Assembly: GCA_027012135.1 (NCBI GenBank) | Contig: JALUZF010000137.1 | Location: 946 to 64,945, forward strand | Source of the DNA: Gammaproteobacteria bacterium | Lineage (GTDB): Bacteria > Pseudomonadota > Gammaproteobacteria > GRL18 | Length of the DNA stretch: 64,000 nt | Reading direction: 5' to 3' | Shown: in pieces, positions 1-64,000 of the stretch | Position numbering within the stretch: the stretch's first letter is position 1 | How the letters are laid out: the number at the start of each line of letters is the position of its first letter | Notes under the pieces: generated by a model | The model's database searches: none | Told to the model about the DNA's origin: nothing | Seen by the model: only the letters and a program-made list of their open reading frames with translations | Translations under genes and position numbers: made by a program

Positions 1-973
1 AGCGCATACTTTTAATGTTGGCGTTAGCATTGGTCTGGTGCCAGTGGATGAAGATGCCGGCGATGTAGATCAACTATTAAGCCTGGCTGATTCTTCCTGT
101 TATGCTGCCAAGGATCTGGGTAAGAACCGGGTACATGTGTATCAGGATGATGATGAAAATGTCATGCGTAAAAAGGGTGAAATGCAATGGGTTTCCAGAA
201 TTAACCAGGCCTTGCAGGAAGACCGTTTTGAGCTGTATTTTCAGACCATAGTCCCAGTTAACTCTGAAGATGATGGTCTGCATTTTGAAATTTTGCTGCG
301 TATGGTTGATGAGCATGGTAACCTGATCCCACCGGGGGCTTTTTTACCGGCAGCAGAACATTATGATCTGGTCAAGATACTGGATCACTGGGTTGTTAGA
401 ACGGCCTTTAAGTGGCTTAATACTCATCCTGACTATACCCGTCAAATTGCCTCCTGCAGTATCAATCTGTCTGGAAATTCAATTGGTGATGAACACTTTA
501 TGCATCATCTGAAAGAACATTTTAAAAACTGTCAGTTCCCGGCAGAAAAAATTTGTTTCGAAGTTACTGAAACGGCGGCTATTCAGAACCTCAGTGTAGC
601 CAGCCTGTTTATTGATACCATTAAAGAGCTGGGCTGTTCTTTTTCCCTGGATGATTTTGGTTCAGGTATGTCGTCATTTGGTTATTTAAAACAGCTCAAT
701 ATTGATTACCTGAAAATTGATGGTCTGTTTGTTAAAGACATTGTTATTGATCCGGTCGATGAGGCCATGGTCAGATCCATTAACGAGGTTGGGCATATGA
801 TGGGCCTGAAAACAGTGGCTGAATATGTGGAAAATGATGATATTCTGTCTGTTATAAAAGAAATTGGCGTAGACTATGCCCAGGGTTATGGACTGTGTCG
901 CCCCCGGCCTATTAAGGATATTCCTGAAGTTCTGCAGCAGGGCGCAGAAAGCTCCTCCCAAAGGGAGAAGTAA
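1..973 (+). CDS. C-terminal part of a GGDEF-EAL c-di-GMP signalling protein (5-prime end outside window)
   Basis: Frame is open from base 2 (AHTFNVGVSIGLVPVD, the tail of a GGDEF domain). It continues into an EAL domain with FEILLRM, LDDFGSGMSS, KIDG and QGYG motifs. Stop at 971-973. Confidence 0.85.
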   Translation, partial: AHTFNVGVSIGLVPVDEDAGDVDQLLSLADSSCYAAKDLGKNRVHVYQDDDENVMRKKGEMQWVSRINQALQEDRFELYFQTIVPVNSEDDGLHFEILLRMVDEHGNLIPPGAFLPAAEHYDLVKILDHWVVRTAFKWLNTHPDYTRQIASCSINLSGNSIGDEHFMHHLKEHFKNCQFPAEKICFEVTETAAIQNLSVASLFIDTIKELGCSFSLDDFGSGMSSFGYLKQLNIDYLKIDGLFVKDIVIDPVDEAMVRSINEVGHMMGLKTVAEYVENDDILSVIKEIGVDYAQGYGLCRPRPIKDIPEVLQQGAESSSQREK

Positions 974-984
974 TTAAGGCTGGT

Positions 985-1482
985 TTACTTTGGGGACAAT
1001 TTAATGGTTTGGTGCCTGGGTACCTGGAACGCATCAGGTAAGGGGGTATCGGTAAACCATTGATTTGTTTTTTCATCATACCACCATTTAACCGTATGAC
1101 GGATTTCCTTGATAACCGATGAATTTTCCGGATGGTATTCAATCTGGTAAATTGTTTTAGCTGATTTTTTGTTTTCAATAATGCCGCTGTGAATTGTTTC
1201 CACATGGGGTACTTTCAGATGAGATAAATATTCCAGTTCTTCATCGGTTGGCGGCGTTACTCTGGAAGCCGGATTTTCCGGGTTGGCTTTCATAAGCTGG
1301 AACAGGGTATACCATTCACCCCAGCGCATTGAAGCACTGTATAACTCATCAGATTGCTGGAAACGATTAATGGGATCATGGGTATCCAGTTCAGAACAGC
1401 CGGTTATAAGAAAAAAGAATAGAACGGATATAAGCAAATGTGAAAATGGAATTTTTAAGTTTATTTTTTTTAATGGCGGCAC
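985..1482 (-). CDS. Hypothetical lipoprotein
   Basis: 165-aa ORF with an N-terminal hydrophobic signal ending in the lipobox LITG-C. No catalytic motif recognised. Confidence 0.6.
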   Translation of the reverse strand: MPPLKKINLKIPFSHLLISVLFFFLITGCSELDTHDPINRFQQSDELYSASMRWGEWYTLFQLMKANPENPASRVTPPTDEELEYLSHLKVPHVETIHSGIIENKKSAKTIYQIEYHPENSSVIKEIRHTVKWWYDEKTNQWFTDTPLPDAFQVPRHQTIKLSPK

Positions 1483-1694
1483 TTTGTGTTTATCCCCTTG
1501 TGATTATAAATAGTCATTATAAACGGTTATTAAAACCATTATTTCAAAAAATTATTTGGTCAGGCTTAAGTCTTAAATGTAAATGTTTTCCTGATTTTAC
1601 TGGTTTGGTGCTTTAAAACAAGTCTACCCGAGCACAAATCAGATAGCATTATCAATTGCTAATGTTTATTTTTGTCTATAAAATAACTATTTAT

Positions 1695-1708
1695 TTGATC
1701 CAGATCAA
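1695..1708. promoter_or_regulatory. Perfect FNR/CRP-family palindrome TTGAT-N4-ATCAA
   Basis: ttgatccagatcaa read directly. It ends 47 nt upstream of the ppa start codon, in the divergent ppa/lipoprotein intergenic region. Confidence 0.35.
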
Positions 1709-1754
1709 AATACTTTTTAAACTAGCCTCATGAATCAACAAAACAGGTAAACAG

Positions 1755-2303
1755 ATGAATCTTGATAGAGTAACCACAGGAAAACACGTACCCAGTGAAT
1801 TTAATGTCATTATTGAAATACCGTCTCATAGTGATCCGGTAAAATATGAAGTAGATAAAGAAACCGGAGCCATGTTTGTTGACCGTTTTATTGGTACGGC
1901 CATGGTTTATCCCTGCAATTATGGTTATATTCCACACACGCTGTCCGATGACGGTGATGCGGTGGATGTACTGGTGGTGACACCTTTGCCCTTACAGTTC
2001 GGTTCGGTTATCCAGTGCCGTCCTATTGGTATGCTGTTAATGGAAGATGAAGCGGGACTGGATGCCAAGGTACTGGCTGTACCCATTGATAAACTAACCG
2101 GTATGTACACAAAAATCAGTTCTTTCAGAGATATGCCTAATACCTTGCTGGATACTCTGGCTCACTTCTTTGCTCATTATAAAGATCTGGAATCTGGAAA
2201 ATGGGTTAAAATTAAAGGCTGGGTGGATGTAGAGGATGCCAAGACAGAGATCCTGGAGAGTATTGAACGTTATCAGAATGCTCCGGATAAGCCTTGTTTT
2301 TAG
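1755..2303 (+). CDS. ppa: Inorganic pyrophosphatase (family I)
   Basis: 182 aa, collinear with bacterial Ppa ([42 protein letters not shown]). Confidence 0.95.
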
Positions 2304-2418
2304 CGCTGAGCGCTGAGAAAGAGCCTGGAGGGTTTAAGTGCTAAGTGTTAAATGTTAAGAAAGAACAAATAACTTTCCTGGTAGTTGTATAAATTTTGGA
2401 ACAGGCTATGCTTTTTCT

Positions 2419-2446
2419 CAACGCTCAACGCTCAACGCTCAACGCT
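2419..2446. repeat. Four perfect tandem copies of the heptamer CAACGCT
   Basis: caacgct x4 read directly. The related opposite-orientation heptamers agcgctg x2 sit at 2302-2315, immediately after the ppa stop. Confidence 0.9.
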
Positions 2447-2458
2447 TCTTTTTCCCAT

Positions 2459-2488
2459 AAAAAAAGCCTGAAAAATCAGGCCTTTTTT
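2459..2488. terminator. Bidirectional rho-independent terminator
   Basis: A-run, stem gcctga / loop aaaa / tcaggc, then a T-run. It lies between the convergent ppa and the 63-aa minus-strand gene. Confidence 0.6.
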
Positions 2489-2562
2489 ATATCAGCGATA
2501 AACCGGCAGTCCCCCTTACCGGCTTATGAGCTTAATAGAAGTTTAATAAGTCCAGACTCGCG

Positions 2563-2754
2563 TTAAACTTCAAACATTTTTTCCATCGCTTCCATACCTT
2601 CCTTAACAATCTGCTCCAGATCTTCCGGACTGTCTTCTTCAGCGCATACCAGGGTAGTATAAGCTGATAAGGATTTTAGTGCACAGGCGATTTTTGCTAC
2701 ATCGTCAACATTCAGTTCAGCACCATCTTTGAGTTTCCAGTTTTCATCGGTCAT
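2563..2754 (-). CDS. Small acidic hypothetical protein (63 aa)
   Basis: Isolated ORF with the terminator downstream. No recognised domain. Confidence 0.45.
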   Translation of the reverse strand: MTDENWKLKDGAELNVDDVAKIACALKSLSAYTTLVCAEEDSPEDLEQIVKEGMEAMEKMFEV

Positions 2755-3011
2755 TTTGGGGATCCTTTTTAGTTAGTTTTAGGTTAGCTATTTTTATAGC
2801 TGTTTTATATCTGTGTTTATAAGCTTATATAATAAACTTATTATAAGGTATATGCTTTTTTAAAATTTTGCAATATTTTCAACTGATTAATTATGGCTTG
2901 ATGTCTGTAGTATTTTCATTTATCATTAAGTGTTGAATAATTGAATATTCTTATATACTTGATCCTTTTCTGTGCAAGTATGTGTAAGTTGTTGATATAA
3001 GTGAGTTAATA

Positions 3012-3356
3012 ATGCCTCAATCTCCACCAGAAAGTTTAATGCCACCCATTGAGGGCAGTTGCAGCGGCAGAGAAATCTACGCTTTACGTGCTCTGGGAGA
3101 CAGTATGGTGCCTGAATTTGAGCATGGTACCGTGATAATCGTCGATCCTGAAGCAGTAGTAAAAGACGGCTCTTACGTAATCGCCAAAATCGATGGTGAA
3201 TATATTTTCCGTCAACTAAGAATGTACGACGGCAAATTCTTTCTACAACCCCTAAATGATCTATACGAAACCATAGAAATAGAAGGCCTCGACGTACTCG
3301 ATGGCGTAATAGTACAGGCAGGAAACCGCCGCAAAGACAGAAAAAAATACACCTAA
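3012..3356 (+). CDS. Stand-alone S24 (LexA/UmuD-like) peptidase domain protein without an HTH
   Basis: 114 aa. The GDSM serine motif and overall collinearity match the LexA C-terminal domain. The position of the catalytic Lys (LexA VTVKRL) reads IFRQL here. Confidence 0.6.
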   Translation: MPQSPPESLMPPIEGSCSGREIYALRALGDSMVPEFEHGTVIIVDPEAVVKDGSYVIAKIDGEYIFRQLRMYDGKFFLQPLNDLYETIEIEGLDVLDGVIVQAGNRRKDRKKYT

Positions 3357-3366
3357 CCCTAAAAAC

Positions 3367-3393
3367 AGCGTTGAGCGCTCAGCGCTCAACGCT
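3367..3393. terminator. Bidirectional terminator built from inverted AGCGTTG/AGCGCTC heptamers
   Basis: agcgttgagcgct-c-agcgctcaacgct forms a 13-nt-arm palindrome flanked by an A-run and a T-run. It lies between the convergent S24 gene and glgP. Confidence 0.7.
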
Positions 3394-3399
3394 TTTTCT

Positions 3400-5910
3400 C
3401 TATTCCACCGGATAAGCCGCCACCTTCTCCAACTTCCATATATCCCGATTATATTCTTCCATCGTCCGGTCAGTAGAGAATTTACCGCTGGACAGGGTAT
3501 TGATAATACTCATGGTAGTCCAGTGTTTCTGATCCTGGTAGGCTCTGGATACCTGTTCCTGAGCATCAGTATAAGAGCGAAAGTCCGCTGCAGTCATCCA
3601 TAAATCCTGTGGATTCTTTATGGTCTGAATAATAGGATCAAACAAACCGGGTTCAAACTGACTAAAATAACCGGTTTCCAGCATTCTCATCACATTTCTG
3701 AAATCTGTATCGTCCTGTATGATTTTAACCGGATCATAATGGCTGCGCGTGACTTCCACTTCTTCAGCGGTCAGGCCGAATAAAAAGAAATTGTCTTCCC
3801 CGACTTCTTCCCTGATCTCAATATTGGCTCCGTCCAGGGTACCTATGGTCAGGGCGCCGTTCATCATAAATTTCATATTACCAGTACCGGAGGCTTCTTT
3901 ACCCGCCGTTGAAATCTGTTCGGACAGATCGGTACCTGGGCAGATCACTTCCATGGCGGAAACCCGATAATTTGGGAAAAAGGCTACTTTCAGGTAATCA
4001 CCCACTTCCGGGTCATTATTAACCACATCAGCTACATTATTAATGAGTTTGATGATCAGTTTGGCCATCGCATAGCCGGGTGCAGCTTTACCGCCGATTA
4101 GAACACAACGGTTAGTCCAGTTTTGGGTATCACCGGCCTTAATGCGGTTGTATAAATGAATGACATGCAGAATATTGAGCAGCTGGCGTTTGTATTCATG
4201 AATGCGTTTTACCTGTACATCAAACAGGGAGTCGCTGTTAAACTCGACTCTACATTCCTGTTTAACCAGTTCGGCCAGTTTTTGTTTGTTATTCTGCTTG
4301 ATAGTTCGCCACTGTTTGCGGAAGGCTTTTTTATCTATGCTTTTTTTCAGCTGTTTAAGCTGAGACAGATCCTTAACCCAGTCACTGCCGATAGTCTTTG
4401 TGATCAGCTGACGTAATTCAGGATTACAGCCGGCCAGCCAGCGGCGGGGAGTAACGCCATTGGTTTTATTATTAAATTTTTCCGGCCAGAGCTGATAAAA
4501 ATCATGGAACAGACCCTGTTTCAGTAAACGGGTATGTAAGGCTGCGACGCCATTAACAGAAAAACTGCCGGCAATGGCCAGGTAAGCCATTCGCACCTGA
4601 GGAACCGGACCTTCTTCAATAATGGACATGCGGCGCAGGCGGTCAGTATCTCCAGGCCAGTGCATGGCTACCTGCTTTAAAAAACGGGCATTGATTTCGT
4701 ATATAATTTCTAACAGGCGGGGCAGCAGGCGTTCAAATAAATGCACGGACCATTTTTCCAGGGCTTCCGGCAGCAGGGTATGGTTGGTATAAGCCATAGT
4801 TTTGCAAGTGATAGACCAGGCCTTATCCCAGGGCAGATTATATTCATCCATTAACAGGCGCATAAATTCAGCAACGGAGACGCTTGGATGGGTGTCATTA
4901 AGCTGAAAACAGTTTTTTTCTGCAAACTGTTCAAAATCACCATGGTGTACCAGCCATTCTCTTATGACGTCCTGCAGGCTGGCAGAGGCGAGAAGATATT
5001 GTTGACGTAAACGCAGTTCCTTGCCGTTTTCACTGCTGTCATTGGGATACAGCACCATGGTAATGTGTTCTGCCGAGTTTTTCTCTTTCACGGCTTCGGT
5101 ATAACTGCCGGAATTGAATTCATTCAGATCAAATTCGTCTGTTGCGGCGGCTTTCCATAAACGCAGGGTATTGACAGTACCATTCTGGAAGCCAGGAATA
5201 GGGATATCGTAAGGAATGGCCAGTACATCGCGGGTACCGACCCATTGCACTTTATAATTGCCGTCATGGCTAAGTCGTAATTCGGTATGCCCACCAAACT
5301 TGATGCGCCGGGTATATTCAGGGCGTTCCAGTTCCCATGGATTGCCATCCAGCAGCCAGTGATCAGTGTCTTCAACCTGGTAGCCGTTATCTATCCGCTG
5401 TCTGAACATACCGTATTCATAACGCAGACCATAACCTTTTACTGGCAGCTGTAAAGTGGCACAGCTATCCAGGAAACAGGCCGCCAGTCGTCCCAGGCCG
5501 CCGTTGCCAAGACCGGCATCCTGTTCAGTATCAGCAATTTCTTCCAGGTCCAGTCCCATGGAATAAAAAGATTTCTGTACTGCAGCATCCAGATCCAGAT
5601 TCAGTACGCTATTACTTAATGCCCGGCCCATTAAAAATTCCAGGGATACATAGTAAGTATGTCTGCAGTCATTATCCTGGTAGGCATAATGGGTATTTTT
5701 CCAACGTTCCATAAGACGATCACGAATGGTCAGGCTCAGGGCTTTATAAGGATAGTGGGTTGACTTACAGTTCCGGTCTCTGCCCAGAGTATGACTATAA
5801 TAATGGCGGAACCCTTCGGTAATTGACCTGTCATCCATGCCCAGTGCGGGAAGGGATGTCAGATCTTTAATGGGTTTGCTTTTGCGCATGACTTTGAAGT
5901 TGTTATTCAT
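3400..5910 (-). CDS. glgP: Glycogen/alpha-glucan phosphorylase
   Basis: 836 aa, full-length collinearity with the family. Contains the PLP-lysine signature EASGTGNMKFMMNGA. Confidence 0.95.
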   Translation of the reverse strand: MNNNFKVMRKSKPIKDLTSLPALGMDDRSITEGFRHYYSHTLGRDRNCKSTHYPYKALSLTIRDRLMERWKNTHYAYQDNDCRHTYYVSLEFLMGRALSNSVLNLDLDAAVQKSFYSMGLDLEEIADTEQDAGLGNGGLGRLAACFLDSCATLQLPVKGYGLRYEYGMFRQRIDNGYQVEDTDHWLLDGNPWELERPEYTRRIKFGGHTELRLSHDGNYKVQWVGTRDVLAIPYDIPIPGFQNGTVNTLRLWKAAATDEFDLNEFNSGSYTEAVKEKNSAEHITMVLYPNDSSENGKELRLRQQYLLASASLQDVIREWLVHHGDFEQFAEKNCFQLNDTHPSVSVAEFMRLLMDEYNLPWDKAWSITCKTMAYTNHTLLPEALEKWSVHLFERLLPRLLEIIYEINARFLKQVAMHWPGDTDRLRRMSIIEEGPVPQVRMAYLAIAGSFSVNGVAALHTRLLKQGLFHDFYQLWPEKFNNKTNGVTPRRWLAGCNPELRQLITKTIGSDWVKDLSQLKQLKKSIDKKAFRKQWRTIKQNNKQKLAELVKQECRVEFNSDSLFDVQVKRIHEYKRQLLNILHVIHLYNRIKAGDTQNWTNRCVLIGGKAAPGYAMAKLIIKLINNVADVVNNDPEVGDYLKVAFFPNYRVSAMEVICPGTDLSEQISTAGKEASGTGNMKFMMNGALTIGTLDGANIEIREEVGEDNFFLFGLTAEEVEVTRSHYDPVKIIQDDTDFRNVMRMLETGYFSQFEPGLFDPIIQTIKNPQDLWMTAADFRSYTDAQEQVSRAYQDQKHWTTMSIINTLSSGKFSTDRTMEEYNRDIWKLEKVAAYPVE

Positions 5911-6095
5911 GGATATTTTGCCTGATTTAATAGGGATAATTTACTGTGAGACATTATGACTCAGGGATCATAATTGTCAAATAGAGAGCACTATTTTAAG
6001 ATAATTTATAGGCAATTATTCAGTATAAAGTGTTGTGACGGAGTATTTACAGACAACTATAACTAGATACATTGAATTGTTAATGTTCTTCAGGA

Positions 6096-8546
6096 CTAAG
6101 GTAAAATATCGGTATCCGGGCGGGATAATTCAGCTTCAAGCTCTTTTTCCACCTGCTGAAATTCAGACTGGATCTGCTGTATTAATTCCAGAGCTTTTGC
6201 CTGGTTATTCTGATTGATTTGTGCATCTGCATTACATTCAATTTTTTCACACAACTGAGCAAGTCGTACTGCCCCAAGATTGGTGCTGCTGGACTTAAGC
6301 ATATGGGCTGTTTCAGTAAAAGCCTGTTTATCCATGTCCCGCGCGTACTGGCTTAATAAATCGATCAGATCAGGCGTATTATCCAGGTACAGACGGATTA
6401 ACCTGTGCAGTACATCAGGCTGCTCCGGACGCTGCAGTTCTCTGATCTGCTCCCAGGCCTGTTTCTGAATGGTACTGTTTTCAGGGGTAATATCTTCTTC
6501 CTTAAAAGTAACCACTGGTAACTGATGCTTACTGACGTCAAGCCATTGGGACAGTTTGTGAGCCAGCTCACTCAGGGTAAATGGTTTGCTAATGTAATCA
6601 TTCATACCTGCATGCAGGCATTGTTTGCGAATACCGTCACGGACATCGGCCGTCAGAGCAATAATGGGTAATTGTTCTTTACCAGAACGGAGTTCATTAT
6701 GGGTCCGTAAGTGTTCAGTAGCCCTAAATCCATCAATCTGGGGCATATGGCAATCCATAAGGATCATGTCTACCGGTTGTGCTTCAGCAATGCTGATGGC
6801 TTCTTTACCATTGCTGGCCAGCAGCACTTTGCAGCCGAATATTTCAAGCATGGTGCGGGCCAGTTCCTGATTTACGGGGTTGTCTTCGGCGACCAGAACT
6901 GTCGCGGCAAACTGTGGGGTTTCCTGGGCGCAGTCATTTTCCTGGGGACTTTCGGGTAGCAGATTTTCTTCACCCAGCTCCAGGGTTATAGTAAACCAGA
7001 AGGTACTGCCTGAATTGATAGCACTATTAACACCAATGTCACCATCCATCAGGGACACCAGCTGTTTACAGATGGACAGACCCAGTCCGGTTCCTGAGTA
7101 TTCACGGGTGGTGCTGCTGTCCACCTGTGAGAAGGCTTCAAAAACAATACTCTGCTTATCGTAAGGAATACCAATACCGCTGTCTTCTACCTCAAAATAG
7201 AGTTTGATATGTTTATTATCATTATACTGCCCCAGTTCAGGAATGGAGCAGCGCAGGATGATTTCACCCCGGTTGGTAAACTTCAGGGCATTACTGAGCA
7301 GGTTGCTTAATATCTGCTGCAGACGGTTTCGATCGCCAATCAGCACCAGGTGTTCATCAATAACAGGTTCTGAACGCAGCTGCAGGCCCTTGGCCCTGGC
7401 ATCTTCACTAAACAGCTCCAGGGTATCAAGCAGCAGGTTGTAGGGTCGAAAAGCCTGTTTATCCAGGGATAGTTTGCCGGATTCAAACTTGGAAAAATCC
7501 AGTATTTCATTAATAAGAAACAGCAGTGATTTGCCGGAACGCTGTACGGTATTGAGTAATTTAGTCTGTTTGTCGGTTAGCCGGGTACGCAGCAGAATTT
7601 CAACCATACCCAGAACACCATTCATCGGGGTGCGGATCTCATGGCTGATGGTCGCCATAAAATCACTTTTTATATGGTTGGCTTTTTCGGCGATGTTTTT
7701 GGCCTGCAGGGCTTCAAGGGTAATAGCCTGCAGTTCATTGTTCTTTTTATACAGGTCCCTGGTGCGTTCGGCTACTTCACTTTCCAGACGTTGACTGTAA
7801 CTGGCCAGTTGGCTGTCCCGCTGTTGTATCTCGTTAAGCATCTCATTAAATACATCGACCAGGGTGCCGTATTCGTCATTGCTGATCTTATTTGCACGGA
7901 TATTATATTTTTTTTCTGTGGAGACAGATTTCATCGTCTCCATTAACTCAGTTAATGGTGTAGTAAATACTTTTTGCAAACGGGTGGAAATCAGCACCAC
8001 AATTAAAAACGACAGCAAAGCAATAGTAATAACCAGCAGAGAGTAATTATCCAGTTGTCTGGCCAGAGTGTTCTGCTGATAAAGCAGATGAATAGCACCG
8101 ACATTTTCTCCCTGGAGATTAATTTTACGGATGATCAGGTGATAGGGGTAATGTATTGTGGATGATTGTAAATCTGAACAGCTCTGGCTGCTGTCATTAT
8201 TTAAATTAAAAGCAGTTTTATCTTTCTGGTATCTGGGGGACAGGTAGTAACTGAAAACCTGGCCTTTTTTATCACAGAGTATAGTCGCCACAATATCAGA
8301 ATGGCTACTTAAAGATTTCAGGGTTTCCCTGGCCGCATCGGGATCATCAAAGGCTATGGCTGCAGCACTGCTCCAGCCGACTACGTCAGCCAGAGCCGTT
8401 AATTCTTTAATGGTATCGAAATTGGCACGGCGGGTTTCATTAAAAATAACGGCTGATGTCAGTAGTAATAGCCCAATAGCAGATGCCAGGCTCATCATCA
8501 GGATCAGCTTAAAGCGTACAGAGAGATTTTTAAATTCAGGTATCAT
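6096..8546 (-). CDS. Hybrid sensor histidine kinase / response regulator with HPt domain
   Basis: 816 aa. N-terminal TM plus periplasmic sensor, HAMP, H-box SHEIRTPMNG, HATPase (DSGIGI, GTGLGLSI), receiver (LMDCHMPQIDG) and a C-terminal HPt (HMLKSSSTNLG). Confidence 0.9.
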   Translation of the reverse strand: MIPEFKNLSVRFKLILMMSLASAIGLLLLTSAVIFNETRRANFDTIKELTALADVVGWSSAAAIAFDDPDAARETLKSLSSHSDIVATILCDKKGQVFSYYLSPRYQKDKTAFNLNNDSSQSCSDLQSSTIHYPYHLIIRKINLQGENVGAIHLLYQQNTLARQLDNYSLLVITIALLSFLIVVLISTRLQKVFTTPLTELMETMKSVSTEKKYNIRANKISNDEYGTLVDVFNEMLNEIQQRDSQLASYSQRLESEVAERTRDLYKKNNELQAITLEALQAKNIAEKANHIKSDFMATISHEIRTPMNGVLGMVEILLRTRLTDKQTKLLNTVQRSGKSLLFLINEILDFSKFESGKLSLDKQAFRPYNLLLDTLELFSEDARAKGLQLRSEPVIDEHLVLIGDRNRLQQILSNLLSNALKFTNRGEIILRCSIPELGQYNDNKHIKLYFEVEDSGIGIPYDKQSIVFEAFSQVDSSTTREYSGTGLGLSICKQLVSLMDGDIGVNSAINSGSTFWFTITLELGEENLLPESPQENDCAQETPQFAATVLVAEDNPVNQELARTMLEIFGCKVLLASNGKEAISIAEAQPVDMILMDCHMPQIDGFRATEHLRTHNELRSGKEQLPIIALTADVRDGIRKQCLHAGMNDYISKPFTLSELAHKLSQWLDVSKHQLPVVTFKEEDITPENSTIQKQAWEQIRELQRPEQPDVLHRLIRLYLDNTPDLIDLLSQYARDMDKQAFTETAHMLKSSSTNLGAVRLAQLCEKIECNADAQINQNNQAKALELIQQIQSEFQQVEKELEAELSRPDTDILP

Positions 8547-9133
8547 GGTCTGTTAGCAATGCTTTTTTTGATAATGGCCAGTTTCAGTAACCTGGAGCTG
8601 ATTTTCAGGCCTGCCTGTTGAGCTTTTTCCGGATCAATCTGAAAACGAACTTTATGCCTGTGCATAATAAAGTTTAAAATAGCATGGGATTGACCAATAT
8701 CAGGCAGTTCACTAATAGTAAGAATAGAATGTTGCTGGGCCAGTTTAAAGATTTGTCTCATATTACTTTGTTTTATGCCGCTGATAAACAGAATATGGCA
8801 TTGTTTAATCATGTTTAGCCTGGATATAATATTCAACCGGGCAGTATGGCCATTAATATTTTTTCCTTTAACCAGAGTAAAAGTACTTTTCAGGGTTTCA
8901 TTACCCATAACACAGATATTAATAGCTTCGGATGCTTTAAGACGTTTTTCCGGCCATTGTGTCAGGCGTGCAAAATTCATTGTAAAGGCCGCTTTTACCA
9001 TATATTCATCAAATTTATCCTGTGCGGATGCAGTGTAACCGTAATTTATGGTTAACAGACTGAGCAGCAGCAGTATAAACTGCCTGATTAGATGAATGGT
9101 TTTAACGTACTTCATTATTATGCTGCATTCCAT
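8543..9133 (-). CDS. YfiR/DUF4154-family periplasmic protein
   Basis: Signal peptide, VKAAFTMNFARLTQWP and LKISSRLLKLA motifs. 4-bp overlap with the downstream kinase. An alternative ATG at 9115 is possible. Confidence 0.8.
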   Translation of the reverse strand: MECSIIMKYVKTIHLIRQFILLLLSLLTINYGYTASAQDKFDEYMVKAAFTMNFARLTQWPEKRLKASEAINICVMGNETLKSTFTLVKGKNINGHTARLNIISRLNMIKQCHILFISGIKQSNMRQIFKLAQQHSILTISELPDIGQSHAILNFIMHRHKVRFQIDPEKAQQAGLKISSRLLKLAIIKKSIANRP

Positions 9134-9192
9134 ATCCTTTTATAATCATCCGTTTACTACAATGAATGATTAAATGATTTCCAGGCGGCTGC

Positions 9193-11184
9193 TCAATACT
9201 GCCAGAGTAATTTAAAATAAAAAGCACGCTCAATTTCGACTCCATCGTCAATGCTATTACCTCGTACATATTCAATGTGATCCGGCTCTAACAGGTTCTG
9301 TCCAGTGATCGATAGCTCCAGTGCCTTATCAACCTGCCATGCCAGTCGGGCATCTAAAGTGGTATAACTGTCAATCGTTGTTTTGCGGTTTTCCAGGTAA
9401 TCCGTAAAATCATCCGTGTATTTAAACCATAAATTGAGATTAAGGTTCTCCCTTAACTGAATATCACTGCGCAGGGAAAGATTCTGATGAGGCGAATCAG
9501 TTACCAGCTCATCATTAATGCTCTTAAGTGTCTGGTTGTAGTAATTGTAGGCCAGATCCCAGCCCCACCAGTTATTCATCTGCCAGTGTGAAGCCAGCTC
9601 AAAACCGGAGGTATAACCGGTCTGGGCATTATTTAGATTAATAACAATGGGATCAGTCAGGGCAGCGGGTAATACTGAGGTAAAGTCCAGCAGGTCTTTA
9701 TATTCGCTGTAGTAAATAGTGGTATCAATGGATATTGAAGAGCTGGGTATAACCCGATAACCTATTTCATAGGAAGTGACTTCTTCTGATTTAATATTCC
9801 TGTTGCCCTGGAGTTTAAAGACCGGGAATCCACCTGGAGAGGGGAAAACCAGGGATGAATCGTATTCAAAACGTGATGGTATGCGGTTGGCTCTGGAAAT
9901 GGAAGACCACAGCTTATGCCTGGGATTAATATTCCAGAAAATCCGTGCAGTAGGCTGTATTTCCCAGTTGGTGTATTCATTGTGTTCAAATTTGGATCCC
10001 AGGGTTAACCAGAGAGTATTATCGATTAGGGTAATTTCATCCTGAACGAATAAGTTGTACAGACGCTCATTGTCATTATCTTCAACATAGGAGCCTTCCA
10101 CCATATCAAAATCAGCCCAGATATAGCGATAACCGGTGCCCCAGATAATGTCATGATTATTGAGGAGGCTGAAACGATGCTGAAATTCCATGTCCAGGGT
10201 TTGGTGGGTAATATCGGCATAGGCTTCATCTCTATTGGTATAATTATAGTAGGCCTGCAGCTTATAACTGGAAGTCAGGGATTCGGTGTGTTCCCAGCGA
10301 GTCAGAATATTAGCACCTTTAGAGCGGGTGCTCTGATCGGAGTAGCCCAGGCTGGGTGGACTCAGGTAAGCCAGTTCTGAAAATTCACTGTTTTTATTCT
10401 GATAAAGATCCCCCTGAATGGTCAGGTGATCCTGGTTATTTAACTGTCTGTCCAGCCTGCCGCCGCCCTGGTAGGAAGTCCAGTCATCATCCGCACTACC
10501 ACCACCTTTTAAATCATAATTACTGCGCTTATTGCCTTTAAAATAAATTTTGCCAAAGGAATCCGGATCCAGTTGTGTGCCATAACGGATGGAACCAAAA
10601 GCCCGTTCATGGGTGCCCCCACCGGCGCTGAACAGTGTTCCCTGGGTATCAATGGCGTTTTTAGTGATAATATTAATGACACCATTAACGGCATTGGCAC
10701 CCCATAGGGTTGCACCGGGACCGCGGATGACTTCAATGCGTTCAATATCTTCCAGCAGGGTATCCTGTACATCCCAGTATACTCCGGAAAAGGCTGGGGT
10801 ATAGACAGTGCGACCGTCTATCATAACCAGCAGCTTGTTGGCAAAACGGCCGTTAAATCCCCGGCTGGAAATAGCCCATTTATTGGTATCAATACGGGCG
10901 ACCTCAATACCCGGTGCCATCCTCAGTGCCTCGGGAATACTGGTTACACCGCTATGATGAATATCTTCCTGGGTGATCACAAAAACAGCCGCTGCACTGT
11001 CAGATAAGGTCTGTGCCTTTTTACTGACCGAGGTCACTTCCATGTTCATTAACTGTTCAATATCCAGTGACAGGATATCACTGTTTTGTTCAGACTGTTC
11101 GTGTTCTGCAGCAAAGCTGGTTTGCATTAATAACAGCAAACCAGTAGCGACAAGGTATCGTAATGTCAGATGTAGAAAACTCAT
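9193..11184 (-). CDS. TonB-dependent outer-membrane receptor
   Basis: 663 aa. Signal peptide, plug domain (IEVIRGPGATLWGANAVNGVINIITK), a long beta-barrel region and a C-terminal aromatic residue. Confidence 0.9.
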   Translation of the reverse strand: MSFLHLTLRYLVATGLLLLMQTSFAAEHEQSEQNSDILSLDIEQLMNMEVTSVSKKAQTLSDSAAAVFVITQEDIHHSGVTSIPEALRMAPGIEVARIDTNKWAISSRGFNGRFANKLLVMIDGRTVYTPAFSGVYWDVQDTLLEDIERIEVIRGPGATLWGANAVNGVINIITKNAIDTQGTLFSAGGGTHERAFGSIRYGTQLDPDSFGKIYFKGNKRSNYDLKGGGSADDDWTSYQGGGRLDRQLNNQDHLTIQGDLYQNKNSEFSELAYLSPPSLGYSDQSTRSKGANILTRWEHTESLTSSYKLQAYYNYTNRDEAYADITHQTLDMEFQHRFSLLNNHDIIWGTGYRYIWADFDMVEGSYVEDNDNERLYNLFVQDEITLIDNTLWLTLGSKFEHNEYTNWEIQPTARIFWNINPRHKLWSSISRANRIPSRFEYDSSLVFPSPGGFPVFKLQGNRNIKSEEVTSYEIGYRVIPSSSISIDTTIYYSEYKDLLDFTSVLPAALTDPIVINLNNAQTGYTSGFELASHWQMNNWWGWDLAYNYYNQTLKSINDELVTDSPHQNLSLRSDIQLRENLNLNLWFKYTDDFTDYLENRKTTIDSYTTLDARLAWQVDKALELSITGQNLLEPDHIEYVRGNSIDDGVEIERAFYFKLLWQY

Positions 11185-11277
11185 AATAGTTTATATTTAT
11201 ATAAGGTTATTTAAGAGAATAATAACATTCTTATATTCTGACATCTATAAGGGTTTTACTACACACTAAAACTATTT

Positions 11278-11307
11278 AGCCCCTGTCCAGTAAATGGAAC
11301 AGGGGCT
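11278..11307 (-). terminator. GC-rich hairpin downstream of the rhodanese operon (possible terminator)
   Basis: agcccctgtcc / loop agtaaat / ggaacaggggct, an 11-bp stem with one bulge. There is no clean U-run on the minus strand. Confidence 0.35.
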
Positions 11308-11349
11308 AAATGAAGAGGGTAATGGCTGTTCGGTCAGCTATCTGAAATG

Positions 11350-11814
11350 CTAGGGACCCAGCTGATCATCACTGACCCGGGGAATATGATAGGCTTCAGC
11401 GGTTTCCAGATCCACTTCCCCATCATCATTGTATAGTGGCAGATCATACTCATTCCAGCCCTTTAAGCCGGTTTTAAGAGAATAGACATCCTGGTAACCC
11501 ATTAGCTGCATGATCTGGGCTGCGAGTAAACTGCGGTTTCCGGAACGACAGACCACCAGAATTTTTTTATCCCTGGCCCGAACCAGTTCCGGACAGGTTT
11601 CGTCATAGCCCCATTCACAGGCTGTTTCCAGCACACCCCGTGGAATATTGAGGGCATCCTTAATTCGCATATTACGGTATTCATAAGGTTCACGAACATC
11701 CAGGATCATTAGATCCTTATTGTTTTCCAGCAGCTCTTCGACATCCCAGGGAAACATTTCCTTTACTTCTTTCTGAGCATTTTTTAACAGTTGATTAAAT
11801 GTCATAGCAGTCAT
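11350..11814 (-). CDS. Single-domain rhodanese (sulfurtransferase)
   Basis: 154 aa, no signal peptide. Active-site loop CRSGNRS in the typical rhodanese context. Confidence 0.85.
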   Translation of the reverse strand: MTAMTFNQLLKNAQKEVKEMFPWDVEELLENNKDLMILDVREPYEYRNMRIKDALNIPRGVLETACEWGYDETCPELVRARDKKILVVCRSGNRSLLAAQIMQLMGYQDVYSLKTGLKGWNEYDLPLYNDDGEVDLETAEAYHIPRVSDDQLGP

Positions 11815-11838
11815 AAGGCTTACCTTTTCAAATTAGTG

Positions 11839-12489
11839 TCAGGAGTCTGATTTTTTTAGCAGGCCATGCTGCACCGCCATAACTGCTGCTTCAACCCGGG
11901 AATGGATGTTCAGTTTGCGTAAAATGGCTTTGACATGCAGCTTGACCGTGCCGTCAGAAATATCAAGATTTCGGGCAATCACCTTGTTACTCTGGCCTTC
12001 GGCCAGCAAAAACAGGATTTCGGTTTCCCTTGGGGTCAGCTCTGAAAAAGGACTGGGTTCTGGTGCCGGGGGCACATGACCCTGTACTACCTTGGCCAGA
12101 ATAGGGGTGAGATCCGGTGCAACCACGGTTTTGCCTTCATGAATATCCTGCAGGGCGGCGACCAGTTCATCCGGCTGCATACCCTTAAGTAAAAAGCCCT
12201 GGGCACCGCATTGCAGGGCTTCAATCAGATCCCGTTCATCATCCACTGTGGTCAGAATGGCAATGGGCATAGTTTCACCATTTTCCCGCAGGCTTTTTAA
12301 TACCGCTATCCCGTCCATATCCGGCATGCGCATATCCAGCAGTACCACATCGGGCTTTTTTTCACTGACAATTTTAAGACCTTCCTGACCACTGCCGGCA
12401 CTGGCAATGACTTCAATACCCATTCGTTCCAGCAGTCCCTGTAAGCCTGCACGGAACAGGGTATGATCATCTATTAGTAATACTCGCAT
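11839..12489 (-). CDS. NarL/FixJ-family response regulator
   Basis: 216 aa. Receiver domain (VLLIDDH, LLDMRMPDMDG) plus a LuxR-type HTH (LTPRETEILFLLAEGQSNKVIARNL). Confidence 0.9.
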   Translation of the reverse strand: MRVLLIDDHTLFRAGLQGLLERMGIEVIASAGSGQEGLKIVSEKKPDVVLLDMRMPDMDGIAVLKSLRENGETMPIAILTTVDDERDLIEALQCGAQGFLLKGMQPDELVAALQDIHEGKTVVAPDLTPILAKVVQGHVPPAPEPSPFSELTPRETEILFLLAEGQSNKVIARNLDISDGTVKLHVKAILRKLNIHSRVEAAVMAVQHGLLKKSDS

Positions 12490-12551
12490 TATTGTTATGC
12501 CACTTTTTATTTTAGAGCAATTGTTTAAGGGGAGTAGCCCTTAATCTATTA

Positions 12552-12587
12552 TTCCCTCTCCCTCTGGGAGAGGGTTAGGGTTAGGGC
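12552..12587 (+). repeat. REP-like element, copy 1 (CCCTCTCCC-TCT-GGGAGAGGG followed by TTAGGGTTAGGG)
   Basis: Perfect 9-bp stem with a 3-nt loop, read directly. It sits in the 114-nt spacer between the kinase stop and the regulator start. A second copy is at 39726-39763. Confidence 0.6.
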
Positions 12588-12603
12588 AGTATCCCAGCCG
12601 GCT

Positions 12604-14235
12604 TTATGGGAAAAACTTGACCGATTTTTCTACTACGGGCTGGGTAGGGAATGTTAGCAGAATTCTGGTTCCCTCTCCAGTTTCAGTTTCAATTGAAATT
12701 CTGCCGCCGATACGGCGTGCCCGTTCTTCCATAACACTCATACCAATATGCTCCCCGAGACTATTGGTTAAATTAGGATTTTCCATGCCCCTGCCATCAT
12801 CTTCAATAAGTATTTCGCACTGGTTATTGTCTTCTTCGTAGCGGTGGCCTGGTTTAGGGCTTCGTGCCAGAATACGAACGGTTCGGGCATTACTGTGCTT
12901 GCGGACATTGGCCAGCGATTCCTGGACAATACGCACGATCTGGAATTCCTGTTCTGAAGTCAGGTCCATGGACCATTCATTCTGAAAAAACACCGAGATA
13001 TCGCAATTAGACTTAAAGTTAGAAATAAGCTTTTCCAGGGCTGGTATCAACCCGCGTTTATCCATGGGGGCTCGGAAATGGGTGATCAGCCCGCGTACTT
13101 CACGGTAGGCCTCGTCAATGCTTTCATGCAGACAGGTGACTTCTTCACGGGTGACAGGAATGCCTTCAATAATATTTTCTTCCAGGATGGTGACCTGAAA
13201 ACGTAAACTGGCCAGGGTCTGTGCCAGGGAATCGTGCAGTTCGTGCGCCAGCAGAGTTCTTTCCTTCATAATGGAGTGCTGGCGGGTATCTTTATCCAGG
13301 CGGGATTTTTCAATGGCCATACCCAGATGCTTACCGATACTGGTGAGCAGTTCAGATAAATCCTCGCTCATATAGACATTGGGCTGGTCAATAAACAGGT
13401 TATAAATTCCCAGATGTACACCCTGATGCTCCAGGGGAACAGCAATAATTTCAGCATCATTACCATCAAACAGCATGGTGCCGGAAAGTTTGGTACAGTT
13501 TTTAATGGAAATGCCGCATTCAACCGAACCCTGGGTTAAGGATGTGCCGCATAAACAGCGCTGAATAGGTACAAAACGTTCTTCCTCAACAAACTGTTCG
13601 TTCAGGCCCATGGAGGCCACCATTTTTAATTGATCGTCATCGGTGCGTAAACGTACAGTCCCGGCCCGGGCATTGGTCAGGCTGATAAGCATTTTCAGGA
13701 AACGGGATAACAGGTCTTCCAGGTCTTTGGACTGGTTAATGGAAGTGGCCACTTCATAAAGAATATTCAGGGAACGATTTTTTTCCTCTACCTTATGGGT
13801 TTGCTTATCAACTTCCTGCTGAAATTCTGCAGACAGGGCCTGCAGTTTGTCACTCAGGGAATTAATATCATGGGACAGCTTGGAAAATTCACCCTTGCGG
13901 GGGACCGGCAGGCGAGCAGAATAATCCTTTTTCTTCATTCTCATGGCCCAGTTGCGTAAATGAATAAAAGGCGTGACCAGGTCGTGACGAACCAGAAAGG
14001 AGATACGGATAATCAGGAACAGTCCTGAAAACAGGAAAATAAGATTAAGAACAATTAACAGGAGGTGGCTGGAGATGATCTGGCTGGCTGCAAGCAAACC
14101 CAGCATGGACATGGCTAGCAGTAATATGCCCAGACTGACAATAGGCAGAAACAGCCGGCTGTATTTCAGCTGAATGAGCTGATTAGCCTGTTCCTGTCGA
14201 TTTTTAAAACGTTTTTTTATCTGTGTAAGTGGCAT
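12604..14235 (-). CDS. NarX/NarQ-type sensor histidine kinase with GAF-like module
   Basis: Two TM segments plus HAMP, a GAF-like central region, HisKA_3 H-box HELHDSLAQTLASL, and HATPase (EDDGRGM). ATG at 14235 is preferred over the in-frame TTG at 14286. Confidence 0.85.
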   Translation of the reverse strand: MPLTQIKKRFKNRQEQANQLIQLKYSRLFLPIVSLGILLLAMSMLGLLAASQIISSHLLLIVLNLIFLFSGLFLIIRISFLVRHDLVTPFIHLRNWAMRMKKKDYSARLPVPRKGEFSKLSHDINSLSDKLQALSAEFQQEVDKQTHKVEEKNRSLNILYEVATSINQSKDLEDLLSRFLKMLISLTNARAGTVRLRTDDDQLKMVASMGLNEQFVEEERFVPIQRCLCGTSLTQGSVECGISIKNCTKLSGTMLFDGNDAEIIAVPLEHQGVHLGIYNLFIDQPNVYMSEDLSELLTSIGKHLGMAIEKSRLDKDTRQHSIMKERTLLAHELHDSLAQTLASLRFQVTILEENIIEGIPVTREEVTCLHESIDEAYREVRGLITHFRAPMDKRGLIPALEKLISNFKSNCDISVFFQNEWSMDLTSEQEFQIVRIVQESLANVRKHSNARTVRILARSPKPGHRYEEDNNQCEILIEDDGRGMENPNLTNSLGEHIGMSVMEERARRIGGRISIETETGEGTRILLTFPTQPVVEKSVKFFP

Positions 14236-14334
14236 GTCTACATATTGTTTAACACAAAAGACGAGTCTAACAGAACAGCAGAGCAATTGTCACTCTGCTG
14301 TATTGAGCGGATAGGCTCTGACTAAATGGTAAAC

Positions 14335-14658
14335 TTACTGTGCAGGCGGCTTGTAGTTAGGATCATTGGGATTCTTGAAAATAAACTGTTTGTCATCACC
14401 TTCTACTTCACTGTCCACTTCGACAAAGTCGATTTCCATGCCGTTTAACAGATCCACCATGTCATTATTGACAATAATTTTAACTCCGCGGGATTCAACC
14501 AGGGTATCGTCTTCCTTCTGGGTATCAAAACCCATAAGATACTGAAATCCCTGTATTTTAGAATGGGTGGTAACTGCCACTCTTAAGGGATCATCACTGC
14601 CGCTGGCTTTAATCTGTTCCAGAATTTGATTAGCTGCATCTTCTGTCAGTTTTATCAT
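14335..14658 (-). CDS. dsrR: DsrR (IscA/A-type-carrier-like protein lacking the cluster-binding cysteines)
   Basis: 107 aa with an IscA/HesB-like sequence and no cysteine at all. 4-bp overlap with dsrN upstream, as expected for dsrNR. Confidence 0.75.
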   Translation of the reverse strand: MIKLTEDAANQILEQIKASGSDDPLRVAVTTHSKIQGFQYLMGFDTQKEDDTLVESRGVKIIVNNDMVDLLNGMEIDFVEVDSEVEGDDKQFIFKNPNDPNYKPPAQ

Positions 14659-16142
14659 AGTTTCCTCTCACTTGATTGTTTTGTGTTAGTTTGTATTAGT
14701 TGTTTGTTTGTGGGTATATGTTTGCATTGCTTAATAAATTTAACAAATCGGCTTGTCCAGTGATTCTGGGTCGTGTCCTGTAAATGGGCATAACAGGCCA
14801 GTAGATTTTTATAGATGATGCCGTCATGATGACCGTCAATGCCGCTGCCGCGATGGATAGTATAGGCAAATGTTAAGGGCTGCTGAATATTCACCAGGTG
14901 GGAATAGTGAAACTCATGGGCAGAAATGATTTTTTCTGCGTTAATTTCTTTATCTATAGTATCACTGCCACTCTCAAGCCTTGGCCAGGGCATGGCTTCA
15001 GTCTCTGTAAAGCGGATTAAACCGCGTCCCTGAGGGGTTTCTTCCATTCTGGCATCAGCGGGAATAACGCCGGCCATGGCATATTGTATATCATTCCAGA
15101 TAATATTCTGACATAAATACATCAGCCCGCCGCATTCAGCGTAGGTGGGGAGGCCGTTTTCAATGGCTTCCTGTATTGACTGACGAAAGGACTGATTGGC
15201 ATTAAGCTCCTGCAGCCGTTCTTCAGGGAAGCCGCCGCCGATAAACAGGCCGTCAATATCCTCAGGTAAGCGAGTATCTTTCAGGGAATTGACTTCAATC
15301 AGCTGTGCTCCGGCCTGTTCCAGTGCTTCCAGATCACCGGGGTAGTAAAATCCAAAGGCTGAATCATTAATATAGGCCAGGCGGATATCAGCGGCTATCG
15401 GCTGAGTATTAGGAAGCGATCTAATGGTACTTTTAAGATGTTTTGGGGAATGATGGTGACTGATGTCTATAATTTGTTCAAGATCGGTCTGGGCTGAAAT
15501 AATGGTACCGATATCATTAATTTTCTGCTGGGCTTCACCATCTTCATTACTGGGCATCAGGCCCAGGTGCCGTTCTACAATTTCCAGACGTTTGTCTCTG
15601 TGGATTGCGCCCAGTACCGGAACATCAGTATAATGTTCAATAACAGCCCGCAGCTTGCTCTCATGGCGGGAACCGCCCAGCTGATTAAGAATAACTCCGG
15701 CAATATTAATACCCGGATCAAAAGACTGGTAACCGAGGATCAGCGGGGCGATACCCCGGGTCATGCCCCGGGCATCCAGTACCAGTATAACCGGGGCATC
15801 GAGCAGTTTGGCAATGGCGGCATTACTATTACTGCCGTCCAGATCAAGGCCATCGTATAAACCCTTATTGCCTTCAATAATACTGATATCCGAAGCGGTT
15901 ATTTTTCTGGATACCAGTTGCAGAATCTCGTCTCTGGACATGGTGTTAAAGTCCAGGGAATAGCACGGCCGGCCGGCCGCACTGCCATGCCAGAGCGGAT
16001 CAATATAATCAGGACCCTTTTTAAAGGGCTGAACACGCAGATCTTTCTGCTTCATAGCGGCCAGCAGACCAATGGTAATGGTGGTTTTACCAGAGGATTT
16101 ATGGGCAGCAGAGATAAATAAGGGGGTTGAAGAAATCGACAT
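14655..16142 (-). CDS. dsrN: DsrN, cobyrinate a,c-diamide synthase-like siroheme amidase
   Basis: 495 aa, CobB/CbiA family. N-terminal AAHKSSGKTT, C-terminal amidotransferase Cys motif AECGGLMYL. Located in the dsr context. Confidence 0.85.
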   Translation of the reverse strand: MSISSTPLFISAAHKSSGKTTITIGLLAAMKQKDLRVQPFKKGPDYIDPLWHGSAAGRPCYSLDFNTMSRDEILQLVSRKITASDISIIEGNKGLYDGLDLDGSNSNAAIAKLLDAPVILVLDARGMTRGIAPLILGYQSFDPGINIAGVILNQLGGSRHESKLRAVIEHYTDVPVLGAIHRDKRLEIVERHLGLMPSNEDGEAQQKINDIGTIISAQTDLEQIIDISHHHSPKHLKSTIRSLPNTQPIAADIRLAYINDSAFGFYYPGDLEALEQAGAQLIEVNSLKDTRLPEDIDGLFIGGGFPEERLQELNANQSFRQSIQEAIENGLPTYAECGGLMYLCQNIIWNDIQYAMAGVIPADARMEETPQGRGLIRFTETEAMPWPRLESGSDTIDKEINAEKIISAHEFHYSHLVNIQQPLTFAYTIHRGSGIDGHHDGIIYKNLLACYAHLQDTTQNHWTSRFVKFIKQCKHIPTNKQLIQTNTKQSSERKL

Positions 16143-16211
16143 TTAGGATCTATAAGGGTAAAATTAAATTTTTCAATGGTTTGGCTATAAGGCCATAATC
16201 AGCAGGGCAAT

Positions 16212-16240
16212 AAAAAAGGGCCGCATAAGCGACCCTTTTT
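16212..16240 (-). terminator. Rho-independent terminator after the 69-aa gene
   Basis: aaaaaaggg-ccgcataagcg-acccttttt: a GC stem flanked by A/T runs, between the 69-aa gene stop and the dsrN start. Confidence 0.6.
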
Positions 16241-16317
16241 CATATATTCAGTTGCTGTTTCAGGCAGATATTAACAGAATAAACCTATGTTAAAAAAACC
16301 TGTAACAGAAGTGGAGA

Positions 16318-16527
16318 TTAACGTTTCCAGCCTGAACCTTTTTCTTCGTGAGCCATATCCAGAACCTGAACGGCTTTATCCATATAGTCATTCTTATAGG
16401 TTTCTAAAGGATGACCGGCACCTGGATTGTAGTAATCATCAGGATGCATACCATTTTCATGCTCAAATTTGATAAATTCTCTTTGCATTTTAAGTAATTC
16501 TTGAATCAGTTCTGCTTTAGTGCTCAT
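16318..16527 (-). CDS. Small hypothetical protein (69 aa)
   Basis: Isolated ORF with its own terminator. No recognised domain. Confidence 0.5.
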   Translation of the reverse strand: MSTKAELIQELLKMQREFIKFEHENGMHPDDYYNPGAGHPLETYKNDYMDKAVQVLDMAHEEKGSGWKR

Positions 16528-16672
16528 TTCATATCTCCGAAAAACTGAATTAAACTCAGTTATAAGCTAAATATTTCGACATAATATATCTGAGAAGATT
16601 CTAATATACTATATCTACAATGGGTAGTGTTGAATGATAATTAAAATTTTGTTCATTCAGGTTAATGGCGTA

Positions 16673-17011
16673 TTAATAACCGCCTTTACGCTTGCTTTCT
16701 GGTAAGCCTGAAATACGGCCGCCCTGTTTGCTGGGATCTTTTGGAAACAGATCATACAGATCTTTAGAGCCAATCTTTTCACCCCAGGTTGCACTCATTT
16801 CTTTAATCATGGTGCGGGTATTGGGTTGCTTGCCGCCATTATTGATGTACTGGTCACGCAGGTAGTTAATAAGATCCCAGTGTCTGTCTGTCAGCTCAAG
16901 ACCTTCTTCTGCCGCCATCTGTTTTGCCAGATCTTCACTCCAGTCATTAATGTCGACCAGGTAACCGTTAGGGGTGGTTTCTATTTCTTTACCTTCAAAA
17001 GTAATGGCCAT
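16673..17011 (-). CDS. DsrC/TusE-family protein without any cysteine (RspA-type paralogue)
   Basis: 112 aa, collinear with DsrC/TusE (FEGKEIETTPNGYL, HWDLINYLRDQY, DLYDLFPKDPSKQGGRISGLP). The C-terminus is ESKRKGGY instead of the PxxGC(V) arm. No Cys residues. Confidence 0.85.
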   Translation of the reverse strand: MAITFEGKEIETTPNGYLVDINDWSEDLAKQMAAEEGLELTDRHWDLINYLRDQYINNGGKQPNTRTMIKEMSATWGEKIGSKDLYDLFPKDPSKQGGRISGLPESKRKGGY

Positions 17012-17061
17012 AAATCTGCTCCGTAAACTTATATTGGATAAAACATTATTGGATAAAATAC

Positions 17062-17085
17062 GATAATAAATTCAGATTTATTATC
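17062..17085. promoter_or_regulatory. Perfect 10-bp inverted repeat upstream of the Cys-less dsrC-like gene
   Basis: gataataaat-tcag-atttattatc read directly, 51-74 nt upstream of the start at 17011. Candidate operator, though the AT-rich context lowers its significance. Confidence 0.3.
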
Positions 17086-17133
17086 ACTAAAAACTTAATA
17101 AATTGAATAGGAAATAATATATTAGTTAAAAAT

Positions 17134-17160
17134 AAAAAACACCTCTCAAAAGAGATAGGT
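17134..17160 (-). terminator. Putative terminator after the Cas6-like gene
   Basis: The minus strand reads acctatctc-tttt-gagaggt followed by a U-run. The stem has a 2-nt bulge. Confidence 0.4.
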
Positions 17161-17180
17161 TGCATATTTATTGATATAGG

Positions 17181-17864
17181 CTAATCGGCGTTAACCGCAG
17201 TGATACCTTTCTGGGGGATGAATACCCCACATCCATAACTATAAAAGTCACCTACCCCGTTTTCCTGCAGGAGAATCGATTCTTCAGGGCTGATGTCCGC
17301 TATCATCAGGCTGCGGGTTTTAATTGGGCCACTGGGTGTGCTTAAAGTATGGGACTTGCCGCATAACATTTTACGCACATCAATATCCATGGCCTGGATT
17401 TGCTGGTAAATGACCTTTAAAAAAGCCTCTTCATCATTATCAGTGTTCGGAACATGGACATGACGAGAAACCAGTGTTGTTAAGGTACTTAATAACTGTT
17501 GTTCAGATTGGCCAAAAGTTAGCTTGAAGCCGTCAACGGTAATTTTTTTACCGGTTAAAGTCCGGGTATCTTCAATGCGGTGTCTGGGTACCCGTAGTTT
17601 CAGCCGGGTACGGCGGGAAAGCTGAATGACTTCATCATTAAATTCATCAGAACGTACCCAGCCGTTTCCTGATTGCGGGATATAAATATGATGCACAGCA
17701 CATTGAGATTCATCCTTGAACCAGGGCAGAAGCTCATTAATGGCATTGGTCAGGGACCAGGCATGATCCAGTTTGATCTGTTTACAATCCAGTTTAAATG
17801 ATAAATCAACGACTTTATCCGGTGCCTGAAATTCCTGTGGCTTTTCTTCTTCACTCCAGAACAT
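17181..17864 (-). CDS. Orphan Cas6/Cmx6-like RAMP protein
   Basis: 227 aa. N-terminal block VVDLSFKLDCKQIKLDHAWSLTNAINELLPW and C-terminal glycine-rich loop GVGDFYSYGCGVFIP match my recollection of the type I-MYXAN Cas6/Cmx6 family. No HMM search was run. Confidence 0.6.
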   Translation of the reverse strand: MFWSEEEKPQEFQAPDKVVDLSFKLDCKQIKLDHAWSLTNAINELLPWFKDESQCAVHHIYIPQSGNGWVRSDEFNDEVIQLSRRTRLKLRVPRHRIEDTRTLTGKKITVDGFKLTFGQSEQQLLSTLTTLVSRHVHVPNTDNDEEAFLKVIYQQIQAMDIDVRKMLCGKSHTLSTPSGPIKTRSLMIADISPEESILLQENGVGDFYSYGCGVFIPQKGITAVNAD

Positions 17865-17978
17865 TAAATTCTCTCATTAACTACTTACTTATAATTATTT
17901 ATCAATATCACAATGACTGACTATAACTACAACACAACTAAAATACAGGTATAACCTGATATTAGCACTTATAGCGAA

Positions 17979-18167
17979 TCAGGTTGGACTGGTAAATTTG
18001 GCTTCCAGATCAGATTCCCACTCATCAGGAGTATCAGGGAAGGGCGGTTTAATATCAATATCAAAAAACATTTCACCGTCCCGAGCCCTGGACTGAATAA
18101 AACGGATTAAATCGGCATAGGATTCAAGCTGATGATTCTGTATTAAAACTTCACTTAAAATTAACAT
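17979..18167 (-). CDS. Small acidic hypothetical protein (62 aa)
   Basis: Isolated ORF facing away from dsrA. No recognised domain. Confidence 0.4.
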   Translation of the reverse strand: MLILSEVLIQNHQLESYADLIRFIQSRARDGEMFFDIDIKPPFPDTPDEWESDLEAKFTSPT

Positions 18168-18612
18168 AGGAAAAGACTCAACAATTAATATGGGTTTAAC
18201 ATAAGACCTGGAGCTGATATTTTCAAGGTCTCTGGACAGAAGCTGTAATTATTATAGGTAAAACCATTATAGATGGAATGTCAGGAGGTGGACAAAGTAA
18301 AATACCATATTAAAGAGAGTGGATTCTGTTCCACCATAAGTGACCTGATTTGAACTGTTTTTATAAAGAATTTTAGAACTATTATTAAAGTAAAATAACC
18401 TATAAAAAAAGTGGGAATTTATAAGTAAGTCAATGATATTAAAGCATAAAAGTGACAGTCCGGGAGTATGCCTTAAAAGATATATCCACAAGGGGATAGT
18501 GGTGTAGGGAGCATGCCTCCCAAAGGAAGGGTGTAATACTTTATTATTAAGTCCTAAAATACATTTCATTGTTTTTCGTGTGCCTTGTTAAAAATCAGAT
18601 TATCGTGTATCT

Positions 18613-18641
18613 TTGCAAGGCTAAAGAATTCTGTTTATTAC
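18613..18641 (+). promoter_or_regulatory. Candidate sigma70 promoter for dsrA
   Basis: TTGCAA, a 17-nt spacer, then TATTAC, about 135 nt upstream of dsrA. The -10 lies within a tandem TTTATTACAG x2 repeat. Confidence 0.25.
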
Positions 18642-18776
18642 AGTTTATTACAGTCAGTGTTCAGGAATTGCGGCTTGAATTAAAGAAAGACAGGAAGCTT
18701 GCTCCAGACACTCTGAAATAAGATTACTAAGCGATATATTTGTTGGTAGAACCAACTTTACCTAAGGGAGAAAACC

Positions 18777-20036
18777 GTGCCTAAAGTCAAGATCTATGAT
18801 ACTCCGATGTTGGATGAGCTGGAAAATGGTGAATGGCCAAGCTTCATCAGCGGCATTAAGCGTTTAAGAGATGACCATCCGAATGAGCGTATCAATAATA
18901 TGGTTAATGGCCTGCTGGGTCAGCTGGAACATTCTTATGAAACTCGCATGGGTTGGTGGAAAGGCGGTACCGTATCTGTATTCGGTTACGGCGGCGGTAT
19001 TATTCCACGTTTTTCGGAAGTTGCTGAGCACTTCCCTGAATCCAAAGAATTTCACACTGTACGTGTTCAGCCGCCGGCGGGTAACTTCTACACCGCTGAT
19101 ATCCTGAATAAACTGGCGGATGACTGGGAGCAGCACGGCTCAGGCCTGCAGACGTTCCATGGTCAGACCGGTAACATTATGTTTATTGGTTCGACTACCG
19201 ATGAAATGCAGCCGTTCTTTGACAAAATCAATGCTTACGGTTGGGACCTTGGTGGTGCCGGCCCCTGTGTTCGTACTGCAATGGCCTGTGTTGGTGCGGC
19301 CCGTTGTGAACACTCCTGTACTAACGAACACGGTTTAATGCGTCACCTGGTCAATGAATTCCAGGACGATCTGCACAGACCGGCTCTGCCCTACAAGTGG
19401 AAGATTAAAGTATCCGGTTGTCCAAATGACTGCACCAACGCCATTGAACGTGCTGATATGGCCGTGATTGGTATCTGGCGCGATGACATGAAAGTGGACC
19501 AGGAAGAAGTTAAAAAGTTTGTTGAAGCCAAGGGTCGTGACTACGTTATCGATAACGTTACTGACCGTTGTCCTTCCAATGCCATTAAACTGAATGACGA
19601 CAACACTGTGGACATTAACAACCAGGAATGTGTTCGTTGTATGCATTGTATCAATGTTATGACCAAAGCCCTGGCGCCTGGTGATGACACGGGTGTAACC
19701 ATTCTTATCGGCGGTAAGCGTACTCTGAAGATTGGTGACATGATGGGTACTGTGGTTGTTCCATTTATGAAAGTGGATACCATGGATCAAATCGAAGCAC
19801 TGGTTGAACTGACCGGTGAAATGATTGATTTCTTCGCAGAAAACGCTCTGGAACACGAACGTACCGGTGAAATGATTGAACGTATTGGTCTGGTTAACTA
19901 CCTGGAAGGTTTAGGTTTAGATCTGGATCCCAATATGGTCAGCGAGCCGCGTCAATGTTCATACGTACGTATGGATGGCTGGGATGAAGAAGTTAAGAAG
20001 TGGTATGACAAGAAAGCTGAAGCAGCTTCTGCATAA
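18777..20036 (+). CDS. dsrA: Reverse-type dissimilatory sulfite reductase alpha subunit
   Basis: 419 aa. GTG start 6 nt after GGGAG. Siroheme/[4Fe-4S] Cys motifs (CVRTAMACVGAARC, CPNDC) and a ferredoxin insert (CVRCMHC). Confidence 0.95.
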   Translation: MPKVKIYDTPMLDELENGEWPSFISGIKRLRDDHPNERINNMVNGLLGQLEHSYETRMGWWKGGTVSVFGYGGGIIPRFSEVAEHFPESKEFHTVRVQPPAGNFYTADILNKLADDWEQHGSGLQTFHGQTGNIMFIGSTTDEMQPFFDKINAYGWDLGGAGPCVRTAMACVGAARCEHSCTNEHGLMRHLVNEFQDDLHRPALPYKWKIKVSGCPNDCTNAIERADMAVIGIWRDDMKVDQEEVKKFVEAKGRDYVIDNVTDRCPSNAIKLNDDNTVDINNQECVRCMHCINVMTKALAPGDDTGVTILIGGKRTLKIGDMMGTVVVPFMKVDTMDQIEALVELTGEMIDFFAENALEHERTGEMIERIGLVNYLEGLGLDLDPNMVSEPRQCSYVRMDGWDEEVKKWYDKKAEAASA

Positions 20037-20073
20037 GACACACTTCGAACATCTTTAGATAATTGTTAATTCG

Positions 20074-20106
20074 TCATTATCAGGCAGTTCTACTGCCCGA
20101 TAATGA
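20074..20106 (+). promoter_or_regulatory. Strong stem-loop in the dsrA-dsrB spacer
   Basis: tcattatcaggcag / ttcta / ctgcccgataatga pairs at 13 of 14 positions and has no U-run. Candidate mRNA processing or stability element. Confidence 0.5.
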
Positions 20107-20136
20107 ACAATAAGTTTATTAGAACAGGAAATTAAT

Positions 20137-21213
20137 ATGGCTGCAGATAAACCAAAAATGCCTATCGAATCGGGAGCTCCAGACGGCTTCCAGTATATGC
20201 ACCCAACCATGCGCAGAAACTTTGGTCAGTGGAAATATCATGAAAGACCACGTCCAGGTGTACTGAAGCACGTTGCACACAGCGGTGATGAAATCTACAC
20301 CATTCGTGTCGGTACTTCCCGTATTCTGGATGTATTCACTCTGCGTGAAATTACCCGTATTGCTAACGAACTGGGTGACGGCTTTATCCGTTTCACTATT
20401 CGTTCCAACCTTGAATACATGGTTGACGACGAAGCAAAAGTAGCACCAATGATCGAAGCGATTGAAAAAGCCGGTCTGATTGTCGGTGGTACAGGTCCTA
20501 CTATTACTTCACCTTCTCACACACAGGGCTGGCTGCACTGTGACATCCCAGGTTCTGATGCTTCTGGCGTTGTTAAGTCCATGATGGATGAGCTGGTAGA
20601 AGAATTTAAACGTGAAGAAATGCCTAACCGCGTTCACATTACTACTTCCTGCTGTCAGATTAACTGTGGTGGGCAGGGTGATATTGCGATTAACATTCAG
20701 CACACCAAGCCACCCAAGATTGCTCACGAACTGGTAGCCAATGCCTGTGAACGTCCAACCGTTGTTGCCCGTTGCCCGGTTGCTGCCATTCGTCCTGCCA
20801 TGGTTGACGGTCATCCAACTCTGGAAGTTGATGAGAAGAAATGTATCTGTTGTGGTGCATGTTACCCACCATGTCCTCCAATGCTGATTAACGACGCGGT
20901 TTACACTACCCTGGCTATCTGGGTTGGTGGTAATCACTCAAACGCTCGTGGCAAGCCTACTTTCCAGAAACTGGTTGCGGCTGGCATTCCAAACAACCCA
21001 CCACGCTGGCCTGAAGCTACCGCTTTAGTTAAGCGTATCCTGAAAGTCTACAAAGAAGACGCTAAGGACTGGGAACGTATGAATGACTGGATTGAGCGTA
21101 TCGGCTGGTTTGGTTTCTTTGAAAAGACCGGTCTGCCATTCACCAAGTTCCATATTGATGACTGGAGAGGCGCGCGTAACAGCCTGAACGCTTCTACGCA
21201 TATCCGCTTTTAA
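20137..21213 (+). CDS. dsrB: Reverse-type dissimilatory sulfite reductase beta subunit
   Basis: 358 aa, collinear with DsrB. Ferredoxin-like CICCGACYPPCP and the TSCCQINCGG cluster motif. Confidence 0.95.
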   Translation: MAADKPKMPIESGAPDGFQYMHPTMRRNFGQWKYHERPRPGVLKHVAHSGDEIYTIRVGTSRILDVFTLREITRIANELGDGFIRFTIRSNLEYMVDDEAKVAPMIEAIEKAGLIVGGTGPTITSPSHTQGWLHCDIPGSDASGVVKSMMDELVEEFKREEMPNRVHITTSCCQINCGGQGDIAINIQHTKPPKIAHELVANACERPTVVARCPVAAIRPAMVDGHPTLEVDEKKCICCGACYPPCPPMLINDAVYTTLAIWVGGNHSNARGKPTFQKLVAAGIPNNPPRWPEATALVKRILKVYKEDAKDWERMNDWIERIGWFGFFEKTGLPFTKFHIDDWRGARNSLNASTHIRF

Positions 21214-21300
21214 TTAACTGCGGATCCGGACTGCTGTACTGTAAGCTAATAGAAAAGTTCAGTAAGTTCGGTTCTGCAATAAGCAAATGGTAAATCTTTA

Positions 21301-21693
21301 ATGAAGTTTACATTACTAATTAATGAAGGACCCTATCAGCACCAGGCTTCTGATACTGCGTATCAGTTTGCTAAAGCCGCTATTGCCAGGGGTCATGAAA
21401 TTTATCGAGTGTTCTTCTATAACGATGGCGTAAACAACGCGACACGTTTGGCTATTCCACCTCAGGATGACCGTAATATTACGGAAAACTGGGCAGCTCT
21501 GGCTAAGGAACATGATATGGATATGGTTGTATGTATCGCTGCTGCACAGCGTCGTGGCATGTTAGATGCTGACGAAGCTGAAAGACAGGGTAAAGATGCA
21601 CACAATATTCATCCTGCGTTTCGTATTTCCGGTCTGGGCCAGTTAGTTGAAGGTGGTATCCAGTCTGATCGTTTATTAACATTTGGTGATTAA
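21301..21693 (+). CDS. dsrE: DsrE sulfurtransferase subunit
   Basis: 130 aa, DsrE/TusD family. Conserved Cys in VVCIAAAQRRG. Position after dsrB. Confidence 0.9.
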   Translation: MKFTLLINEGPYQHQASDTAYQFAKAAIARGHEIYRVFFYNDGVNNATRLAIPPQDDRNITENWAALAKEHDMDMVVCIAAAQRRGMLDADEAERQGKDAHNIHPAFRISGLGQLVEGGIQSDRLLTFGD

Positions 21694-21704
21694 GGGGAAT
21701 AAAT

Positions 21705-22115
21705 ATGAGTGATGACATAAAAAAATTCATGTTTGTGAACACCAAAGCACCATATGGTACTGTTTACGCACTGGAATCACTGGAAGTGGTATTGATTAGT
21801 GCTGCATTTGATCAGGACGTCAGCCTTGCATTTTGCGATGACGGCGTATTTCAAATCACCAAAAATCAAAACACTGAAGGTTCTGGCATGAAGAACTTTT
21901 CACCAGCCTATAAAGCGCTGGGTGACTACGATATTAACAAATTATATGTTGAAAAAGAGTCACTGGAAGAACGTGGTTTGACACTGGATAACCTGATGGA
22001 TCTGACTTATGAAGATGAGGACGATGATTGGGCAGAAAAACCATCCATTAAACTTGTTACACGCGCTGAACTTGCTGATCTGATGGATCAACAGGACGTA
22101 GTAATTAGTTCTTAA
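21705..22115 (+). CDS. dsrF: DsrF
   Basis: 136 aa, DsrF/TusC-like, between dsrE and dsrH. Confidence 0.9.
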   Translation: MSDDIKKFMFVNTKAPYGTVYALESLEVVLISAAFDQDVSLAFCDDGVFQITKNQNTEGSGMKNFSPAYKALGDYDINKLYVEKESLEERGLTLDNLMDLTYEDEDDDWAEKPSIKLVTRAELADLMDQQDVVISS

Positions 22116-22144
22116 GGCGATTGTCTCTTAACAGGAGTAAAACT

Positions 22145-22453
22145 ATGGCAATGTTACACACCGTAAATAAATCACCTTTTGAGCGTAATTCCTTAAATTC
22201 GTGTCTGACTAAATCAAAAGAAGGTTCTACCATTCTGTTGATTGAAGACGCGGTTCTGGGCGCGTTAAAAGGTACTGTGATTGCAGATAAATTAACCACT
22301 GCAATGACCACAAAAAATATCTATGTTTTAGGTTCCGACCTGAATACACGTGGATTTACAGAAGCTGACATACTTGACGGAATTAAAGTCGTCGATTATT
22401 CAGGTTTTGTTGATTTAGTAGCCGAGCATGCAAACGTTCAGTCTTGGCTGTAA
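22145..22453 (+). CDS. dsrH: DsrH
   Basis: 102 aa from ATG 22145 (AGGAG 7 nt upstream). DsrH/TusB-like with N-terminal Cys (NSCLTKS). The track ORF begins at an upstream TTG. Confidence 0.9.
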   Translation: MAMLHTVNKSPFERNSLNSCLTKSKEGSTILLIEDAVLGALKGTVIADKLTTAMTTKNIYVLGSDLNTRGFTEADILDGIKVVDYSGFVDLVAEHANVQSWL

Positions 22454-22507
22454 ATATTTTTATACTAGCAACATCATAATTAACATCTAAATATTGGAGT
22501 TTAAACA

Positions 22508-22843
22508 ATGGCTACTATTACTGTAGACGGTAAAGAGATCGAAGTAGACGAAGAAGGCTATCTGGTAAACCTGAGTGACTGGTTCCCAGCTGTAGCTGAA
22601 GAAATGGCTAAAATCGATGAAGTTGAACTAGGTGAAGATCACTGGGACATCATTAACTTCCTGCGTGAGTACTACGAAGAGTATCAAATTGCTCCAGCAG
22701 TACGTGTACTGACTAAAGCAGTTGCTAAAAAACTGGGTAAGGAAAAAGGTAACTCTAAGTACCTTTATGAATTATTCCCATATGGCCCTGGTAAGCAAGC
22801 ATGTAAATTTGCTGGTCTGCCTAAGCCAACTGGTTGTGTATAA
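22508..22843 (+). CDS. dsrC: DsrC
   Basis: 111 aa. The C-terminal arm CKFAGLPKPTGCV carries both redox-active cysteines. Confidence 0.95.
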   Translation: MATITVDGKEIEVDEEGYLVNLSDWFPAVAEEMAKIDEVELGEDHWDIINFLREYYEEYQIAPAVRVLTKAVAKKLGKEKGNSKYLYELFPYGPGKQACKFAGLPKPTGCV

Positions 22844-22888
22844 CACACAGTCGAAGACGAATTATCAGTTGTTTTAACTGAAATTCAT

Positions 22889-22940
22889 GTCTGGAAACGT
22901 GTTGTCAGGAGTTAAATTCTGGATAACACGCCTTCCAGAC
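22889..22940 (+). promoter_or_regulatory. Long hairpin between dsrC and dsrM
   Basis: gtctggaa-a-cgtgtt ... aacacg-cc-ttccagac gives 8 + 6 bp of stem. An A-rich tract follows rather than a U-run. Candidate attenuator or processing site. Confidence 0.5.
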
Positions 22941-22973
22941 ACCGTATTAAAAAATTATTAATGGGTAGGTAAT

Positions 22974-23717
22974 ATGTCAGCGTTTTATGCGCTACTTTTT
23001 ACAGTGGCTTTTCTTGTCCTGGTAATAGGCTTAGCGAAAAAAATATACCAATATTCACGAGTGCCTGCACCTCTGAAGATTCCTGTTACACCTGCGCCTT
23101 TAACAAAAGGTGGTGTTGCTGTCAGACTGGCTAAAGAAGCAATCTTGTTTGCCGCCTTATTCCGTTCCAATAAATGGACCTGGTTGTTTGGCTGGATGTT
23201 CCATATGAGCCTGTTTGTGGTTCTTACCATACATTTACGTTATTTTATTAAAGATGTGCCAGAGTGGCTGGTACTATTGCAGCCTATCGGTAAATACGCT
23301 GCTTTTACAATGATTATCGGCCTGCTGGGTCTGCTGGTACGACGTATGTTCGTTGCCAGAGTTAAATATATTTCATCACCTTCAGATTACCTGTGGCTAT
23401 TACTGTTATTAGTTATTGGACTGACCGGTGTTACCATGCGCTTTATATCTCATACTGATATTATCAGCGTTAAAGAATTTTCACTGGGTATACTGAGTTT
23501 CAACTGGCAAACCTTACCAATGGATGTACCTTTGCTGGTGCATCTGTTTCTGGTTGCAATCTTAATGATTTTATTACCCTTTAGTAAGTTATTACATATC
23601 CCGGGTCTGTTTTTTGCTCCTTCACGTAACCAGGTTGATAACCCACGTGAAAAGAGACATATCGCACCATGGGCTGCTGAATTAGAAGCAGAAAAAAATA
23701 AAATGCAACCTAAATAA
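22974..23717 (+). CDS. dsrM: DsrM, NarI-like heme-b membrane subunit
   Basis: 247 aa, polytopic membrane protein, in the canonical position after dsrC. Confidence 0.9.
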   Translation: MSAFYALLFTVAFLVLVIGLAKKIYQYSRVPAPLKIPVTPAPLTKGGVAVRLAKEAILFAALFRSNKWTWLFGWMFHMSLFVVLTIHLRYFIKDVPEWLVLLQPIGKYAAFTMIIGLLGLLVRRMFVARVKYISSPSDYLWLLLLLVIGLTGVTMRFISHTDIISVKEFSLGILSFNWQTLPMDVPLLVHLFLVAILMILLPFSKLLHIPGLFFAPSRNQVDNPREKRHIAPWAAELEAEKNKMQPK

Positions 23718-23836
23718 CCCTGTTGTCAACGGGTTGCCTGTTTGATGATTTATCCGTACAGGATCAGGCAACACAAACAAAACCAACATAGTTATTAGGG
23801 TCATTGTTATTAGGATTTTTTTGAGGATATAGAAAA

Positions 23837-25378
23837 GTGGCAGACTTTGAAACTCCCAAGTTTAGAGAGTATCCAGTAGTACCAGAACTTAAGCCAGATG
23901 CTATGGCAGGTGATGGTCCATTTGTTTCCCGTGCGGAATATGATGAAGACCTGGGTTATCCCGGCGAAATGCCCGAGAACTGGAAAGAAAAGACTCTGGA
24001 CAAGATGCAGGATCTGTTAGGACGCTATCGTTCCTTCCAGGTATTTATGGACTCCTGTATCAAATGCGGAGCCTGTACTGATAAATGCCATTACTTTATT
24101 GGTACTAATGATCCTAAGAATATGCCGGTTGCCAGACAGGATCTGATGCGTAAGGTCTATCGTCGCTATTTCACTTTTGCTGGTAAGTTTTTCCCAAAAC
24201 TGGTAGGCGCTGTTGACCTGACTGAAGATGTATTAAAAGAATGGTTTAACTACTACCATCAGTGCTCAGAATGTCGCCGCTGTTCAGTCTTCTGTCCCAT
24301 GGGCATTGATACTGCTGAAGTGACTATGGCGGCTCGTGAAATTCTGGCTCATGTTGGTTACGGCCAGAAATATTCCAACCAGATTATTCAGAAAGTTTAT
24401 AAAATTGGTAATAACCTGGGACTTCCCGGACCGGCTCTGGAAGGTATTCTGGAAGATCTGGAAGAAGAAGTTGAAGAAGACACCGGTGTACCTGTTAAAT
24501 ATAATATGGATAAGGAAGGTGTTGAAGCCTTACTTATGACACCTTCAGCAGACTTTTTTGCTGAGCCTCATATTGATGGCCTGATTGGCTATGGTAAAGT
24601 ACTGCACGAATTGGGTATTACCTGGACCGTTAGTTCCAAAGCCTCAGAAGCAGCCAACTTTGGCCTGTTTATTGGCAGCTATGATAATATCCAGCGTGTT
24701 TCCATGCGGATCCGTGAAGCGGCTATTGACCTTAAAGTTAAGCGTATTATTTTTGGTGAATGTGGCCATGCCTGGCGCGTAGCCTACAGCTTCCTGAATA
24801 CCCTTGCCGGTCCTTTTGATTTTCTGGATCAGAACTATCCCGTACCGCAACACATCCTTGAAGTTACCTATGGTGCAATTCAGGAAGGCAAGTTACGCCT
24901 TAATAAAGAAGAAAATGATCACCTGACCATGACCTTCCATGACTCCTGTAATGTAGCACGTGCTTCACGAATGGGTGATAAGCCGGGCGGTCAGTTTGAC
25001 ATTCCACGAGCCGTTATTAAAGCAGCCTGTAATAATTATGTCGATATGGACTCTGATACCATTAAAGACGCAACTTTCTGTTGCGGCGGCGGCGGTGGTC
25101 TGTTAACCGATGACCTGATGGAACTGCGTGTGAAAGGTGCCTTACCAAGAATGGAAGCCCTTAAGAAAGTGACAGACGAAGATGGTGTTACTAATGTGGC
25201 AGCTATCTGTGCAATCTGTAAGAGTCAGTTTACCAAAACATTACCATATTATGGTTTTGAGATGGACGCTATTATGAGTGTGCATCAGCTGGTAAGTGAA
25301 GCTATCGTGATGACCGGTAGTGAACAAGAGAAAGAATTAGACGGTGTTGAGGAAGAGGCTAAGGATACTGAAGAGTAA
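23837..25378 (+). CDS. dsrK: DsrK, HdrD-like iron-sulfur catalytic subunit
   Basis: 513 aa, GTG start. Two CxxCxxCxxxC clusters (CIKCGACTDKC, CSECRRCSVFC) and a CCG domain (CCGGGGG). Confidence 0.9.
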   Translation: MADFETPKFREYPVVPELKPDAMAGDGPFVSRAEYDEDLGYPGEMPENWKEKTLDKMQDLLGRYRSFQVFMDSCIKCGACTDKCHYFIGTNDPKNMPVARQDLMRKVYRRYFTFAGKFFPKLVGAVDLTEDVLKEWFNYYHQCSECRRCSVFCPMGIDTAEVTMAAREILAHVGYGQKYSNQIIQKVYKIGNNLGLPGPALEGILEDLEEEVEEDTGVPVKYNMDKEGVEALLMTPSADFFAEPHIDGLIGYGKVLHELGITWTVSSKASEAANFGLFIGSYDNIQRVSMRIREAAIDLKVKRIIFGECGHAWRVAYSFLNTLAGPFDFLDQNYPVPQHILEVTYGAIQEGKLRLNKEENDHLTMTFHDSCNVARASRMGDKPGGQFDIPRAVIKAACNNYVDMDSDTIKDATFCCGGGGGLLTDDLMELRVKGALPRMEALKKVTDEDGVTNVAAICAICKSQFTKTLPYYGFEMDAIMSVHQLVSEAIVMTGSEQEKELDGVEEEAKDTEE

Positions 25379-25502
25379 TCCTGCTGTCGTCCTAAACCCG
25401 AACATAATTAACACTGAATTACTGTTTTAAGATAGAACGTATTTTAAGATACAAACTAGCAATTAATTTTTGCCCAAATATAGCTTGATAGGAGAAAGAT
25501 AA

Positions 25503-27485
25503 ATGTCAACTGCTGATACAGCTCCGAATGCAGAAAAACTAACCTTTACGCGTTTTAAGGACACACGGTTAGAACATACTGATAAACAAGAGTGGGATTC
25601 CTGGACTGACAATATTTTTCAGGCTGGTTGGTCACACAAATGTCCTACCTATATTAACAGAACTCCTCCTTGTCAAGGCAGTTGTCCTGCAGGTGAAGAT
25701 ATTCGTGGCTGGCTAGATATTGTACGCGGTGTTGAAAAGCCTGCCTTCGAAGGTATGACCATGCAGGAATATGCATTTCAGCGTTCAACAGATGCCAACC
25801 CATTCCCATCGGTTATGGGTCGAGTCTGTCCTGCACCCTGTGAAGACGGCTGTAACCGTAACGAACTTGATGATCATGTAGGTATTAACGCTGTTGAACA
25901 GTATATTGGTGACCAGGCTCGTGAAAACGGCTTTAAATTTAAGGTTGCTGATTCTGAAACAGGCAAAAAAGTCGCCATTATCGGTGGTGGTCCTGCTGGT
26001 CTGGCCGCAGCTTATCAACTGCGTCGTTTAGGTCATAGCTGTACCGTTTTTGATGATCATGCTGAACTGGGCGGAATGATGATGTACGGTATTCCAGGCT
26101 ATCGTGTGCCACGTGAAGTGCTGCATCATGAAATGAACCGTATTGTTGAGATGGGTGTGGACGTTAAATTAAATACCCGTGTCGGTACCGATGTAACAGT
26201 TGAAGATCTGGAAAAAGAATACGATGCTATTTTATGGGCCATCGGTTGTAAAGAAGGTCGTGGTCTGCCGGTTGAAGGCTTTGAAGAAGCGCCTAACTGT
26301 ATCAGCGGTGTTGCTTTCCTTGAGGCATTTAATGATGGTCGTCTGAAGCTGGCTTCTGACAAAGTTGTCTGTATCGGTGGTGGTGACACTTCTATTGACG
26401 TGGCATCCGTAGCTCGTCGTTTGGGTAAAATCTCCAATATTGCTGAAAAAGACTTACCAGAAAACGTAGTTCTTGGACATACCGCTCACGATGTGGCCGA
26501 TAGTGCTAATAAGGAAGGTGCAGAAGTTACTCTGTTATCTCGTTCTTCCATTGAGAACATGCCGGCAGCACAGCATGAAATCGACGATGCCCTGCGTGAA
26601 GGTGTGACTATTATTGGTTGCGTTAGCCCGATTAAAGTTATTCTGGATGAAAATGGTCGTGCAAAAGCACTGCGTGTTATCAAACTGGAAGAAGACGGCA
26701 AGACTCCAATTGAAGGTTCTGAATACGATATTGAAGCCACTCTTATTGTTTCTGCCATTGGTCAGAAAGGTGACATGACCGGTATTGAAGAGTTTGACAA
26801 TGGTCACGGCTTTATTGACGGTGATGCACACTACCAGGTTAAAGGCAAACCAGGACACTTCCTGGCGGGTGATATTGTACGTCCTCATCTGCTGACTACA
26901 GCCATTGGTCAGGCCGCTATTGCAGTTGAAACCATAGACCATTATCTGTGCCATCAGGACGAAGATCTGAAGAAACGTCCTAAAGTTGACAAGCATTACT
27001 TCAAACTTGAAAAGAAACTGGAAGAAGTAGGCCTGGCACCAAAACCTGCTCCGGTTCATGGCCATGAAAGTGTTCGTGGTACTTCAGAAGAAGATTTTGC
27101 AATTCATAACTATGAAGACCGATCCTCCAATGACATTATCAGCCATGACAAACTGTTCCTTGGACATTTTGAATATGAACCACGTCATAAGCGTAAAACT
27201 ATTGACGTAAGTTCTGATGAAGTTCTAGGTCACTTTGCAGAACGTCTGGTACCTCTGTCAGACGAAGAAGTCGTTGCAGAAGCCGGTCGTTGTATGAGCT
27301 GTGGTATGTGTTTTGAGTGTGATAACTGTGTTATCTACTGTCCACAGGATGCAGTTAAGAAGACACCTAAAGACAAAGCAACAACGGGTCGTTATGTTTA
27401 TACTGATTACTCTCGTTGTATTGGTTGTCATATCTGTAAAGATGTTTGTCCTACAGGCTATATTGATATGGGTCTGGGTGAATAA
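25503..27485 (+). CDS. dsrL: DsrL, NAD(P)H-dependent iron-sulfur flavoprotein
   Basis: 660 aa. GltD-like N-terminal Cys clusters, dinucleotide folds (IIGGGPAGLAAA, CIGGGDTSID) and a C-terminal 2x[4Fe-4S] ferredoxin (CMSCGMCFECDNC, CIGCHICKDVC). Confidence 0.9.
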   Translation: MSTADTAPNAEKLTFTRFKDTRLEHTDKQEWDSWTDNIFQAGWSHKCPTYINRTPPCQGSCPAGEDIRGWLDIVRGVEKPAFEGMTMQEYAFQRSTDANPFPSVMGRVCPAPCEDGCNRNELDDHVGINAVEQYIGDQARENGFKFKVADSETGKKVAIIGGGPAGLAAAYQLRRLGHSCTVFDDHAELGGMMMYGIPGYRVPREVLHHEMNRIVEMGVDVKLNTRVGTDVTVEDLEKEYDAILWAIGCKEGRGLPVEGFEEAPNCISGVAFLEAFNDGRLKLASDKVVCIGGGDTSIDVASVARRLGKISNIAEKDLPENVVLGHTAHDVADSANKEGAEVTLLSRSSIENMPAAQHEIDDALREGVTIIGCVSPIKVILDENGRAKALRVIKLEEDGKTPIEGSEYDIEATLIVSAIGQKGDMTGIEEFDNGHGFIDGDAHYQVKGKPGHFLAGDIVRPHLLTTAIGQAAIAVETIDHYLCHQDEDLKKRPKVDKHYFKLEKKLEEVGLAPKPAPVHGHESVRGTSEEDFAIHNYEDRSSNDIISHDKLFLGHFEYEPRHKRKTIDVSSDEVLGHFAERLVPLSDEEVVAEAGRCMSCGMCFECDNCVIYCPQDAVKKTPKDKATTGRYVYTDYSRCIGCHICKDVCPTGYIDMGLGE

Positions 27486-27493
27486 TCAGGAGA

Positions 27494-28078
27494 ATGAATG
27501 TGTGGTTGCAACTAAACATTAATTTTAGTTTTAGCTCCCTGCTTAAGGGGAGCTTGCAGAAATTACCACTCAGTGTTGCGGGGCTGGCTTTAATGGCCAG
27601 CTTCACTACTGTTAATGCAGAAGTAGAACAGGATGAACTGGGGCCGAGAATTGAAATTCCCGAATCCAGTGGTAAAAGCTGCGTACTGCCTGAAGACGAA
27701 ATTCGTCGGAAACATCCTGACATGCTTAAACATGATCGGATCCTGACGCTTCGTGAAGGTGTCAGAGCCAAAGCCGATGGTAATAATCTTGATGGTAGTT
27801 TAAAGCAGTGTATTAACTGCCATGCCATTAAAGATGATAACGATCAATATGTTCGCATTGATAATGACAAGCACTTCTGTGTTTCCTGTCATAAATATGC
27901 TGCAGTAACCATTGACTGTTTCCAGTGTCATAGAGACATTCCTGAAGGCAGTAGTAATTTTCATGCACTATCAGGTCATAAAAATACTGACTTCAGCTCC
28001 GTAACTCCAGGTAGTTATGGTTTGACAGTTAAGGATATGGCCAATATTGCCCCTGAGGTTAGTTCAGATGACAAGTAA
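27494..28078 (+). CDS. dsrJ: DsrJ, periplasmic triheme cytochrome c
   Basis: 194 aa. Signal peptide and three CxxCH motifs (CINCH, CVSCH, CFQCH). The exact start is uncertain (ATG 27494 or GTG 27500). Confidence 0.9.
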   Translation: MNVWLQLNINFSFSSLLKGSLQKLPLSVAGLALMASFTTVNAEVEQDELGPRIEIPESSGKSCVLPEDEIRRKHPDMLKHDRILTLREGVRAKADGNNLDGSLKQCINCHAIKDDNDQYVRIDNDKHFCVSCHKYAAVTIDCFQCHRDIPEGSSNFHALSGHKNTDFSSVTPGSYGLTVKDMANIAPEVSSDDK

Positions 28079-28805
28079 GATCGAAAAAGAAGATTTATCC
28101 CGTCGTAACTTTGTCTTTGGTTCGATTGCTGCAGCGGGTTTGACGGTTGCTCCGGGTGTTATGCTCTATCAGACTGCAAATGCTCGTGATTTGAGTAAAC
28201 CCGTCAGTTCAAAAGTCCGCTGGGGTATGTTAATCGATACCACTAAAGATGTTGACTGGAACAAATGTGTTGAAGCCTGTGTTAAAGAACATGGTCTGGG
28301 TAATGAAGAACATTCCAGAGCGGATCAGAGAACACAGTATATCCGGGTGGTTGATGTAAAAAATAAAACCACCGGCTATAGCATGTCATTACCGGTAATG
28401 TGCCAGCATTGTGAAAAGCCACCTTGCGTAGATGTCTGTCCAACAGGGGCATCCATGAAACGTGAAGACGGTATTGTACTGGTTGACAGACACCGCTGTA
28501 TTGGCTGTCGTTATTGTATGATGGCCTGTCCTTATAAGGCTCGCTCCTTTGTTCATGAAACACTGACTGATCAGAAAACAACGACCCCGCGTGGTAAGGG
28601 TTGTGTTGAATCCTGTAATATGTGTGTGAATCGTGTTGATAACGGTCAGTTGCCTGCCTGTGTAGAAGTCAGTGAAGGCGCTATTGTTTTTGGGGATCTT
28701 AATGATCCTGAAAGTGATATTTCCAGATTACTTGCCAAACATGGCGGTAAGCAGATTCGTGCAGACTTGAAACTGAACCCAGGTGTTCAGTATCAAGGCA
28801 TATAA
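28068..28805 (+). CDS. dsrO: DsrO, periplasmic ferredoxin-like subunit
   Basis: Tat motif SRRNFV just after ATG 28068. Multiple ferredoxin Cys clusters (CQHCEKPPCVDVC, CIGCRYCMMAC). Overlaps the dsrJ end. Confidence 0.9.
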   Translation: MTSKIEKEDLSRRNFVFGSIAAAGLTVAPGVMLYQTANARDLSKPVSSKVRWGMLIDTTKDVDWNKCVEACVKEHGLGNEEHSRADQRTQYIRVVDVKNKTTGYSMSLPVMCQHCEKPPCVDVCPTGASMKREDGIVLVDRHRCIGCRYCMMACPYKARSFVHETLTDQKTTTPRGKGCVESCNMCVNRVDNGQLPACVEVSEGAIVFGDLNDPESDISRLLAKHGGKQIRADLKLNPGVQYQGI

Positions 28806-28853
28806 CTTGTTTTTTAATAAGTATTAATTTACCTGGTGTAACGAGACTACAAA

Positions 28854-30056
28854 ATGAAAAAATTACACTTTCTAGAAGTTGAAGGGAATACCAAGGGTTT
28901 TTATACCTTCCTGGGAATTTTTGGTTTGATTTCCCTGATTGGCGTACTTGCTGCCTATTATATGGAACACCACGGACACTATGTTACTGGAATGAGTAAT
29001 CAGGTGGTCTGGGGCACACCGCATGTATTTGCAATTTTCCTGATTGTTGCGGCCTCTGGAGCTCTTAATGTGGCTTCTATATCATCAGTCTTTGCCAAAA
29101 CGGCTTATAAACCGCTGGCTCGTTTATCAGGTATGTTGGCTATGGCTCTTCTGGCTGGCGGTCTGGTGGTACTGCTGCTGGATCTGGGTCGTCCTGATCG
29201 ACTGATTGTAGCTATGACCAGGTTTAACTTTGTGTCTATCTTTACCTGGAATATTTTCCTCTATACTGGTTTTATGGGTATAGTTGCAATTTACTTATGG
29301 ACCATGATGGACAGACCTTATAACAATCTGACTAAAAAAGCAGGTATGGTTGCCTTTATCTGGCGTCTTATCCTGACCACTGGTACCGGTTCTATCTTTG
29401 GCTTCCTGATCTCCCGTGAAGCTTATGATACGGCTTTACTGGCTCCTATGTTCATTATTATGTCTTTTTCATTTGGTCTGGCTTTCTTTATGCTGGTGTT
29501 AATGGCCTCTTATAAATATACTGACCGTCCACTGGGTGACTATGTCATCAATCGCCTGAAAAATCTGCTGGGTGTGTTTGTTGCCGCGGTTCTGTATTTT
29601 GTTATTGTTTATCATATTACTAATCTGTATTCTGCGGATCATCGCGGTGTTTCCATTTTTGTCCTTTCCGCAGGTGGTATATACACCTTCCTGTTCTGGG
29701 TCGTTCAAATTGGTCTGGGTACCGTATTACCTTTATTCCTGTTATACGGTCCTACGGGTAAAAACCGTACTATGATTGGTCTTGCCTCCCTGCTTATTAT
29801 TATAGGTGCACTGGCCCAGTTATACATTATTATTATCGGAGGGCAGGCCTATCCAATGGTAATGTTCCCAGGTATGGAAGTCAGTTCCTCCTTTTATGAT
29901 GGGGTAGTGGCCTCTTATGCGCCATCTCTGCCAGAAGTTCTGCTGGGTCTGGGTGGTGTTGGTGTGACCTTATTGCTGGTCACTATCGCAGTAGCTGCAC
30001 TGAAATTCCTGCCAGCCAGTCTCGCTGATGAAGTAGTAGACCCTCATGCAAAATAA
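28854..30056 (+). CDS. dsrP: DsrP, NrfD/PsrC-type integral membrane subunit
   Basis: 400 aa, about 10 TM segments, in the canonical last position of dsrMKJOP. Confidence 0.9.
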   Translation: MKKLHFLEVEGNTKGFYTFLGIFGLISLIGVLAAYYMEHHGHYVTGMSNQVVWGTPHVFAIFLIVAASGALNVASISSVFAKTAYKPLARLSGMLAMALLAGGLVVLLLDLGRPDRLIVAMTRFNFVSIFTWNIFLYTGFMGIVAIYLWTMMDRPYNNLTKKAGMVAFIWRLILTTGTGSIFGFLISREAYDTALLAPMFIIMSFSFGLAFFMLVLMASYKYTDRPLGDYVINRLKNLLGVFVAAVLYFVIVYHITNLYSADHRGVSIFVLSAGGIYTFLFWVVQIGLGTVLPLFLLYGPTGKNRTMIGLASLLIIIGALAQLYIIIIGGQAYPMVMFPGMEVSSSFYDGVVASYAPSLPEVLLGLGGVGVTLLLVTIAVAALKFLPASLADEVVDPHAK

Positions 30057-30078
30057 ATCTTAATTTTATCTTTTGCAT

Positions 30079-30108
30079 AAAAAAGCCGGTTTAAAACCGG
30101 CTTTTTTA
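30079..30108. terminator. Bidirectional rho-independent terminator
   Basis: aaaaagccggttt-aaaaccggctttttt, between the convergent dsrP and the hydroxylase gene. Confidence 0.75.
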
Positions 30109-30154
30109 TTTCAGGGATTTTAATCTCAAGTCTATAAGAAAGTTTTTACAGGCC

Positions 30155-30832
30155 TCAGGTATCTGCCCACATTTGTACCAGTTTAATATAGGTAACATCC
30201 ACGCCCTGTGTTTCATCAGCCTGGGGTTTTTCTCTCAAAAGTTTTTCCCGCGCCTGCCATAACTCGTAAAGTACCTCACGCTTATTGGCATCCTGGATCA
30301 TGCTCTGAGCCCAGGTGACGCATACCAGACGTTCTCCATCCGTCACCTTATCCACATAATGCCAGCTGGTAGAAGGATAGACAATGGCACTGCCGGCTTT
30401 TAAACGGGCACGGTGTTCCCCGTATTTGGTGACAATAACCAGGTCTCCACCTTCGTATTCTGACGGATCATTTAAAAAAATAGTGGTAGAGACATCGGTC
30501 CGGTACATATTGGGCATCTGACCCATAATCGGGTTGTCGATGTGTCCACCATAGCCCATGCCTTTTCGATACCGGGCAAGAAAGGGGGCGCCGATTTTTT
30601 TCATCATGACAGCGGCTTTATAAATTTCGTTATTTATCAGGCTGCCCATCAGAATATTATTGAGAGACTGCATCTGTGGTGAACCATCCTGAACCAGTTC
30701 CTCGTTGTTTTTAACCTGCTGTGCCACGTCTCCGGCCGATATTTTACCGTCCACAAAACTGGCCTGTTTTAATACCGCCTGTATGGATTTAAGTTGCTGA
30801 GGATTAATAACGTCAGGGATCTCAAGTAACAT
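30155..30832 (-). CDS. PKHD-type Fe(II)/2-oxoglutarate hydroxylase (PiuC/YbiX-like)
   Basis: 225 aa from ATG 30832 (GGAG 6 nt upstream). Collinear with E. coli YbiX. HxD (GGHIDN) and a distal His (TSWHYV). Confidence 0.85.
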   Translation of the reverse strand: MLLEIPDVINPQQLKSIQAVLKQASFVDGKISAGDVAQQVKNNEELVQDGSPQMQSLNNILMGSLINNEIYKAAVMMKKIGAPFLARYRKGMGYGGHIDNPIMGQMPNMYRTDVSTTIFLNDPSEYEGGDLVIVTKYGEHRARLKAGSAIVYPSTSWHYVDKVTDGERLVCVTWAQSMIQDANKREVLYELWQAREKLLREKPQADETQGVDVTYIKLVQMWADT

Positions 30833-30929
30833 GACTAACTCCATAGTGATAATTTTTATTACTTGAAGTTTACGAGATTATCCCCATATAGACTATACAT
30901 TTTTTATTTATTCTTGATATGGGGCAACT

Positions 30930-31265
30930 ATGATAAGGGTTTTAAATGTCGTTATTGACGGTAATATGTATTCAGTCAATGTGGAAGAGGAAATACTGAT
31001 GTCAGCGACTGATCTGTTTGATAAAATGGATCAGGATATGAGTAAGGGCTGGACACTGGGACGTGATTTTGTTGAAAATCCCAATATCACGGAACGTTGC
31101 CAGATTGTCGCTGATAAATTACTAACCGCCATAGAAGATGAGAATGAACAGATGAAATCCATGATGGCGGGGTATATTCTTTCCCGGGTTCCCAATATTA
31201 TGACACTTTATATTGATAATACCGGTGAAATACAGGAAACCCAGATCGAACTGGCACCTCAGTAA
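30930..31265 (+). CDS. Hypothetical protein (111 aa)
   Basis: Clean ORF followed closely by the next gene. No recognised domain. Confidence 0.5.
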   Translation: MIRVLNVVIDGNMYSVNVEEEILMSATDLFDKMDQDMSKGWTLGRDFVENPNITERCQIVADKLLTAIEDENEQMKSMMAGYILSRVPNIMTLYIDNTGEIQETQIELAPQ

Positions 31266-31296
31266 AATTCTTGATCAGAGTACAGGATTAGAAAAA

Positions 31297-31851
31297 ATGC
31301 GCATAAAATCCAAATGGGGTAAAAATAAAAAAGAACGCAGTGTAGAAGACAATGCCAGTGCAGCGGCCTTTATTGCCTGGAAAGTTGCCCAGGATGCCTT
31401 GCTTAACCTTGAGAATGAAGACTATCAGACCGATACCCTCAAGCAGAGAATGGATGTGGTGGTAGAATTTGTTATCTACCTGGCACACCTGGCTGATCGT
31501 ATTACTTATGAACAAATGACCCCGGAAGAACGGGAAGCCTTTGTGGTATCTATGGTTAAACATTTAGCGCGCAATGTACAGTCCAGTATGGAAGATATTG
31601 AAGGTGTCAAAGACTATAAGGAAAATTTCATTAACCTGGTTAATGAAAGAATGTCTGACTATGCTGAAATGCCCTTTGATGATGGTGAACCCAGCTTTAC
31701 CATGCGCCGTTACCTGGGTACCCGGGTACAGGAAGTTATGGGTGAACGACACAATAAATGGATCGAAACTCAGGTACTGGAAATCAATGCTCCGGAAGCT
31801 GCCAGGCACCTTAAAAAAGCCATTAACGATCTATACAAACCCGCTTTTTAA
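31297..31851 (+). CDS. Hypothetical protein (184 aa)
   Basis: ATG 31297 preceded by AGGA. The track ORF starts at an upstream TTG that overlaps the previous gene. No recognised domain. Confidence 0.55.
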   Translation: MRIKSKWGKNKKERSVEDNASAAAFIAWKVAQDALLNLENEDYQTDTLKQRMDVVVEFVIYLAHLADRITYEQMTPEEREAFVVSMVKHLARNVQSSMEDIEGVKDYKENFINLVNERMSDYAEMPFDDGEPSFTMRRYLGTRVQEVMGERHNKWIETQVLEINAPEAARHLKKAINDLYKPAF

Positions 31852-32015
31852 TATCCCACACCTCTGGAAATAGACTAAATATTACTTGATTGTTTTTCTT
31901 GATAGGTTAATATAAAGTCCTTGCCTAAAAAAGGGCTAACGCTCTATGAATTAGTTTTCTGGAGCTAACGTTATTATTTACTATTACAATAAAATCAAAT
32001 ATCAGGATTGACCTT

Positions 32016-32756
32016 TTGACATTAAGTCCTCTTTATTTTCAGGAAATCCGGGAACATCATTTATTTAAAGAGCTGTCGGATGACTGTTTTGAGCACGTTA
32101 TTCAAAATGCCGGGGTTCTGTTTTTAAAGAAAAATGAACTCTTATACGAATGTGGTTTAAAAGCCCGACAGTTCTTTCTTATCCATTCCGGGCAAATCGC
32201 CTTATTTCAGATGTCCCTGGACGGCAACGAAAAAATTATTAATCTGTATGATTCGGCTCAAGTGTTTGCAGAAGATATCATGTTCAGTGATGAAAAATGC
32301 TACCCAACCTGTGCCCGGGCCTGCAGCGATACCACGTTATTTTATTTTGATGCTCAGCACTTTCGCAGGCAGTTGTATGACTATCCCGGTCTGTGTTTTT
32401 CTATTATGTCCGATCTTAGTTCCCGGCTGCATGAGCAGATTCAGGAAATAGTTGAGCTGTCTATTTATGATGCCCAGTACCGTCTGATCAGATATTTACT
32501 TAAGAAAGCCTGCAAGGGGGATTTACAGTCCTGCCGGCCTGTTATTGTGCTGGCGACCACCAAAACACTGCTGGCTTCCAGACTGTCAATTACACCGGAA
32601 ACGTTTTCCAGAATACTCTCCAGATTAAAAAAGCAGGGATTGATCTCTATTGATGAGTCTGTGATAACGCTGAATGAACCGGAACTGCTGAAACAGCTTA
32701 TTGGTTATAATGAATGCTCTTTTTCAACCGAAAAACAGATGGTTTCTGTGGTTTGA
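32016..32756 (+). CDS. Crp/Fnr-family transcriptional regulator
   Basis: 246 aa, TTG start. N-terminal cNMP-binding-like domain and C-terminal HTH (TKTLLASRLSITPETFSRILSRLKKQGLI). No N-terminal FNR Cys cluster. Confidence 0.8.
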   Translation: MTLSPLYFQEIREHHLFKELSDDCFEHVIQNAGVLFLKKNELLYECGLKARQFFLIHSGQIALFQMSLDGNEKIINLYDSAQVFAEDIMFSDEKCYPTCARACSDTTLFYFDAQHFRRQLYDYPGLCFSIMSDLSSRLHEQIQEIVELSIYDAQYRLIRYLLKKACKGDLQSCRPVIVLATTKTLLASRLSITPETFSRILSRLKKQGLISIDESVITLNEPELLKQLIGYNECSFSTEKQMVSVV

Positions 32757-32815
32757 TTTTTCTGAGACTTAAGCCTTAAGGGTAAATCTTAGGCAATTGA
32801 GCATAAAAAGTACAT

Positions 32816-32848
32816 AAAAAAACCGGCTAATAAAAGCCGGTTTTTTAT
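32816..32848. terminator. Bidirectional rho-independent terminator
   Basis: aaaaaaaccggct-aataaa-agccggtttttt, between convergent genes. Confidence 0.75.
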
Positions 32849-32907
32849 GCTATAAATAGGTTTTATACCTGCAGGATTCAGGTATAAAACTTAAATATAA
32901 GGAAATA

Positions 32908-33099
32908 TTATTTCCAGTCAGCGTAGCCTTCCATATTCTTTTCCAGGCCGTCTTCATAACCAGCACTGTAGGCTTCGGTAACACGTTGTTCTTCACGTTC
33001 CGGGTTACATACATAACCACCTTGCCAACCCTGGATATACTCCGGGTTTACACCTTCAGATTCCATTTTTACAGTAAAATCATGATATTCTTGGTTCAT
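32908..33099 (-). CDS. Small hypothetical protein (63 aa)
   Basis: Isolated ORF with the terminator downstream. No recognised domain. Confidence 0.5.
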   Translation of the reverse strand: MNQEYHDFTVKMESEGVNPEYIQGWQGGYVCNPEREEQRVTEAYSAGYEDGLEKNMEGYADWK

Positions 33100-33569
33100 A
33101 GGTTTTTCCTTTACGTTTCCAGTCAGTTAAAATCGTATGAGCATATAAGCAGACTGTGACAAAATAATAATTCGCTTATATTAAATGATCTTTATATAAA
33201 TTTCCAGTAATAGCCTGAAAATTTCTAATAGCATTTGCTATTGTTTGTGACTACCTGGCCACAGGCCAAACCTGAAGTTTATTTGTAGCACAAATAGGGC
33301 TCAGATTCTGCTTAGAATCTGACTGCATGTGAGTATACTTACTGGACAGCCTCAACGGTATATCTCTATAGGATAGGATTGAAAAAAATTTTGTGAATAT
33401 TATAAAAAAGGGTATTATTTTATAATTAACCAAGTAATTTACTCGGATATTATGGTAGAATATTTCTATTCGAGAATGGAACAATAGCATTCTTATGTCC
33501 AATATCATTTTTCATATATTAACTGGAAAATATGATATTAAAAAGCGAGCGAATAAGTAGAGATAAACA

Positions 33570-34001
33570 ATGAACTTAACTGAAGAAGATATGATGGATC
33601 TGGACAGCGGCCTTAAAGCCCTGGAAGACAAGCACTTTACCCGTGCTGTACAATTATTATCCCCCCTGGCTGAAAAAGGGGTACCTGAAGCCCAGCACCG
33701 TATGGCGGTCATGTACCAGAATGGGCTGGGTGTCCATCGAAATGAAACGGCTGCAGCCCTGTGGATGAAAATGGCAGCCGATGGCGGTTATGAACTGGCC
33801 TGGCATGGTATGGGTTTTATGTATATGGAAGGCGAAGGTGTTGATAAAAATGCTGAAGAAGCCGTTAAATGGTTTAAAAAAGGCATTGAAGCCGGACTGA
33901 TTGGCTCCATGACTACCCTGGCTATGATGTATAAGGAAGGTAATGGTGTAGAACAGGATCTGGAAGAAGCCGAGCGGCTGATGAAACAGGCTGGGTTTTA
34001 A
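33570..34001 (+). CDS. Cytoplasmic Sel1-repeat protein
   Basis: 143 aa, no signal peptide. Three Sel1-type repeats (AQHRMAVMYQNGLGV, GMGFMYMEGEGV, LAMMYKEGNGV). Confidence 0.85.
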   Translation: MNLTEEDMMDLDSGLKALEDKHFTRAVQLLSPLAEKGVPEAQHRMAVMYQNGLGVHRNETAAALWMKMAADGGYELAWHGMGFMYMEGEGVDKNAEEAVKWFKKGIEAGLIGSMTTLAMMYKEGNGVEQDLEEAERLMKQAGF

Positions 34002-34028
34002 ATAAAAGATTAAGATAGCGAGAATTAA

Positions 34029-35072
34029 ATGAGAGCGTCACAACTATTTACCGTCCTGGACCAGGAATTTGAAGGTACTAAAACCGGACACCATACCCCG
34101 GTAATGATCTGGGGGCCGCCGGGCGTGGGTAAATCCCAGTTAGTCAGCCAGGTCGCCCAAAAGCATGATCGTACCCTGATTGATATTCGTCTGTCCCAGA
34201 TGGAACCCAGTGATTTACGGGGTATTCCGTTTAAGGATGGTGATAAAGTGGAATGGGCAGTACCTTCTATGTTGCCGGATGTTCAAAAACACGGTGCAGA
34301 AGGTATTCTGTTTCTGGATGAAATCACCTCTGCACCACCCAGTGTATCTGCTGCGGCATATCAGCTTATTCTGGATCGCCGTCTGGGGGATTATCAGATC
34401 CCTGACGGCTGGGCAATTTTTGCCGCCGGTAACCGTCAGGGTGACCGCGGGGTCACCTATAGTATGCCGGCACCGCTGGCTAACCGTTTTTCCCATTATG
34501 AATTTGATATTAACCTGGATGACTGGGTACACTGGGCTTACCAGAGTGGTATTGATGAGCGGGTTATTGCCTTCCTGCGTTTTCGTCCGGATCTGTTATT
34601 TGATTTTGACCCGGCCCATAATCCGGTGGCTTTCCCATCTCCCCGTACCTGGGAGTTTGTGCATAAGGCTCTGAATAAATTTATGGATCATCCTGAACTG
34701 TTCCTGGGTGCTCTGCAGTCCTGCGTCGGTCCTGCGGCCGGTATTGAGCTTAATGCCTTTATTGCCAACCTGGATGAAATGCCGGATCTGGATGCCATTA
34801 TTAATGGAGAAGATGTACCCACCCCTTCAGAAATCGATCTGCAGTATGCCGTGGCCTCCGCTCTGGTAGGACGTGCTATTCGGGCTAAAGGTACAGATGA
34901 AGCGAATAAAACTTATACCAATATCCTCAGGTACGCATCCAGTTTCCGCCAGAAAGAAATGGGGGTAATGCTGGTTTCTGATATGCACCGGGCCATTGGT
35001 GAAGAGCTTTTCAGTGTTGAAGAATTTGCTAACTGGGCGGATGCCATAGCCGATATTATGTTGTATGGATGA
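34029..35072 (+). CDS. MoxR-class AAA+ ATPase
   Basis: 347 aa. Walker A GPPGVGKS, Walker B ILFLDEIT, and MoxR-like LDRRLGDYQIPDGWAIFAAGN and ANRF motifs. Confidence 0.85.
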   Translation: MRASQLFTVLDQEFEGTKTGHHTPVMIWGPPGVGKSQLVSQVAQKHDRTLIDIRLSQMEPSDLRGIPFKDGDKVEWAVPSMLPDVQKHGAEGILFLDEITSAPPSVSAAAYQLILDRRLGDYQIPDGWAIFAAGNRQGDRGVTYSMPAPLANRFSHYEFDINLDDWVHWAYQSGIDERVIAFLRFRPDLLFDFDPAHNPVAFPSPRTWEFVHKALNKFMDHPELFLGALQSCVGPAAGIELNAFIANLDEMPDLDAIINGEDVPTPSEIDLQYAVASALVGRAIRAKGTDEANKTYTNILRYASSFRQKEMGVMLVSDMHRAIGEELFSVEEFANWADAIADIMLYG

Positions 35073-36336
35073 AGCAATAAGCAATAAACTCAGTGCTGCG
35101 CGCACTAAACTGATTCTGGACAAACCTTTCCTGGGTGCTCTGGTGCTGCGTCTGCCGATTGTTGAAGCCGATCCGTCCTGGTGTAAAACCACTGATACGG
35201 ATATGAAAAAGCTTTATGTTAATCCTGAGTACATTGACCAGTTAACCACTGAAGAAGCACAGTTTGCCCTGGCTCATGAAGCGCTGCACTGCGCCCTGTC
35301 GCATTTTTCCCGCCGTCAGCACAGAGTTAAAATGCGCTGGGATATGGCCTGTGACTATGCCATTAATCCTATTCTGATTGAAGACGGCCTCAGGCCGCCT
35401 CCGCATATTCATTACCTGCGTGAATTTGCCGGTATGACGGCAGAAGAGATTTATCCGCTGTTAATGGATAATGAAAATGATGCTGACAGTGAGCTGGGGC
35501 AGAATAATGAAGCTGGTGACAAGGAAAGCGGGGAACAGTCTGATCACGGCGATGCCAAAGACACGGAAACTCAGAAGCTGAACAGCCAGCAGCAGGATAA
35601 TGGCAAAGAAGGTAAGGGACAGACTTCGGAAGAGGGCAAACAGTCTGAGCAGGGCAGTGGTGATGATATTCAGAAAGAACCGCCGCCGACACCCAATAAT
35701 GATGAAATACAGAGTCTGACGGCCCAATGGCAGCAACGACTGGCCGGTGCCGCCCAGCAGGCGTTACAGGCCGGTAAGCTAAGCCAGTCCATGGCACGTC
35801 TGGTGGATCACCTTCTGCAGCCGCAACTGCCCTGGCGTATGCTGCTGGCACGTTATATGAGTGCTACCGCCAGAGAAGATTACAGCTATACCCGGCCATC
35901 CAGCCGGCGAGGTGAACCGGCCATCTATCCGCGTCTGCGCAGTCATATGGTGGATATTGTGGTGGCCCTGGATATCAGCGGCTCTATTGCCACCAAAGAA
36001 ATTAAGGAGTTTCTAGCGGAAGTGGACCAGATTAAAGCCCAGGTACGTGCCCGTATTACCCTGCATGCCTGTGATACCGAAGTCAGTACTGAGGGACCCT
36101 GGGAATATGAACCCTGGGATGAGCTGAAACTGCCCATCCAGTTTCAGGGCGGCGGCGGTACCCGTTTTACACCGGTATTTGACTGGGTTGAAAATCAGGA
36201 GAAACGCCCCGACCTGTTAGTGTACTTTACTGATGCAGAAGGCGAATTTCCCGAGCAGGAGCCGCAGTACCCGGTACTCTGGCTGGTAAAAGGTAGAGCC
36301 CCCGTACCCTGGGGACAGCGGGTCCAGTTAAATTAA
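35065..36336 (+). CDS. VWA-domain protein with N-terminal HExxH metallopeptidase-like domain (DUF2201-type architecture)
   Basis: 423 aa. 8-nt overlap with the AAA+ gene. HEALH motif, an acidic/Gln-rich low-complexity linker, and the MIDAS motif DISGS in the C-terminal VWA domain. Confidence 0.8.
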   Translation: MDEAISNKLSAARTKLILDKPFLGALVLRLPIVEADPSWCKTTDTDMKKLYVNPEYIDQLTTEEAQFALAHEALHCALSHFSRRQHRVKMRWDMACDYAINPILIEDGLRPPPHIHYLREFAGMTAEEIYPLLMDNENDADSELGQNNEAGDKESGEQSDHGDAKDTETQKLNSQQQDNGKEGKGQTSEEGKQSEQGSGDDIQKEPPPTPNNDEIQSLTAQWQQRLAGAAQQALQAGKLSQSMARLVDHLLQPQLPWRMLLARYMSATAREDYSYTRPSSRRGEPAIYPRLRSHMVDIVVALDISGSIATKEIKEFLAEVDQIKAQVRARITLHACDTEVSTEGPWEYEPWDELKLPIQFQGGGGTRFTPVFDWVENQEKRPDLLVYFTDAEGEFPEQEPQYPVLWLVKGRAPVPWGQRVQLN

Positions 36337-36349
36337 CATAAAGAACACT

Positions 36350-37522
36350 ATGGCATTATCCAACGAAGACAGTTTAAGATTAAATGTATTACTGGCCCAG
36401 GATGTTCGTGCAATCCGCATTGATGAAGGTAAGCTGATACTTTATGCCCTGACTCAAAAAGGTGAAGCTAAAATTCAGCTTAATCCGAATACCCGTAACC
36501 ATAAATATATCAAGGAAGTTAAAGACTTTCTATCTACCAAAGCACTGGGTGTATCCGGTGGTTTTCCCATGTTCCTGTCCCGCTGGAACCGTATGGGCGA
36601 TGTACAGAGTAATCGTCTGGATAAACTTTTATTGCTGGGTGAAGAAGAAGCCGTAACGGCGGTAGTCAACAACCGGGATTTGACGGCTGAACTGGCAAAA
36701 AGTGCCTGGTGGGCCGTACAGTCATCTGAAAATGCCCGCAGTATGCTGGCCAATAAAGCGGTAGCAGAAGGTGAAATTGGTAAGGAACTGGCAAAGTTTC
36801 TGATTGAATTTCTGCCCTTTGAGGAAGATCCGCTGGATATGATGATTTCAGCACGTCTGGTACTGCAGGAAGGGCTGATTTCAGAAGATGAAGTCCTGAG
36901 CCTGTGGCGCAAGGCCAAAAGTAAAAATACCCTGTATGTAGGCTTTCTGGATGTCCGTCCTGATAATCTGCCGGAACCTGTTGCTGAGCATCCTCGTTAT
37001 GAAGAAGTTAAGCAGGCATTATCTGAGCAGCTTAAAGCTGCAAATCCCTATGCCGAGGTTTTATGCAAGCTGTTCAGTTCACAGGGACAGACCTTTTTAA
37101 AAACCGCCGATGCCTCGTTTAAGCGTCCGCCCAATTATGATGTAGTTGGCGCTTTAATTGAAGCTATAAGACGTTATCTGTTTATTAAGCAACCTGAAGC
37201 CGGCCAGAATCAGCAGCACCATGAACAGGGGCTGGATTTAAACGGTGAAATCCAGACCGATATTAACAAAGTTGTGGAGCTGGCAGAAAATATTGCCAAT
37301 GAAAATAATGGTATCTGCTGCAGTGGTGAATTAAAAGCCGTAAGGGAGGCGGTTCCGGACTTTGCCGACCATCTCCAGGCCATTGTCTTTTTAGGCAGAA
37401 CCACCCAGACCGTGCTGGCACCTACTATTGCCAAAAGTACTGCCGTGGGTTCATTAATGCGTAAAAAACTGAAACCGGTTTTTGATCCCATACAGATGAA
37501 CCTGAGAATATTAAGCAGTTAA
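36350..37522 (+). CDS. Hypothetical cytoplasmic protein (390 aa), third gene of the MoxR/VWA operon
   Basis: 13-nt gap after the VWA gene. Largely helical-looking sequence with no motif I can assign. Confidence 0.6.
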   Translation: MALSNEDSLRLNVLLAQDVRAIRIDEGKLILYALTQKGEAKIQLNPNTRNHKYIKEVKDFLSTKALGVSGGFPMFLSRWNRMGDVQSNRLDKLLLLGEEEAVTAVVNNRDLTAELAKSAWWAVQSSENARSMLANKAVAEGEIGKELAKFLIEFLPFEEDPLDMMISARLVLQEGLISEDEVLSLWRKAKSKNTLYVGFLDVRPDNLPEPVAEHPRYEEVKQALSEQLKAANPYAEVLCKLFSSQGQTFLKTADASFKRPPNYDVVGALIEAIRRYLFIKQPEAGQNQQHHEQGLDLNGEIQTDINKVVELAENIANENNGICCSGELKAVREAVPDFADHLQAIVFLGRTTQTVLAPTIAKSTAVGSLMRKKLKPVFDPIQMNLRILSS

Positions 37523-37662
37523 ATAATGAGTATTAACTATCGCAGTAATATTTTGTAAAAATATTAAATAATTACCGGATATGGTATTATAAAAAGTTAA
37601 TATTCTTATTTTACCGCCCTGAATTCAGAATAAGCAGAGCAAAAAGCAGAGGTAGAAAACAA

Positions 37663-39105
37663 GTGGATTTTTTCCCCATTTTCATGAACATTAGAAATCG
37701 TCAATGTGTGGTTATTGGCGGTGGCAAGGTCGCAGCCAGAAAAATTGCTTTATTGCTTAAGGCTGGTGCACAGGTACAGGTAGTGGCGCCTGAATTGTGC
37801 CGTGAGGTCAGCGAGATGGCTAAAACCGGGCAGATAAAACATTATGCCCGGGCCTTTGATGAAAAAGATATTTGTGACAGCAGCCTCTGTGACAGTGTAC
37901 TGGTTATTGCCGCCACAAATAATCAGAGCGTAAACGAAAAAGTCTCCGAACTGGCCAAAGCACGTTCCATGCCGGTCAATGTGGTGGATCAGCCGCATTT
38001 ATGCAGTTTTATTATGCCGTCCATTGTGGATCGTTCACCTATTCAGATTGCCATTTCCACCGGCGGCAGTTCGCCGGTACTGGCCCGCTTACTGCGTACC
38101 CGCCTGGAAAGCTATATTCCTGCGGCTTACGGTAAACTGGCACAGCTGGTCGACGGCTTTCGCAGCAAGGTCATTGAAAAATTTCCCAATAGCGAACAGC
38201 GCCGTTATTTCTGGGAAAACGTCCTGGAAGGTCGTATTCCTGAACTATTATTCCAGGGCAATGAACATGCAGCCCGCTATGCCCTGCAAAAAGCCATTGA
38301 TGAAGATTTTTCTGAAGAAAGCGGGGAAGTCTATCTGGTGGGAGCCGGTCCCGGTGATCCCGATTTGCTGACTTTCAGAGCCCTGCGCCTGATGCAGAGA
38401 GCTGATGTGGTGGTGTATGACCGTCTGGTATCCCAGGGGATCCTGGATCTGGTACGCCGTGATGCCGAGCTGGTCTATGTCGGCAAGGAAAGAAATAACC
38501 ATGCGGTACCGCAGGAGGGCATTAATGAATGTCTGGTGCGTTATGCTAAAGAAGGTAAACGGGTTTTACGTCTTAAGGGCGGTGATCCTTTTATCTTCGG
38601 ACGCGGCGGGGAAGAAATTGAAACGCTGAAAGAAAACAATGTTATTTTTCAGGTGGTACCCGGTATTACCGCTGCAGCCGGTTGTGCCAGCTATGCCGGT
38701 ATTCCGCTGACTCATCGTGATTATGCCCAGTCCTGTGTGTTTGTAACCGGGCATTTAAAAGACGGCACAGTCAACCTGAACTGGACAGCCCTGGCGCATC
38801 CTAATCAGACTATTGTTTTCTATATGGGCTTACAGGCAGTAAATGTGATCCATAAGGAGCTGGTGGCGCATGGCTTAAAAGATGAAACACCTGCGGCCCT
38901 TGTTGAACAGGGTACTACTGAAAACCAGCGTGTCCATGTCGGTACACTGGCCACTCTGGCGGATATAGTGGAACGGGAAAAAGTGAAAGCCCCTACACTG
39001 ATTATTGTCGGTGATGTAGTGACCTTACATGATAAATTGAAATGGTTTAATCCGAATTCAGAACGCACTTCATCGTTTCAAAGTGCTCGTGGCCGGCGGG
39101 ATTAA
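37663..39105 (+). CDS. cysG: Siroheme synthase (multifunctional CysG)
   Basis: 480 aa, GTG start. N-terminal GGGKVAARK dehydrogenase/ferrochelatase module and C-terminal SUMT module (VYLVGAGPGDPDLLT, GGDPFIFGRGGEE). Confidence 0.95.
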   Translation: MDFFPIFMNIRNRQCVVIGGGKVAARKIALLLKAGAQVQVVAPELCREVSEMAKTGQIKHYARAFDEKDICDSSLCDSVLVIAATNNQSVNEKVSELAKARSMPVNVVDQPHLCSFIMPSIVDRSPIQIAISTGGSSPVLARLLRTRLESYIPAAYGKLAQLVDGFRSKVIEKFPNSEQRRYFWENVLEGRIPELLFQGNEHAARYALQKAIDEDFSEESGEVYLVGAGPGDPDLLTFRALRLMQRADVVVYDRLVSQGILDLVRRDAELVYVGKERNNHAVPQEGINECLVRYAKEGKRVLRLKGGDPFIFGRGGEEIETLKENNVIFQVVPGITAAAGCASYAGIPLTHRDYAQSCVFVTGHLKDGTVNLNWTALAHPNQTIVFYMGLQAVNVIHKELVAHGLKDETPAALVEQGTTENQRVHVGTLATLADIVEREKVKAPTLIIVGDVVTLHDKLKWFNPNSERTSSFQSARGRRD

Positions 39106-39129
39106 GTAAAGAAGAACAGATAAAGAAAA

Positions 39130-39225
39130 TCAGACAAAGAAAATACTTAACACCAGATAAAGCGAAAGCATGAGCCCGGTAAAAGCAATACCGATGGTGC
39201 TCATAAATAGATAAACCTGTCTCAT
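39130..39225 (-). CDS. Candidate 31-aa hydrophobic small protein (below the ORF-track cutoff)
   Basis: Hand-translated as MRQVYLFMSTIGIAFTGLMLSLYLVLSIFFV-stop. AGGAAG lies 5 nt upstream of the ATG. One predicted TM helix. Convergent with cysG. Confidence 0.3.
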   Translation of the reverse strand: MRQVYLFMSTIGIAFTGLMLSLYLVLSIFFV

Positions 39226-39444
39226 ACTGGCTTCCTTAAATCTGATCAGTTTTTTTCTTATTCGTTTTCTAAACTATAAAATGATTAAGCTATGAAGTCT
39301 GCAAGACAAGTCTGATCCTTTTGTAGGAATGATTTTATTATCTGTAGGACTTAAGCTGAATAAAACAGTTGAACAAAATGCTATACATTTACAATGTATG
39401 AATACAAAAGCTAATTAAAAGTTAATTTGAAAAAGGTAAATACA

Positions 39445-39714
39445 ATGGATTTTAATTCCCTCACTAAAGAACAGCAGGTTATGGTAGCCATGCGTAAAAC
39501 CCTGGCCAATATCGTTAAGGATACTACACCTTCTGACCCGGCTCTGGTTCACCCTTTAAGTAAAGATACTGTGGAAGATATTCGTGCCTGCTTTGCACTG
39601 ATTTCAGCCAGGGAAAGAGAATTAATGGAAGAGCTGGGCATAGAAAATAAAGCCCGTCCGTTTTTTACGGATGAAGTAAAACCAGCCGAAGTGGTTAAAT
39701 TTAAAAAGAAATAA
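39445..39714 (+). CDS. Hypothetical protein (89 aa)
   Basis: ATG 39445 is preferred over the upstream TTG. No recognised domain. Confidence 0.5.
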   Translation: MDFNSLTKEQQVMVAMRKTLANIVKDTTPSDPALVHPLSKDTVEDIRACFALISARERELMEELGIENKARPFFTDEVKPAEVVKFKKK

Positions 39715-39725
39715 TATGCGTGAGG

Positions 39726-39763
39726 TTCCTTCTCCCTTTGGGAGAAGGTCAGGATGAGGGGGC
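39726..39763 (+). repeat. REP-like element, copy 2 (CCTTCTCCC-TTT-GGGAGAAGG followed by TCAGGATGAGGG)
   Basis: Same architecture and orientation as 12552-12587. Located between convergent genes. Confidence 0.6.
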
Positions 39764-39792
39764 TTTTAAAGCTGTAACTATTTATTTAACTG

Positions 39793-40335
39793 TTATTTAT
39801 CTGAACGCTTACGTTTTGAACGGCGCTTTCGTTCAGGCAGTTTAAAATTGATAATAGATTTAACCACTTCATTATAAGGAATTTTGTCCAGACTCTGGTA
39901 TTTAGCCACTGTTTCATTAATAGTGCCGTGTACATTCTCAATAGGGGCACGTTCCTGAGCCTGCTCACCAAAGCGGGCATCCTCATCACTTAAAATGGTG
40001 GTATCGGCCAGATTCTTATCGGCCAGTAACTGCTGCAGTCCATAAATTCCACCCACCTGTACTTTAATTTCCTTAGCATGAGGCAGAGGGCCGTTAGCCT
40101 GAGTAATTTGTAAAGCAAAGCGGGCATTGGCACGAAGGTTGTCCAGTAATCTTCGGCACTGCTGCTGGGCCACGGCATCTTTACAGGCAAAGGCTTCCCG
40201 TTCTGCCAGTAATAACTTTTCAGCCTGTTCACACTGACCGTAACGCAGTAACAGCAGTTTTTCAAAGTAACAGCGGGTCGGGTTCATTTCCCGATACGCT
40301 GACCGGTACTGCTCCTCGTCCATTACTTTTCCCAT
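39793..40335 (-). CDS. Hypothetical protein with four N-terminal Cys and a Lys/Arg-rich tail (180 aa)
   Basis: Clean ORF overlapping the upstream 80-aa gene by 13 nt. Family not recognised. Confidence 0.6.
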   Translation of the reverse strand: MGKVMDEEQYRSAYREMNPTRCYFEKLLLLRYGQCEQAEKLLLAEREAFACKDAVAQQQCRRLLDNLRANARFALQITQANGPLPHAKEIKVQVGGIYGLQQLLADKNLADTTILSDEDARFGEQAQERAPIENVHGTINETVAKYQSLDKIPYNEVVKSIINFKLPERKRRSKRKRSDK

Positions 40336-40565
40336 TCCTTGAGAATAGGCTGTTCTCTGTGTTCACCGAGTTTTTCTTCAGCATCCAGAGGGTTGTCCGC
40401 AAAAATAACCTTGAAGGTATCCTGAGGATCATTGTCAGGGTTCATACGCTGCTCCCTGGCGTAATTGCGAGCTTCTTTATAAGTCTCAAATTCATCCAGC
40501 ATTTCCATGGGCTTAACCAGGTTAGCAACAGTGGGTGAAATTTTGTAAACGAAATAAGAGGCCAT
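40323..40565 (-). CDS. Hypothetical protein (80 aa)
   Basis: Clean ORF, first gene of a two-gene minus-strand operon. Confidence 0.6.
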   Translation of the reverse strand: MASYFVYKISPTVANLVKPMEMLDEFETYKEARNYAREQRMNPDNDPQDTFKVIFADNPLDAEEKLGEHREQPILKEWEK

Positions 40566-40644
40566 AAATAAAAATCCTTAAATAAGCAATCAGATGCTGT
40601 ATTTTAACATGATGTATGGGCTTAACCTAAATGAAATAATAAAA

Positions 40645-40960
40645 CAGAGCCCGTAAAAGAAAGTGAATTATCCGTCCATAAGCTGGATAAGAACCTGTCG
40701 GAACTTGAGGAGGAGAGGTACTTTTTACCCTAAATAAATCAGTTGAACCTACTGCGAATGTCCATAGCACTGAATCTACAAGGCTTTCCAGAACATTTTG
40801 ACTTCACCCGTAGAATGGCTACGAATAAAGCCAAAATAACCTGTAAATCCTTGTATCTTCAGCACTCTGACCATTCTCGCTACGTTTCTACTGATTTATT
40901 TAGGGTTACAGATAATTCACTTTTATCGGTCAAACTAACCCAATATTTAACCCGGCTCTG
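40645..40960. repeat. ~316-nt nested imperfect palindrome (MITE-like or structured-RNA candidate)
   Basis: Paired blocks read by hand: cagagcc/ggctctg (40645-51 / 40954-60), gtgaattatc/gataattcac (40663-72 / 40911-20), a perfect 17-mer (40727-43 / 40890-906), and an imperfect ~28-mer (40754-83 / 40849-80). Confidence 0.6.
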
Positions 40961-41160
40961 CTAAAATCCGTTCGCAAAAGTCAGCAAAGCCAAAGTTAAA
41001 TCAGGCCTATAATATATAATAACCAAGTAAAATAGTCAAGTACTGTCAGAATGATAATATTTACTCACTCCCCAAAAAAGCCCTAAGTTCTTTCTTAACA
41101 CTTAACCCTAATTTCATGAAAGTGCTAAAATACTCGTCCAACTCCCAACCAGGACTCCTA

Positions 41161-41892
41161 ATGCCCCAGTTCAACGGCTTTAACCCGCAAGTCATCCAGT
41201 TTCTTGAAAACATCAAACAAAACAATAATAAAAAATGGTTTGATGAACATTACGATTTTTATCAACAGGAAATTCTGGAAGTCTCAAGAGATCTGGTTGA
41301 AGCTCTGGGAGGCGCCCTGCAGGAAACAGCTCCGGGTATTAATGTGGTGCCCAAGGTGAATGGTTCAATATACCGGTTTTCCCGTGACGCCCGTTTCAGT
41401 AAGGATAAAACGCCTTATAAAACCCATATTTCCTACCTGTTCTGGCAGGGTATGTTAAAGCGAACCCGTTGTCCGGGGTTTTATCTGGCATTCAGGCCGG
41501 AATATATTCAGATTGGTGTGGGCATTAACCATTTTACCCCTGAATACCTGCAGGCCTGGCGTGAACAGTGCGCACAAACAGGCAAGGATCAGCAAATACA
41601 CGATATTATGACAAAGCTGAAACAAAACGGAATTATTATGCACGGAGAGCAGTTAAAACGATTACCCAGGGGTTTTAGCCATAAGAACCCGGATGAACTG
41701 ATCAATGCGGATTTAATTCGTTATAAGAGCTTAAAATGCTGGTTTCAGATGCCTTTGCCCAAACAGTTATTCAGTGCCGAATTTATCCCCTGGTGTATGC
41801 AGTATTATGAACAATTATTACCTCTGTTTAACTGGATGGTTGAGGTTATGTCTCATTTTAAGGTAGAAGTGGATTTCTCCGGTCAGCCGTAA
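41161..41892 (+). CDS. DUF2461 (TIGR02453)-family protein
   Basis: WFDEH and YRFSRDARFSKDKTPYKTH motifs. ATG 41161 (AGGA upstream) is preferred over 41116. Confidence 0.75.
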   Translation: MPQFNGFNPQVIQFLENIKQNNNKKWFDEHYDFYQQEILEVSRDLVEALGGALQETAPGINVVPKVNGSIYRFSRDARFSKDKTPYKTHISYLFWQGMLKRTRCPGFYLAFRPEYIQIGVGINHFTPEYLQAWREQCAQTGKDQQIHDIMTKLKQNGIIMHGEQLKRLPRGFSHKNPDELINADLIRYKSLKCWFQMPLPKQLFSAEFIPWCMQYYEQLLPLFNWMVEVMSHFKVEVDFSGQP

Positions 41893-42267
41893 CCGTAAAA
41901 TGATTTTTCAAAAAAAGTCGCAAAAAGTGGGCAGAACCTGTATGCAGTTCACACAAATTCAAGGTCATGATAAAGTTTACGGATCTGTTTCACAAAAACA
42001 TACATTTCTGCTGGATTGTTAAACCTGGCCTGATAATATTGCTTCATACAGGCTAATTCACATCCTGGAAAACTAAAATAAAAACCCTTTTGTAAGTAAT
42101 TCCTACAAAAGCAGCTTGAACAGATGTTTAATCTTCCGGCTGTCAATGTTAAAATTACATTACAGCTCTTTTTAAATGAAGCTCTTTACAAACGATATAT
42201 TTTTAGTTTGATGTTCCATCGGTAATGTGTTGTTAAATTTTCTCCATTTCTCGTCAGGGATCAAATA

Positions 42268-42951
42268 GTGAAAAATTCAGACACAATTATTTGCACTGCT
42301 TTGCTGATGCTTTTATTACCGGCAGAGAGCGTATGGGCTGAAGAAAATGATAATCAGTATAACCTGGGTATCGAAAGCCTTGCTTCCGGTAGTCAATTTA
42401 GCAGTGCTCTGGATTATATTGCTGAATTTGAAAAACAGCATAAACTGACGGCTGATAAGTCAAAGAAAAAAATTAAATTTCCCATTGTCGAGCTGGATGT
42501 CAATTACCAGGACAAACCGGCGGATGTATTCGCGCCTTACCATAGTTTCAATAAAATTCCTGATCTGCGCATAGATAAAAATACCAGTAAAGAATACCAG
42601 ACCCGTCTTGAATACCGTTTTGAACACCTGTCTTCTGAAGCTGCGGTTAAATACAGTCCGGATTCCTATGGCATGGGTGAGTATTACAATTACGAGCTGG
42701 GTGTTGCCGTACCGGTAAAAAAAATGTTCTCCGTTGAAACCCGCTATGGCTGGAACCAGTTTAAGAACAAGCCTGAAAAGGGCGGTATGAAAGACTATCA
42801 GGACTGGAGTGTAGGCGTATCCACTACCTATAAGGGGATGAAGCTAAAAGTGGACTATATTGACATCAATGCCGGTGAAAAATCAGAAGAATGTTCTCAG
42901 AACTTCCCCTGCGAAGGTAAAACCGTTTTTAGTATTATTAAAAACTTTTAG
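42268..42951 (+). CDS. Secreted or outer-membrane protein of unknown function
   Basis: 227 aa, GTG start. Signal peptide (LLMLLLPAESVWA) and an aromatic-rich beta-strand-like C-terminal half. Confidence 0.55.
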   Translation: MKNSDTIICTALLMLLLPAESVWAEENDNQYNLGIESLASGSQFSSALDYIAEFEKQHKLTADKSKKKIKFPIVELDVNYQDKPADVFAPYHSFNKIPDLRIDKNTSKEYQTRLEYRFEHLSSEAAVKYSPDSYGMGEYYNYELGVAVPVKKMFSVETRYGWNQFKNKPEKGGMKDYQDWSVGVSTTYKGMKLKVDYIDINAGEKSEECSQNFPCEGKTVFSIIKNF

Positions 42952-42995
42952 TTCTGCAACTCCGGCCTGATCTGCCTAGATTATACACAAGCCGC

Positions 42996-45002
42996 TTATA
43001 ACCAGTCATTTAAGGGTATAGGCTTACCCATAAAATAACCCTGTCCGTAAGTAATGCCGATTTTTCTCAGTTCATTGACTTCTTCTTCTGTTTCAACGTA
43101 TTCAGCAACCGTTTCCTGGTTACGCAACTGACTGATATCATAGGTATAACAGATCATTGTGTGATCAAAGGGGTCACTGAGCATGTCCCGTACAAAGCTG
43201 CCGTCAATTTTTACCACATTAAATGGAAGGTATTTCAGATATTCAAAAGAAGCCATACCGGTACCAAAGTCATCCAGGGCAAAGCCAATACCCCTGTCAC
43301 GACAGAAATTAATAAAATCTGTGGCCTGGTTCAGGTTGCCTACAGCAGAAGTTTCGGTAATTTCCATTTCCAGACAGTGCCAGGGAAAATCAAAAGTTTT
43401 AATGGCCAGTTTTAATTTTTCCTGAAACTCGTGGTTATTCAAAGTACCGCCCGCAAGATTTAAATGTACTGAGTGCAGACGTTTAAGATGCTCAGGGTGT
43501 TTGCATACGGTTTCCAGGTAATGCCAGAGCACATACATGTCGATTTCTACCATCATATGATAGCGTTCAGCTACAGAGAGAAAACAGTCAGGAGCCAGAA
43601 ACTGATTGTTACTGTCCCACATACGGATTAACACTTCATAGGATATTTTGTCGTCAGAATATTGTAGTGGCACAATGGGCTGGGCAAAAAGTTCAAAACG
43701 TGCCGGTCCCTGCTGCAGGGCATCCTTAATATAACCGGCAAGAGCAACTTCATTGTCTTTTTGCTCTTTATCATGATCCTGGGGATCATAAATATGCAGT
43801 TTATTTCTACCCAGAGATTTGGCGCTGTAAAAGGTAATATCGGCAATATTAATTAATTCATCCAGCGTGTACTCAAATGGTTTAAACAGGACCAGACCAA
43901 TTGACGCTGAGATAGTGACTGCATTACCTTCCCAGAAAAATCGAAAATCTTTTAAATCTTCAAGCACCTGTTCAGCAAATTGAATGGCGGTTTTACGTTG
44001 GCTACTTTTAAGTAAGAGTAAGAAATCATCGCCGCCGATACGGCCAACTGAGGTGGTTTCACAGCAATGGTTATGAAAATAATGAGCAATCATTTTTAAT
44101 AGTTCATCCCCGGCCGTATGTCCCAGGGAATCATTAATTAGTTTAAACTGGTCAAGATCGATATTGAGCAGAGCGTGATAGTATTCATTATCCAGTGGTG
44201 TTTTTAAAGCGAGAATTATTTCCTGTTCAATGGCATAACGGTTGAACAAACCGGTCAGGCTATCATGACGGCTGCGATAATCCATTAATGCCGCGGTCTT
44301 TTCAATTTTTTCTATCATGGCATTATAGCCGTTAAATAAAGTTTGAATTTCATTTTCTGCCTGAGTTTCTACCGTATTATATTTATTATTATCTACATCA
44401 TTATGCTCTATGGCATTGGCCAGAGCCTGAAAAGGCAGGGTAAATAAACGACTCATTCGCCAGGCAATAATAAGACCTGCAGTCAGTAGTACAGGAAAAA
44501 TTAACAACAGAGTCAGAAAATGTTCTCTTAAACTGGTCTGATACCGTTCGGGGTTGATGACAATAAGCACCTGGCCAAAAACAAAATTATCGGCCTGTAC
44601 TGGCAGTTTTAAGAACAGTCGACCCTCCAGGGAAAAAAACGACTGATCCAGAAGTAGCTTCATGGCTTCTTCTTTACTGATATGTTCAGTATCACCATAA
44701 CTGAATACCGGCTCATTATTTTCGTTATAAAGAACCAGGGCATCAACTGAGGTAAAACCACTTAAACGAAAGGAAATATCAGAAAAGGTATCTGCACCCG
44801 GTAAAACCAGAGCACGCAATAGGTCATTATTCATTGAACGCCCAAGAGTTTCAGCCTGTTCTATAGCAATATTTCTGCGTTCCTGGTGGTCAAAATAGGT
44901 CACCAGGAGCAGAGTAGTCAGCTCAACAATAATCAGTAATAAACTCATAAGTACAATAAGCTGGGTACGGATACTGAGTTTTTTCCAGCTAATCTGCAAC
45001 AT
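42996..45002 (-). CDS. Membrane sensor with degenerate GGDEF (GGDDF) and an EAL phosphodiesterase domain
   Basis: 668 aa. TM, periplasmic domain, TM, HAMP-like. RIGGDDFLLL in place of GG(D/E)EF. EAL domain with YEVLIRM, LDDFGTGMAS, KIDG and QGYF. Confidence 0.9.
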   Translation of the reverse strand: MLQISWKKLSIRTQLIVLMSLLLIIVELTTLLLVTYFDHQERRNIAIEQAETLGRSMNNDLLRALVLPGADTFSDISFRLSGFTSVDALVLYNENNEPVFSYGDTEHISKEEAMKLLLDQSFFSLEGRLFLKLPVQADNFVFGQVLIVINPERYQTSLREHFLTLLLIFPVLLTAGLIIAWRMSRLFTLPFQALANAIEHNDVDNNKYNTVETQAENEIQTLFNGYNAMIEKIEKTAALMDYRSRHDSLTGLFNRYAIEQEIILALKTPLDNEYYHALLNIDLDQFKLINDSLGHTAGDELLKMIAHYFHNHCCETTSVGRIGGDDFLLLLKSSQRKTAIQFAEQVLEDLKDFRFFWEGNAVTISASIGLVLFKPFEYTLDELINIADITFYSAKSLGRNKLHIYDPQDHDKEQKDNEVALAGYIKDALQQGPARFELFAQPIVPLQYSDDKISYEVLIRMWDSNNQFLAPDCFLSVAERYHMMVEIDMYVLWHYLETVCKHPEHLKRLHSVHLNLAGGTLNNHEFQEKLKLAIKTFDFPWHCLEMEITETSAVGNLNQATDFINFCRDRGIGFALDDFGTGMASFEYLKYLPFNVVKIDGSFVRDMLSDPFDHTMICYTYDISQLRNQETVAEYVETEEEVNELRKIGITYGQGYFMGKPIPLNDWL

Positions 45003-45013
45003 AAAAAAACAGC

Positions 45014-45874
45014 TTATTTCTCAATAGGAAGTTTAAAGTCATTGCCCCACTCCTTCCAGGAAGCATCATAATTGGATACATCGTATCCCAGCTCTCGTAG
45101 GGCCAGATAATTAGTGGCTGATACACGGCCTATAGCACAGTAAATAATAACTTTCTTATTTTTGGGGATTATATTGTACAGGCGATTCAGTTCATTAAGC
45201 TGTTTAAGACTGGAAAAACCATCTTCTTTGGCCAGGTTATGTGATGATGGGACATTAATAGCAGTGGGTATATGTCCAAATCGTTTGGCTGTGGATGTTT
45301 TTCCTATATAGGCCGCTTCTGGGCGTGCATCTACAATGACCTGGTTAGTGTTTTTTGTGGCCAGTAAGGTTGTGAATTTGCTGGACAGACGTTTATGATT
45401 AATGGTTGCAATATAGTGACTGGGTATGACTTCGGGAATTTGCTGTGTAACAGGATAGTGTTGGTTAAGCCAGTGATCATAGCCATAATCCAGTACTCTG
45501 ACCTGTTTTATACCATAGACTTCAAGAACCCAGAACAGGCGGGCAGCATCAGCCAGATCGCCGCTGTCATAGACAATAACCGGGCTGTTACTGGTTAAAC
45601 CAAGTCGGCGAAAAATTTTCTGCATAGCCTGCGGAGAAGTGATTTTACCGTTAACCTGCTTGTTTTCGTAACTTAAATCTACAGGGAAATTTAAAGCACC
45701 GGGGATATGGCTGATTTTATAATCTTCAAATGTGCGGCTATCAAGAATAATAAAGGTGCTGTTAGTTAACTTTTTACTTAATTCAGAGGATGATATTCTA
45801 AGTTCAGCAGAATAAGCACAGGTATAAAAAATGCCTAAAATCAGTAGAAGAAAAATACGAAAATAAAAACTCAT
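45014..45874 (-). CDS. Periplasmic tandem-rhodanese sulfurtransferase
   Basis: 286 aa. Signal peptide, two rhodanese domains, and active-site Cys in IIYCAIGRVSATN. 11-nt gap to the downstream GGDDF-EAL gene. Confidence 0.85.
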   Translation of the reverse strand: MSFYFRIFLLLILGIFYTCAYSAELRISSSELSKKLTNSTFIILDSRTFEDYKISHIPGALNFPVDLSYENKQVNGKITSPQAMQKIFRRLGLTSNSPVIVYDSGDLADAARLFWVLEVYGIKQVRVLDYGYDHWLNQHYPVTQQIPEVIPSHYIATINHKRLSSKFTTLLATKNTNQVIVDARPEAAYIGKTSTAKRFGHIPTAINVPSSHNLAKEDGFSSLKQLNELNRLYNIIPKNKKVIIYCAIGRVSATNYLALRELGYDVSNYDASWKEWGNDFKLPIEK

Positions 45875-45969
45875 ACTTAAACCTGTTTAAAGTAATCCGG
45901 TGTGCAATTACCATTACTTGAACATTCGTTTATGAATATCCTTTATAAGCAATAAGTATAGACAATATT

Positions 45970-48900
45970 TCAGAGATTGTTAGCAGACTTAATATGAAAC
46001 AGATGATAAAGTGAAGGGATCACCAGCAAACTCACCAGCATGGAAAAACTCAATCCCCAGACAATAACAACCGCCAGGGGCTGAAGCATTTCGGCACCTT
46101 CACCAAAACCAATGGACAGGGGCAGCATACCCACTACGGTGGTTATGCTGGTCATTAAAATCGGGCGCAGTCTTAAACGCGCAGCATGAGTGATGGCCGG
46201 TACCAGAGCCAGACCACGGTTTCGTTCCAGTTCAATCTGTTCCACCAGGACAATGGCATTATTAACCACAATACCGGCCAGCATAATCAGGCCCAGCCAG
46301 ACCGGCATGGAAACCGGCAATTCTCTAAAGTACAGCCCACCGGCGACACCAATGATCATAAAGGGAATGCCCAGCAGGATCACCAGCGGATTCTTTAACG
46401 ATTCATATTGAACTGCCATGACTACAAATACCAGGAAGATGGCCAGAGCAAATAATATCAGGCTCATATCACGGCCTTCCTTAATTTCCTTATTGGCACC
46501 GCCGTCATACAGATAATAGCCTTCGGGTAAGGGGAAATCTTTAAGCGTCTGTTCAATCTGGGTCATTACGGCCAGCAGATCATCATCGTTAACCAGGTTG
46601 GCCGTCACTTCAACAATACGCTGCTGATTATCCCGTTCAATAACCGAAGGAGAGGCTGAAAACTGTAGTTTGGCTACGTCATTGATATACACGGGCTGGC
46701 CGTTATGATGTTTAATTAGAATGTGTTTTAAGTCATCATTGGATAAGATTTCTGAGCGGGGCAGGCGCAGACGGATATTGTATTCCCGGTCACCTTCAAT
46801 AAAATCAGATATCACAATACCGTCCAGGGCCACCTTTAAGGCATGGCCTATGTCCCTGGCATTGACACCCAGATCAGCGGCCCGCTTGCGGCGGATCTTT
46901 ATTTTTAACTCCTTATGGGTTTCCTCGTAGGTCTGCTTCAGGTTTCTTAACCCGGGTACAGAGCGGAGTTTATCAACCAGCTGGTTGCCGATATCATTGA
47001 GTACCTGCAGGTTTTCACCCTGTACTCGCAGGCTTATTTTTTCATCGCTTTTACCCAGGCGTACACCGCGTACACCGCGTACAAACATTCGTGTCTTAAT
47101 GCCCACCAGGTTCAGTTTATTGATTTGGGGTTTGATCATAGCGATCCACTGCTGGGCACTCAGGCTGCGCTGTGAGGATGGTAGCAGCTGGATCTTGATG
47201 GAACTGCTGTTGCTGCTTTCACGTTGTGAACGGCCGAAGATACTGCCGCCAATGGTACTGAAAACGGTAACGACATCCTTGTTATCCAGCAGCAGGTTTT
47301 CAATTTTGTTGACCACGTCATCCATTTCATCCAGGCGCATGCCAGGTTCACCGGATATGCTCAGATAAATTCGTCCTTCATCAATCTGCGGCAGAAAGAT
47401 CTGTTTTTCATTGATAATATACTGGCCGCTGAAATATAAGGCCGGTATTAAAATAATAAACGGCAGCCAGGAATGGCGCACGATAAAGCTTACACTGCGC
47501 TCATAACTGTCGGCAATGAAAGTAAACAGGCGCAAGGGGCGGCGAGCTTGAACCGGTTTCAAACGGGCTGCAAGACTTGGTACCAGGGTGAGCGATACCA
47601 GCATGGAGGAAATAATGGCTGCCGAAATGGTAATGATCAGCTCCTGAAATAACAGGCCTACCAGACCGCCCATAAACAGGAAGGGAAGTACCGCAGCCAG
47701 ATTTGTGCTGGTAGAAGCCACAATGGCGCTGTTTACCTCCTTGGCGGCTAATAGTGCAGAGGTGGTATTATTTTCAAAATCGTCATTTTCTGATTTCTGT
47801 AATGACTGCTGCTGATGCCGGGAAATGTTTTCCAGCATGACAATAGTACTGTCTACAAGCATACCAATGCCCAGAGCCAGACCGCCCAGGGTCATAATAT
47901 TCAGGGTCAGTCCGGTGACTTCCATAATTATAAAAGTAATAACAATGGCCAGTGGAATAGCACTGCCGATGATCAGGGTGCGGCGTAAATCACCCAGAAA
48001 AAGATACACCACCAGCATGGCCAGGATGGCGCCGGAAAGGGCCGCACGGGCGGCATTATTTAATGCGTGTTTAATAAATACCGCCTGATCATCCACAGCG
48101 GTAATATCAATATCTTCAGGTACTAACTGGTCGTTCTGTAACTGGACAATGCGCTGGTGTACGGCATCCACGACTTTAATGGTATTGGCCTGGGGCTGTT
48201 TCTGAACGGAAAGCTTAACCCCTTCCATACCGTTGAGCCGGATCCGTACCCGTTCATCTTCATGGGTGTCCAGAACCGTTGCAACTTCGTCCAGTTTAAC
48301 GGTATCTTCTATACGCCGGCTGGCTGATCCGGAAAGGGGTAATTGCCTTAATTCCTGCAGTGATTCAAAACGGGCTTCAGTGCGGGTGCTTAATTCATCG
48401 GAGACGGTATAGATGCGTCCGGCGGCAATGTCCTGGTTTTCCGTTTCCAGAATGGTTTCCAGGTCTTTAAAACTTAAATGATGCGAGGCCAGGCGCTGCT
48501 GATCCACCAGCACCTGAATTTCCCGTACCAGTCCGCCGCCCACTTCCGTGGAAGCAATACCGGGCAGGTTAATAAACCATTTGCTGAGCTGATAATCGAC
48601 ATAACTTCTCAAATCTACCGGTGAGCGGCGGTTGGAGCTGACAATAAATTCAATAACCGGGATCTGGGACGGATCACGTTTGTAAATAATGGGCGGTTCA
48701 ATACTATCGGGTAAGAATCGTTTGGCCCGATCCAGACGGTTACTGGCATCACGCAGGGCAATGTCAATATCGGTACCATAGGGGAAGCTTAAATCAACTG
48801 AGCTGCGGCTTTCCGTAGTACGGGACTGTACTGAAATGGCACCTTCGGTAATGGCCAGCTGTTCTTCCAGCTGGCGGGTCACCTTGTCTTCCATGATGGT

Positions 48901-49101
48901 CGCCGGAACACCGGGATCCACGACTCGAACCCGGACATCGGGGTAAATAATATCCGGTAACAGGTTTACGCCCAGACGCTGGTACATAAAAATGCCCAGC
49001 ACCAGCAGAGCCAGGGCAATCATAGTTACGCCAATGGGATGGCGTATTGACCAGGCTGCGATATTGCTGGTGGTCTGTAAGGGCTTCAGCGGTCGCTTCA
49101 T
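45970..49101 (-). CDS. RND (AcrB/HAE-type) efflux transporter
   Basis: 1043 aa with the typical 12-TM / two-large-loop organisation. 4-bp overlap with the MFP gene. Confidence 0.95.
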   Translation of the reverse strand: MKRPLKPLQTTSNIAAWSIRHPIGVTMIALALLVLGIFMYQRLGVNLLPDIIYPDVRVRVVDPGVPATIMEDKVTRQLEEQLAITEGAISVQSRTTESRSSVDLSFPYGTDIDIALRDASNRLDRAKRFLPDSIEPPIIYKRDPSQIPVIEFIVSSNRRSPVDLRSYVDYQLSKWFINLPGIASTEVGGGLVREIQVLVDQQRLASHHLSFKDLETILETENQDIAAGRIYTVSDELSTRTEARFESLQELRQLPLSGSASRRIEDTVKLDEVATVLDTHEDERVRIRLNGMEGVKLSVQKQPQANTIKVVDAVHQRIVQLQNDQLVPEDIDITAVDDQAVFIKHALNNAARAALSGAILAMLVVYLFLGDLRRTLIIGSAIPLAIVITFIIMEVTGLTLNIMTLGGLALGIGMLVDSTIVMLENISRHQQQSLQKSENDDFENNTTSALLAAKEVNSAIVASTSTNLAAVLPFLFMGGLVGLLFQELIITISAAIISSMLVSLTLVPSLAARLKPVQARRPLRLFTFIADSYERSVSFIVRHSWLPFIILIPALYFSGQYIINEKQIFLPQIDEGRIYLSISGEPGMRLDEMDDVVNKIENLLLDNKDVVTVFSTIGGSIFGRSQRESSNSSSIKIQLLPSSQRSLSAQQWIAMIKPQINKLNLVGIKTRMFVRGVRGVRLGKSDEKISLRVQGENLQVLNDIGNQLVDKLRSVPGLRNLKQTYEETHKELKIKIRRKRAADLGVNARDIGHALKVALDGIVISDFIEGDREYNIRLRLPRSEILSNDDLKHILIKHHNGQPVYINDVAKLQFSASPSVIERDNQQRIVEVTANLVNDDDLLAVMTQIEQTLKDFPLPEGYYLYDGGANKEIKEGRDMSLILFALAIFLVFVVMAVQYESLKNPLVILLGIPFMIIGVAGGLYFRELPVSMPVWLGLIMLAGIVVNNAIVLVEQIELERNRGLALVPAITHAARLRLRPILMTSITTVVGMLPLSIGFGEGAEMLQPLAVVIVWGLSFSMLVSLLVIPSLYHLFHIKSANNL

Positions 49102-50153
49102 AGAGGATTAACTTTCCTGCCCGGGTGTAAGCCGAACAGCCCCTTTGTGATCACGGTATCACCTTCTTTCAGACCTTCCAGTACTTCTATCAGCAGCGGG
49201 TATTTTTTCCCGGTACGGATATTCCTGCGTTCCACCGTCTGATCGGCCCTGAGAAGATAAACCCAGGCACCTTTCTGATCATAGCGAACAGCCGATACCG
49301 GGATCACCAGGACATCTTCTTTAGGGGTAAATAAATGAATACGGGCCAGCTGACCGGCTTTGGCACCTTCAGGCACCGGGTTAAGACTGGCTTCAATGGT
49401 TCCCTTGCGGGTATCGGGGTTAATTTGCGGGTAAATGCGTAATACTTTGCCGTTCCAGACAGTTGTTCCCAGGGCATCAATAATAAAATGAATACTGTCA
49501 CCCTGCTGGATACGGCTTAAATAAAGTTCAGATACCGCTACTTTAACAATCAGGGCAGAGGTATCAATCAGACTTAAAAAATGGGTATGCAGGGGCAGTA
49601 CATCACCGGGTTCAGCCTTGCGTTCACTGATAATACCATCCCAGGGTGCATTAATACGGGTATAGCTGAGGCGTTTTTTCTGTAAATTAAATTCTGCAGT
49701 ATCCAGCAGTACCTTCGTTTTAGCGCGGGTCAGCAGTTCTTTGGAGGTCAGATTGCTGCGCGCCAGTTTTTCCAGGCGGGCATAATCGAGTTTAGACTGT
49801 TTTAAAGTGGCTTCCGCCTTATTGTACTCAGCCCGGACAATAGTATCATCAAGGCGGGCCAGTAGTTGCCCTTTTTTTACCCGATCACCCTCCCGAAAGG
49901 GCAGTTCCACTAACAGACCCTGAACCTGATTGTAAAAGCGTACCGTACGCATGGGTTCCAGGGTGCCGGTTACTATAATTTTATGGTTAAGCTGTTCCCG
50001 TTTAGCCTGGGTGATTTCCACATTGGGCAGAGTCTTGCTGTGTTTTTTGCTGGCAGGCGGCTGCTCATCACAGCCGGTTAACAGCAGAGTAGTTAACAGG
50101 CTCAAAATAAGGCCAAAAGCGTAAAAAATTCGAGGGGGGGTTATTACCGTCAT
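49098..50153 (-). CDS. RND periplasmic adaptor (membrane fusion protein), lipoprotein
   Basis: 351 aa. Lipobox LLTG-C and HlyD/MFP-like coiled-coil and barrel segments. Confidence 0.9.
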   Translation of the reverse strand: MTVITPPRIFYAFGLILSLLTTLLLTGCDEQPPASKKHSKTLPNVEITQAKREQLNHKIIVTGTLEPMRTVRFYNQVQGLLVELPFREGDRVKKGQLLARLDDTIVRAEYNKAEATLKQSKLDYARLEKLARSNLTSKELLTRAKTKVLLDTAEFNLQKKRLSYTRINAPWDGIISERKAEPGDVLPLHTHFLSLIDTSALIVKVAVSELYLSRIQQGDSIHFIIDALGTTVWNGKVLRIYPQINPDTRKGTIEASLNPVPEGAKAGQLARIHLFTPKEDVLVIPVSAVRYDQKGAWVYLLRADQTVERRNIRTGKKYPLLIEVLEGLKEGDTVITKGLFGLHPGRKVNPL

Positions 50154-50166
50154 ATTATTCTTTTTT

Positions 50167-50347
50167 GTAACTACTCAGCGTATTCATCTTTTGTACCGCT
50201 CTTGTAGGTAAGAGATGCGTTATTTTCGTACTCAAATGGTCGCGTATTGATATACGCTCACATTTTCCGTGCGCCTCTTGAGGTAGCGAAGCTATTGTGC
50301 CTTGAACTGGCACAAAATCTAAACACGCTGAGCAGCTACTCTTTTTA
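50167..50347 (+). other. Inverted-repeat-closed ~173-nt element with a trailing T-run, upstream of the ABC exporter
   Basis: gtaactactcagcgt (50167-81) pairs 13 of 15 with acgctgagcagctac (50325-39), followed by cttttt. It contains an internal 7-bp hairpin, ttgtgcc/ttgaact/ggcacaa, and two loosely similar half-units. Confidence 0.4.
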
Positions 50348-50439
50348 TTAATGGGCAGAAATTTGAAGCGTATTGAAACTATTACCTTTTATCTCTTAAT
50401 TGATTAGAATACCCGCTTTCTGTCTGATAAAGCAATACT

Positions 50440-52224
50440 ATGGCTATACGTACCCGTTATACCGATGCTCCGCATAAAAATCGTCACGATCTGGCGAATC
50501 TTCGGCGTATTGTACCATTTTTATGGGAATACAAAGGCCGGGTTATTATTGCCCTGAGTTTTCTGATCCTGGCCAAAGTGGCCACGGTCGGTGTGCCGCT
50601 GGTGTTAAAGCAGATTGTGGATGCGCTGGACCCCCGTTCTCTGCAGCTGGTGCTGCCGGTTACCCTGCTGCTGGCCTATGGTGCGCTGCGCCTGGCCAAT
50701 GTACTGTTCAGTGAACTGCGTGACACGATTTTCGCACGGGTTCGTTACCATGCTATGCGCAAGCTCTCACGCAAGGTGCTCAGTCACCTGTATTCACTGT
50801 CCCTGCAGTTTCATCTGGAACGCAGAACTGGCGGTATTTCCAGAGATCTGGAGCGGGGTACCAGGGCGGTTTCCAGTATTATGAACTACCTGGTATTTAA
50901 TATTATCCCCACTATTGCTGAATTCTCTCTGGTAGCGGTTTTACTGCTGGGGGATTACGATATTCGATTTACCATCGTTACCTTCAGTACTGTGCTGGTT
51001 TATATTGTGTTTACCCTGTCAGTGACCAACTGGCGCATGCATATCCGCCACCGTATGAACCGTCTGGATTCACTGGCTAATTCCATGGCGGTGGATGGGC
51101 TGATAAATTATGAAACGGTTAAGTATTTTAATAATGATAATTACGAGCTGGACCGTTATGACCATACCCTGAATGAATGGGAAGATTCGGCGGTAAAAAG
51201 CCAGGCGTCCATGTCGCTGCTTAATTTTGGTCAGGGCAGTATTATTGCTATCGGTGTCACCCTGATGATGTTTCTGGCAACGGAAGGGGTAGTGGAAGGT
51301 GAAATGACTATCGGTGATCTGGTGCTGGTTAATGCCCTGATGCTGCAATTGTTTATCCCGCTGAATTTTTTAGGCATTATCTACCGTTCCATGATGCATT
51401 CGCTGGCGGATATCGATCTGATGTTCGGTCTGCTGGATAAAAAAAGTGATGTGGTGGATGCACCGGATGCCGGTGAACTGACCGTCAGTGAAGGCGTTGT
51501 TCAGTTTGACAGGGTCAATTTTGGTTACCAGACAGAGCGGCAGATCCTGCATGATGTCAGTTTTACCATTCCTGCCGGCAAAAAGCTGGCTATTGTCGGC
51601 CCCTCGGGTGCCGGTAAATCGACCATTTCACGATTATTATTTCGTTTTTATGATGTCAGCAGCGGTCGTATCACGATTGACGGACAGGATATCAGCAAGG
51701 TTACTCAAACCAGTTTGCGCCGGGCTGTGGGTATTGTGCCGCAGGATACGGTGCTGTTTAATGAAAGTATTTACCATAATATTGTTTATGCCCATCCTGA
51801 TGCAAGCCGGGAAGACGTTTACAGAGCGGCTAGAATGGCCAATATTCATGATTTTATTATGCAGCTGCCCTCCGGTTATGACACTATTGTGGGAGAGCGC
51901 GGGCTTAAACTGTCCGGCGGAGAAAAACAGCGGGTGGCTATTGCCCGGGTTATTTTAAAAAATCCGGCCATCCTGATTTTTGATGAAGCCACCTCATCTC
52001 TGGATTCGCACTCGGAACAGCTGATTTTATCGGCTCTTAATGAGGTGGCTCAGCAGCATACTACGCTAGTGATTGCCCATCGTCTGTCCACTATTGCTGA
52101 TGCCGATAATATCCTGGTACTGGAACAGGGACGGGTGAAAGAGCAGGGCACTCATCAGCAATTGCTGGCACAGCAGGGCCTGTATTATACTTTATGGAAT
52201 CTGCAATTACAGGAAAAAGACTAA
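50440..52224 (+). CDS. Atm1/ABCB7-HMT1-type ABC exporter (fused TMD-NBD)
   Basis: 594 aa. Six-TM domain, Walker A GPSGAGKST, signature LSGGEKQR, Walker B ILIFDEATSSLD. Confidence 0.85.
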   Translation: MAIRTRYTDAPHKNRHDLANLRRIVPFLWEYKGRVIIALSFLILAKVATVGVPLVLKQIVDALDPRSLQLVLPVTLLLAYGALRLANVLFSELRDTIFARVRYHAMRKLSRKVLSHLYSLSLQFHLERRTGGISRDLERGTRAVSSIMNYLVFNIIPTIAEFSLVAVLLLGDYDIRFTIVTFSTVLVYIVFTLSVTNWRMHIRHRMNRLDSLANSMAVDGLINYETVKYFNNDNYELDRYDHTLNEWEDSAVKSQASMSLLNFGQGSIIAIGVTLMMFLATEGVVEGEMTIGDLVLVNALMLQLFIPLNFLGIIYRSMMHSLADIDLMFGLLDKKSDVVDAPDAGELTVSEGVVQFDRVNFGYQTERQILHDVSFTIPAGKKLAIVGPSGAGKSTISRLLFRFYDVSSGRITIDGQDISKVTQTSLRRAVGIVPQDTVLFNESIYHNIVYAHPDASREDVYRAARMANIHDFIMQLPSGYDTIVGERGLKLSGGEKQRVAIARVILKNPAILIFDEATSSLDSHSEQLILSALNEVAQQHTTLVIAHRLSTIADADNILVLEQGRVKEQGTHQQLLAQQGLYYTLWNLQLQEKD

Positions 52225-52228
52225 ACCC

Positions 52229-52597
52229 ATGAATAAACAATTGCTTGCGGTAGTAGAGCAGGGTGGTTACCCGGATTTTACAGCGCTTTATGAATCATTA
52301 GGCTATCGTGTGGAAACCGTCAGTACACCGCGTAAGGCCAATAGTTTTTTAAAGAAAAACCCGGTACACATGCTGGTGTGTGAGTTTAATTTCCAGACCG
52401 ATTTTCGTGACCGAACCAGTTCCCTGGAGTCTATTCTGGCCAGTGTCCAGCATCAAACCGACATTAAAGTGGTGGTGTTTCTTGATGCCGGCAATACCGA
52501 GCGGTTTGAACGGGTCAGTTCCCGCTTTCCCATACATAAGACCCTGGTGTTTCCTTTTGATGAGGAGCAACTGCGCCAGGCAGTGACTATTGATTAA
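52229..52597 (+). CDS. Hypothetical protein, possible degenerate receiver (pseudo-REC) domain
   Basis: 122 aa with an alternating beta/alpha pattern like CheY, but the phospho-acceptor position reads LVCEFNF (Glu instead of Asp). 4-nt gap after the ABC gene. Confidence 0.45.
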   Translation: MNKQLLAVVEQGGYPDFTALYESLGYRVETVSTPRKANSFLKKNPVHMLVCEFNFQTDFRDRTSSLESILASVQHQTDIKVVVFLDAGNTERFERVSSRFPIHKTLVFPFDEEQLRQAVTID

Positions 52598-52638
52598 CCA
52601 ACTGACTAATTGAAATATACAGGAAAAATAAACAGATT

Positions 52639-52896
52639 ATGAGCAAAGTAAAAATATACAGTACCGGCACCTGCCCCATGTGTACCCGGGCCAAGGGCTT
52701 AATGACCAAATGGGGTATTGATTATGAAGAAGTAAGGGTGGATCAGGATAGAGCCGGACTGATTGAAATGTCCAGGGTCACCAATGGAGCCCGTACTGTC
52801 CCACAGATCACCATTAATGATAAATGGATCGGCAGTTTAACCGAGCTGACAGAACTGCATATGGACGGTGAGCTGGATCACTTAATGGAAGAATAG
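52639..52896 (+). CDS. Glutaredoxin
   Basis: 85 aa. Active site CPMC, TVPQI motif, typical length. Confidence 0.85.
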   Translation: MSKVKIYSTGTCPMCTRAKGLMTKWGIDYEEVRVDQDRAGLIEMSRVTNGARTVPQITINDKWIGSLTELTELHMDGELDHLMEE

Positions 52897-52913
52897 GGTT
52901 TTTAAGGCAAACA

Positions 52914-53315
52914 TCAATGTTCTGGTGTTTTTTCAAGCCCCAGTTTAAGCCTTTGCTGTTCTGCTGCCTCTACGGCTTCCAGATACTCTTTTCTGTTCAT
53001 AGTAGAAGAAGCCGCATCCCTAAACCGTTCACCTTCCCGATCGCCACTTAACCAGGCCATATGAAACCAGATATAGGCCTGCCGGTAATCTTTTGGGGTA
53101 CCCAGGCCGTATAGATACATACTGCCCAGCTTACCATAGGCCCGGGCATCCTTATTTTGTGCGGCATTATAAAATTCCTTAAAGGCAGTATCCCGGTCTC
53201 CACGCCGATTAGCTTCTTCACCGGCAATATAATCAGCAAAGCCAGCCTGACTTAAGAGCAGCACGCTTAAAACTGTCAAATGGATTAATACGCTTCGAAA
53301 AATTTTTATGTTCAA
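52914..53315 (-). CDS. Secreted Sel1-repeat protein
   Basis: 133 aa. Signal peptide and Sel1 repeats (GKLGSMYLYGLGTPKDYRQA). Confidence 0.8.
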   Translation of the reverse strand: MNIKIFRSVLIHLTVLSVLLLSQAGFADYIAGEEANRRGDRDTAFKEFYNAAQNKDARAYGKLGSMYLYGLGTPKDYRQAYIWFHMAWLSGDREGERFRDAASSTMNRKEYLEAVEAAEQQRLKLGLEKTPEH

Positions 53316-53825
53316 AATATATATACCTTTTATGGATGATTTTTTTATATTATAAATGATTGCCTGGCAACCGGATCTTAAATGACTCCTGTGTTATTTT
53401 GCAAATACTTTAAAAACATTCATAGATTAGGGTTAATTCGTCTTGACAATGGGCTTTGTTCACTTAACAATAGACCCATATCAGGAGATATATTAAGTTC
53501 TGTGAAATTTTGTAGTATTTGTAGTAATAGAAACTTAATAAATAATAATAAAAATCATGTAAGACTTAGTTTTGTATAATACAGATAATATTAATCAACT
53601 ATAAATAAAACATGAATTACCAGCTTGATAAACAAGTCTGGAAATAGCCTGCACTGCAAAAGAATCATAATAATAAAACAGTCAGATCAGACTGAACAGC
53701 GTTTATTTATTGCTTAAATAAACCAATATATTAATCAACACATAACCCTAAGTATTTATTTTTAAACCAGAAAAAGAAAACGTAGAAACAGGGAAAGTAA
53801 TCTACTGTTTTAAGGAGGCAAAACC

Positions 53826-54263
53826 ATGGTATCTTTTAAAGAACTTAACGAACAAAACCACATAATTGCAGAGCGTGCAAAAATTATCACCTATATGATT
53901 CAGGATCGTACTATATGCGACACCGATGTTACCTGTGACCTGTTTTTCGACCTGCTCGAACGAGTCAAAAACCACATGGATATTGAAGAACGTGAGTTGT
54001 ACAGAAACCTGTTAACACATCCTGATCAAAGTGTTAAAAATACCGCAGAAAACTTTTTGTCCGGTTCGGCAGAAATTAAGCGAGTATTCAAGCAGTATAC
54101 CAAGCGCTGGTGTCATAACCGCAAACTGCGCATTAAAGATCACGACCAGTTTGTTAAAGAAACCAATGAAATGTTTGATATGATCCAGGATCGCATTATC
54201 AGTGAAACTGAAAAGTTCTACCCTGTAGTTCGCAGTGTTTATGGTGAACAGATGGCAGCCTGA
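53826..54263 (+). CDS. Hemerythrin-HHE-like domain protein
   Basis: 145 aa. GGAGG RBS. His/Glu spacing (H..., HMDIEERELY, ...H, ...E..E) resembles the HHE cation-binding domain, but the assignment is tentative. Confidence 0.45.
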   Translation: MVSFKELNEQNHIIAERAKIITYMIQDRTICDTDVTCDLFFDLLERVKNHMDIEERELYRNLLTHPDQSVKNTAENFLSGSAEIKRVFKQYTKRWCHNRKLRIKDHDQFVKETNEMFDMIQDRIISETEKFYPVVRSVYGEQMAA

Positions 54264-54286
54264 GCAGATTGCAGCCTGAGCAGATT
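54255..54286 (+). repeat. Perfect 16-nt tandem duplication spanning a stop codon
   Basis: gcagcctgagcagatt x2 read directly. The first copy contains the TGA of the 53826-54263 gene. Confidence 0.9.
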
Positions 54287-54472
54287 ATAGTTTATTGAAT
54301 TAATTTTAATTACCCTTCGTTCCCATGCCCAGCCTGGGAACGTACCTCAGCTATACACAACCCCCTAAAAACACAATTTTAAAACCATCTCCGCAAAAAA
54401 ATTTATAATCCACGGTTTTATGTAAGCTATTTCTTATATTGCTGTTTTAATCTCTTTGCCGGCCTATTAGAA

Positions 54473-55015
54473 ATGAAATCAATCATTTATACTTTATTTG
54501 ACAAAAATAATATTAATAAATATGAGGTATCACTTTTGGACAAACAGGAAAATTTACGCCATATTCGTGTAGCTAAACGTGCCCATCTAAACTGGGTATC
54601 TCATGCCCATGCTCTGATCCTGGGTGTGCCCCTGGAAGAAAACCAGATACCTGTTTATGCAACAGATTGCAAATTTGGTCAATGGTATTATCATGATGGT
54701 CAGGTTCTGGCTTCTATTAAGGGGTTTCGTGAAATAGAGCAGCCGCACATTGATTTACATGAAACTTACCAGGAAATATTTAAATTACTGTTTCGTAGAG
54801 AGGAAAAAAAACAGGGATTCTGGGGCAAACTGTTTGGCAGAAAAGTTGAAATAACAGATGAACAGGATAAAAGCAGAGCCCAGCAGTTATATATTCAACT
54901 AAAAGCCCATTCAGAAGTGGTGGTTTCCCATCTGGATGCACTGGAAAAGAAGCTTAAGCAGATGGATGATGAGAAATTTACCGACTATCTTCGCTTTGCC
55001 TATAAAACTGTATAA
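54473..55015 (+). CDS. CZB (chemoreceptor zinc-binding) domain protein
   Basis: 180 aa with a CZB-like pattern: AHLNW, CKFGQWYY, and PHIDLH. Confidence 0.7.
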   Translation: MKSIIYTLFDKNNINKYEVSLLDKQENLRHIRVAKRAHLNWVSHAHALILGVPLEENQIPVYATDCKFGQWYYHDGQVLASIKGFREIEQPHIDLHETYQEIFKLLFRREEKKQGFWGKLFGRKVEITDEQDKSRAQQLYIQLKAHSEVVVSHLDALEKKLKQMDDEKFTDYLRFAYKTV

Positions 55016-55024
55016 ACTATATAT

Positions 55025-56077
55025 ATGAAACACCAGCCATTAGGAAAAAGTAATTTAAACGTTTCTCATATCTGCCTGGGCAGCATGACCTGGGGAATCC
55101 AGAATACTGAGCAGGAAGCTCATCAGCAAATTGAGTATGCCCTGTCCAGGGGGATTAATTTTATTGATGCCGCTGAAATGTATCCCATACCGCCCGGCCC
55201 GGAGACCTATGGTGATACGGAGCGAATTATCGGCAGCTGGCTGGCTAAAAATCCGCAGCGCCGTCCAGAAATAATAGTGGCCAGCAAAATTGCCGGAAAT
55301 GGACTGCCCTGGATCCGCAAGGGGGCTGATATTACTTCTGATGCCATTATCCAGTCTGTGGATGCATCTTTAAAGCGACTGCATACCGATTATATCGACC
55401 TGTATCAACTGCACTGGCCGAATCGGAACTCTCCACATTTTGGCAAACACTGGCCCGGCATGGTGCAATTTTCTAAAGTGGACAGCCGGCAGCATACTGA
55501 GCAAATGCTGGATATTTTATACGGCATCGACCGTTGTATAAAAGCGGGAAAAATACGTCACTTTGGCCTCTCCGATGATACCACCTGGGGTATTAATACC
55601 TACCTGAAATTAAGCGCTCAGCATAATTTACCCCGGCCGGTGTCTATACAGAATGAATTCAGCCTGATCCATACCAAAGACTGGCCTTATCTGCTGGAAA
55701 ACTGTGTGCATGAAGACATTGCCTTTCTGCCCTGGTCACCATTAGGCGGCGGAGTATTAAGCGGTAAATATATCAATGGTGCAAGACCTGCCGGCAGCCG
55801 CTGGACCGCCACTCAGCGCAATGGCCTGTTCCGTGATACACCAGCGGTTAATAACGCGGTAAAAGCTTACCTGGAAGTGGCAAAAAAACATCAGCTCAAT
55901 TCTGCACAAATGGCTCTGGCCTGGTGCGCTCAGGTAGACGGAGTAACTTCCACCATTATTGGAGCCACTAAAATGGAGCAGCTGGAAAGTAATATCAATG
56001 CCTTTGAAATCAGTCTGTCAGACGCAGTGTTAAATGATATAAACTCTGTTTTACGGCAATACCCTATGCCGTTTTAA
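55025..56077 (+). CDS. NADP(H)-dependent aldo-keto reductase (Tas/YajO-like)
   Basis: 350 aa, AKR family collinearity (GSMTWG, INFIDAAEMY, DLYQLHWP, GLSDDT, PWSPLGGG). Confidence 0.9.
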   Translation: MKHQPLGKSNLNVSHICLGSMTWGIQNTEQEAHQQIEYALSRGINFIDAAEMYPIPPGPETYGDTERIIGSWLAKNPQRRPEIIVASKIAGNGLPWIRKGADITSDAIIQSVDASLKRLHTDYIDLYQLHWPNRNSPHFGKHWPGMVQFSKVDSRQHTEQMLDILYGIDRCIKAGKIRHFGLSDDTTWGINTYLKLSAQHNLPRPVSIQNEFSLIHTKDWPYLLENCVHEDIAFLPWSPLGGGVLSGKYINGARPAGSRWTATQRNGLFRDTPAVNNAVKAYLEVAKKHQLNSAQMALAWCAQVDGVTSTIIGATKMEQLESNINAFEISLSDAVLNDINSVLRQYPMPF

Positions 56078-56109
56078 CTGTTTACGAAAAGATTTAGTTA
56101 TAAATTAAA

Positions 56110-56436
56110 ATGAAACCATTTAACGGTAACTGGAAAATTATAGAAACAGAACTCTGGGGACAGGATTTTGTGGATCTTATTGAACCGGGGCGGATCAGCT
56201 TTGAAGGTCATGAAGACGGCCGGATTATCTTCGGCGCTGTCAATATTGAGCTGGACTGCCGATACAAAACCGTCCATAAACGTCCCTTTGTGGAATTCAC
56301 TTTTCAGGGTGTTAATGATGTTGATCCGGTCTGCGGCCGGGGTCATGCGCTTTTAAAATCCGATACTATGATGGAAGGGCAGCTGTATTTTCATTATGGT
56401 GATGAATCCTGGTTTATTGCCAGAAAAATGGACTAG
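56110..56436 (+). CDS. Hypothetical protein (108 aa)
   Basis: Clean ORF. No recognised domain. The antisense ORF 56098-56346 is judged spurious. Confidence 0.5.
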   Translation: MKPFNGNWKIIETELWGQDFVDLIEPGRISFEGHEDGRIIFGAVNIELDCRYKTVHKRPFVEFTFQGVNDVDPVCGRGHALLKSDTMMEGQLYFHYGDESWFIARKMD

Positions 56437-56450
56437 CGCCTCTGGCTATT

Positions 56451-57803
56451 ATGCATACGCCGTTTAAGACACTTCTGAATTTATTTCTGTTTATTCTGTC
56501 CTGCTCAATAGTTCACGCCTCTCAAAGTGAAACAGTATCCTTTATGCTGGAAAATGGTCTGAAAGTGATTATCAGGCCGGATCATCGTGCGCCGGTTGCT
56601 GTGGTGCAAATCTGGTATAAAACAGGCTCGGCCAATGAATCTCCCGGTAAACGGGGAATATCTCATCTGCTCGAACATATGATGTTTAAAAGCCATAATA
56701 ATCCGCAACTGGCACAGGATTTCTGGCAGCTTACCCGTATCGGGGCTAAACGCAATGCCTTTACTCATCGTGATTATACCTTTTACTTTTATATTGCAGA
56801 TAAAGCCGCATTGCCCCGTATGCTTCACCTGGAAGCAGAACGGATGCAGGGGCTTTATGCTTCAGAGAAAAGCCTGATAATTGAAAAAAAAATCATTCGG
56901 GAAGAATTTAATAATCAGCTCAGTAAAGACCCTTTTTATTTTCTGGATGATCTGATTTACCAGAAAGCCTTCCCTGACAGCGGCTATCAATATCCGATTA
57001 TTGGTAATTTCAGCGATATTCAAAAACTAAGCCTGCAGCAGTTAAGCCAATGGCATCGGCAATACTATACGCCGGATAATGCCGTATTAGTGGTTGCTGG
57101 TGATGTTAATGCCAGTGAGGTTTTTCATTGGGCAGACCGCTATTTTTCCCCGATAACTAAGCGGCGTGATTCTTCCATAAACCCGCAAATAACCTTAAAA
57201 ACCAGTCATCCGAGCACACCTCGTTCAGAAATTCATTATATTTTGCCGCACAGAAAAGACAGCAGTACTTCAACGGGTAAGCTGTTAATGGGATTCAGGG
57301 TGCCTTCCATTAAAACAGCCGTACCGCAACAGGATGCCTATGCTCTGGAAGTACTGGCCGGCTGGCTGGACAGCGGCGTGCATTCAAGATTACCCCGTGC
57401 TTTAATCTGGGATAAACAGAAAGCACAGGATATCAGTGTACGTTATGGTCTTATGACCCGTTATGACAGCCTGTTTATTATAGAAGCTATGCCCTTAAAG
57501 GATATTTCCATGACCCAGCTGGAACAGGCCATAAAGGATGAGCTGAAAACTATCCGGCAACAGCTTATCAGCGAGCGTGAGCTGCAGGAAGTTAAAAACC
57601 AGATGATTGCCGCAGAAGTTTTTGAACGGGACTCCACTTATACACAGGCTAAAATCATCGGTCAGGCTGAAGTTATTGATATTCCCTGGTCGGAAGATGC
57701 AAAATATATTGAACGTATAAAATCTGTTACAGCAGAACAGGTTCAGAAGGTATTAAACAAATACTTTACAGCTAATAACCGTATTACAATTATCCAGCCA
57801 TAA
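56451..57803 (+). CDS. M16-family zinc peptidase (pitrilysin-like), secreted
   Basis: 450 aa. Signal peptide and the inverted zinc motif HLLEHMMFK (HxxEH). Confidence 0.85.
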   Translation: MHTPFKTLLNLFLFILSCSIVHASQSETVSFMLENGLKVIIRPDHRAPVAVVQIWYKTGSANESPGKRGISHLLEHMMFKSHNNPQLAQDFWQLTRIGAKRNAFTHRDYTFYFYIADKAALPRMLHLEAERMQGLYASEKSLIIEKKIIREEFNNQLSKDPFYFLDDLIYQKAFPDSGYQYPIIGNFSDIQKLSLQQLSQWHRQYYTPDNAVLVVAGDVNASEVFHWADRYFSPITKRRDSSINPQITLKTSHPSTPRSEIHYILPHRKDSSTSTGKLLMGFRVPSIKTAVPQQDAYALEVLAGWLDSGVHSRLPRALIWDKQKAQDISVRYGLMTRYDSLFIIEAMPLKDISMTQLEQAIKDELKTIRQQLISERELQEVKNQMIAAEVFERDSTYTQAKIIGQAEVIDIPWSEDAKYIERIKSVTAEQVQKVLNKYFTANNRITIIQP

Positions 57804-57921
57804 TATCTGTCAACTCGCAGCGTCCTGTCCCATTAATATTAAATTTTTACCACAGCCCTGCCTCCTAAAGCCCTTTAAAATTCCTAATATTATCGAATAC
57901 GGTAAAATATAATGATTATTT

Positions 57922-57951
57922 AATCAAGTTATCAAAAGCGATAACTTGATT
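57922..57951. promoter_or_regulatory. Perfect 12-bp inverted repeat upstream of hipB (operator or terminator candidate)
   Basis: aatcaagttatc-aaaagc-gataacttgatt followed by ttttt. It lies 73 nt upstream of hipB and about 120 nt downstream of the M16 gene. Confidence 0.4.
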
Positions 57952-58023
57952 TTTATAATATTTAATAATAAACTGAAAATACATAAATAAATTAACAAAT
58001 AATATAATCTAAAATATAAAACC

Positions 58024-58269
58024 ATGTCCTATAATTTAACCCCAATCCTGGATGAAATCATCCAGCAGGGCAAAAAGAAAGGTCTGAACCAAAAAGATAT
58101 CTGCCATAAAGCGGGTGTCGGGCCGGTGACCATCTCTCGTGCCAGAAAACAGGGTGATATTCGTTTTTCCACTCTGGAAAAACTGGCCAATAGCGTCGGT
58201 CTTAAATTAACACTGATGGCTGATGACCCCTTAATTGAACTGGTGGAAAAAGGGGAGCTGTTCTCATGA
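58024..58269 (+). CDS. hipB: HipB-like XRE-family antitoxin
   Basis: 81 aa. HTH (NQKDICHKAGVGPVTISRARKQ). 4-bp overlap with hipA. Confidence 0.8.
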   Translation: MSYNLTPILDEIIQQGKKKGLNQKDICHKAGVGPVTISRARKQGDIRFSTLEKLANSVGLKLTLMADDPLIELVEKGELFS

Positions 58270-59642
58270 TTCGGGATGCCCATGCCGTTGCCTGGACTCG
58301 GTTGTCCGGTACCCCGGTAAAAATGGGTGAACTGCACGTCACTGAATCGGAATCCCGTTTTGTCTATGATCTGTCCTTTCTGGACACCGGCTTACCCGGT
58401 CTGGGTCTGGTGCTGTCACCAAAAATATATAGCCAGAATACCATACGCTGGTCCCGAACTGAGCGGTTTAATTTTCATCCACCCATACAGTCCCTGATCC
58501 CTCCTTCAGGGGAGCATAATTTTCAACGTCGTCTGATCATGAACTACCTGGCGACTATTGGCATAATAGAAGGCAGTGACTTTGATAATGACTGGAATAT
58601 CTTAACCTTTAGCGGTCATGGGGGTATCGGCCATATTGATGTATTCAGTTCGGATGAAAAGGCTGTTCGATGGTATGCTACACCCACCATGCCCCAGCAG
58701 GATTTTCTTAAAAAAAAATCCTCCCTGGGTTTTTCTCTTAAAAATATGCTCACCTGGTATGAAGATAAAACCGGCTACCTGCTGGATTTTATCGGCCCGA
58801 CCCCATCAGTAAACGGTGCCATACCCAAACTGCTGCTGTCCATCCCTAAAAGCGGCTGGAACGGACAGGTCGGTCTGCCCACCCGCTTTGGTGATACCCA
58901 GTCCACCGATATTATTCTGAAACTGGAAAAAGATACAGCCTATCCCGGTATTGTAGAGCTGGAAGCCCTGGGGCTGGATATTCACAGTAAAGCCGGTTTT
59001 CAGACTCCCCGTTACTGGACAACTGAATTTGAGGGCATTCATGCTATTGCTATAGAACGCTTTGACCGGGATGAACACAACAACCCGGTATTCCAGGAAA
59101 GCCTGTTTTCCATACTGGCCTCCGGTAACCGAAATATCCATAACCACTACGATGCCAGCTATGATCAGATAGGCCGTATGTTAGACAACCCCAGACTGAC
59201 CTTAATAGACGATCGCAGGGCTGCCAAAAAGCATTTATTGAAACGGTTGCTAATATCCTTTTTAACCGGCAACGGTGATCTGCACCTGGAAAATATGAGC
59301 CTGCAGATCCGCAATGGCATAACTGACTTTTCCCCGGTCTATGATCCGGTTCCCATGCGTGCTTACCCCATCCATAATATCCTCAGTGCCATGCCTTTTG
59401 GTAATTATGGTGAATATATTAATAAACAGGATAAACCGGTAGGATTCACTCAGGCCATTGAGCGCTTTAACCACAGCCTGGGATTTGATAAAAACCGGTT
59501 AACGGCAATCATCAATGAACTGCTTAATATCACAGAAGACTTCCCGCAAAGGGTTAAGGCACTTAAAACTCTGCCGGAACAGAATAAAAAGTTTTTAATT
59601 GATATTCATAAGGATATTAAACAAAAAATGAGTAAATTATGA
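58266..59642 (+). CDS. hipA: HipA-family serine/threonine kinase toxin
   Basis: 458 aa. HipA N-terminal coupling region and a C-terminal kinase core (GNGDLHLENMSL, FSPVYDPVP). Confidence 0.85.
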   Translation: MIRDAHAVAWTRLSGTPVKMGELHVTESESRFVYDLSFLDTGLPGLGLVLSPKIYSQNTIRWSRTERFNFHPPIQSLIPPSGEHNFQRRLIMNYLATIGIIEGSDFDNDWNILTFSGHGGIGHIDVFSSDEKAVRWYATPTMPQQDFLKKKSSLGFSLKNMLTWYEDKTGYLLDFIGPTPSVNGAIPKLLLSIPKSGWNGQVGLPTRFGDTQSTDIILKLEKDTAYPGIVELEALGLDIHSKAGFQTPRYWTTEFEGIHAIAIERFDRDEHNNPVFQESLFSILASGNRNIHNHYDASYDQIGRMLDNPRLTLIDDRRAAKKHLLKRLLISFLTGNGDLHLENMSLQIRNGITDFSPVYDPVPMRAYPIHNILSAMPFGNYGEYINKQDKPVGFTQAIERFNHSLGFDKNRLTAIINELLNITEDFPQRVKALKTLPEQNKKFLIDIHKDIKQKMSKL

Positions 59643-59710
59643 ATAAAAAATTCTATTATTGAGTACCGTACAAACAACAGTCAGCATCTGAGCTATTGGA
59701 GATAAATGTT

Positions 59711-60331
59711 ATGACAAAGCTATTTGGAGTATTGCTTCTCGGATTCTCAGGGTTTTTTCTGTCTGTCCGTCCGGTATTTTCTGGAGAAACTCCCGCATTT
59801 ACCGAGTCTGTTATTATCTTTAATACTATCTGTGCAAAATGTCATGAAGCACAGTGTAGTGGTCGTTTGAGTTTTGATGATGCTTTTGAGAGATCCAGAA
59901 ATCATATACTCAGACATTATAACCAGGCTTCCGGGAAAAAATACTTACAAAAAGAATTGTTCGATATCCTTAGCTATATGAAGGAAAATTGTGCCTATTA
60001 TCCTATGCACTTTTCTGTTCCGTTGAACAGAATCTGGGCTAATGACCTATTACAAAAATATACGACCTCGACGGATAGTAACTACTTTATTCCTGTAGGT
60101 AATTTGAGTTCCGGATCTTATGATATTGAACTTGAACTGGAGAAGAATGTTAAAGTTAATGTGCATCTTATTTCTGAAGAATTTGAAATAGTTGTTGATG
60201 ATTGTTATAAATCAACAGACCAGAGGATAAAGCTTCCGGTTTTTATAGAAGAGTCGGGAGACTATTATTTACGATTATACCCAAAAGAGGCTGTCAGGTT
60301 GGCTCGGCTTACAATCATCCCCTCTAAGTAA
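59711..60331 (+). CDS. Secreted protein with a single CxxCH heme-c motif and a beta-rich C-terminal domain
   Basis: ATG 59711 with GGAG upstream. Signal peptide. CAKCH immediately after the predicted cleavage region. Family not recognised. Confidence 0.5.
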   Translation: MTKLFGVLLLGFSGFFLSVRPVFSGETPAFTESVIIFNTICAKCHEAQCSGRLSFDDAFERSRNHILRHYNQASGKKYLQKELFDILSYMKENCAYYPMHFSVPLNRIWANDLLQKYTTSTDSNYFIPVGNLSSGSYDIELELEKNVKVNVHLISEEFEIVVDDCYKSTDQRIKLPVFIEESGDYYLRLYPKEAVRLARLTIIPSK

Positions 60332-60502
60332 GCGACAGAAACCAGTGCTCTAATTTACAGGGTTTTAATCGCTGCCACGGTAAACCCCCAAATTGTTTTT
60401 CGGGGGATTACCGTTGTACTGTTAAAGAATATCTGTACTTTATTGGAAATGATTTCTAGTTTAAGGCTCTGGAAGGTATACAGGCAGTTTTTGGTGCTTT
60501 AA

Positions 60503-61027
60503 ATGAAACAACAGATATTGAACATATTGAGTTGGGTAGAGTACACAATGGATTCAAAAAACTCAAAGATAATGATTGTTTCCGGAGGCCAGACTGGTGT
60601 TGACCGGGCCGCTCTGGATGCCGCACTTGAATCCGATGTACCCTGTGGCGGCTGGTGTCCTGAAGGTCGAAAAGCAGAAGATGGCGTGATACCGGAAAAA
60701 TATCCCTTAGTGGAATTACCACAGTCTGGCTATCGGCAAAGAACCAAACGAAATGTACTGGACAGTGATGGTTCGGTTATTATTTATTTTAAATACCTTA
60801 TTGGCGGTACTCAGTTAACCCTGAAGTTCTGTCTGAGTGAGAAAAAACCGTATTTGTTGATTGATGCCACTGAACTGAAGGAAGAACGGGCAGCAGAAAG
60901 AATCCATGAGTTTGTTCAGGAATATGATATTGAAAAACTGAATTTTGCCGGTCCCAGAGCCTCTGGTGAACCTGAGGCTTATGGCTATACAAAACAGGTT
61001 GTGAGTCGATTTGTTTCTTATCAATAG
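60503..61027 (+). CDS. SLOG-superfamily protein (YpsA / putative molybdenum-carrier PF12694-like)
   Basis: SGGQTGVDRAALDAAL, GGWCPEGRKAEDG, YRQRTKRNV and DSDGSVI motifs. The true start may be ATG 60548. Confidence 0.7.
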   Translation: MKQQILNILSWVEYTMDSKNSKIMIVSGGQTGVDRAALDAALESDVPCGGWCPEGRKAEDGVIPEKYPLVELPQSGYRQRTKRNVLDSDGSVIIYFKYLIGGTQLTLKFCLSEKKPYLLIDATELKEERAAERIHEFVQEYDIEKLNFAGPRASGEPEAYGYTKQVVSRFVSYQ

Positions 61028-61062
61028 GTCTCACCAGGAAAAAAACAGGGAAATATTAAAAA

Positions 61063-61623
61063 TTGAAACTGGTCTGGGATAGTCAGCAATTTAAAGTTCA
61101 AATAGTTCAGACTGATATTTATATTGCACCTAATAACTGCCCGCCTTTTTCCGTAAAAGCCATTGTGGAAGAACAGGACACCAGTCTCGTATTAGAACCT
61201 ACAGATGAACTTCCTGAATACAATGATTCCAGGCCTGTCTGGTATCAGGCAAACACTCTGGAGTTACAGAAAGTCTATCGTCCCGGAGAGGTGATTGTTA
61301 AATCATATAACCCCATACGATTATCGGCTATTGTTCATGATTTGGACTGTGATCCCAGCTGGAAGATTGACTGGATTAAAACAGCCATTAAAAACATTTT
61401 CAGTTTTTGTGATGAAAAACAACTGGCATCACTGGCCTTACCACTTTTAGGTACTCAGTTTGGGAAATTAAAAAATAAAGCTTTTCTTAAATTATTGGTG
61501 AGTCATTTACTGCTTAATCAGTCAGATTACCCACAAAGGATCTGGCTACTGGTTTCAGCCGATAACTGTCAAAGAGTATCTGAAATTCTGAACCCGTTAG
61601 TGGTTAATTTCCAGTGTAAATGA
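61063..61623 (+). CDS. Hypothetical protein, possibly a degenerate macro-like domain
   Basis: 186 aa, TTG start. AIVEEQD, GEVIV, AIVHDL and SLALPLLGTQFG are loosely collinear with macro-domain blocks, but the N-x-GGG nucleotide loop is absent. Confidence 0.35.
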   Translation: MKLVWDSQQFKVQIVQTDIYIAPNNCPPFSVKAIVEEQDTSLVLEPTDELPEYNDSRPVWYQANTLELQKVYRPGEVIVKSYNPIRLSAIVHDLDCDPSWKIDWIKTAIKNIFSFCDEKQLASLALPLLGTQFGKLKNKAFLKLLVSHLLLNQSDYPQRIWLLVSADNCQRVSEILNPLVVNFQCK

Positions 61624-61841
61624 ATGCTTTAAAAATAGCAGAGAAATTGTTGAATAATATGCTGGATAGTTCTGCTGGGGATATTGTGATTTTCGTCTGT
61701 ACCTAAGCACCACAGATGTTGTCTAAAACCATGAAAAAGCATTGTTGTGTGGTGGAATATCATGGTATATGAAGGTCAAAAAAACGTATTGTAAATATTA
61801 GCAGGTAAGTTACTGGGCACGGAGAATTTTCAAACCGGCAT

Positions 61842-61875
61842 AAAAAAAGCAGAGGCATCTAAGTCTCTGCTTTTT
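61842..61875. terminator. Bidirectional terminator downstream of the tRNA
   Basis: A-run, gcagag / 10-nt loop / ctctgc, then a T-run. Confidence 0.7.
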
Positions 61876-61886
61876 CTAAAGAAATT

Positions 61887-61963
<77 letters not shown>

Positions 61964-62163
61964 ACTGATGGAGGGTATTATACGGTCTTTTTTTCAAGAT
62001 GCAAGGGGTATTTAATAAAATGGTAATGTTTATTCTAATAGAAAAAACAGGCTTAAAGCGGTATTATCCTGTGTACGGCATGACATAATAGCAGTGGTTT
62101 TTTAGCTGCTATAAGTAAGGTAGAAAAACGGCCTTTTTCGAGTCTTATTAATCGTAAATTTTA

Positions 62164-63051
62164 ATGAATAAACCACACTTTCTATTATTTTCCCTGCTTT
62201 TTAGCGTATTTTCTGTTCTTTTTATAGGTATTCCTGCCGCAATGGCCGATTCTACACTGGCACGTTGTGATATTTATAAAAAAGATAAAAAAACGGTCAG
62301 TATATCGGTTCCCTGTATTTTCAGTCAGCGGCAGGGGTATATCAGCATTCGCCGGGCGGATACGGTTGAACATGAATTAATGCCTCAGGACGATGGACCC
62401 GGGCATTACAGGGATTCAGGCGGCAATGATGTTTATCGTAAAAGCGGTCTGGGTACGGATGGCCTGATTTTCAGCTTTAAAGATGAGCTGGTCTATGTTT
62501 ACTGGCAGCCGGTCGGGTTTGATAAGCAGTACTTTCTTCAGGGGATTACATTTCGAGTTATTTCACCGAATGATAATTTTTCTAATACTCTGATAATTAT
62601 TCCATCCGGCCTGGAAATTGATAACTCGATTATAAAAAAGGCAATTAACGGGGTGGTTACGGGAGCTGAAGTGGCGGATTTAAATGCTGACGGTTCTCCG
62701 GAAATATACATATATATCTATTTTACCGGTAATGGCAGTTATGGTGATGTGGTGGCTTATAGTGCCAATAATAATAAATCATTAAGTCCCATTTATTTAC
62801 CACGTTTAAGCAATGATAATAAAATATCCAGTGGTTATAGAGGTTATGATGAGTTTACCGTCATTGAAAATAGTTTTGCCAGACGCTTCCCGATTGGTAC
62901 TGTGCACAATACAGTGAAAAGTATGAATAATAAGCCCGCCAATGGTATGATGCGCCAAGTGCAGTACAAACTTCTCGGGGGTGAGGCCGGCTGGCAGTTA
63001 CAGGTCGTAAAAGTCACGGATTTTCAGGTTAAAAGCAGACACAATAAATGA
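62164..63051 (+). CDS. Secreted hypothetical protein
   Basis: 295 aa. Signal peptide (IPAAMA-DS) and a FG-GAP-like stretch ADLNADGSPEIYIY. 4-bp overlap with rfbC. Confidence 0.55.
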   Translation: MNKPHFLLFSLLFSVFSVLFIGIPAAMADSTLARCDIYKKDKKTVSISVPCIFSQRQGYISIRRADTVEHELMPQDDGPGHYRDSGGNDVYRKSGLGTDGLIFSFKDELVYVYWQPVGFDKQYFLQGITFRVISPNDNFSNTLIIIPSGLEIDNSIIKKAINGVVTGAEVADLNADGSPEIYIYIYFTGNGSYGDVVAYSANNNKSLSPIYLPRLSNDNKISSGYRGYDEFTVIENSFARRFPIGTVHNTVKSMNNKPANGMMRQVQYKLLGGEAGWQLQVVKVTDFQVKSRHNK

Positions 63052-63623
63052 AATACACAAATACAGCTATTGCCGATGTCATCTTAATTGAGCCTAAAGT
63101 GTTTGGTGATGAACGGGGTTATTTTGTTGAGACCTTTCGGGCCGACACTTTTGAGGCGGAAACCGGCATTAAAACGGCCTTTGTACAGGATAATGAGTCC
63201 CGTTCCGGTTACGGGGTTTTAAGAGGGCTGCACTATCAGTTGCCACCTCATGCCCAAAGCAAACTCGTCAGGGTCATTGAAGGGCGGGTGCTGGATGTGG
63301 CTGTAGATATTCGAAAAGGTTCGCCCACCTTCGGCCAACATGTCTGCATGGAATTATCGGCTGAAAATAAACACCAGTTATTTATCCCCAGAGGGTTTGC
63401 CCATGGTTTTGTGGTGCTGTCAGAAACGGCGATTTTTTCCTATAAAGTAGATAATTACTACTCCCCTGAATGTGATCGGGGTATAAAATTTGATGATCCT
63501 CAGTTTGGGATTGACTGGAAAATTGCGGCTTCTGAGCTGGTTTTATCAGATAAGGATAAAACCCAGCCTTTACTGCACGATACGCTTGATCTGTTTGACT
63601 ATTCCAATAACTTATACGATTGA
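63048..63623 (+). CDS. rfbC: dTDP-4-dehydrorhamnose 3,5-epimerase
   Basis: 191 aa, RmlC collinearity (FGDERGYF, RGLHYQ, KLVRV..G...DVAVDIR, PRGFAHGF). Confidence 0.92.
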   Translation: MKYTNTAIADVILIEPKVFGDERGYFVETFRADTFEAETGIKTAFVQDNESRSGYGVLRGLHYQLPPHAQSKLVRVIEGRVLDVAVDIRKGSPTFGQHVCMELSAENKHQLFIPRGFAHGFVVLSETAIFSYKVDNYYSPECDRGIKFDDPQFGIDWKIAASELVLSDKDKTQPLLHDTLDLFDYSNNLYD

Positions 63624-63628
63624 AATTT

Positions 63629-64000
63629 ATGAAACTACTGATCAACGGAGCTAAGGGGCAGGTTGGCAGTGAGCTGGTAAAAGATGCTCAGGCCAGGGGT
63701 TATGAGGTGTACGGATTCGGTTCCCGGGAGCTGGATATCACACATTTTGAGCAGCTGATGCAAAAAGTTGAGCAAATACGCCCGGATGTCATTATCAATG
63801 CCGCGGCTTATACTGCTGTAGACAAAGCAGAACAGGAGTCAGAGCAGGCCTATGCGGTGAATGCCCTGGGCAGTGAAAACCTGGCCAAGGCCAGTAAACA
63901 AATGGCCATTCCCCTGCTGCATATTTCTACAGACTATGTCTTTGATGGGGAAAAAGACACGCCTTATACGGAAATGGATCAACCCAACCCTACCGGGGTT
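63629..64000 (+). CDS. rfbD: dTDP-4-dehydrorhamnose reductase, N-terminal part (continues past the window)
   Basis: Hand-translated from ATG 63629: MKLLINGAKGQVGSEL...INAAAYTAVDKAE...STDYVFDG. The RmlD Rossmann fold and STDYVF motif are present. The frame is open to base 64000. Confidence 0.9.
   Translation, partial: MKLLINGAKGQVGSELVKDAQARGYEVYGFGSRELDITHFEQLMQKVEQIRPDVIINAAAYTAVDKAEQESEQAYAVNALGSENLAKASKQMAIPLLHISTDYVFDGEKDTPYTEMDQPNPTGV

Follow-up and report, generated by a model that had tools for sequence, protein, structure and literature searches.

The stretch of gammaproteobacterial DNA analysed here (64,000 nucleotides, hereafter the window) carries, at positions 16673-17011 of its minus strand, a gene of 112 codons that starts with ATG and has a GGAG motif 8 nt upstream. 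Its product, a cysteine-free paralogue of DsrC, is called DsrCL below. The gene lies 169 nt downstream of Cas6L (17181-17864, minus strand), which codes for a CRISPR-free Cas6/Cmx6-like protein (PF09559, 2.2e-57; TIGR02807, 1.3e-31) and is its usual upstream neighbour in Gammaproteobacteria. On the same strand, s62 (17979-18167), encoding a 62-aa acidic protein recognised by synteny in most gammaproteobacterial loci, is the first gene of a module divergent from dsrA, and s69 (16318-16527), encoding a 69-aa protein that is syntenic in many loci, is a frequent downstream neighbour. Profile searches gave no family match for s62 or for s69. In the window's family, s69 is followed on the minus strand by dsrN (14655-16142) and dsrR (14335-14658). 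On the plus strand, dsrA (18777-20036, with a TIGR02064 match at the corresponding place of the window's genome) is followed by dsrB (20137-21213), both divergent from the module, and by the gene of an authentic DsrC (22508-22843; PF04358, 1.2e-45), which has both CysB and CysA and ends in ...KQACKFAGLPKPTGCV. The placement of the DsrCL gene beside a Cas6-like gene and near the dsr promoter, as given by an earlier sequence-only reading of this DNA, thus agrees with the 169-nt spacer and with the divergent orientation relative to dsrA.

Profile searches assign DsrCL to the DsrC/TusE superfamily (PF04358, 1.8e-33, 115.6 bits for a cut-off of 24.9; TIGR03342, 8.9e-29, 100 bits for a cut-off of 53.5). 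The protein is collinear with the authentic DsrC of the window and 44% identical to it. An AlphaFold2 model computed with 20 orthologues as input (pLDDT 87, residues 109-112 at the tip being disordered) shows the two-strand hairpin, the helical bundle and the flexible C-terminal arm of the DsrC fold, and it superimposes on the solved DsrC structures 2XSJ_C, 2V4J_C, 1YX3 and 1SAU with TM scores of 0.72-0.83 (Foldseek). DsrCL contains no cysteine at all and its C-terminus reads ...KQGGRISGLPESKRKGGY (tail GLPESKRKGGY). A bona fide DsrC has a penultimate CysA and a CysB ten residues upstream, within a motif of the type AGLPKPTGC[VA]; the corresponding region of DsrCL is QGG...GLPESKRKGGY. Taken together, the profile matches, the alignment and the missing cysteines bear out the earlier description of a collinear, cysteine-free DsrC/TusE paralogue. 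They also confirm that persulfide or trisulfide formation, a feature of DsrC, is impossible for DsrCL, since thiol chemistry of the DsrC type cannot occur in a protein with no cysteine.

TusE (E. coli YccK, a component of the tRNA 2-thiouridine sulfur relay) belongs to the same superfamily, TIGR03342. However, TusE depends on a conserved penultimate cysteine, which DsrCL does not have, and DsrCL scores 95.4 bits against the TusE equivalog NF008562, below the cut-off of 191. Proteins of this kind are often annotated automatically by JGI as 'tRNA 2-thiouridine synthesizing protein E'. Because of the missing cysteine and the score under the equivalog cut-off, this TusE annotation is, as judged from sequence, wrong for the whole group to which DsrCL belongs. 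In the present analysis, this group is defined as the KGGY clade of DsrC paralogues: proteins ending in ...[RK]KGGY-COOH, with Lys or Arg at position P+5 from the GLP hinge, with Gly at the position of CysB, and encoded in a genome with an rDsr system of the dsrABEFHC type. DsrCL shows all of these features. In a 112-aa tree that is poorly resolved, the KGGY proteins group together with only moderate support (SH-aLRT 87).

A family search of 5.8 billion proteins returned more than 1000 clusters for DsrCL. In the best 120 of these >1000 clusters, the proteins are 109-118 aa long, almost all of them 112 aa, cysteine is absent from 119 of the 120, and all tails read ...GLPE[ST][RK]RKGGY or a near variant (...[RK]KGGY). 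When one genome per species was scanned, DsrCL was found encoded in at least 556 species, and the hosts among the species listed belong to Gammaproteobacteria, Rhodobacteraceae and Hyphomicrobiales. Representatives that are ~50% identical have the tails QSTRKGGY, QVMRKGGY, RPFGKGGY and RPIRRDGY, and a 46%-identical copy from another genome ends in QPLGKGGY. Reading the sequences directly from hinge to tip gives P-K-P-T-G-C-V for DsrC and P-Q-P-L-G-K-G-G-Y for this KGGY copy. Thus, Lys (rarely Arg) stands at P+5 from the GLP hinge, the distance at which CysA stands in DsrC, and the position of CysB is occupied by Gly.

Comparison of the two families identifies 25 positions that are conserved and identical in both, the GLP hinge among them, and 12 positions that are fixed yet different. 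The latter include PNTR versus PAVR, W versus L, DPS versus GPx, and residues of the arm. DsrCL thus has in common with DsrC, as known from A. vinosum (1YX3) and from the D. vulgaris DsrABC complex (2V4J), the fold, the length, the acidic body, the AGLP hinge and the flexible arm, and both genes are found in the dsr locus. It differs by Gly in place of CysB, Lys in place of CysA and an arm extended by two residues to a GGY end; moreover, the PNTR, W76 and DPS motifs are found in the DsrCL clade only. The net charge of the globular body is -6.6 in DsrCL (pI ~4.7) and -7.3 in DsrC, whereas that of the arm is +3 and +2, respectively. The strongest conservation of DsrCL falls on the flexible, free C-terminal arm ending in ...KGGY. 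Two readings of the glycines of this tail were considered and appear unlikely: a carrier of the ubiquitin-like or thiocarboxylate type (the fold differs from beta-grasp, and the neighbours include neither an E1 nor a JAMM gene) and a glycyl-radical motif (RxxGY; there is no activase, and many hosts are aerobes).

The distribution of DsrCL was examined in a sample of 250 gammaproteobacterial genomes drawn evenly across families. DsrCL is present in 72 of them (71 at E<=1e-35, one at 2e-34), dsrA in 78, and both together in 71. In G158, the only genome with DsrCL and no dsrA match, the module runs up to the end of a contig. DsrCL was found in none of the ~171 dsrA-negative Gammaproteobacteria. 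Fisher's test for this association gives p ~5e-53, a value that is overstated since the genomes are related. In 18 genomes the DsrCL gene is unlinked to dsrAB, and all 18 have a dsrA scoring above the curated cut-off. At the phylum level, DsrCL was found in 0 of 354 dsrA-negative genomes; it accompanies canonical dsrABEFHCMKLJOP clusters. A large group of genomes with a low-scoring dsrA, including those of the four dsrABL-type loci read, is without it. DsrCL is therefore confined to genomes that have a canonical oxidative Dsr system. The dsrABL-type loci (L116, L117, L118 and L121, from a large set of other Pseudomonadota genomes) consist of dsrA-dsrB-dsrL clusters whose DsrAB is ~50-59% identical to that of the window; genomes of this set often have two copies, with no dsrEFHC nearby and no DsrCL.

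Not all genomes with dsrA have DsrCL. Six sampled dsrA-positive Gammaproteobacteria are without the gene, and in one more (G261; locus L114, C90:55500-68500) it is a pseudogene split by ~10 kb of inserted DNA. The N-terminal 29 codons are found beside the Cas6-like gene and the C-terminal 44 codons ~10 kb away, the latter piece with an in-frame TGA counted by the genome search. These six genomes and the split gene show that DsrCL is dispensable in some lineages. At the other extreme, a 1.1-Mb genome has kept the four-gene DsrCL module beside dsrAB. At distant loci, the mean identity to the window's proteins is 68.7% for DsrCL, compared with 69.2% for DsrA, 74.6% for DsrB, 73.9% for DsrC, 69.9% for DsrE and 40.9% for Cas6L. 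Since its identity is close to that of DsrA and DsrE and far above that of Cas6L, DsrCL behaves as a core Dsr protein, unlike its neighbour. DsrCL thus combines the DsrC fold with a sequence on which purifying selection acts strongly.

The genome of the window has two full-length dsrA matches on different contigs (2.4e-174 and 1.4e-173) and a single DsrCL. One dsrA is that of the window (18777-20036), the other lies outside it (G000 contig C125:4371-5582). They could reflect a second copy of dsrAB, or else heterogeneity of the strains or of the bin (contamination 4.59%).

The same genome encodes five members of the DsrC family: the true DsrC, DsrCL, and three proteins on other contigs. One of these (L003) is a cysteine-rich paralogue with the tail ...LACQIAGLPDCHCRGV, whose gene is beside that of a NiFe hydrogenase large subunit. 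The two others (L004 and L005) are further cysteine-less types with the tails LAGLPKPVEEVES (LPKPVEEVES) and NPSMGSVQ. In the tree, each of these two types falls in a clade of its own with 99% support, so that three cysteine-less clades are represented in this genome (by L002, L004 and L005). The DsrC-family search of the genome showed no classical single-Cys TusE.

DsrC-like proteins devoid of CysA have been named 'regulatory sulfur-related proteins' (RspA; Venceslau 2014 as quoted in PMC9371685 and PMC8477390). Under this definition, as transmitted in the citing papers, the label 'RspA-type' given to DsrCL in the sequence-only reading agrees with usage (PMC9371685): like RspA proteins, DsrCL is DsrC-like, lacks CysA and comes from a sulfur oxidiser. 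DsrCL is thus one member of a large clade that is already in the literature under the RspA label, at least as that label is quoted. However, the category as quoted is defined by an absence and its function is conjectural; the window's genome alone spans three cysteine-less clades. In the literature searched, where the definition is given second-hand, we found no experiment behind the label, and no description of the strict link of the KGGY clade to canonical rDsr or of its invariant tail. The main results of the present analysis are the strict tie of the clade to the canonical oxidative Dsr system, its invariant KGGY arm, in which Lys takes the position of CysA, and the fact that it can occur without its Cas6-like neighbour.

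A. vinosum has a gene annotated as 'CRISPR-associated protein, Cas6-related' (Alvin_1248) three genes upstream of dsrA (Alvin_1251); no DsrC-like gene is annotated beside it (PMC11267869 Table S2). [quoted passage not shown] Alvin_1508 is ~7.6-fold down with the dsr genes on pyrite (PMC11267869 Table S2); the Weissgerber columns of that table look mis-registered and were left out. When the DsrC of 1YX3 was tracked through the sampled genomes, the best matches were only 85% identical, Chromatiaceae being outside the family and order searches.

The usual gammaproteobacterial module comprises s62, the Cas6-like gene, DsrCL and s69, in divergent orientation to dsrA. In other lineages, a TauD-like gene, known as dsrQ in the literature (PMC7596348), heads the module. 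Cas6L (PF09559) is present in 79 of 251 sampled Gammaproteobacteria. DsrCL and the Cas6-like gene are separable in both directions. On the one hand, 13 alphaproteobacterial genomes have DsrCL and dsrA with no PF09559 match. On the other hand, G028, G043, G089, G191 and G219 have Cas6L and no DsrCL, and G261 has Cas6L with a disrupted DsrCL; G227 is the only gammaproteobacterial genome lacking intact DsrCL that is also without a Cas6-like gene. In four Rhodobacteraceae loci (L032, L060, L062 and L084), DsrCL is located within or beside rnpA-yidD, with yidC further downstream in L060, and no dsr gene occurs within 8 kb. A gene for a 339-aa PP-loop ATPase (PF01171) stands just downstream of DsrCL in three of these four loci and ~3 kb away in L084; as a functional partner it was set aside, being judged lineage-specific and found in these four loci only. 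In one non-gammaproteobacterial locus (L122, G541:C33:111000-130500), dsrABEFHCMKLJOPN and DsrCL share a strand, DsrCL following dsrN at a distance of ~3 kb; the gene divergent from dsrA is s62-like, and no Cas6-like gene is found in the 19.5-kb region read. Among the closest relatives of the window (L006-L009, DsrCL 96% identical), several have DDE transposases (PF01609, PF13751, PF05598) between the s62 and Cas6-like genes, and a 200-aa ORF missing from the window is found at the same place.

Several non-coding elements surround the gene. The perfect 10-bp palindrome reported in the sequence-only reading does exist upstream of DsrCL (GATAATAAAT-N4-ATTTATTATC, 17062-17085), but it is retained by the closest relatives only: it is kept as a 9-bp palindrome in three loci (L010, L011, L012) and is absent from L013-L025. 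When the 22%-GC spacer is shuffled under a Markov model, an arm as long as this one turns up in ~2% of cases (P ~0.02). In these alignments, the palindrome is conserved only within the genus. Between it and the start codon, a direct repeat (TATTGGATAAAA x2, 17032-17058) is likewise seen only in the closest relatives. A 45-nt block further upstream (CTATCTCTTTTGAGAGGTG...TAACTAATATATTAT, 17114-17158, minus strand) is conserved in L010-L025; with its short inverted repeat, T-run and TATATT/TATTAT box, it may serve as a terminator, promoter or operator. Alignment and folding delineate a second block, of 74 nt, between DsrCL and s69 (16556-16629, minus strand), with a 13-14-bp hairpin and a ATATATTAT box. 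Both blocks are conserved across family-level relatives, in spacers that are otherwise unalignable. Three ATATATTAT sites occur in the window, one of them in the 45-nt block and one in the 74-nt block. The two blocks are compatible with separate predicted promoters for the small genes in the window's family.

No terminator was detected by scanning the spacers that flank DsrCL, and the number of sites in the sigma-70/terminator scan is no higher than in shuffled sequence. A shared promoter of the type GTRTAT-N17-TATTAT was also considered and is not borne out within the window itself. In most other gammaproteobacterial lineages, no more than 45-90 nt separate DsrCL from the Cas6-like gene. Hence, being monocistronic is no family trait of DsrCL and is at best a local feature. 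Beyond the family, the DNA upstream of DsrCL is unconserved; the protein is ~70% identical across classes.

What, then, could be the role of DsrCL? [quoted passage not shown] The arm is the part of DsrC that enters both DsrAB and DsrK (bioRxiv 10.64898/2026.08.25.746951). Because the strongest constraint on DsrCL also bears on the arm, it can be suggested that DsrCL docks at the sites normally used by DsrC. We therefore favour, with a probability of about 0.4 and from sequence and model comparisons, a reading in which DsrCL would dock where DsrC docks, insert an unreactive arm and act as an effector, a placeholder or a brake. DsrCL would then be a dedicated non-thiol accessory of the canonical oxidative Dsr system (dsrABEFHCMKLJOP), in which the AGLP hinge and the acidic body of DsrC have been kept and the tip of the arm would have been rebuilt, with Lys at the CysA distance followed by Gly-Gly-Tyr. 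It would bind a partner that normally receives DsrC and place its KGGY arm in the pocket of that partner, most likely rDsrAB, with DsrK or DsrL as alternatives. As an unreactive mimic of DsrC acting at the protein level, it would be neither a sulfur carrier nor a DNA binder. Three points weigh against this mimicry. The arm of DsrCL, more basic than that of DsrC, may fit poorly in the sulfite channel of DsrAB; six dsrA-positive Gammaproteobacteria do without DsrCL and one has a split copy; and the tight gammaproteobacterial linkage to the Cas6-like protein is left unexplained by the model.

The logic proposed for DsrCL would be comparable to that of DsrD. This small, non-essential winged-helix/HTH protein was originally presumed to regulate genes by binding DNA, but it binds DNA only non-specifically and turned out to activate the reductive DsrAB allosterically (PMC8794893). 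DsrD and DsrCL are both small, cysteine-free and HTH-containing, are encoded with dsrAB and mark one direction of the pathway. It should, however, be noted that the two folds are unrelated and that DsrD is indicative of the reductive type, DsrCL of the proteobacterial oxidative type. Moreover, the effect of DsrD on DsrAB is established (PMC8794893), whereas that of DsrCL is one that we infer.

Alternatively, in line with the sequence-only reading, DsrCL may be a regulator of the RspA type, whose HTH-like helices or basic arm would bind the dsr control region or mRNA and tune expression. The literature does assign CysA-less DsrC-like proteins to 'regulatory sulfur-related proteins', as quoted in PMC9371685, the gene is located within the dsrA-divergent region, conserved non-coding blocks flank it in the window's family, and its gammaproteobacterial neighbour is Cas6-like, hence of an RNA-binding fold family. 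Still, such a regulator seems rather unlikely to us. The body is acidic (pI 4.7, net -6.6), the HTH-like fold is common to every DsrC/TusE and is hence unspecific, and a conservation peak at the free C-terminal KGGY is hard to explain by nucleic-acid binding. No upstream DNA is conserved beyond the family despite a protein ~70% identical across classes, and the Rhodobacteraceae copy lies among rnpA, yidD and yidC, far from dsr. In addition, the conservation of DsrCL equals that of DsrA and DsrE, and an HTH-based inference has already failed for DsrD in the same pathway (PMC8794893). A DNA-binding regulator is thus less likely than the non-thiol mimic of DsrC, and a regulatory interpretation of DsrCL is plausible in a loose, protein-level sense only.

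The arm has also features that could point to a modified swinging arm, in which Lys, or Gly-Gly after removal of Tyr, would become sulfur- or redox-active, DsrCL still being a carrier. The P+5 position after the GLP hinge, taken by CysA in DsrC, is fixed as Lys in DsrCL, KGGY is invariant, and the TauD-family dioxygenase that heads the module in other lineages (dsrQ; PMC7596348) is a candidate modifying enzyme. But the window's module has no TauD-like gene and no ligase or E1-like neighbour, the alphaproteobacterial loci read show no modifying enzyme that accompanies DsrCL, and the DsrC fold is not beta-grasp, all of which make such a modification improbable. The separability described above bears on another view, in which DsrCL would function only as part of a single complex, perhaps a ribonucleoprotein, with Cas6L and the small acidic proteins. 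The s62-Cas6L-DsrCL-s69 order of most gammaproteobacterial loci, with its spacers of 45-90 nt, would suit this view. However, the 13 alphaproteobacterial genomes with DsrCL and without Cas6L, the retention of Cas6L where DsrCL is missing (G028, G043, G089, G191, G219) or disrupted (G261), and evolutionary rates that are far apart (68.7% against 40.9%) leave an obligate partnership with Cas6L little credence. Finally, the loss of both catalytic cysteines and the missing or disrupted gene of some lineages might evoke a decaying, functionless dsrC duplicate. This is effectively refuted by the conservation data: across hundreds of species, the gene is intact, single-copy, 112 codons long and ~66-97% identical, with an invariant tail, and even a 1.1-Mb genome has kept it.

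A bolder version of the arm hypothesis, to which we give small odds, would make KGGY a new protein-borne swinging arm, whose Lys would either be covalently modified or directly engage the siroheme/sulfite site of rDsrAB, perhaps assisted by the terminal Tyr or carboxylate. If true, DsrCL would be a catalytic or product-handling partner of rDsrAB and would belong to the core of the oxidative Dsr pathway, where it has so far been overlooked. This pathway powers sulfur oxidation in free-living and symbiotic Proteobacteria, and its accepted parts list does not include DsrCL. The DsrA-like conservation of DsrCL, its confinement to dsrABEFHC genomes and its retention in a 1.1-Mb, symbiont-sized genome suggest that a component is missing from that list, one that is experimentally tractable. 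Once its role is known, the mechanism and the regulation of rDsrAB could be described more precisely, the proteobacterial oxidative type would gain a cleaner genomic marker, and a widespread automatic TusE annotation would be corrected.

Follow-up and report, generated by a model that had tools for sequence, protein, structure and literature searches.

The 64-kb stretch of DNA analysed here (the window) contains a dsr cluster, dsrABEFHCMKLJOP, on its plus strand. Divergent from it, a minus-strand string consists of orf62, cas6L, rspA, orf69, dsrN, a dsrR-like gene and the genes for a NarQ/X-like kinase and a NarL-like regulator. The genes are located as follows.

11839–12489, minus strand: NarL-family response regulator (receiver plus GerE HTH)
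12604–14286, minus strand: GAF/HisKA_3 sensor kinase, best matches NarQ/NarX
14335–14658, minus strand: dsrR-like gene of the IscA/HesB family (PF01521, TIGR00049)
14655–16142, minus strand: dsrN, CbiA/GATase_3 amidase type, downstream of cas6L
16318–16527, minus strand: orf69, a conserved acidic 69-aa protein of no known family
16673–17011, minus strand: rspA, a DsrC/TusE-family paralogue (PF04358, E 1.8e-33; TIGR03342)
17181–17864, minus strand: cas6-like gene (protein Cas6L, 227 aa), of a dsr-linked clade of the Cmx6 family
17979–18167, minus strand: orf62, an acidic 62-aa protein with the motif KPPFPDTPxxWE, conserved directly upstream of Cas6L
18777–21213, plus strand: dsrA and dsrB, the first genes of dsrABEFHCMKLJOP, divergent from the minus-strand module

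The 227-residue cas6L reading frame is real and runs from ATG to stop, and the two blocks quoted in a preliminary description of this DNA, VVDLSFKL..IKLDHAWSLTNAINELLPW and GVGDFYSYGCGVFIP, both lie within it. The flanks are also as described there, with dsrN and a cysteine-free DsrC-family gene on the same strand and dsrA on the other. This DsrC paralogue, RspA, lacks both C-terminal cysteines, contains no Cys elsewhere, and ends in an invariant C-terminus, ...GLPxSxRKGGY. The orf62 product has a pI of 4.5 and no Pfam family, and its single-sequence AlphaFold2 model (pLDDT 67) is too weak for a fold search; homology to the DUF6967 protein of a distant locus, L098, was not supported (hhalign probability 4%). 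The best NCBIfam match of the response regulator is NarL, at 217.5 bits, short of the equivalog cut-off of 250 bits. Many neighbouring genes are of maturation type, namely dsrN, dsrR, CysG and an AAA_5/DUF2201 pair.

Cas6L is a Cmx6-family protein with a predicted two-RRM fold

Cas6L matches the Pfam Cas6 family PF09559 at 194.6 bits (E 2.2e-57; cut-off 26.7 bits) over 190 of the 191 profile positions, and the NCBIfam cas6_cmx6 equivalog TIGR02807 at 110.1 bits (cut-off 98.85 bits). The PADLOC Cas6 models match it at E 1e-54, and the family match as a whole is far above chance. Searched by sequence, the PDB gave a sole match, 8fcj_B, the Cas6 of a cyanobacterial type I-B CAST Cascade, with E 1e-6 for Cas6L alone (phmmer) and E 1e-21 for the family profile; caspase-1 entries at E ~0.01 in the profile search were deemed spurious.

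The AlphaFold2 model of Cas6L, built with 62 homologues (pLDDT 89, pTM 0.85), has a double beta-alpha-beta-beta-alpha-beta layout, with two tandem RRM/ferredoxin-like domains. In a Foldseek search of the PDB the top matches to the model were 8fcu_B and 8fcj_B (E 6e-14, TM 0.74–0.79), and below them came about 30 more Cas6/Cas6e chains, including Cas6 of P. furiosus, Thermus and E. coli. The PF09559 and TIGR02807 matches and the Foldseek result confirm the Cas6/Cmx6-like RAMP identity that had been proposed for this gene from its letters, and we conclude that Cas6L is, by sequence and predicted fold, a true member of the Cmx6 family with a two-RRM Cas6 fold. Its C-terminal glycine-rich loop is present, with G203, G205, G211, C212 and G213 conserved, and aligns to GIGGKRKMMCG of 8fcj_B; the basic residues of that loop are not retained.

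Cas6L stands outside a CRISPR-Cas context

No CRISPR-like array is present in the 64-kb window, and a PADLOC scan of its 39 ORFs of at least 150 aa (a set that does not extend to shorter ORFs of cas2 size) found Cas6L as the only match to core Cas models, in agreement with the preliminary description, which had noted no CRISPR or cas partners nearby. A weak Cas10b match in the window proved to be a GGDEF-EAL protein (42996–45002). DevT, Cas7 and Cas5 of loci L096 and L097, used as tblastn queries, had no match in the window or in the dsr-linked loci, and no CRISPR array was found in any dsr-linked locus by a search that detected the array of the positive control, L097. Cascade genes and arrays are likewise absent from all 95 related loci that we collected from genome and metagenome contigs and annotated by tblastn with the proteins of the window.

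Bona fide Cmx6 genes, which we retrieved with the 8fcj_B sequence, lie directly in front of DevT(Cas8b)-DevR(Cas7)-Cas5, with TniQ nearby, and their loci contain a short array with the repeat GTGATTCATGGCTTCATGCCGTTAGGCGTTGCTCAA. This repeat forms a stem-loop with a 5-bp stem and a GUUA loop. By context Cas6L is not such a type I-B/I-MYXAN component, as it has neither adjacent Cascade genes nor an array.

A conserved accessory operon divergent from dsrAB

The preliminary description had the gene sitting alone. We found instead that cas6L lies within a conserved module of four to five genes. The orf62 gene is directly upstream of cas6L in all 55 loci with enough flank, rspA is downstream of it in 52 of 54, and orf69 is present in 32 of 44. 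Of the 27 loci whose flank extends to at least 4.5 kb, 26 have dsrA upstream of cas6L and divergent from it. This linkage spans 30–97% identity to Cas6L and persists in the remotest relatives reached, L098–L100 (30–40% identity); in L100, orf69 directly follows cas6L. The lone exception, L062, keeps the orf62-cas6L pair and has no dsr gene within 8 kb.

Two layouts recur. The first, that of the window, is orf62-cas6L-rspA-orf69-dsrN-dsrR-kinase-regulator. In the second, which is commoner, a gene for a TauD-family dioxygenase stands in front of orf62 (26/35), sometimes a 235-aa gene is found between orf62 and cas6L (16/64), and a PKHD-type 2OG hydroxylase gene often lies convergent after orf69 (10 of 18 long loci). 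Linkage to dsrN is confined to close relatives (7/28 loci). The NarXL-like genes adjoin the module in some loci only: the response regulator does so in 7 of the 18 long loci, and NarL-family regulators recur in L008, L010, L012, L098 and L100.

The survey therefore places cas6L beside dsrAB and the cysteine-free DsrC paralogue in nearly all relatives. This conserved linkage to dsrAB and rspA argues against a stray cas gene: Cas6L is encoded in a fixed small operon linked to dsrAB. More generally, the cas6L clade is part of an accessory operon, (tauD-like)-orf62-cas6L-rspA-orf69, of sulfur-oxidising Gammaproteobacteria, including chemosynthetic symbionts.

The dsr-linked proteins form a clade separate from CRISPR-linked Cmx6

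Relatives of Cas6L are numerous. At least 567 metagenome stretches encode one (567 of the 600 candidates listed were confirmed), and an exhaustive HMMER search gave 756 clusters at 50% identity with E<=1e-3, of which 141 reach E<=1e-30. The named relatives come from Gammaproteobacteria MAGs, Chromatiales and sulfur-oxidising symbionts, and relatives occur in OY820613.1 (4.0 Mb) and in a 4.2-Mb endosymbiont genome (WP_214660510.1). Their source annotation reads 'type I-MYXAN CRISPR-associated protein Cas6/Cmx6'.

Identity between dsr-linked proteins and the CRISPR-linked Cmx6 of our sample, which is cyanobacterial only, is about 27% (range 17–35%), with median identities within the clades of 38% (dsr-linked) and 58% (CRISPR-linked). 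Clade-specific HMMs separate the two cleanly, the score difference being at least +146 bits for all dsr-clade members and at most -230 bits for all CRISPR-clade members. As judged from these sequences, the dsr-linked clade is separate from the sampled CRISPR-linked Cmx6 and is outside CRISPR-Cas. Across 62 dsr-clade sequences 24 residues are invariant, and the clade is, by this pattern of conservation, under strong purifying selection.

Cas6L resembles type I-B Cmx6, with CAST Cas6 (PDB 8FCJ/8FCU chain B) as the solved example, in full-length homology, in the predicted double-RRM fold, and in a set of residues common to both clades. These are D20, D33, H58, R91, R134, R184 and Q200, together with the G-rich loop GxG...CGxFxP (G203, G205, C212, G213, F215 and P217). 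Unlike type I-B Cmx6, Cas6L carries a 16-residue acidic N-terminal extension with an invariant W3, and a SGNGW loop at residues 65–69, which is an insertion in the dsr clade modelled at lower pLDDT. H34, newly invariant, is dsr-clade-specific (Asn in 96% of the CRISPR clade), as are W48, R85, E145, K165, S185, G211, K219, C27 and C168; W48, C27 and C168 are, like W3, new invariant positions relative to type I-B Cmx6, and R85, K165 and K219 are conserved basic residues of the dsr clade alone.

Other features of type I-B Cmx6 are lost. The basic G-loop GGKRK of the CRISPR clade is replaced by GDFYS in Cas6L and by GPYRL in the dsr-clade consensus, and R154, several Tyr and the invariant His of a P-x-L-H-E-L motif are also gone. 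CRISPR-linked Cmx6 has two invariant His, H43 and H51 in the member P0269. The first corresponds to position 50 of Cas6L, which is K or variable in the dsr clade, and the second survives as H58. The P-x-L-H-E-L-K motif appears similar to Y-L-H-E-V-K, the segment that bears the catalytic His of P. furiosus Cas6; a PDB search for a Cas6 with a mapped active site, made with the profiles of both clades, returned 8fcj_B only. Furthermore, the dsr-linked proteins are acidic and the type I-B proteins basic: the pI is 5.8 for Cas6L and 6.0 for the dsr-clade median, against 9.2 for the cyanobacterial CRISPR-linked Cmx6 (n=114), so that Cas6L is not the basic protein expected of an RNA-binding Cas6.

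A conserved palindrome upstream of dsrA

The divergent region between orf62 and dsrA contains two conserved features.

18483–18498: 16-bp palindrome TATCCACAAGGGGATA, about 280 nt upstream of dsrA; probable NarL-type 7-2-7 operator
18517–18560, plus strand: proximal promoter block, with the element CCTCCCAAAGGAAGGGT followed by a -10-like TAAAAT; putative dsrA promoter

The family consensus of the palindrome is TATCCCn-nn-nGGGATA, and almost all loci have it, 165–290 nt upstream of dsrA. It is the only sequence-conserved inverted repeat that we found, and the site in the window is the sole match with one mismatch in the 64 kb. A degenerate copy lies just after cas6L, ahead of rspA. At a fixed distance after the palindrome come a second conserved element, CACCCCAWGGGTAGGRT (18517–18533 in the window), and, also at a fixed distance, a -10-like CCTAnAnT (18555–18560). 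The downstream element and the -10-like motif place the palindrome upstream of the probable dsrA start, and we infer that 18517–18560 is the dsrA promoter.

In size the palindrome is like the hairpin of the Cmx6 repeat, and it was considered as a Cas6-type RNA stem-loop. This was rejected: C.A mismatches can fall on either strand, conservation is stronger in the right half-site than in the left, and the site is upstream of the -10-like element. NarL is known to bind heptamer pairs (TACYYMT) in a 7-2-7 arrangement. Given this layout and the NarXL-like pair in the operon, we assign the palindrome to DNA-level two-component control and not to Cas6L; it is probably a NarL-type operator through which this neighbouring system acts. 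That the cas6L operon and dsrAB have a divergent promoter region in common, with this conserved putative operator in it, suggests that they may be co-regulated.

Overall, we have high confidence in the descriptive account given so far, that of a CRISPR-free Cmx6-family clade encoded in an operon divergent from dsrAB, with which it shares a promoter region containing a putative NarL-type operator.

Hairpins in the dsr region and the search for an RNA target

Three hairpins of the window bear on a possible RNA target.

17125–17159, minus strand: weak hairpin CCTATCTCTTTTGAGAGGTG and T-run, directly after the cas6L stop and ahead of rspA
20073–20106, plus strand: dsrA-dsrB intergenic hairpin
22889–22940, plus strand: dsrC-dsrM intergenic hairpin

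The dsrA-dsrB and dsrC-dsrM hairpins had been named in the preliminary description as RNAs on which Cas6L might act. Both exist, and in almost all loci these two spacers contain a strong hairpin. Their stem sequences are conserved neither between loci nor between the two sites of one locus, which is unlike the expectation for a sequence-specific Cas6 site and speaks against them as Cas6L targets. The 5'-proximal hairpins of the putative dsrA leader, and the hairpins that follow cas6L, also have stem sequences that are unrelated between loci. Thus no conserved RNA hairpin or repeat target was found in the cas6L-rspA, dsrA-dsrB and dsrC-dsrM spacers or the dsrA leader of the 95 loci; hairpin sequences in the searched dsr spacers and leader are kept within close subgroups only. 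An Rfam scan of 11–31 kb returned nothing above the gathering score.

The gene had also been credited with its own terminator. A hairpin followed by a T-run is indeed present (17159–17125, minus strand), but it is weak (-8.2 kcal/mol, z -1.75), is not listed by a terminator scan, and is a degenerate copy of the operator half-site.

Possible roles of Cas6L

We tentatively prefer the reading, at a probability of roughly 40%, that Cas6L has been exapted as a factor of the dsr regulon that binds RNA and possibly cuts it. Since the G-rich loop and the His/Arg core (H58, R91, R134, R184 and Q200) that it has in common with RNA-binding Cmx6 are retained, Cas6L may still bind structured RNA. It would then be a post-transcriptional factor devoted to the dsr regulon, binding its target or possibly cutting it, and would probably work as a complex with two small acidic proteins, the orf62 product and RspA. 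The conserved gene order with dsrAB, the size of the family, its strong purifying selection, the basic residues R85, K165 and K219 of the clade, and the recurrence of hairpins in the dsr transcript (in the 5' leader and at dsrA-dsrB and dsrC-dsrM) are consistent with such a role. Against it stand the missing sequence conservation of these hairpins, the acidic pI, and the loss of GGKRK and of the P-x-L-H-E-L His; moreover, the sole conserved inverted repeat is upstream of the likely dsrA -10, and its mismatches favour neither strand. The RNA would then be recognised by shape and not by sequence, or the target would be encoded elsewhere. Given the acidic character of the clade and its loss of the Lys-rich G-loop and of one His, the argument for RNA binding or cleavage is one from the fold. 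A wider proposal, that the whole Cas6 clade has been domesticated as a dedicated RNA-binding or RNA-processing regulator of reverse dsr, an operon central to energy metabolism, acting as a small ribonucleoprotein with orf62 and the DsrC-mimic RspA, we regard as doubtful.

The main rival, to our judgement rather unlikely, gives Cas6L no RNA role and makes it a protein-binding subunit that acts with orf62, RspA and orf69 on the Dsr enzymes. It could, for example, take part in DsrAB assembly and maturation or in gating, with the arm of RspA (...RKGGY) as a DsrC mimic in the DsrAB channel; this invariant tail sits where DsrC has its catalytic cysteines. All four module proteins are acidic, and in the clade the Lys-rich G-loop and one invariant His are missing, while the acidic extension with W3, the SGNGW loop and the conserved C27 and C168 have been added, all of which would suit a protein partner. 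The very tight gene order with orf62 and rspA, the maturation-type neighbours (dsrN, dsrR, CysG and the AAA_5/DUF2201 pair) and the failure of the searched spacers and leader to yield an RNA target point the same way. However, the Arg/His core and the G-rich loop are kept under strong selection, and we know of no precedent for a Cas6 fold that acts purely on proteins.

We consider it very improbable that Cas6L, or Cas6L with RspA, is itself a DNA-binding regulator that recognises TATCCC-N4-GGGATA in the dsrA promoter and the degenerate copy that precedes rspA. Nearly all loci share the palindrome, Cas6L and RspA, and the NarXL-like genes are adjacent in only some of them. Yet the site fits a NarL heptamer pair, the operon of the window includes genes for a NarL-like regulator and a NarQ/X-like kinase, which recur in distant loci, and Cas6L is acidic. 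To our knowledge, no DNA-binding Cas6 has been described.

Finally, that Cas6L is an ordinary type I-B/I-MYXAN Cas6 serving a CRISPR-Cas locus elsewhere, with an accidental dsr adjacency, would agree with its score above the TIGR02807 equivalog cut-off and with the RefSeq names of its relatives, but is close to refuted by the dsr linkage in 26 of 27 loci across 30–97% identity, by the lack of Cascade genes and arrays in 95 loci where bona fide Cmx6 adjoins DevT-Cas7-Cas5 and an array, and by the clean split of the clade HMM scores.

Relation to known systems and implications

The preferred reading, an RNA-binding factor of the dsr regulon, has parallels among dsr accessory proteins. DsrS of Allochromatium vinosum is an accessory dsr protein implicated in the control of dsr expression. 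DsrR of the same organism is likewise an accessory dsr protein implicated in regulating dsr expression (PMC11406059). Like Cas6L, both are products of non-catalytic, dsr-linked accessory genes of sulfur oxidisers for which a post-transcriptional role is the leading idea. The fold of DsrR is unrelated to that of Cas6L, as is probably that of DsrS, and a DsrR-like gene is present separately in the same operon (14335–14658). RspA is the constant neighbour that defines the module together with Cas6L; it is a partner and is not itself Cas6-like. No publication was found that pairs RspA with a Cas6 homologue, and the openly accessible literature searched yielded no description of a dsr-linked Cas6, which is also absent from a 2024 survey of dsr gene content.

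CAST is a known case of Cas proteins reused outside immunity. As in CAST, a Cas component would have been recruited to a non-defence function in Cas6L, whose nearest solved relative is the CAST Cas6. Whereas CAST keeps Cascade, crRNA and array, Cas6L is the sole surviving Cas domain and stands in a metabolic gene cluster; it seems that a CRISPR part has been reused for sulfur metabolism. For the evolution of CRISPR systems this would be a clear example of one Cas domain put to new use beyond defence and transposition, and the domesticated clade, if the wider proposal is true, would be the first Cas6 in a housekeeping role outside defence and transposons.

The label 'type I-MYXAN CRISPR-associated protein Cas6/Cmx6' in RefSeq/PGAP and IMG leads to a wrong count of CRISPR content in sulfur oxidisers and masks a conserved accessory module of dsr. 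For sulfur microbiology, this module brings four to five uncharacterised genes (tauD-like, orf62, cas6L, rspA and orf69) into the dsr locus of many sulfur oxidisers, both symbionts and those of marine sediments, with a promoter region and a putative NarL-type operator in common with dsrAB. As the regulation and maturation of reverse Dsr are poorly understood, the genes of the module are concrete targets for genetics.

Control region of dsrA and intergenic hairpins

The putative promoter region of dsrA is deeply conserved in sequence, and the layout seen in the window (18483-18560) recurs in the related loci L008, L010, L012 and L021-L094. Its first element is a 16-bp palindrome, TATCCCn-nn-nGGGATA, which resembles a NarL-type 7-2-7 site; it is followed after ~18 nt by a second element, CACCCCAWGGGTAGGRT, and, ~25 nt past that, by a -10-like CCTAnAnT. 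The adjoining two-component genes (11839-14286) have their best matches in NarL for the regulator and in NarQ/NarX for the kinase. These features suggest that dsr and the divergent module (orf62, cas6L, rspA and orf69, facing away from dsrAB) form a single regulon under a NarXL-like system.

Strong GC-rich hairpins are near-universal in the dsrA-dsrB and dsrC-dsrM spacers of all loci that carry dsrAB/dsrCM, and across these loci the hairpins share no common sequence. The hairpin-bearing spacers of the window are:

20037-20136, dsrA-dsrB spacer
22844-22973, dsrC-dsrM spacer

C-terminus of RspA

RspA, the acidic (pI ~5.2) DsrC/TusE-family paralogue, ends in ...GLPxSxRKGGY, which is invariant in 56 sequences (window copy 16673-17011, minus strand). 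DsrC has a Cys-bearing arm, ...GLPKPTGCV, whereas the Cys-free RspA carries the invariant ending in its place.

Insertions, repeats and unusual loci

In L002, a 96%-identical relative (chromosome OY820613.1), ~1.5 kb with frameshifted IS4-like transposase fragments (8473-10000) is inserted between cas6L, the Cas6/Cmx6-family gene, and orf62, which encodes a conserved acidic 62-aa protein; both genes are intact despite the insertion. A ~210-nt insert in the cas6L-rspA spacer distinguishes L014 (9866-10156) from the otherwise identical L015 (3847-3927). The predicted fold of the insert-bearing L014 spacer is a very long, seemingly MITE-like hairpin (-112 kcal/mol); a further case is found in L021 (8673-9016). 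The 47-bp tandem repeats between the kinase and response-regulator genes of L012 (15246-15340) contain no spacers and are therefore not CRISPR-like.

In the remote locus L098, the small ORF preceding cas6L (8946-9158) is a clear member of Pfam DUF6967 (E 6.5e-30). Relatedness between this protein and orf62 was not detectable by hhalign (probability 4%), and a short R-x-G-E/H-x-F..D..P....W stretch can be aligned between the two. L062 (7445-8687) is the sole locus with the orf62-cas6L pair away from dsr; there the pair is surrounded by a dihydrolipoamide-dehydrogenase-like gene and by genes for a dicarboxylate symporter, a CxxCxxCC protein and GroEL.

Genes near the module

Fe(II)/2OG oxygenases of two kinds, TauD-family and PKHD/YbiX-type, recur around the module. 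The operon begins with a TauD-family gene in 26 of 35 loci, but the window has no such gene. Of the 18 long loci, 10 have a PKHD/YbiX-type hydroxylase in the vicinity.

Fe(II)/2OG oxygenase genes around the module
L014 7278-8213
L034 6858-7802
L099 8076-9023
L100 8861-9778
window 30155-30844, minus strand, PKHD/YbiX-type hydroxylase, after dsrP

At least one window ORF weakly matched CARF/RtcR-type models in a PADLOC scan (E 6e-7 to 2e-4), probably through generic Rossmann/AAA similarity.

Window 34029-39105 encodes an AAA_5 ATPase, a DUF2201 protein (metallopeptidase-like plus VWA) and an unknown protein of ~390 aa, followed by the siroheme synthase CysG. The same trio follows rspA in the remote locus L099 (12075-15558), and CysG lies close to the module in L100. 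Together, the trio and CysG may constitute a second dsr-associated maturation set.

Follow-up and report, generated by a model that had tools for sequence, protein, structure and literature searches.

The window (the whole 64,000-nucleotide stretch of DNA that was analyzed) carries a module of four genes between dsrP and cysG. We confirmed five plus-strand ORFs here, with successive spacers of 27, −8, 13 and 140 nt, the negative value marking an overlap of the MoxR and VWA genes (Table 1). An initial annotation had described a MoxR-class AAA+/VWA pair within a tight operon, which is borne out by the Pfam domains and the spacing; its coordinates, spacers and motifs were all reproduced by the ORF check. 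All four module proteins (Sel1, MoxR, VWA and DsrS) are acidic, with a pI of 4.8 for the Sel1 protein, and devoid of a hydrophobic segment, and are thus predicted to be cytoplasmic. The AT-rich DNA ahead of the Sel1 gene probably holds the operon's promoter. It contains several sigma-70-like sites at 33391-33536, in numbers not above those in shuffled sequence, and a search of this region for an FNR box found none. Farther upstream, a bidirectional terminator-like hairpin (32817-32846) closes a Crp/Fnr gene, and at the other end the dsrS-cysG spacer is AT-rich and contains no terminator-like site. The genes of the dsr operon were called from Pfam NIR_SIR (DsrA, DsrB) and NrfD (DsrP), the DsrL architecture, NCBIfam models for DsrM and DsrK, and ORFs for DsrE, DsrF, DsrH and DsrC. 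A DsrN candidate is divergent from this operon.

Table 1. Features of the window discussed in the text.
Feature	Position	Strand	Basis or remark
DsrN candidate, siroheme a,c-diamide synthase type	14655..16142	-	CobB/CfbB family, 2.3e-128, 4.6e-126
dsrABEFHCMKLJOP operon, presumed client system	18777..30056	+	ends 3.5 kb upstream of module
Probable operon promoter region, AT-rich	33100..33569	+	upstream of Sel1 gene
Sel1-repeat protein, cytoplasmic, 143 aa	33570..34001	+	Pfam Sel1, 1.6e-24, three repeats
MoxR-class AAA+ ATPase, 347 aa	34029..35072	+	Pfam AAA_5, 37.6 bits (cut-off 22)
Walker A of the ATPase	aa 29-36 (34113-34136)		GPPGVGKS
Walker B of the ATPase	aa 93-98 (34305-34322)		ILFLDE
DUF2201-type VWA adaptor, 423 aa	35065..36336	+	PF13203, 1.9e-47; PF09967, 3.8e-25
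Adaptor N-terminal metallopeptidase-like domain	aa 1-135		HEALH at aa 71-75 (35275-35289)
Adaptor acidic/Gln-rich disordered linker	aa 136-200 (35470-35664)
Adaptor basic segment	aa 271-293 (35875-35943)		disordered, conserved
Adaptor VWA domain	aa 295-423		MIDAS DISGS at aa 303-307 (35971-35985)
DsrS, 390 aa	36350..37522	+	NCBI names of homologues
cysG, siroheme synthase, 480 aa	37663..39105	+	NCBIfam NF007922, 8e-199

No Pfam or NCBIfam model was found for the product of the fourth gene, which the initial annotation had assigned to an unknown family. Its homologues at 69-74% identity, however, are named "sulfur reduction protein DsrS" by NCBI, and on this similarity the gene is dsrS. An AlphaFold2 (AF2) model (pLDDT 91.3, pTM 0.86) has a small beta-sheet at the N terminus, after which the chain forms a repeat body made up of helices only; it has no fold match in PDB or BFVD. 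Conserved features include a flexible loop, GGFPMFLSRWNRMG, at residues 70-83 and a C-terminal motif, GSLMRKKLK, at residues 367-375; the homologue alignment contains no invariant Cys or His. With its helical-repeat model, its acidic pI and the lack of such residues, DsrS looks like a scaffold rather than an enzyme.

DsrS is an accessory, poorly understood component of bacterial sulfur oxidation. Deletion of dsrS is said, in 2011 work by Grimm and colleagues, to slow the oxidation of stored sulfur, and DsrS reportedly acts post-transcriptionally on dsr expression, which is not obviously a chaperone role. The window protein is cytoplasmic and of ~41-43 kDa, which we take to be the size of Allochromatium vinosum DsrS as well. 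By NCBI's naming of its homologues the window protein falls in the DsrS family, and both genes are dsr-linked: in A. vinosum, dsrS ends the operon (dsrABEFHCMKLJOPNRS) and has its own promoter (PMC3368242). Unlike the window gene, dsrS of A. vinosum and Thiocapsa directly follows dsrN-dsrR, and Sel1, MoxR and VWA genes are not reported there.

Conservation of the module

Gene order was counted in the 58 species-representative genomes whose loci had sufficient flanking sequence. The order Sel1-MoxR-VWA(DUF2201)-DsrS recurs in 44 of these, in species whose DsrS is 42-48% identical to that of the window, and the arrangement is therefore far beyond chance. In 55/58 loci a Sel1 gene immediately precedes either MoxR or dsrS; the Sel1 protein is a conserved upstream partner of DsrS. 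Moreover, when the look-up was made in reverse, from two MoxR homologues and one VWA homologue, each proved to adjoin DsrS. The four proteins also diverge together, their matrices of pairwise identity correlating at r = 0.90-0.96, and on the DsrS tree the pair is present or absent in a clade-coherent way. The four genes form a conserved module that is inherited together. Thioalkalivibrio sulfidiphilus, whose DsrS shares 40% identity with that of the window, has the MoxR-VWA-DsrS trio only, flanked by unrelated genes and far from dsrAB, so the coupling of these three is independent of the flanking genes.

In most lineages the module lies away from dsrAB. Indeed, of the 28 loci that span 18 kb or more, only 9 have another dsr gene within 10 kb. 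A genome scan covered the best-scoring 80 of 555 loci, a sample therefore skewed towards relatives of the window protein. In 10 of those 80 a DsrC paralogue is found no more than 10 kb away, as it is at three additional loci that were looked up individually. DsrS can evidently work without an adjacent MoxR-VWA pair, since 11 of the 58 genomes have Sel1-DsrS alone and in Chromatiaceae dsrS comes directly after dsrR (PMC10892978).

The MoxR ATPase and its VWA partner

The best PDB sequence matches of the ATPase are midasin AAA domains, CbbQ (E = 1e-5) and NorQ (E = 2e-5), and NCBI names its homologues "MoxR family ATPase". Its catalytic motifs are invariant across 55 orthologues, its mean pairwise identity is 79%, and it is the most constrained of the four proteins (~75% identity where DsrS has ~45%). 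In the VWA protein the HEALH motif belongs to the DUF2201_N domain (PF13203) and the MIDAS to the DUF2201/VWA domain (PF09967). All of 60 orthologues keep the MIDAS residues D303, S305, S307, T366 and D390. With both ATPase and MIDAS residues preserved, the machinery appears to be intact. The AF2 model of this putative adaptor comprises an N-domain, a disordered linker, which varies from 57 to 109 aa among orthologues, and a VWA domain; in a fold search the C-terminal domain matched integrin I and VWF A2 domains with a probability of 1.0.

The closest known parallels are CbbQ/CbbO, a Rubisco activase, and NorQ/NorD, which inserts FeB into cNOR. As in these, a small AAA_5-type ATPase gene lies beside one for a VWA protein with intact MIDAS, and the pair appears, judged by gene context, to serve one redox/metallo-enzyme pathway. 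In contrast to them, the window system shows only distant sequence similarity; the adaptor N-domain is a DUF2201_N HExxH domain, unlike that of CbbO or NorD; two more conserved partners, DsrS and Sel1, are present; and modules of this type usually lie apart from the genes of the presumed client enzyme. The modeled order of N-domain, long flexible linker and VWA domain is that of NorD, whose linker is remodeled by NorQ (PMC13036017, PMC9976466).

Candidate roles of the module

From the genomic context we lean, with some reservation, toward a client-specific MoxR-VWA remodeling machine, with DsrS and Sel1 as adaptor, that acts on a Dsr-pathway protein, most likely DsrAB. Such a machine would be dedicated to reverse-Dsr sulfur oxidation. 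On the model of CbbQ/CbbO and NorQ/NorD, the ATPase would assemble into a hexameric ring onto which a single DUF2201 adaptor docks via its VWA domain, and the element pulled by the ring could be either the adaptor's basic segment or its long acidic linker. In the proposed complex, the HExxH N-domain, the helical-repeat DsrS and Sel1 would recognize the client. Hydrolysis of ATP would then drive the remodeling of this Dsr-pathway client, most likely DsrAB or the DsrAB-DsrC complex, with maturation, activation or freeing from a dead-end state as the outcome. The pair is fixed beside DsrS in dozens of sulfur-oxidizing species, and this suggests a testable function for DsrS.

A different link to DsrAB is suggested by cysG: the module might load apo-DsrAB with siroheme or siroamide, or handle siroheme in the manner of a chelatase, coupled to CysG and DsrN. 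MoxR/VWA pairs such as NorQD do insert cofactors, BchID and CobST, both class I chelatases, are likewise AAA+/VWA pairs, and the module resembles BchI/BchD/BchH and CobS/CobT/CobN in its AAA+ ATPase, its VWA/MIDAS subunit and its helical third protein, encoded next to a tetrapyrrole gene. The DsrN candidate lies in the same window, and cysG is directly 3′ of the module here and in all close relatives (ten loci). However, cysG is a lineage-specific neighbor and no constant component of the module: it is found at most 1.5 kb downstream of dsrS in 19/61 loci and is missing nearby in 42, and of the 38 full-module loci it adjoins dsrS in 10 and is missing in 28. A DsrN homologue within 10 kb of dsrS occurs in none of the 80 scanned loci. 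Nor does the module have the large tetrapyrrole-binding subunit (BchH- or CobN-like) of the chelatases, DsrS being only 390 aa long, without a fold match and without an invariant Cys or His to ligate a cofactor. The VWA protein, unlike BchD and CobT, has no AAA-like N-domain, and the ATPase matches phrog_249, a cobS-type phage family annotated "porphyrin biosynthesis", only weakly and partially (1.7e-11). A siroheme role thus seems unlikely. The initial annotation had drawn its link to Dsr from the position of cysG; the link itself stands, and the route to it is the conserved DsrS module.

The HExxH motif raises the prospect of a regulated-proteolysis switch, in which a zinc peptidase would set Dsr levels post-translationally, the ATPase unfolding or presenting DsrS, a regulator or a Dsr protein. 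H75, H80, C76 and C96 are invariant in the 60 orthologues, the region has a weak sequence match to minigluzincin MJ1213 (E = 0.12), JGI labels the homologues "predicted metal-dependent peptidase", and the reported post-transcriptional effect of DsrS would fit. Within the motif, H71 is kept in 55/60 and E72 in 58/60 orthologues; catalysis by the adaptor looks dispensable, since the 5 that lost the first His and the 2 that lost the catalytic Glu retain all else. The fold search recovered no peptidase match, because the VWA domain dominated it, and we know of no characterized MoxR-VWA system that acts as a protease. We consider a proteolytic switch quite unlikely.

Alternatively, DsrS and Sel1 might be the functional unit, for instance a dsr regulator or scaffold, with the pair a hitch-hiking general stress chaperone that has no Dsr-specific client. 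The loci with Sel1-DsrS alone, and the dsrS of Chromatiaceae, which sits in the dsr operon with no pair adjacent, point that way. Against this, the pair occupies exactly the interval separating Sel1 from DsrS, only a few nt lie between the genes, and this arrangement is kept over deep divergence; MoxR-VWA-DsrS persists without Sel1 at three loci; and MoxR is much more constrained than its neighbors. Passive association is, in our judgment, improbable.

The pair has relatives beyond the sulfur oxidizers. It gives full-length matches to the profiles of the phage families phrog_1297 (3e-98) and phrog_1314 (2.8e-92), and relatives were found in 644 phage and 123 plasmid records, among them N4-like, rV5-like and jumbo phages and plasmids of Burkholderia, Rhodococcus and Synechocystis. 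These share the two-gene architecture and domain content, the ATPase gene lying immediately 5′ of the VWA gene or near it. They have no DsrS or Sel1 partner, however, and are 21-35% identical, versus at least 57% inside the DsrS-linked clade. On plasmids they sit in accessory regions and in phages in replication modules, with Dda helicase and DNA polymerase; we know of no characterized function for this family. Given these phage and plasmid relatives, N4-like phages included, the DsrS-linked clade is a specialized branch. An association of homologues with sulfur or siroheme genes, which the initial annotation had raised, thus holds for the orthologous clade, which keeps DsrS, and fails in the wider family, whose members include phages and plasmids devoid of sulfur and siroheme genes.

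The initial annotation had also entertained a conflict module. The vWA-MoxR ternary conflict systems (Kaur, Burroughs, Iyer and Aravind 2020; PMC7159879) likewise join a MoxR-vWA couple to additional conserved partner genes, and on Synechocystis pSYSA the pair lies amid toxin-antitoxin-like genes. Yet a defense system, or a mobile-element remnant merely near dsrS, is barely credible here: PADLOC gave no significant match in the window; the bpMoxR profile scored 19 bits against a threshold of 27; the module has no VMAP, inactive STAND (iSTAND), FtsH, beta-propeller or effector-domain partner; the conserved neighbors are DsrS, Sel1, 2OG oxygenases, DUF6866, glutaredoxin and CysG, with no defense genes among them; the module is inherited vertically with DsrS over its tree; and the module's GC3 falls inside the range of the other window genes. 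Phage copies of the MoxR+DUF2201 pair are often labeled "HNH endonuclease", a label that finds no support in their domain content.

The dsrS operon and its conservation

The ORF list places five genes exactly where the initial annotation had put them, and the spacers it had read (27 nt, an 8-nt overlap, 13 nt, and 140 nt before cysG) were borne out. The overlap, between the MoxR and VWA genes, has the sequence ATGGATGA. The assignments of the first three products and of cysG also stand. The first protein contains three Sel1 repeats (Pfam, 1.6e-24), the second is an AAA+ ATPase, and the third combines a DUF2201_N domain holding HEALH (1.9e-47) with a DUF2201 VWA-like domain holding DISGS (3.8e-25). 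CysG matches NF007922 at 8e-199 (661 bits; cut-off 400) and four Pfam domains, with both the NAD-binding dehydrogenase/ferrochelatase N-domain and the SUMT methylase C-domain present. Only the fourth protein, described as of unknown family, needs a new name: no Pfam model and no NCBIfam model, DsrS or other, matches it, yet NCBI annotates its homologues as "sulfur reduction protein DsrS". Among the 1,960 homologues that we found, the NCBI-named DsrS entries are 69-74% identical over 99-100% of the length, and Table 9 of PMC10892978 equates a protein that PGAP names DsrS with Alvin_1265, the genetically studied DsrS of A. vinosum. On NCBI naming and that table, we assign gene 4 as dsrS, a putative orthologue of Alvin_1265. 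The distance from the end of dsrP to its start is 6.3 kb. All four products of the module have an acidic pI (4.8-5.8) and no hydrophobic segment, which predicts a cytoplasmic location. GC3 of the module genes, used as a test for foreign DNA, is inside the range of the other window genes, which gives no sign of recent transfer.

Features of the window and recurrent neighbours of the module
Feature	Position in window	Strand	Place, occurrence or match
Candidate DsrN, CobB/CfbB-type a,c-diamide synthase	14655-16142	-	2.3e-128
dsrABEFHCMKLJOP operon	18777-30056		
PiuC-like 2OG-Fe(II) oxygenase	30155-30844	-	Upstream of module; 22 loci
111-aa protein	30930-31265	+	Upstream of module; 17 loci; no Pfam match
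Protein of about 185-212 aa	31213-31851	+	Upstream of module; 40 loci; no Pfam match
Crp/Fnr-family regulator	32016-32756	+	Upstream of module
Small conserved ORF, 63 aa	32908-33099	-	Between Crp/Fnr and Sel1 genes
Sel1-repeat protein	33570-34001	+	Module
MoxR ATPase	34029-35072	+	Module
VWA/DUF2201 adaptor	35065-36336	+	Module
DsrS	36350-37522	+	Module
CysG, siroheme synthase	37663-39105	+	3' of dsrS
DUF6866			34 loci, more distant genomes
Second 2OG-Fe(II) oxygenase			26 loci, more distant genomes
Protein of about 180 aa			Directly downstream of or abutting dsrS; 33/80 loci; no Pfam match
Glutaredoxin			Directly downstream of dsrS; 22 loci
EgtB-like/EgtD-like (ergothioneine/ovothiol-type)			After module; 9 loci

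A DsrS profile yielded 555 confirmed loci in GTDB species-representative genomes. We took the best 80 of the 555 (L001-L080) with 10-kb flanks, a sample biased towards relatives of the window DsrS and leaving out the Chromatiaceae, in which dsrS genetics has been done. Arrangements were counted by tblastn with the window proteins at the 58 loci having at least 3.6 kb upstream of dsrS. The order Sel1-MoxR-VWA-DsrS was found at 44/58, and the adjacency of the ATPase gene and the PF09967 VWA gene is retained at 44/58; Sel1 is followed directly by DsrS at 11/58, with the MoxR-VWA pair absent at the locus itself; MoxR-VWA-DsrS stands without detectable Sel1 at two, and one locus has none of the three. 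MoxR is the best conserved of the four at the 36 distant full loci: it averages 75% identity to its window counterpart, against 58% for VWA, 57% for Sel1 and 45% for DsrS. When pairwise-identity matrices were compared over 40 complete modules, correlations between the four proteins were r = 0.90-0.96, and MoxR had a mean pairwise identity of 79% versus 54% for DsrS. In a neighbor-joining tree of DsrS, the full module occurs across the whole tree, and the loci with Sel1 and DsrS only are confined to one or two clades, a distribution that points to few gains or losses. Some high-GC loci are missing from this tree through mis-called ORFs; the tblastn counts are unaffected.

Reverse look-ups gave the same association: each of two MoxR homologues (77% identity) and a single VWA homologue (61%) adjoins a DsrS gene. 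Thioalkalivibrio sulfidiphilus HL-EbGr7, a cultured organism with a complete genome (CP001339.1), supplied the VWA homologue (locus L083). Its MoxR-VWA-DsrS set (L083 8829-12614, inside CP001339.1 2,402,365-2,423,648), with DsrS 40% identical, is isolated between a chemoreceptor gene and genes of unrelated kinds, and Sel1, dsrAB and cysG are all missing from its surroundings. The isolation of this module indicates that the coupling of MoxR-VWA to DsrS is independent of the flanks. The contextual evidence for the module is strong and consistent. At a further locus, L086, the module is intact except for an inserted PDDEXK_3 gene (127 aa; 11082-11465) that separates MoxR from VWA.

Since the upstream gene encodes a Crp/Fnr-family regulator, we looked for the FNR/CRP box TTGAT-N4-ATCAA upstream of the operon. 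No site lies in 32715-40475; window-wide there are 71 against a shuffle mean of 54, a marginal excess; 71 was reached in 1/100 shuffles. Promoter and terminator scans gave counts not above those of shuffled sequence, and an Rfam scan of 30-41 kb returned sub-threshold chance matches only, with no riboswitch before cysG. A Crp/Fnr gene also lies upstream of the module in the close relatives L001, L002, L004, L005 and L015. The 63-aa ORF (MNQEYHDF...DPEYIQGWQGGY...) has homologues just upstream of Sel1 in at least eight loci, plus L086 and another looked-up locus, L088, as 64-aa genes; Pfam gave no match for a homologue of it.

The ATPase, the adaptor and DsrS

The ATPase bears the GPPGVGKS and ILFLDE motifs by which it had first been recognized, as Walker A and Walker B, together with sensor 1 (FAAGN), an Arg finger (PLANRF) and sensor 2 (SPRTW), and these catalytic motifs show little or no variation across 55 orthologues. 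In Pfam it passes the thresholds of AAA_5 (37.6 bits; cut-off 22) and AAA (34.4 bits; cut-off 21.2) and scores below that of AAA_3, the model of MoxR proper (21.7 bits versus 27). NCBI names its homologues "MoxR family ATPase". Its nearest solved relatives by sequence are the midasin AAA domains, CbbQ and NorQ, and such similarity places it on the CbbQ/NorQ/midasin-like side of the MoxR class.

The adaptor scores far above the cut-offs of both its domain models: 162.6 bits for PF13203, the DUF2201_N domain (cut-off 23.2), and 88.8 bits for PF09967 (cut-off 26.4). Its MIDAS is complete, with D303, S305, S307, T366 and D390 each present in 60/60 orthologues. By sequence, the PDB gave a marginal match alone, to the minigluzincin MJ1213 (E = 0.12). 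The AF2 model (pLDDT 71) shows a structured N-domain, then a disordered acidic/Gln-rich linker (aa 136-200), whose length among orthologues is 57-109 aa, and then a helical segment. A basic stretch, aa 271-293, is disordered in the model yet invariant in sequence (D272, Y273, Y275, R277, P278, S279, R281, P289, R292 and S293). In Foldseek the VWA domain matched integrin I and VWF A2 domains with probability 1.0, confirming the VWA fold; this was the only domain recognized, and no fold was assigned to the N-domain.

A profile search gathered the DsrS family into 526 clusters at 50% identity, all single-domain proteins of about 350-390 aa; for the distant cluster representatives, Candidatus Thioglobus is the only name obtained. 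The DsrS model is confident (pLDDT 91.3, pTM 0.86) and consists of a small N-terminal sheet and a helical-repeat body. Against PDB and BFVD, the fold had no match below E = 0.1 and only a generic ARM/HEAT/TPR-like resemblance, and there is no invariant Cys or His in DsrS. With a confident helical-repeat model, no fold match, no invariant Cys or His and a single-domain family, the predicted features of DsrS are those of an interaction scaffold and not of an enzyme.

DsrS has been an orphan since its naming, and its deletion phenotype is mild; Grimm et al. reportedly found in 2011 that dsrS deletion slows the oxidation of stored sulfur. For Thioalkalivibrio and for Sulfurifustis/Sulfuricaulis, genome papers say only that dsrS is "elsewhere in the genome". 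In A. vinosum it lies in the dsr operon and has its own promoter (PMC3368242). Our literature search found no paper that names dsrS together with MoxR, AAA+, VWA/von Willebrand or Sel1.

Possible function in the Dsr pathway

Structures of NorQ/NorD show one VWA protein plugging the pore of the MoxR hexamer; NorQ remodels a linker in the NorD adaptor, leading to metal insertion into the client, and the authors suggest that this binding mode is general for MoxR/VWA couples (PMC9976466, PMC13036017). Because our adaptor has the NorD-like logic of N-domain, linker and VWA domain, we propose a MoxR6-VWA machine here. From the gene content and conservation, which are observed, we infer such a complex, its client and the outcome: it would act on a protein of the reverse-Dsr pathway, with the HExxH N-domain, DsrS and Sel1 jointly giving it specificity. 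By analogy with NorQ/NorD, we judge this machine, with DsrAB or DsrAB-DsrC as its most plausible client, to be probable on balance. These clients are favored because dsrS lies in the A. vinosum operon, because its deletion reportedly slows stored-sulfur oxidation, and because the module lies between dsrP and cysG in the window. CbbQO and NorQD share the working logic that we propose, and the module is orthologous to neither. It likewise differs from the class I (Mg/Co) chelatases, which have a BchH/CobN subunit and a VWA subunit with an AAA-like N-domain; Pfam and NCBIfam found neither in the module. What is new here is a MoxR-VWA chaperone module with a new type of adaptor, new partners and a new pathway.

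A more specific version is possible, and we offer it tentatively. DsrS might serve a "Dsr activase" as its client-recognition subunit; this ATP-driven MoxR-VWA machine would mature, activate or rescue reverse DsrAB or DsrAB-DsrC, much as CbbQO rescues inhibited Rubisco. If this is true, the MoxR-DUF2201 pair would have in DsrS its first cellular partner and in the Dsr pathway its first candidate client. Dsr-based sulfur oxidation is globally important, in symbionts, in sediments and in oxygen-minimum zones, and for one of its steps a protein with no domain and no fold relative, set in a deeply conserved operon, would gain a concrete and testable mechanism. T. sulfidiphilus HL-EbGr7 offers a cultured carrier of the minimal MoxR-VWA-DsrS version.

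Nested within the machine reading is siroheme insertion as its outcome, which appears doubtful. The initial annotation had seen a possible role in siroheme or DsrAB maturation in the position beside cysG and the dsr genes, and had offered linkage to cysG and dsr genes or to defence genes as the way to judge it. The recurrent neighbors of the homologous modules include no defence genes, and neither cysG nor dsrAB is constant among them. Of the 61 loci with enough DNA, 19 have cysG no more than 1.5 kb downstream of dsrS (10/38 among full-module loci), and the gene is constant only in the window's own clade; another dsr gene occurs within 10 kb in only 9 of the 28 loci of at least 18 kb. Nearby dsr genes are dsrAB at three loci, dsrL/J/O/P at six and a DsrC paralogue at ten. 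The inconstant cysG linkage argues against siroheme insertion, as does the fact that no tetrapyrrole-binding feature was found. The CobB/CfbB-type a,c-diamide synthase of the window is likely DsrN, the siroheme amidase. Its gene is divergent and upstream of the dsr operon, whereas in A. vinosum it follows dsrP, and no DsrN homologue lies near dsrS in any locus examined. The window ORFs that were scanned against Pfam or NCBIfam include no IscA-like dsrR.

The HExxH domain could instead be a putative peptidase serving a proteolytic switch. In 60 orthologues the motif is largely conserved (H71 in 55, E72 in 58), with H75, H80, C76 and C96 invariant, which favors such a switch; the loss of H71 or E72 in some orthologues speaks against it, and we rate the switch as decidedly improbable.

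We strongly disfavor a role as one of the vWA-MoxR ternary conflict systems, whose defining third core component (VMAP, inactive STAND, FtsH or beta-propeller; PMC7159879) is absent from the module: neither the operon nor its conserved neighbors contain VMAP, inactive STAND, FtsH or a beta-propeller-vWA fusion, bpMoxR, at 19 bits, stays below its cut-off of 27, PADLOC gave weak P-loop-level matches only (best 1.3e-5, none significant) and nothing for VWA or DsrS, and the recurrent neighbors include no defence genes.

Flanking genes and the wider MoxR+DUF2201 family

The protein of about 180 aa that follows or abuts dsrS (L029 11294-11836, L042 4803-5342, L043 11140-11679 and 30 other loci) may be a fifth component of the module. 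The window lacks a homologue and has cysG at that position instead. Where cysG follows dsrS, a glutaredoxin gene lies between the two, as in L061; the glutaredoxin homologue of the window is at 52636-52893, 15 kb away. Together with the EgtB/EgtD neighbors, glutaredoxin hints at a thiol-redox theme. Sites listed for glutaredoxin or Egt-like genes are L061 4033-4293, L011, L048, L057, L069 and L043 11696-13990. A stand-alone Cas6/Cmx6-family gene (TIGR02807, 1.3e-31) is found in the window at 17181-17864 on the minus strand, divergent and just upstream of dsrA, and Tandem Repeats Finder detected no CRISPR-like array in the window. In 9/80 loci (L022, L031, L033, L041, L048, L049, L065, L072 and L074) and in L086, homologues of it adjoin a DsrC paralogue on the upstream side of the DsrS module.

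Beyond the DsrS loci, the ATPase and adaptor match phage families over their full length (phrog_1297 at 3e-98 and phrog_1314 at 2.8e-92, respectively), and 644 phage and 123 plasmid records contain adaptor relatives of 21-35% identity. In N4-like phages and Vibrio phage D520 the pair lies in the replication module, beside the Dda helicase and DNA polymerase; in Synechocystis pSYSA it is among toxin-antitoxin-like genes, and in a Ralstonia plasmid among hypothetical genes. From these settings, the MoxR+DUF2201 pair is a portable two-gene module, of which the DsrS-linked clade (at least 57% identity) is a specialized, vertically inherited branch. We know of no characterized function or member for the DUF2201 (PF13203+PF09967) family pair. 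With DsrS, this family of thousands of members, N4-like phage genes included, gains its first candidate cellular partner, and the pair is carried by jumbo phages as well as by N4-like ones. The DUF2201_N+VWA homologues of phrog_1314 are widely labeled "HNH endonuclease" or "homing endonuclease", as in phage records H27, H29, H37, H38, H42 and H45 (for example L090, 3968-5092). Since their domain content does not support an HNH or homing endonuclease, the "HNH endonuclease" label looks like a propagated mis-annotation.
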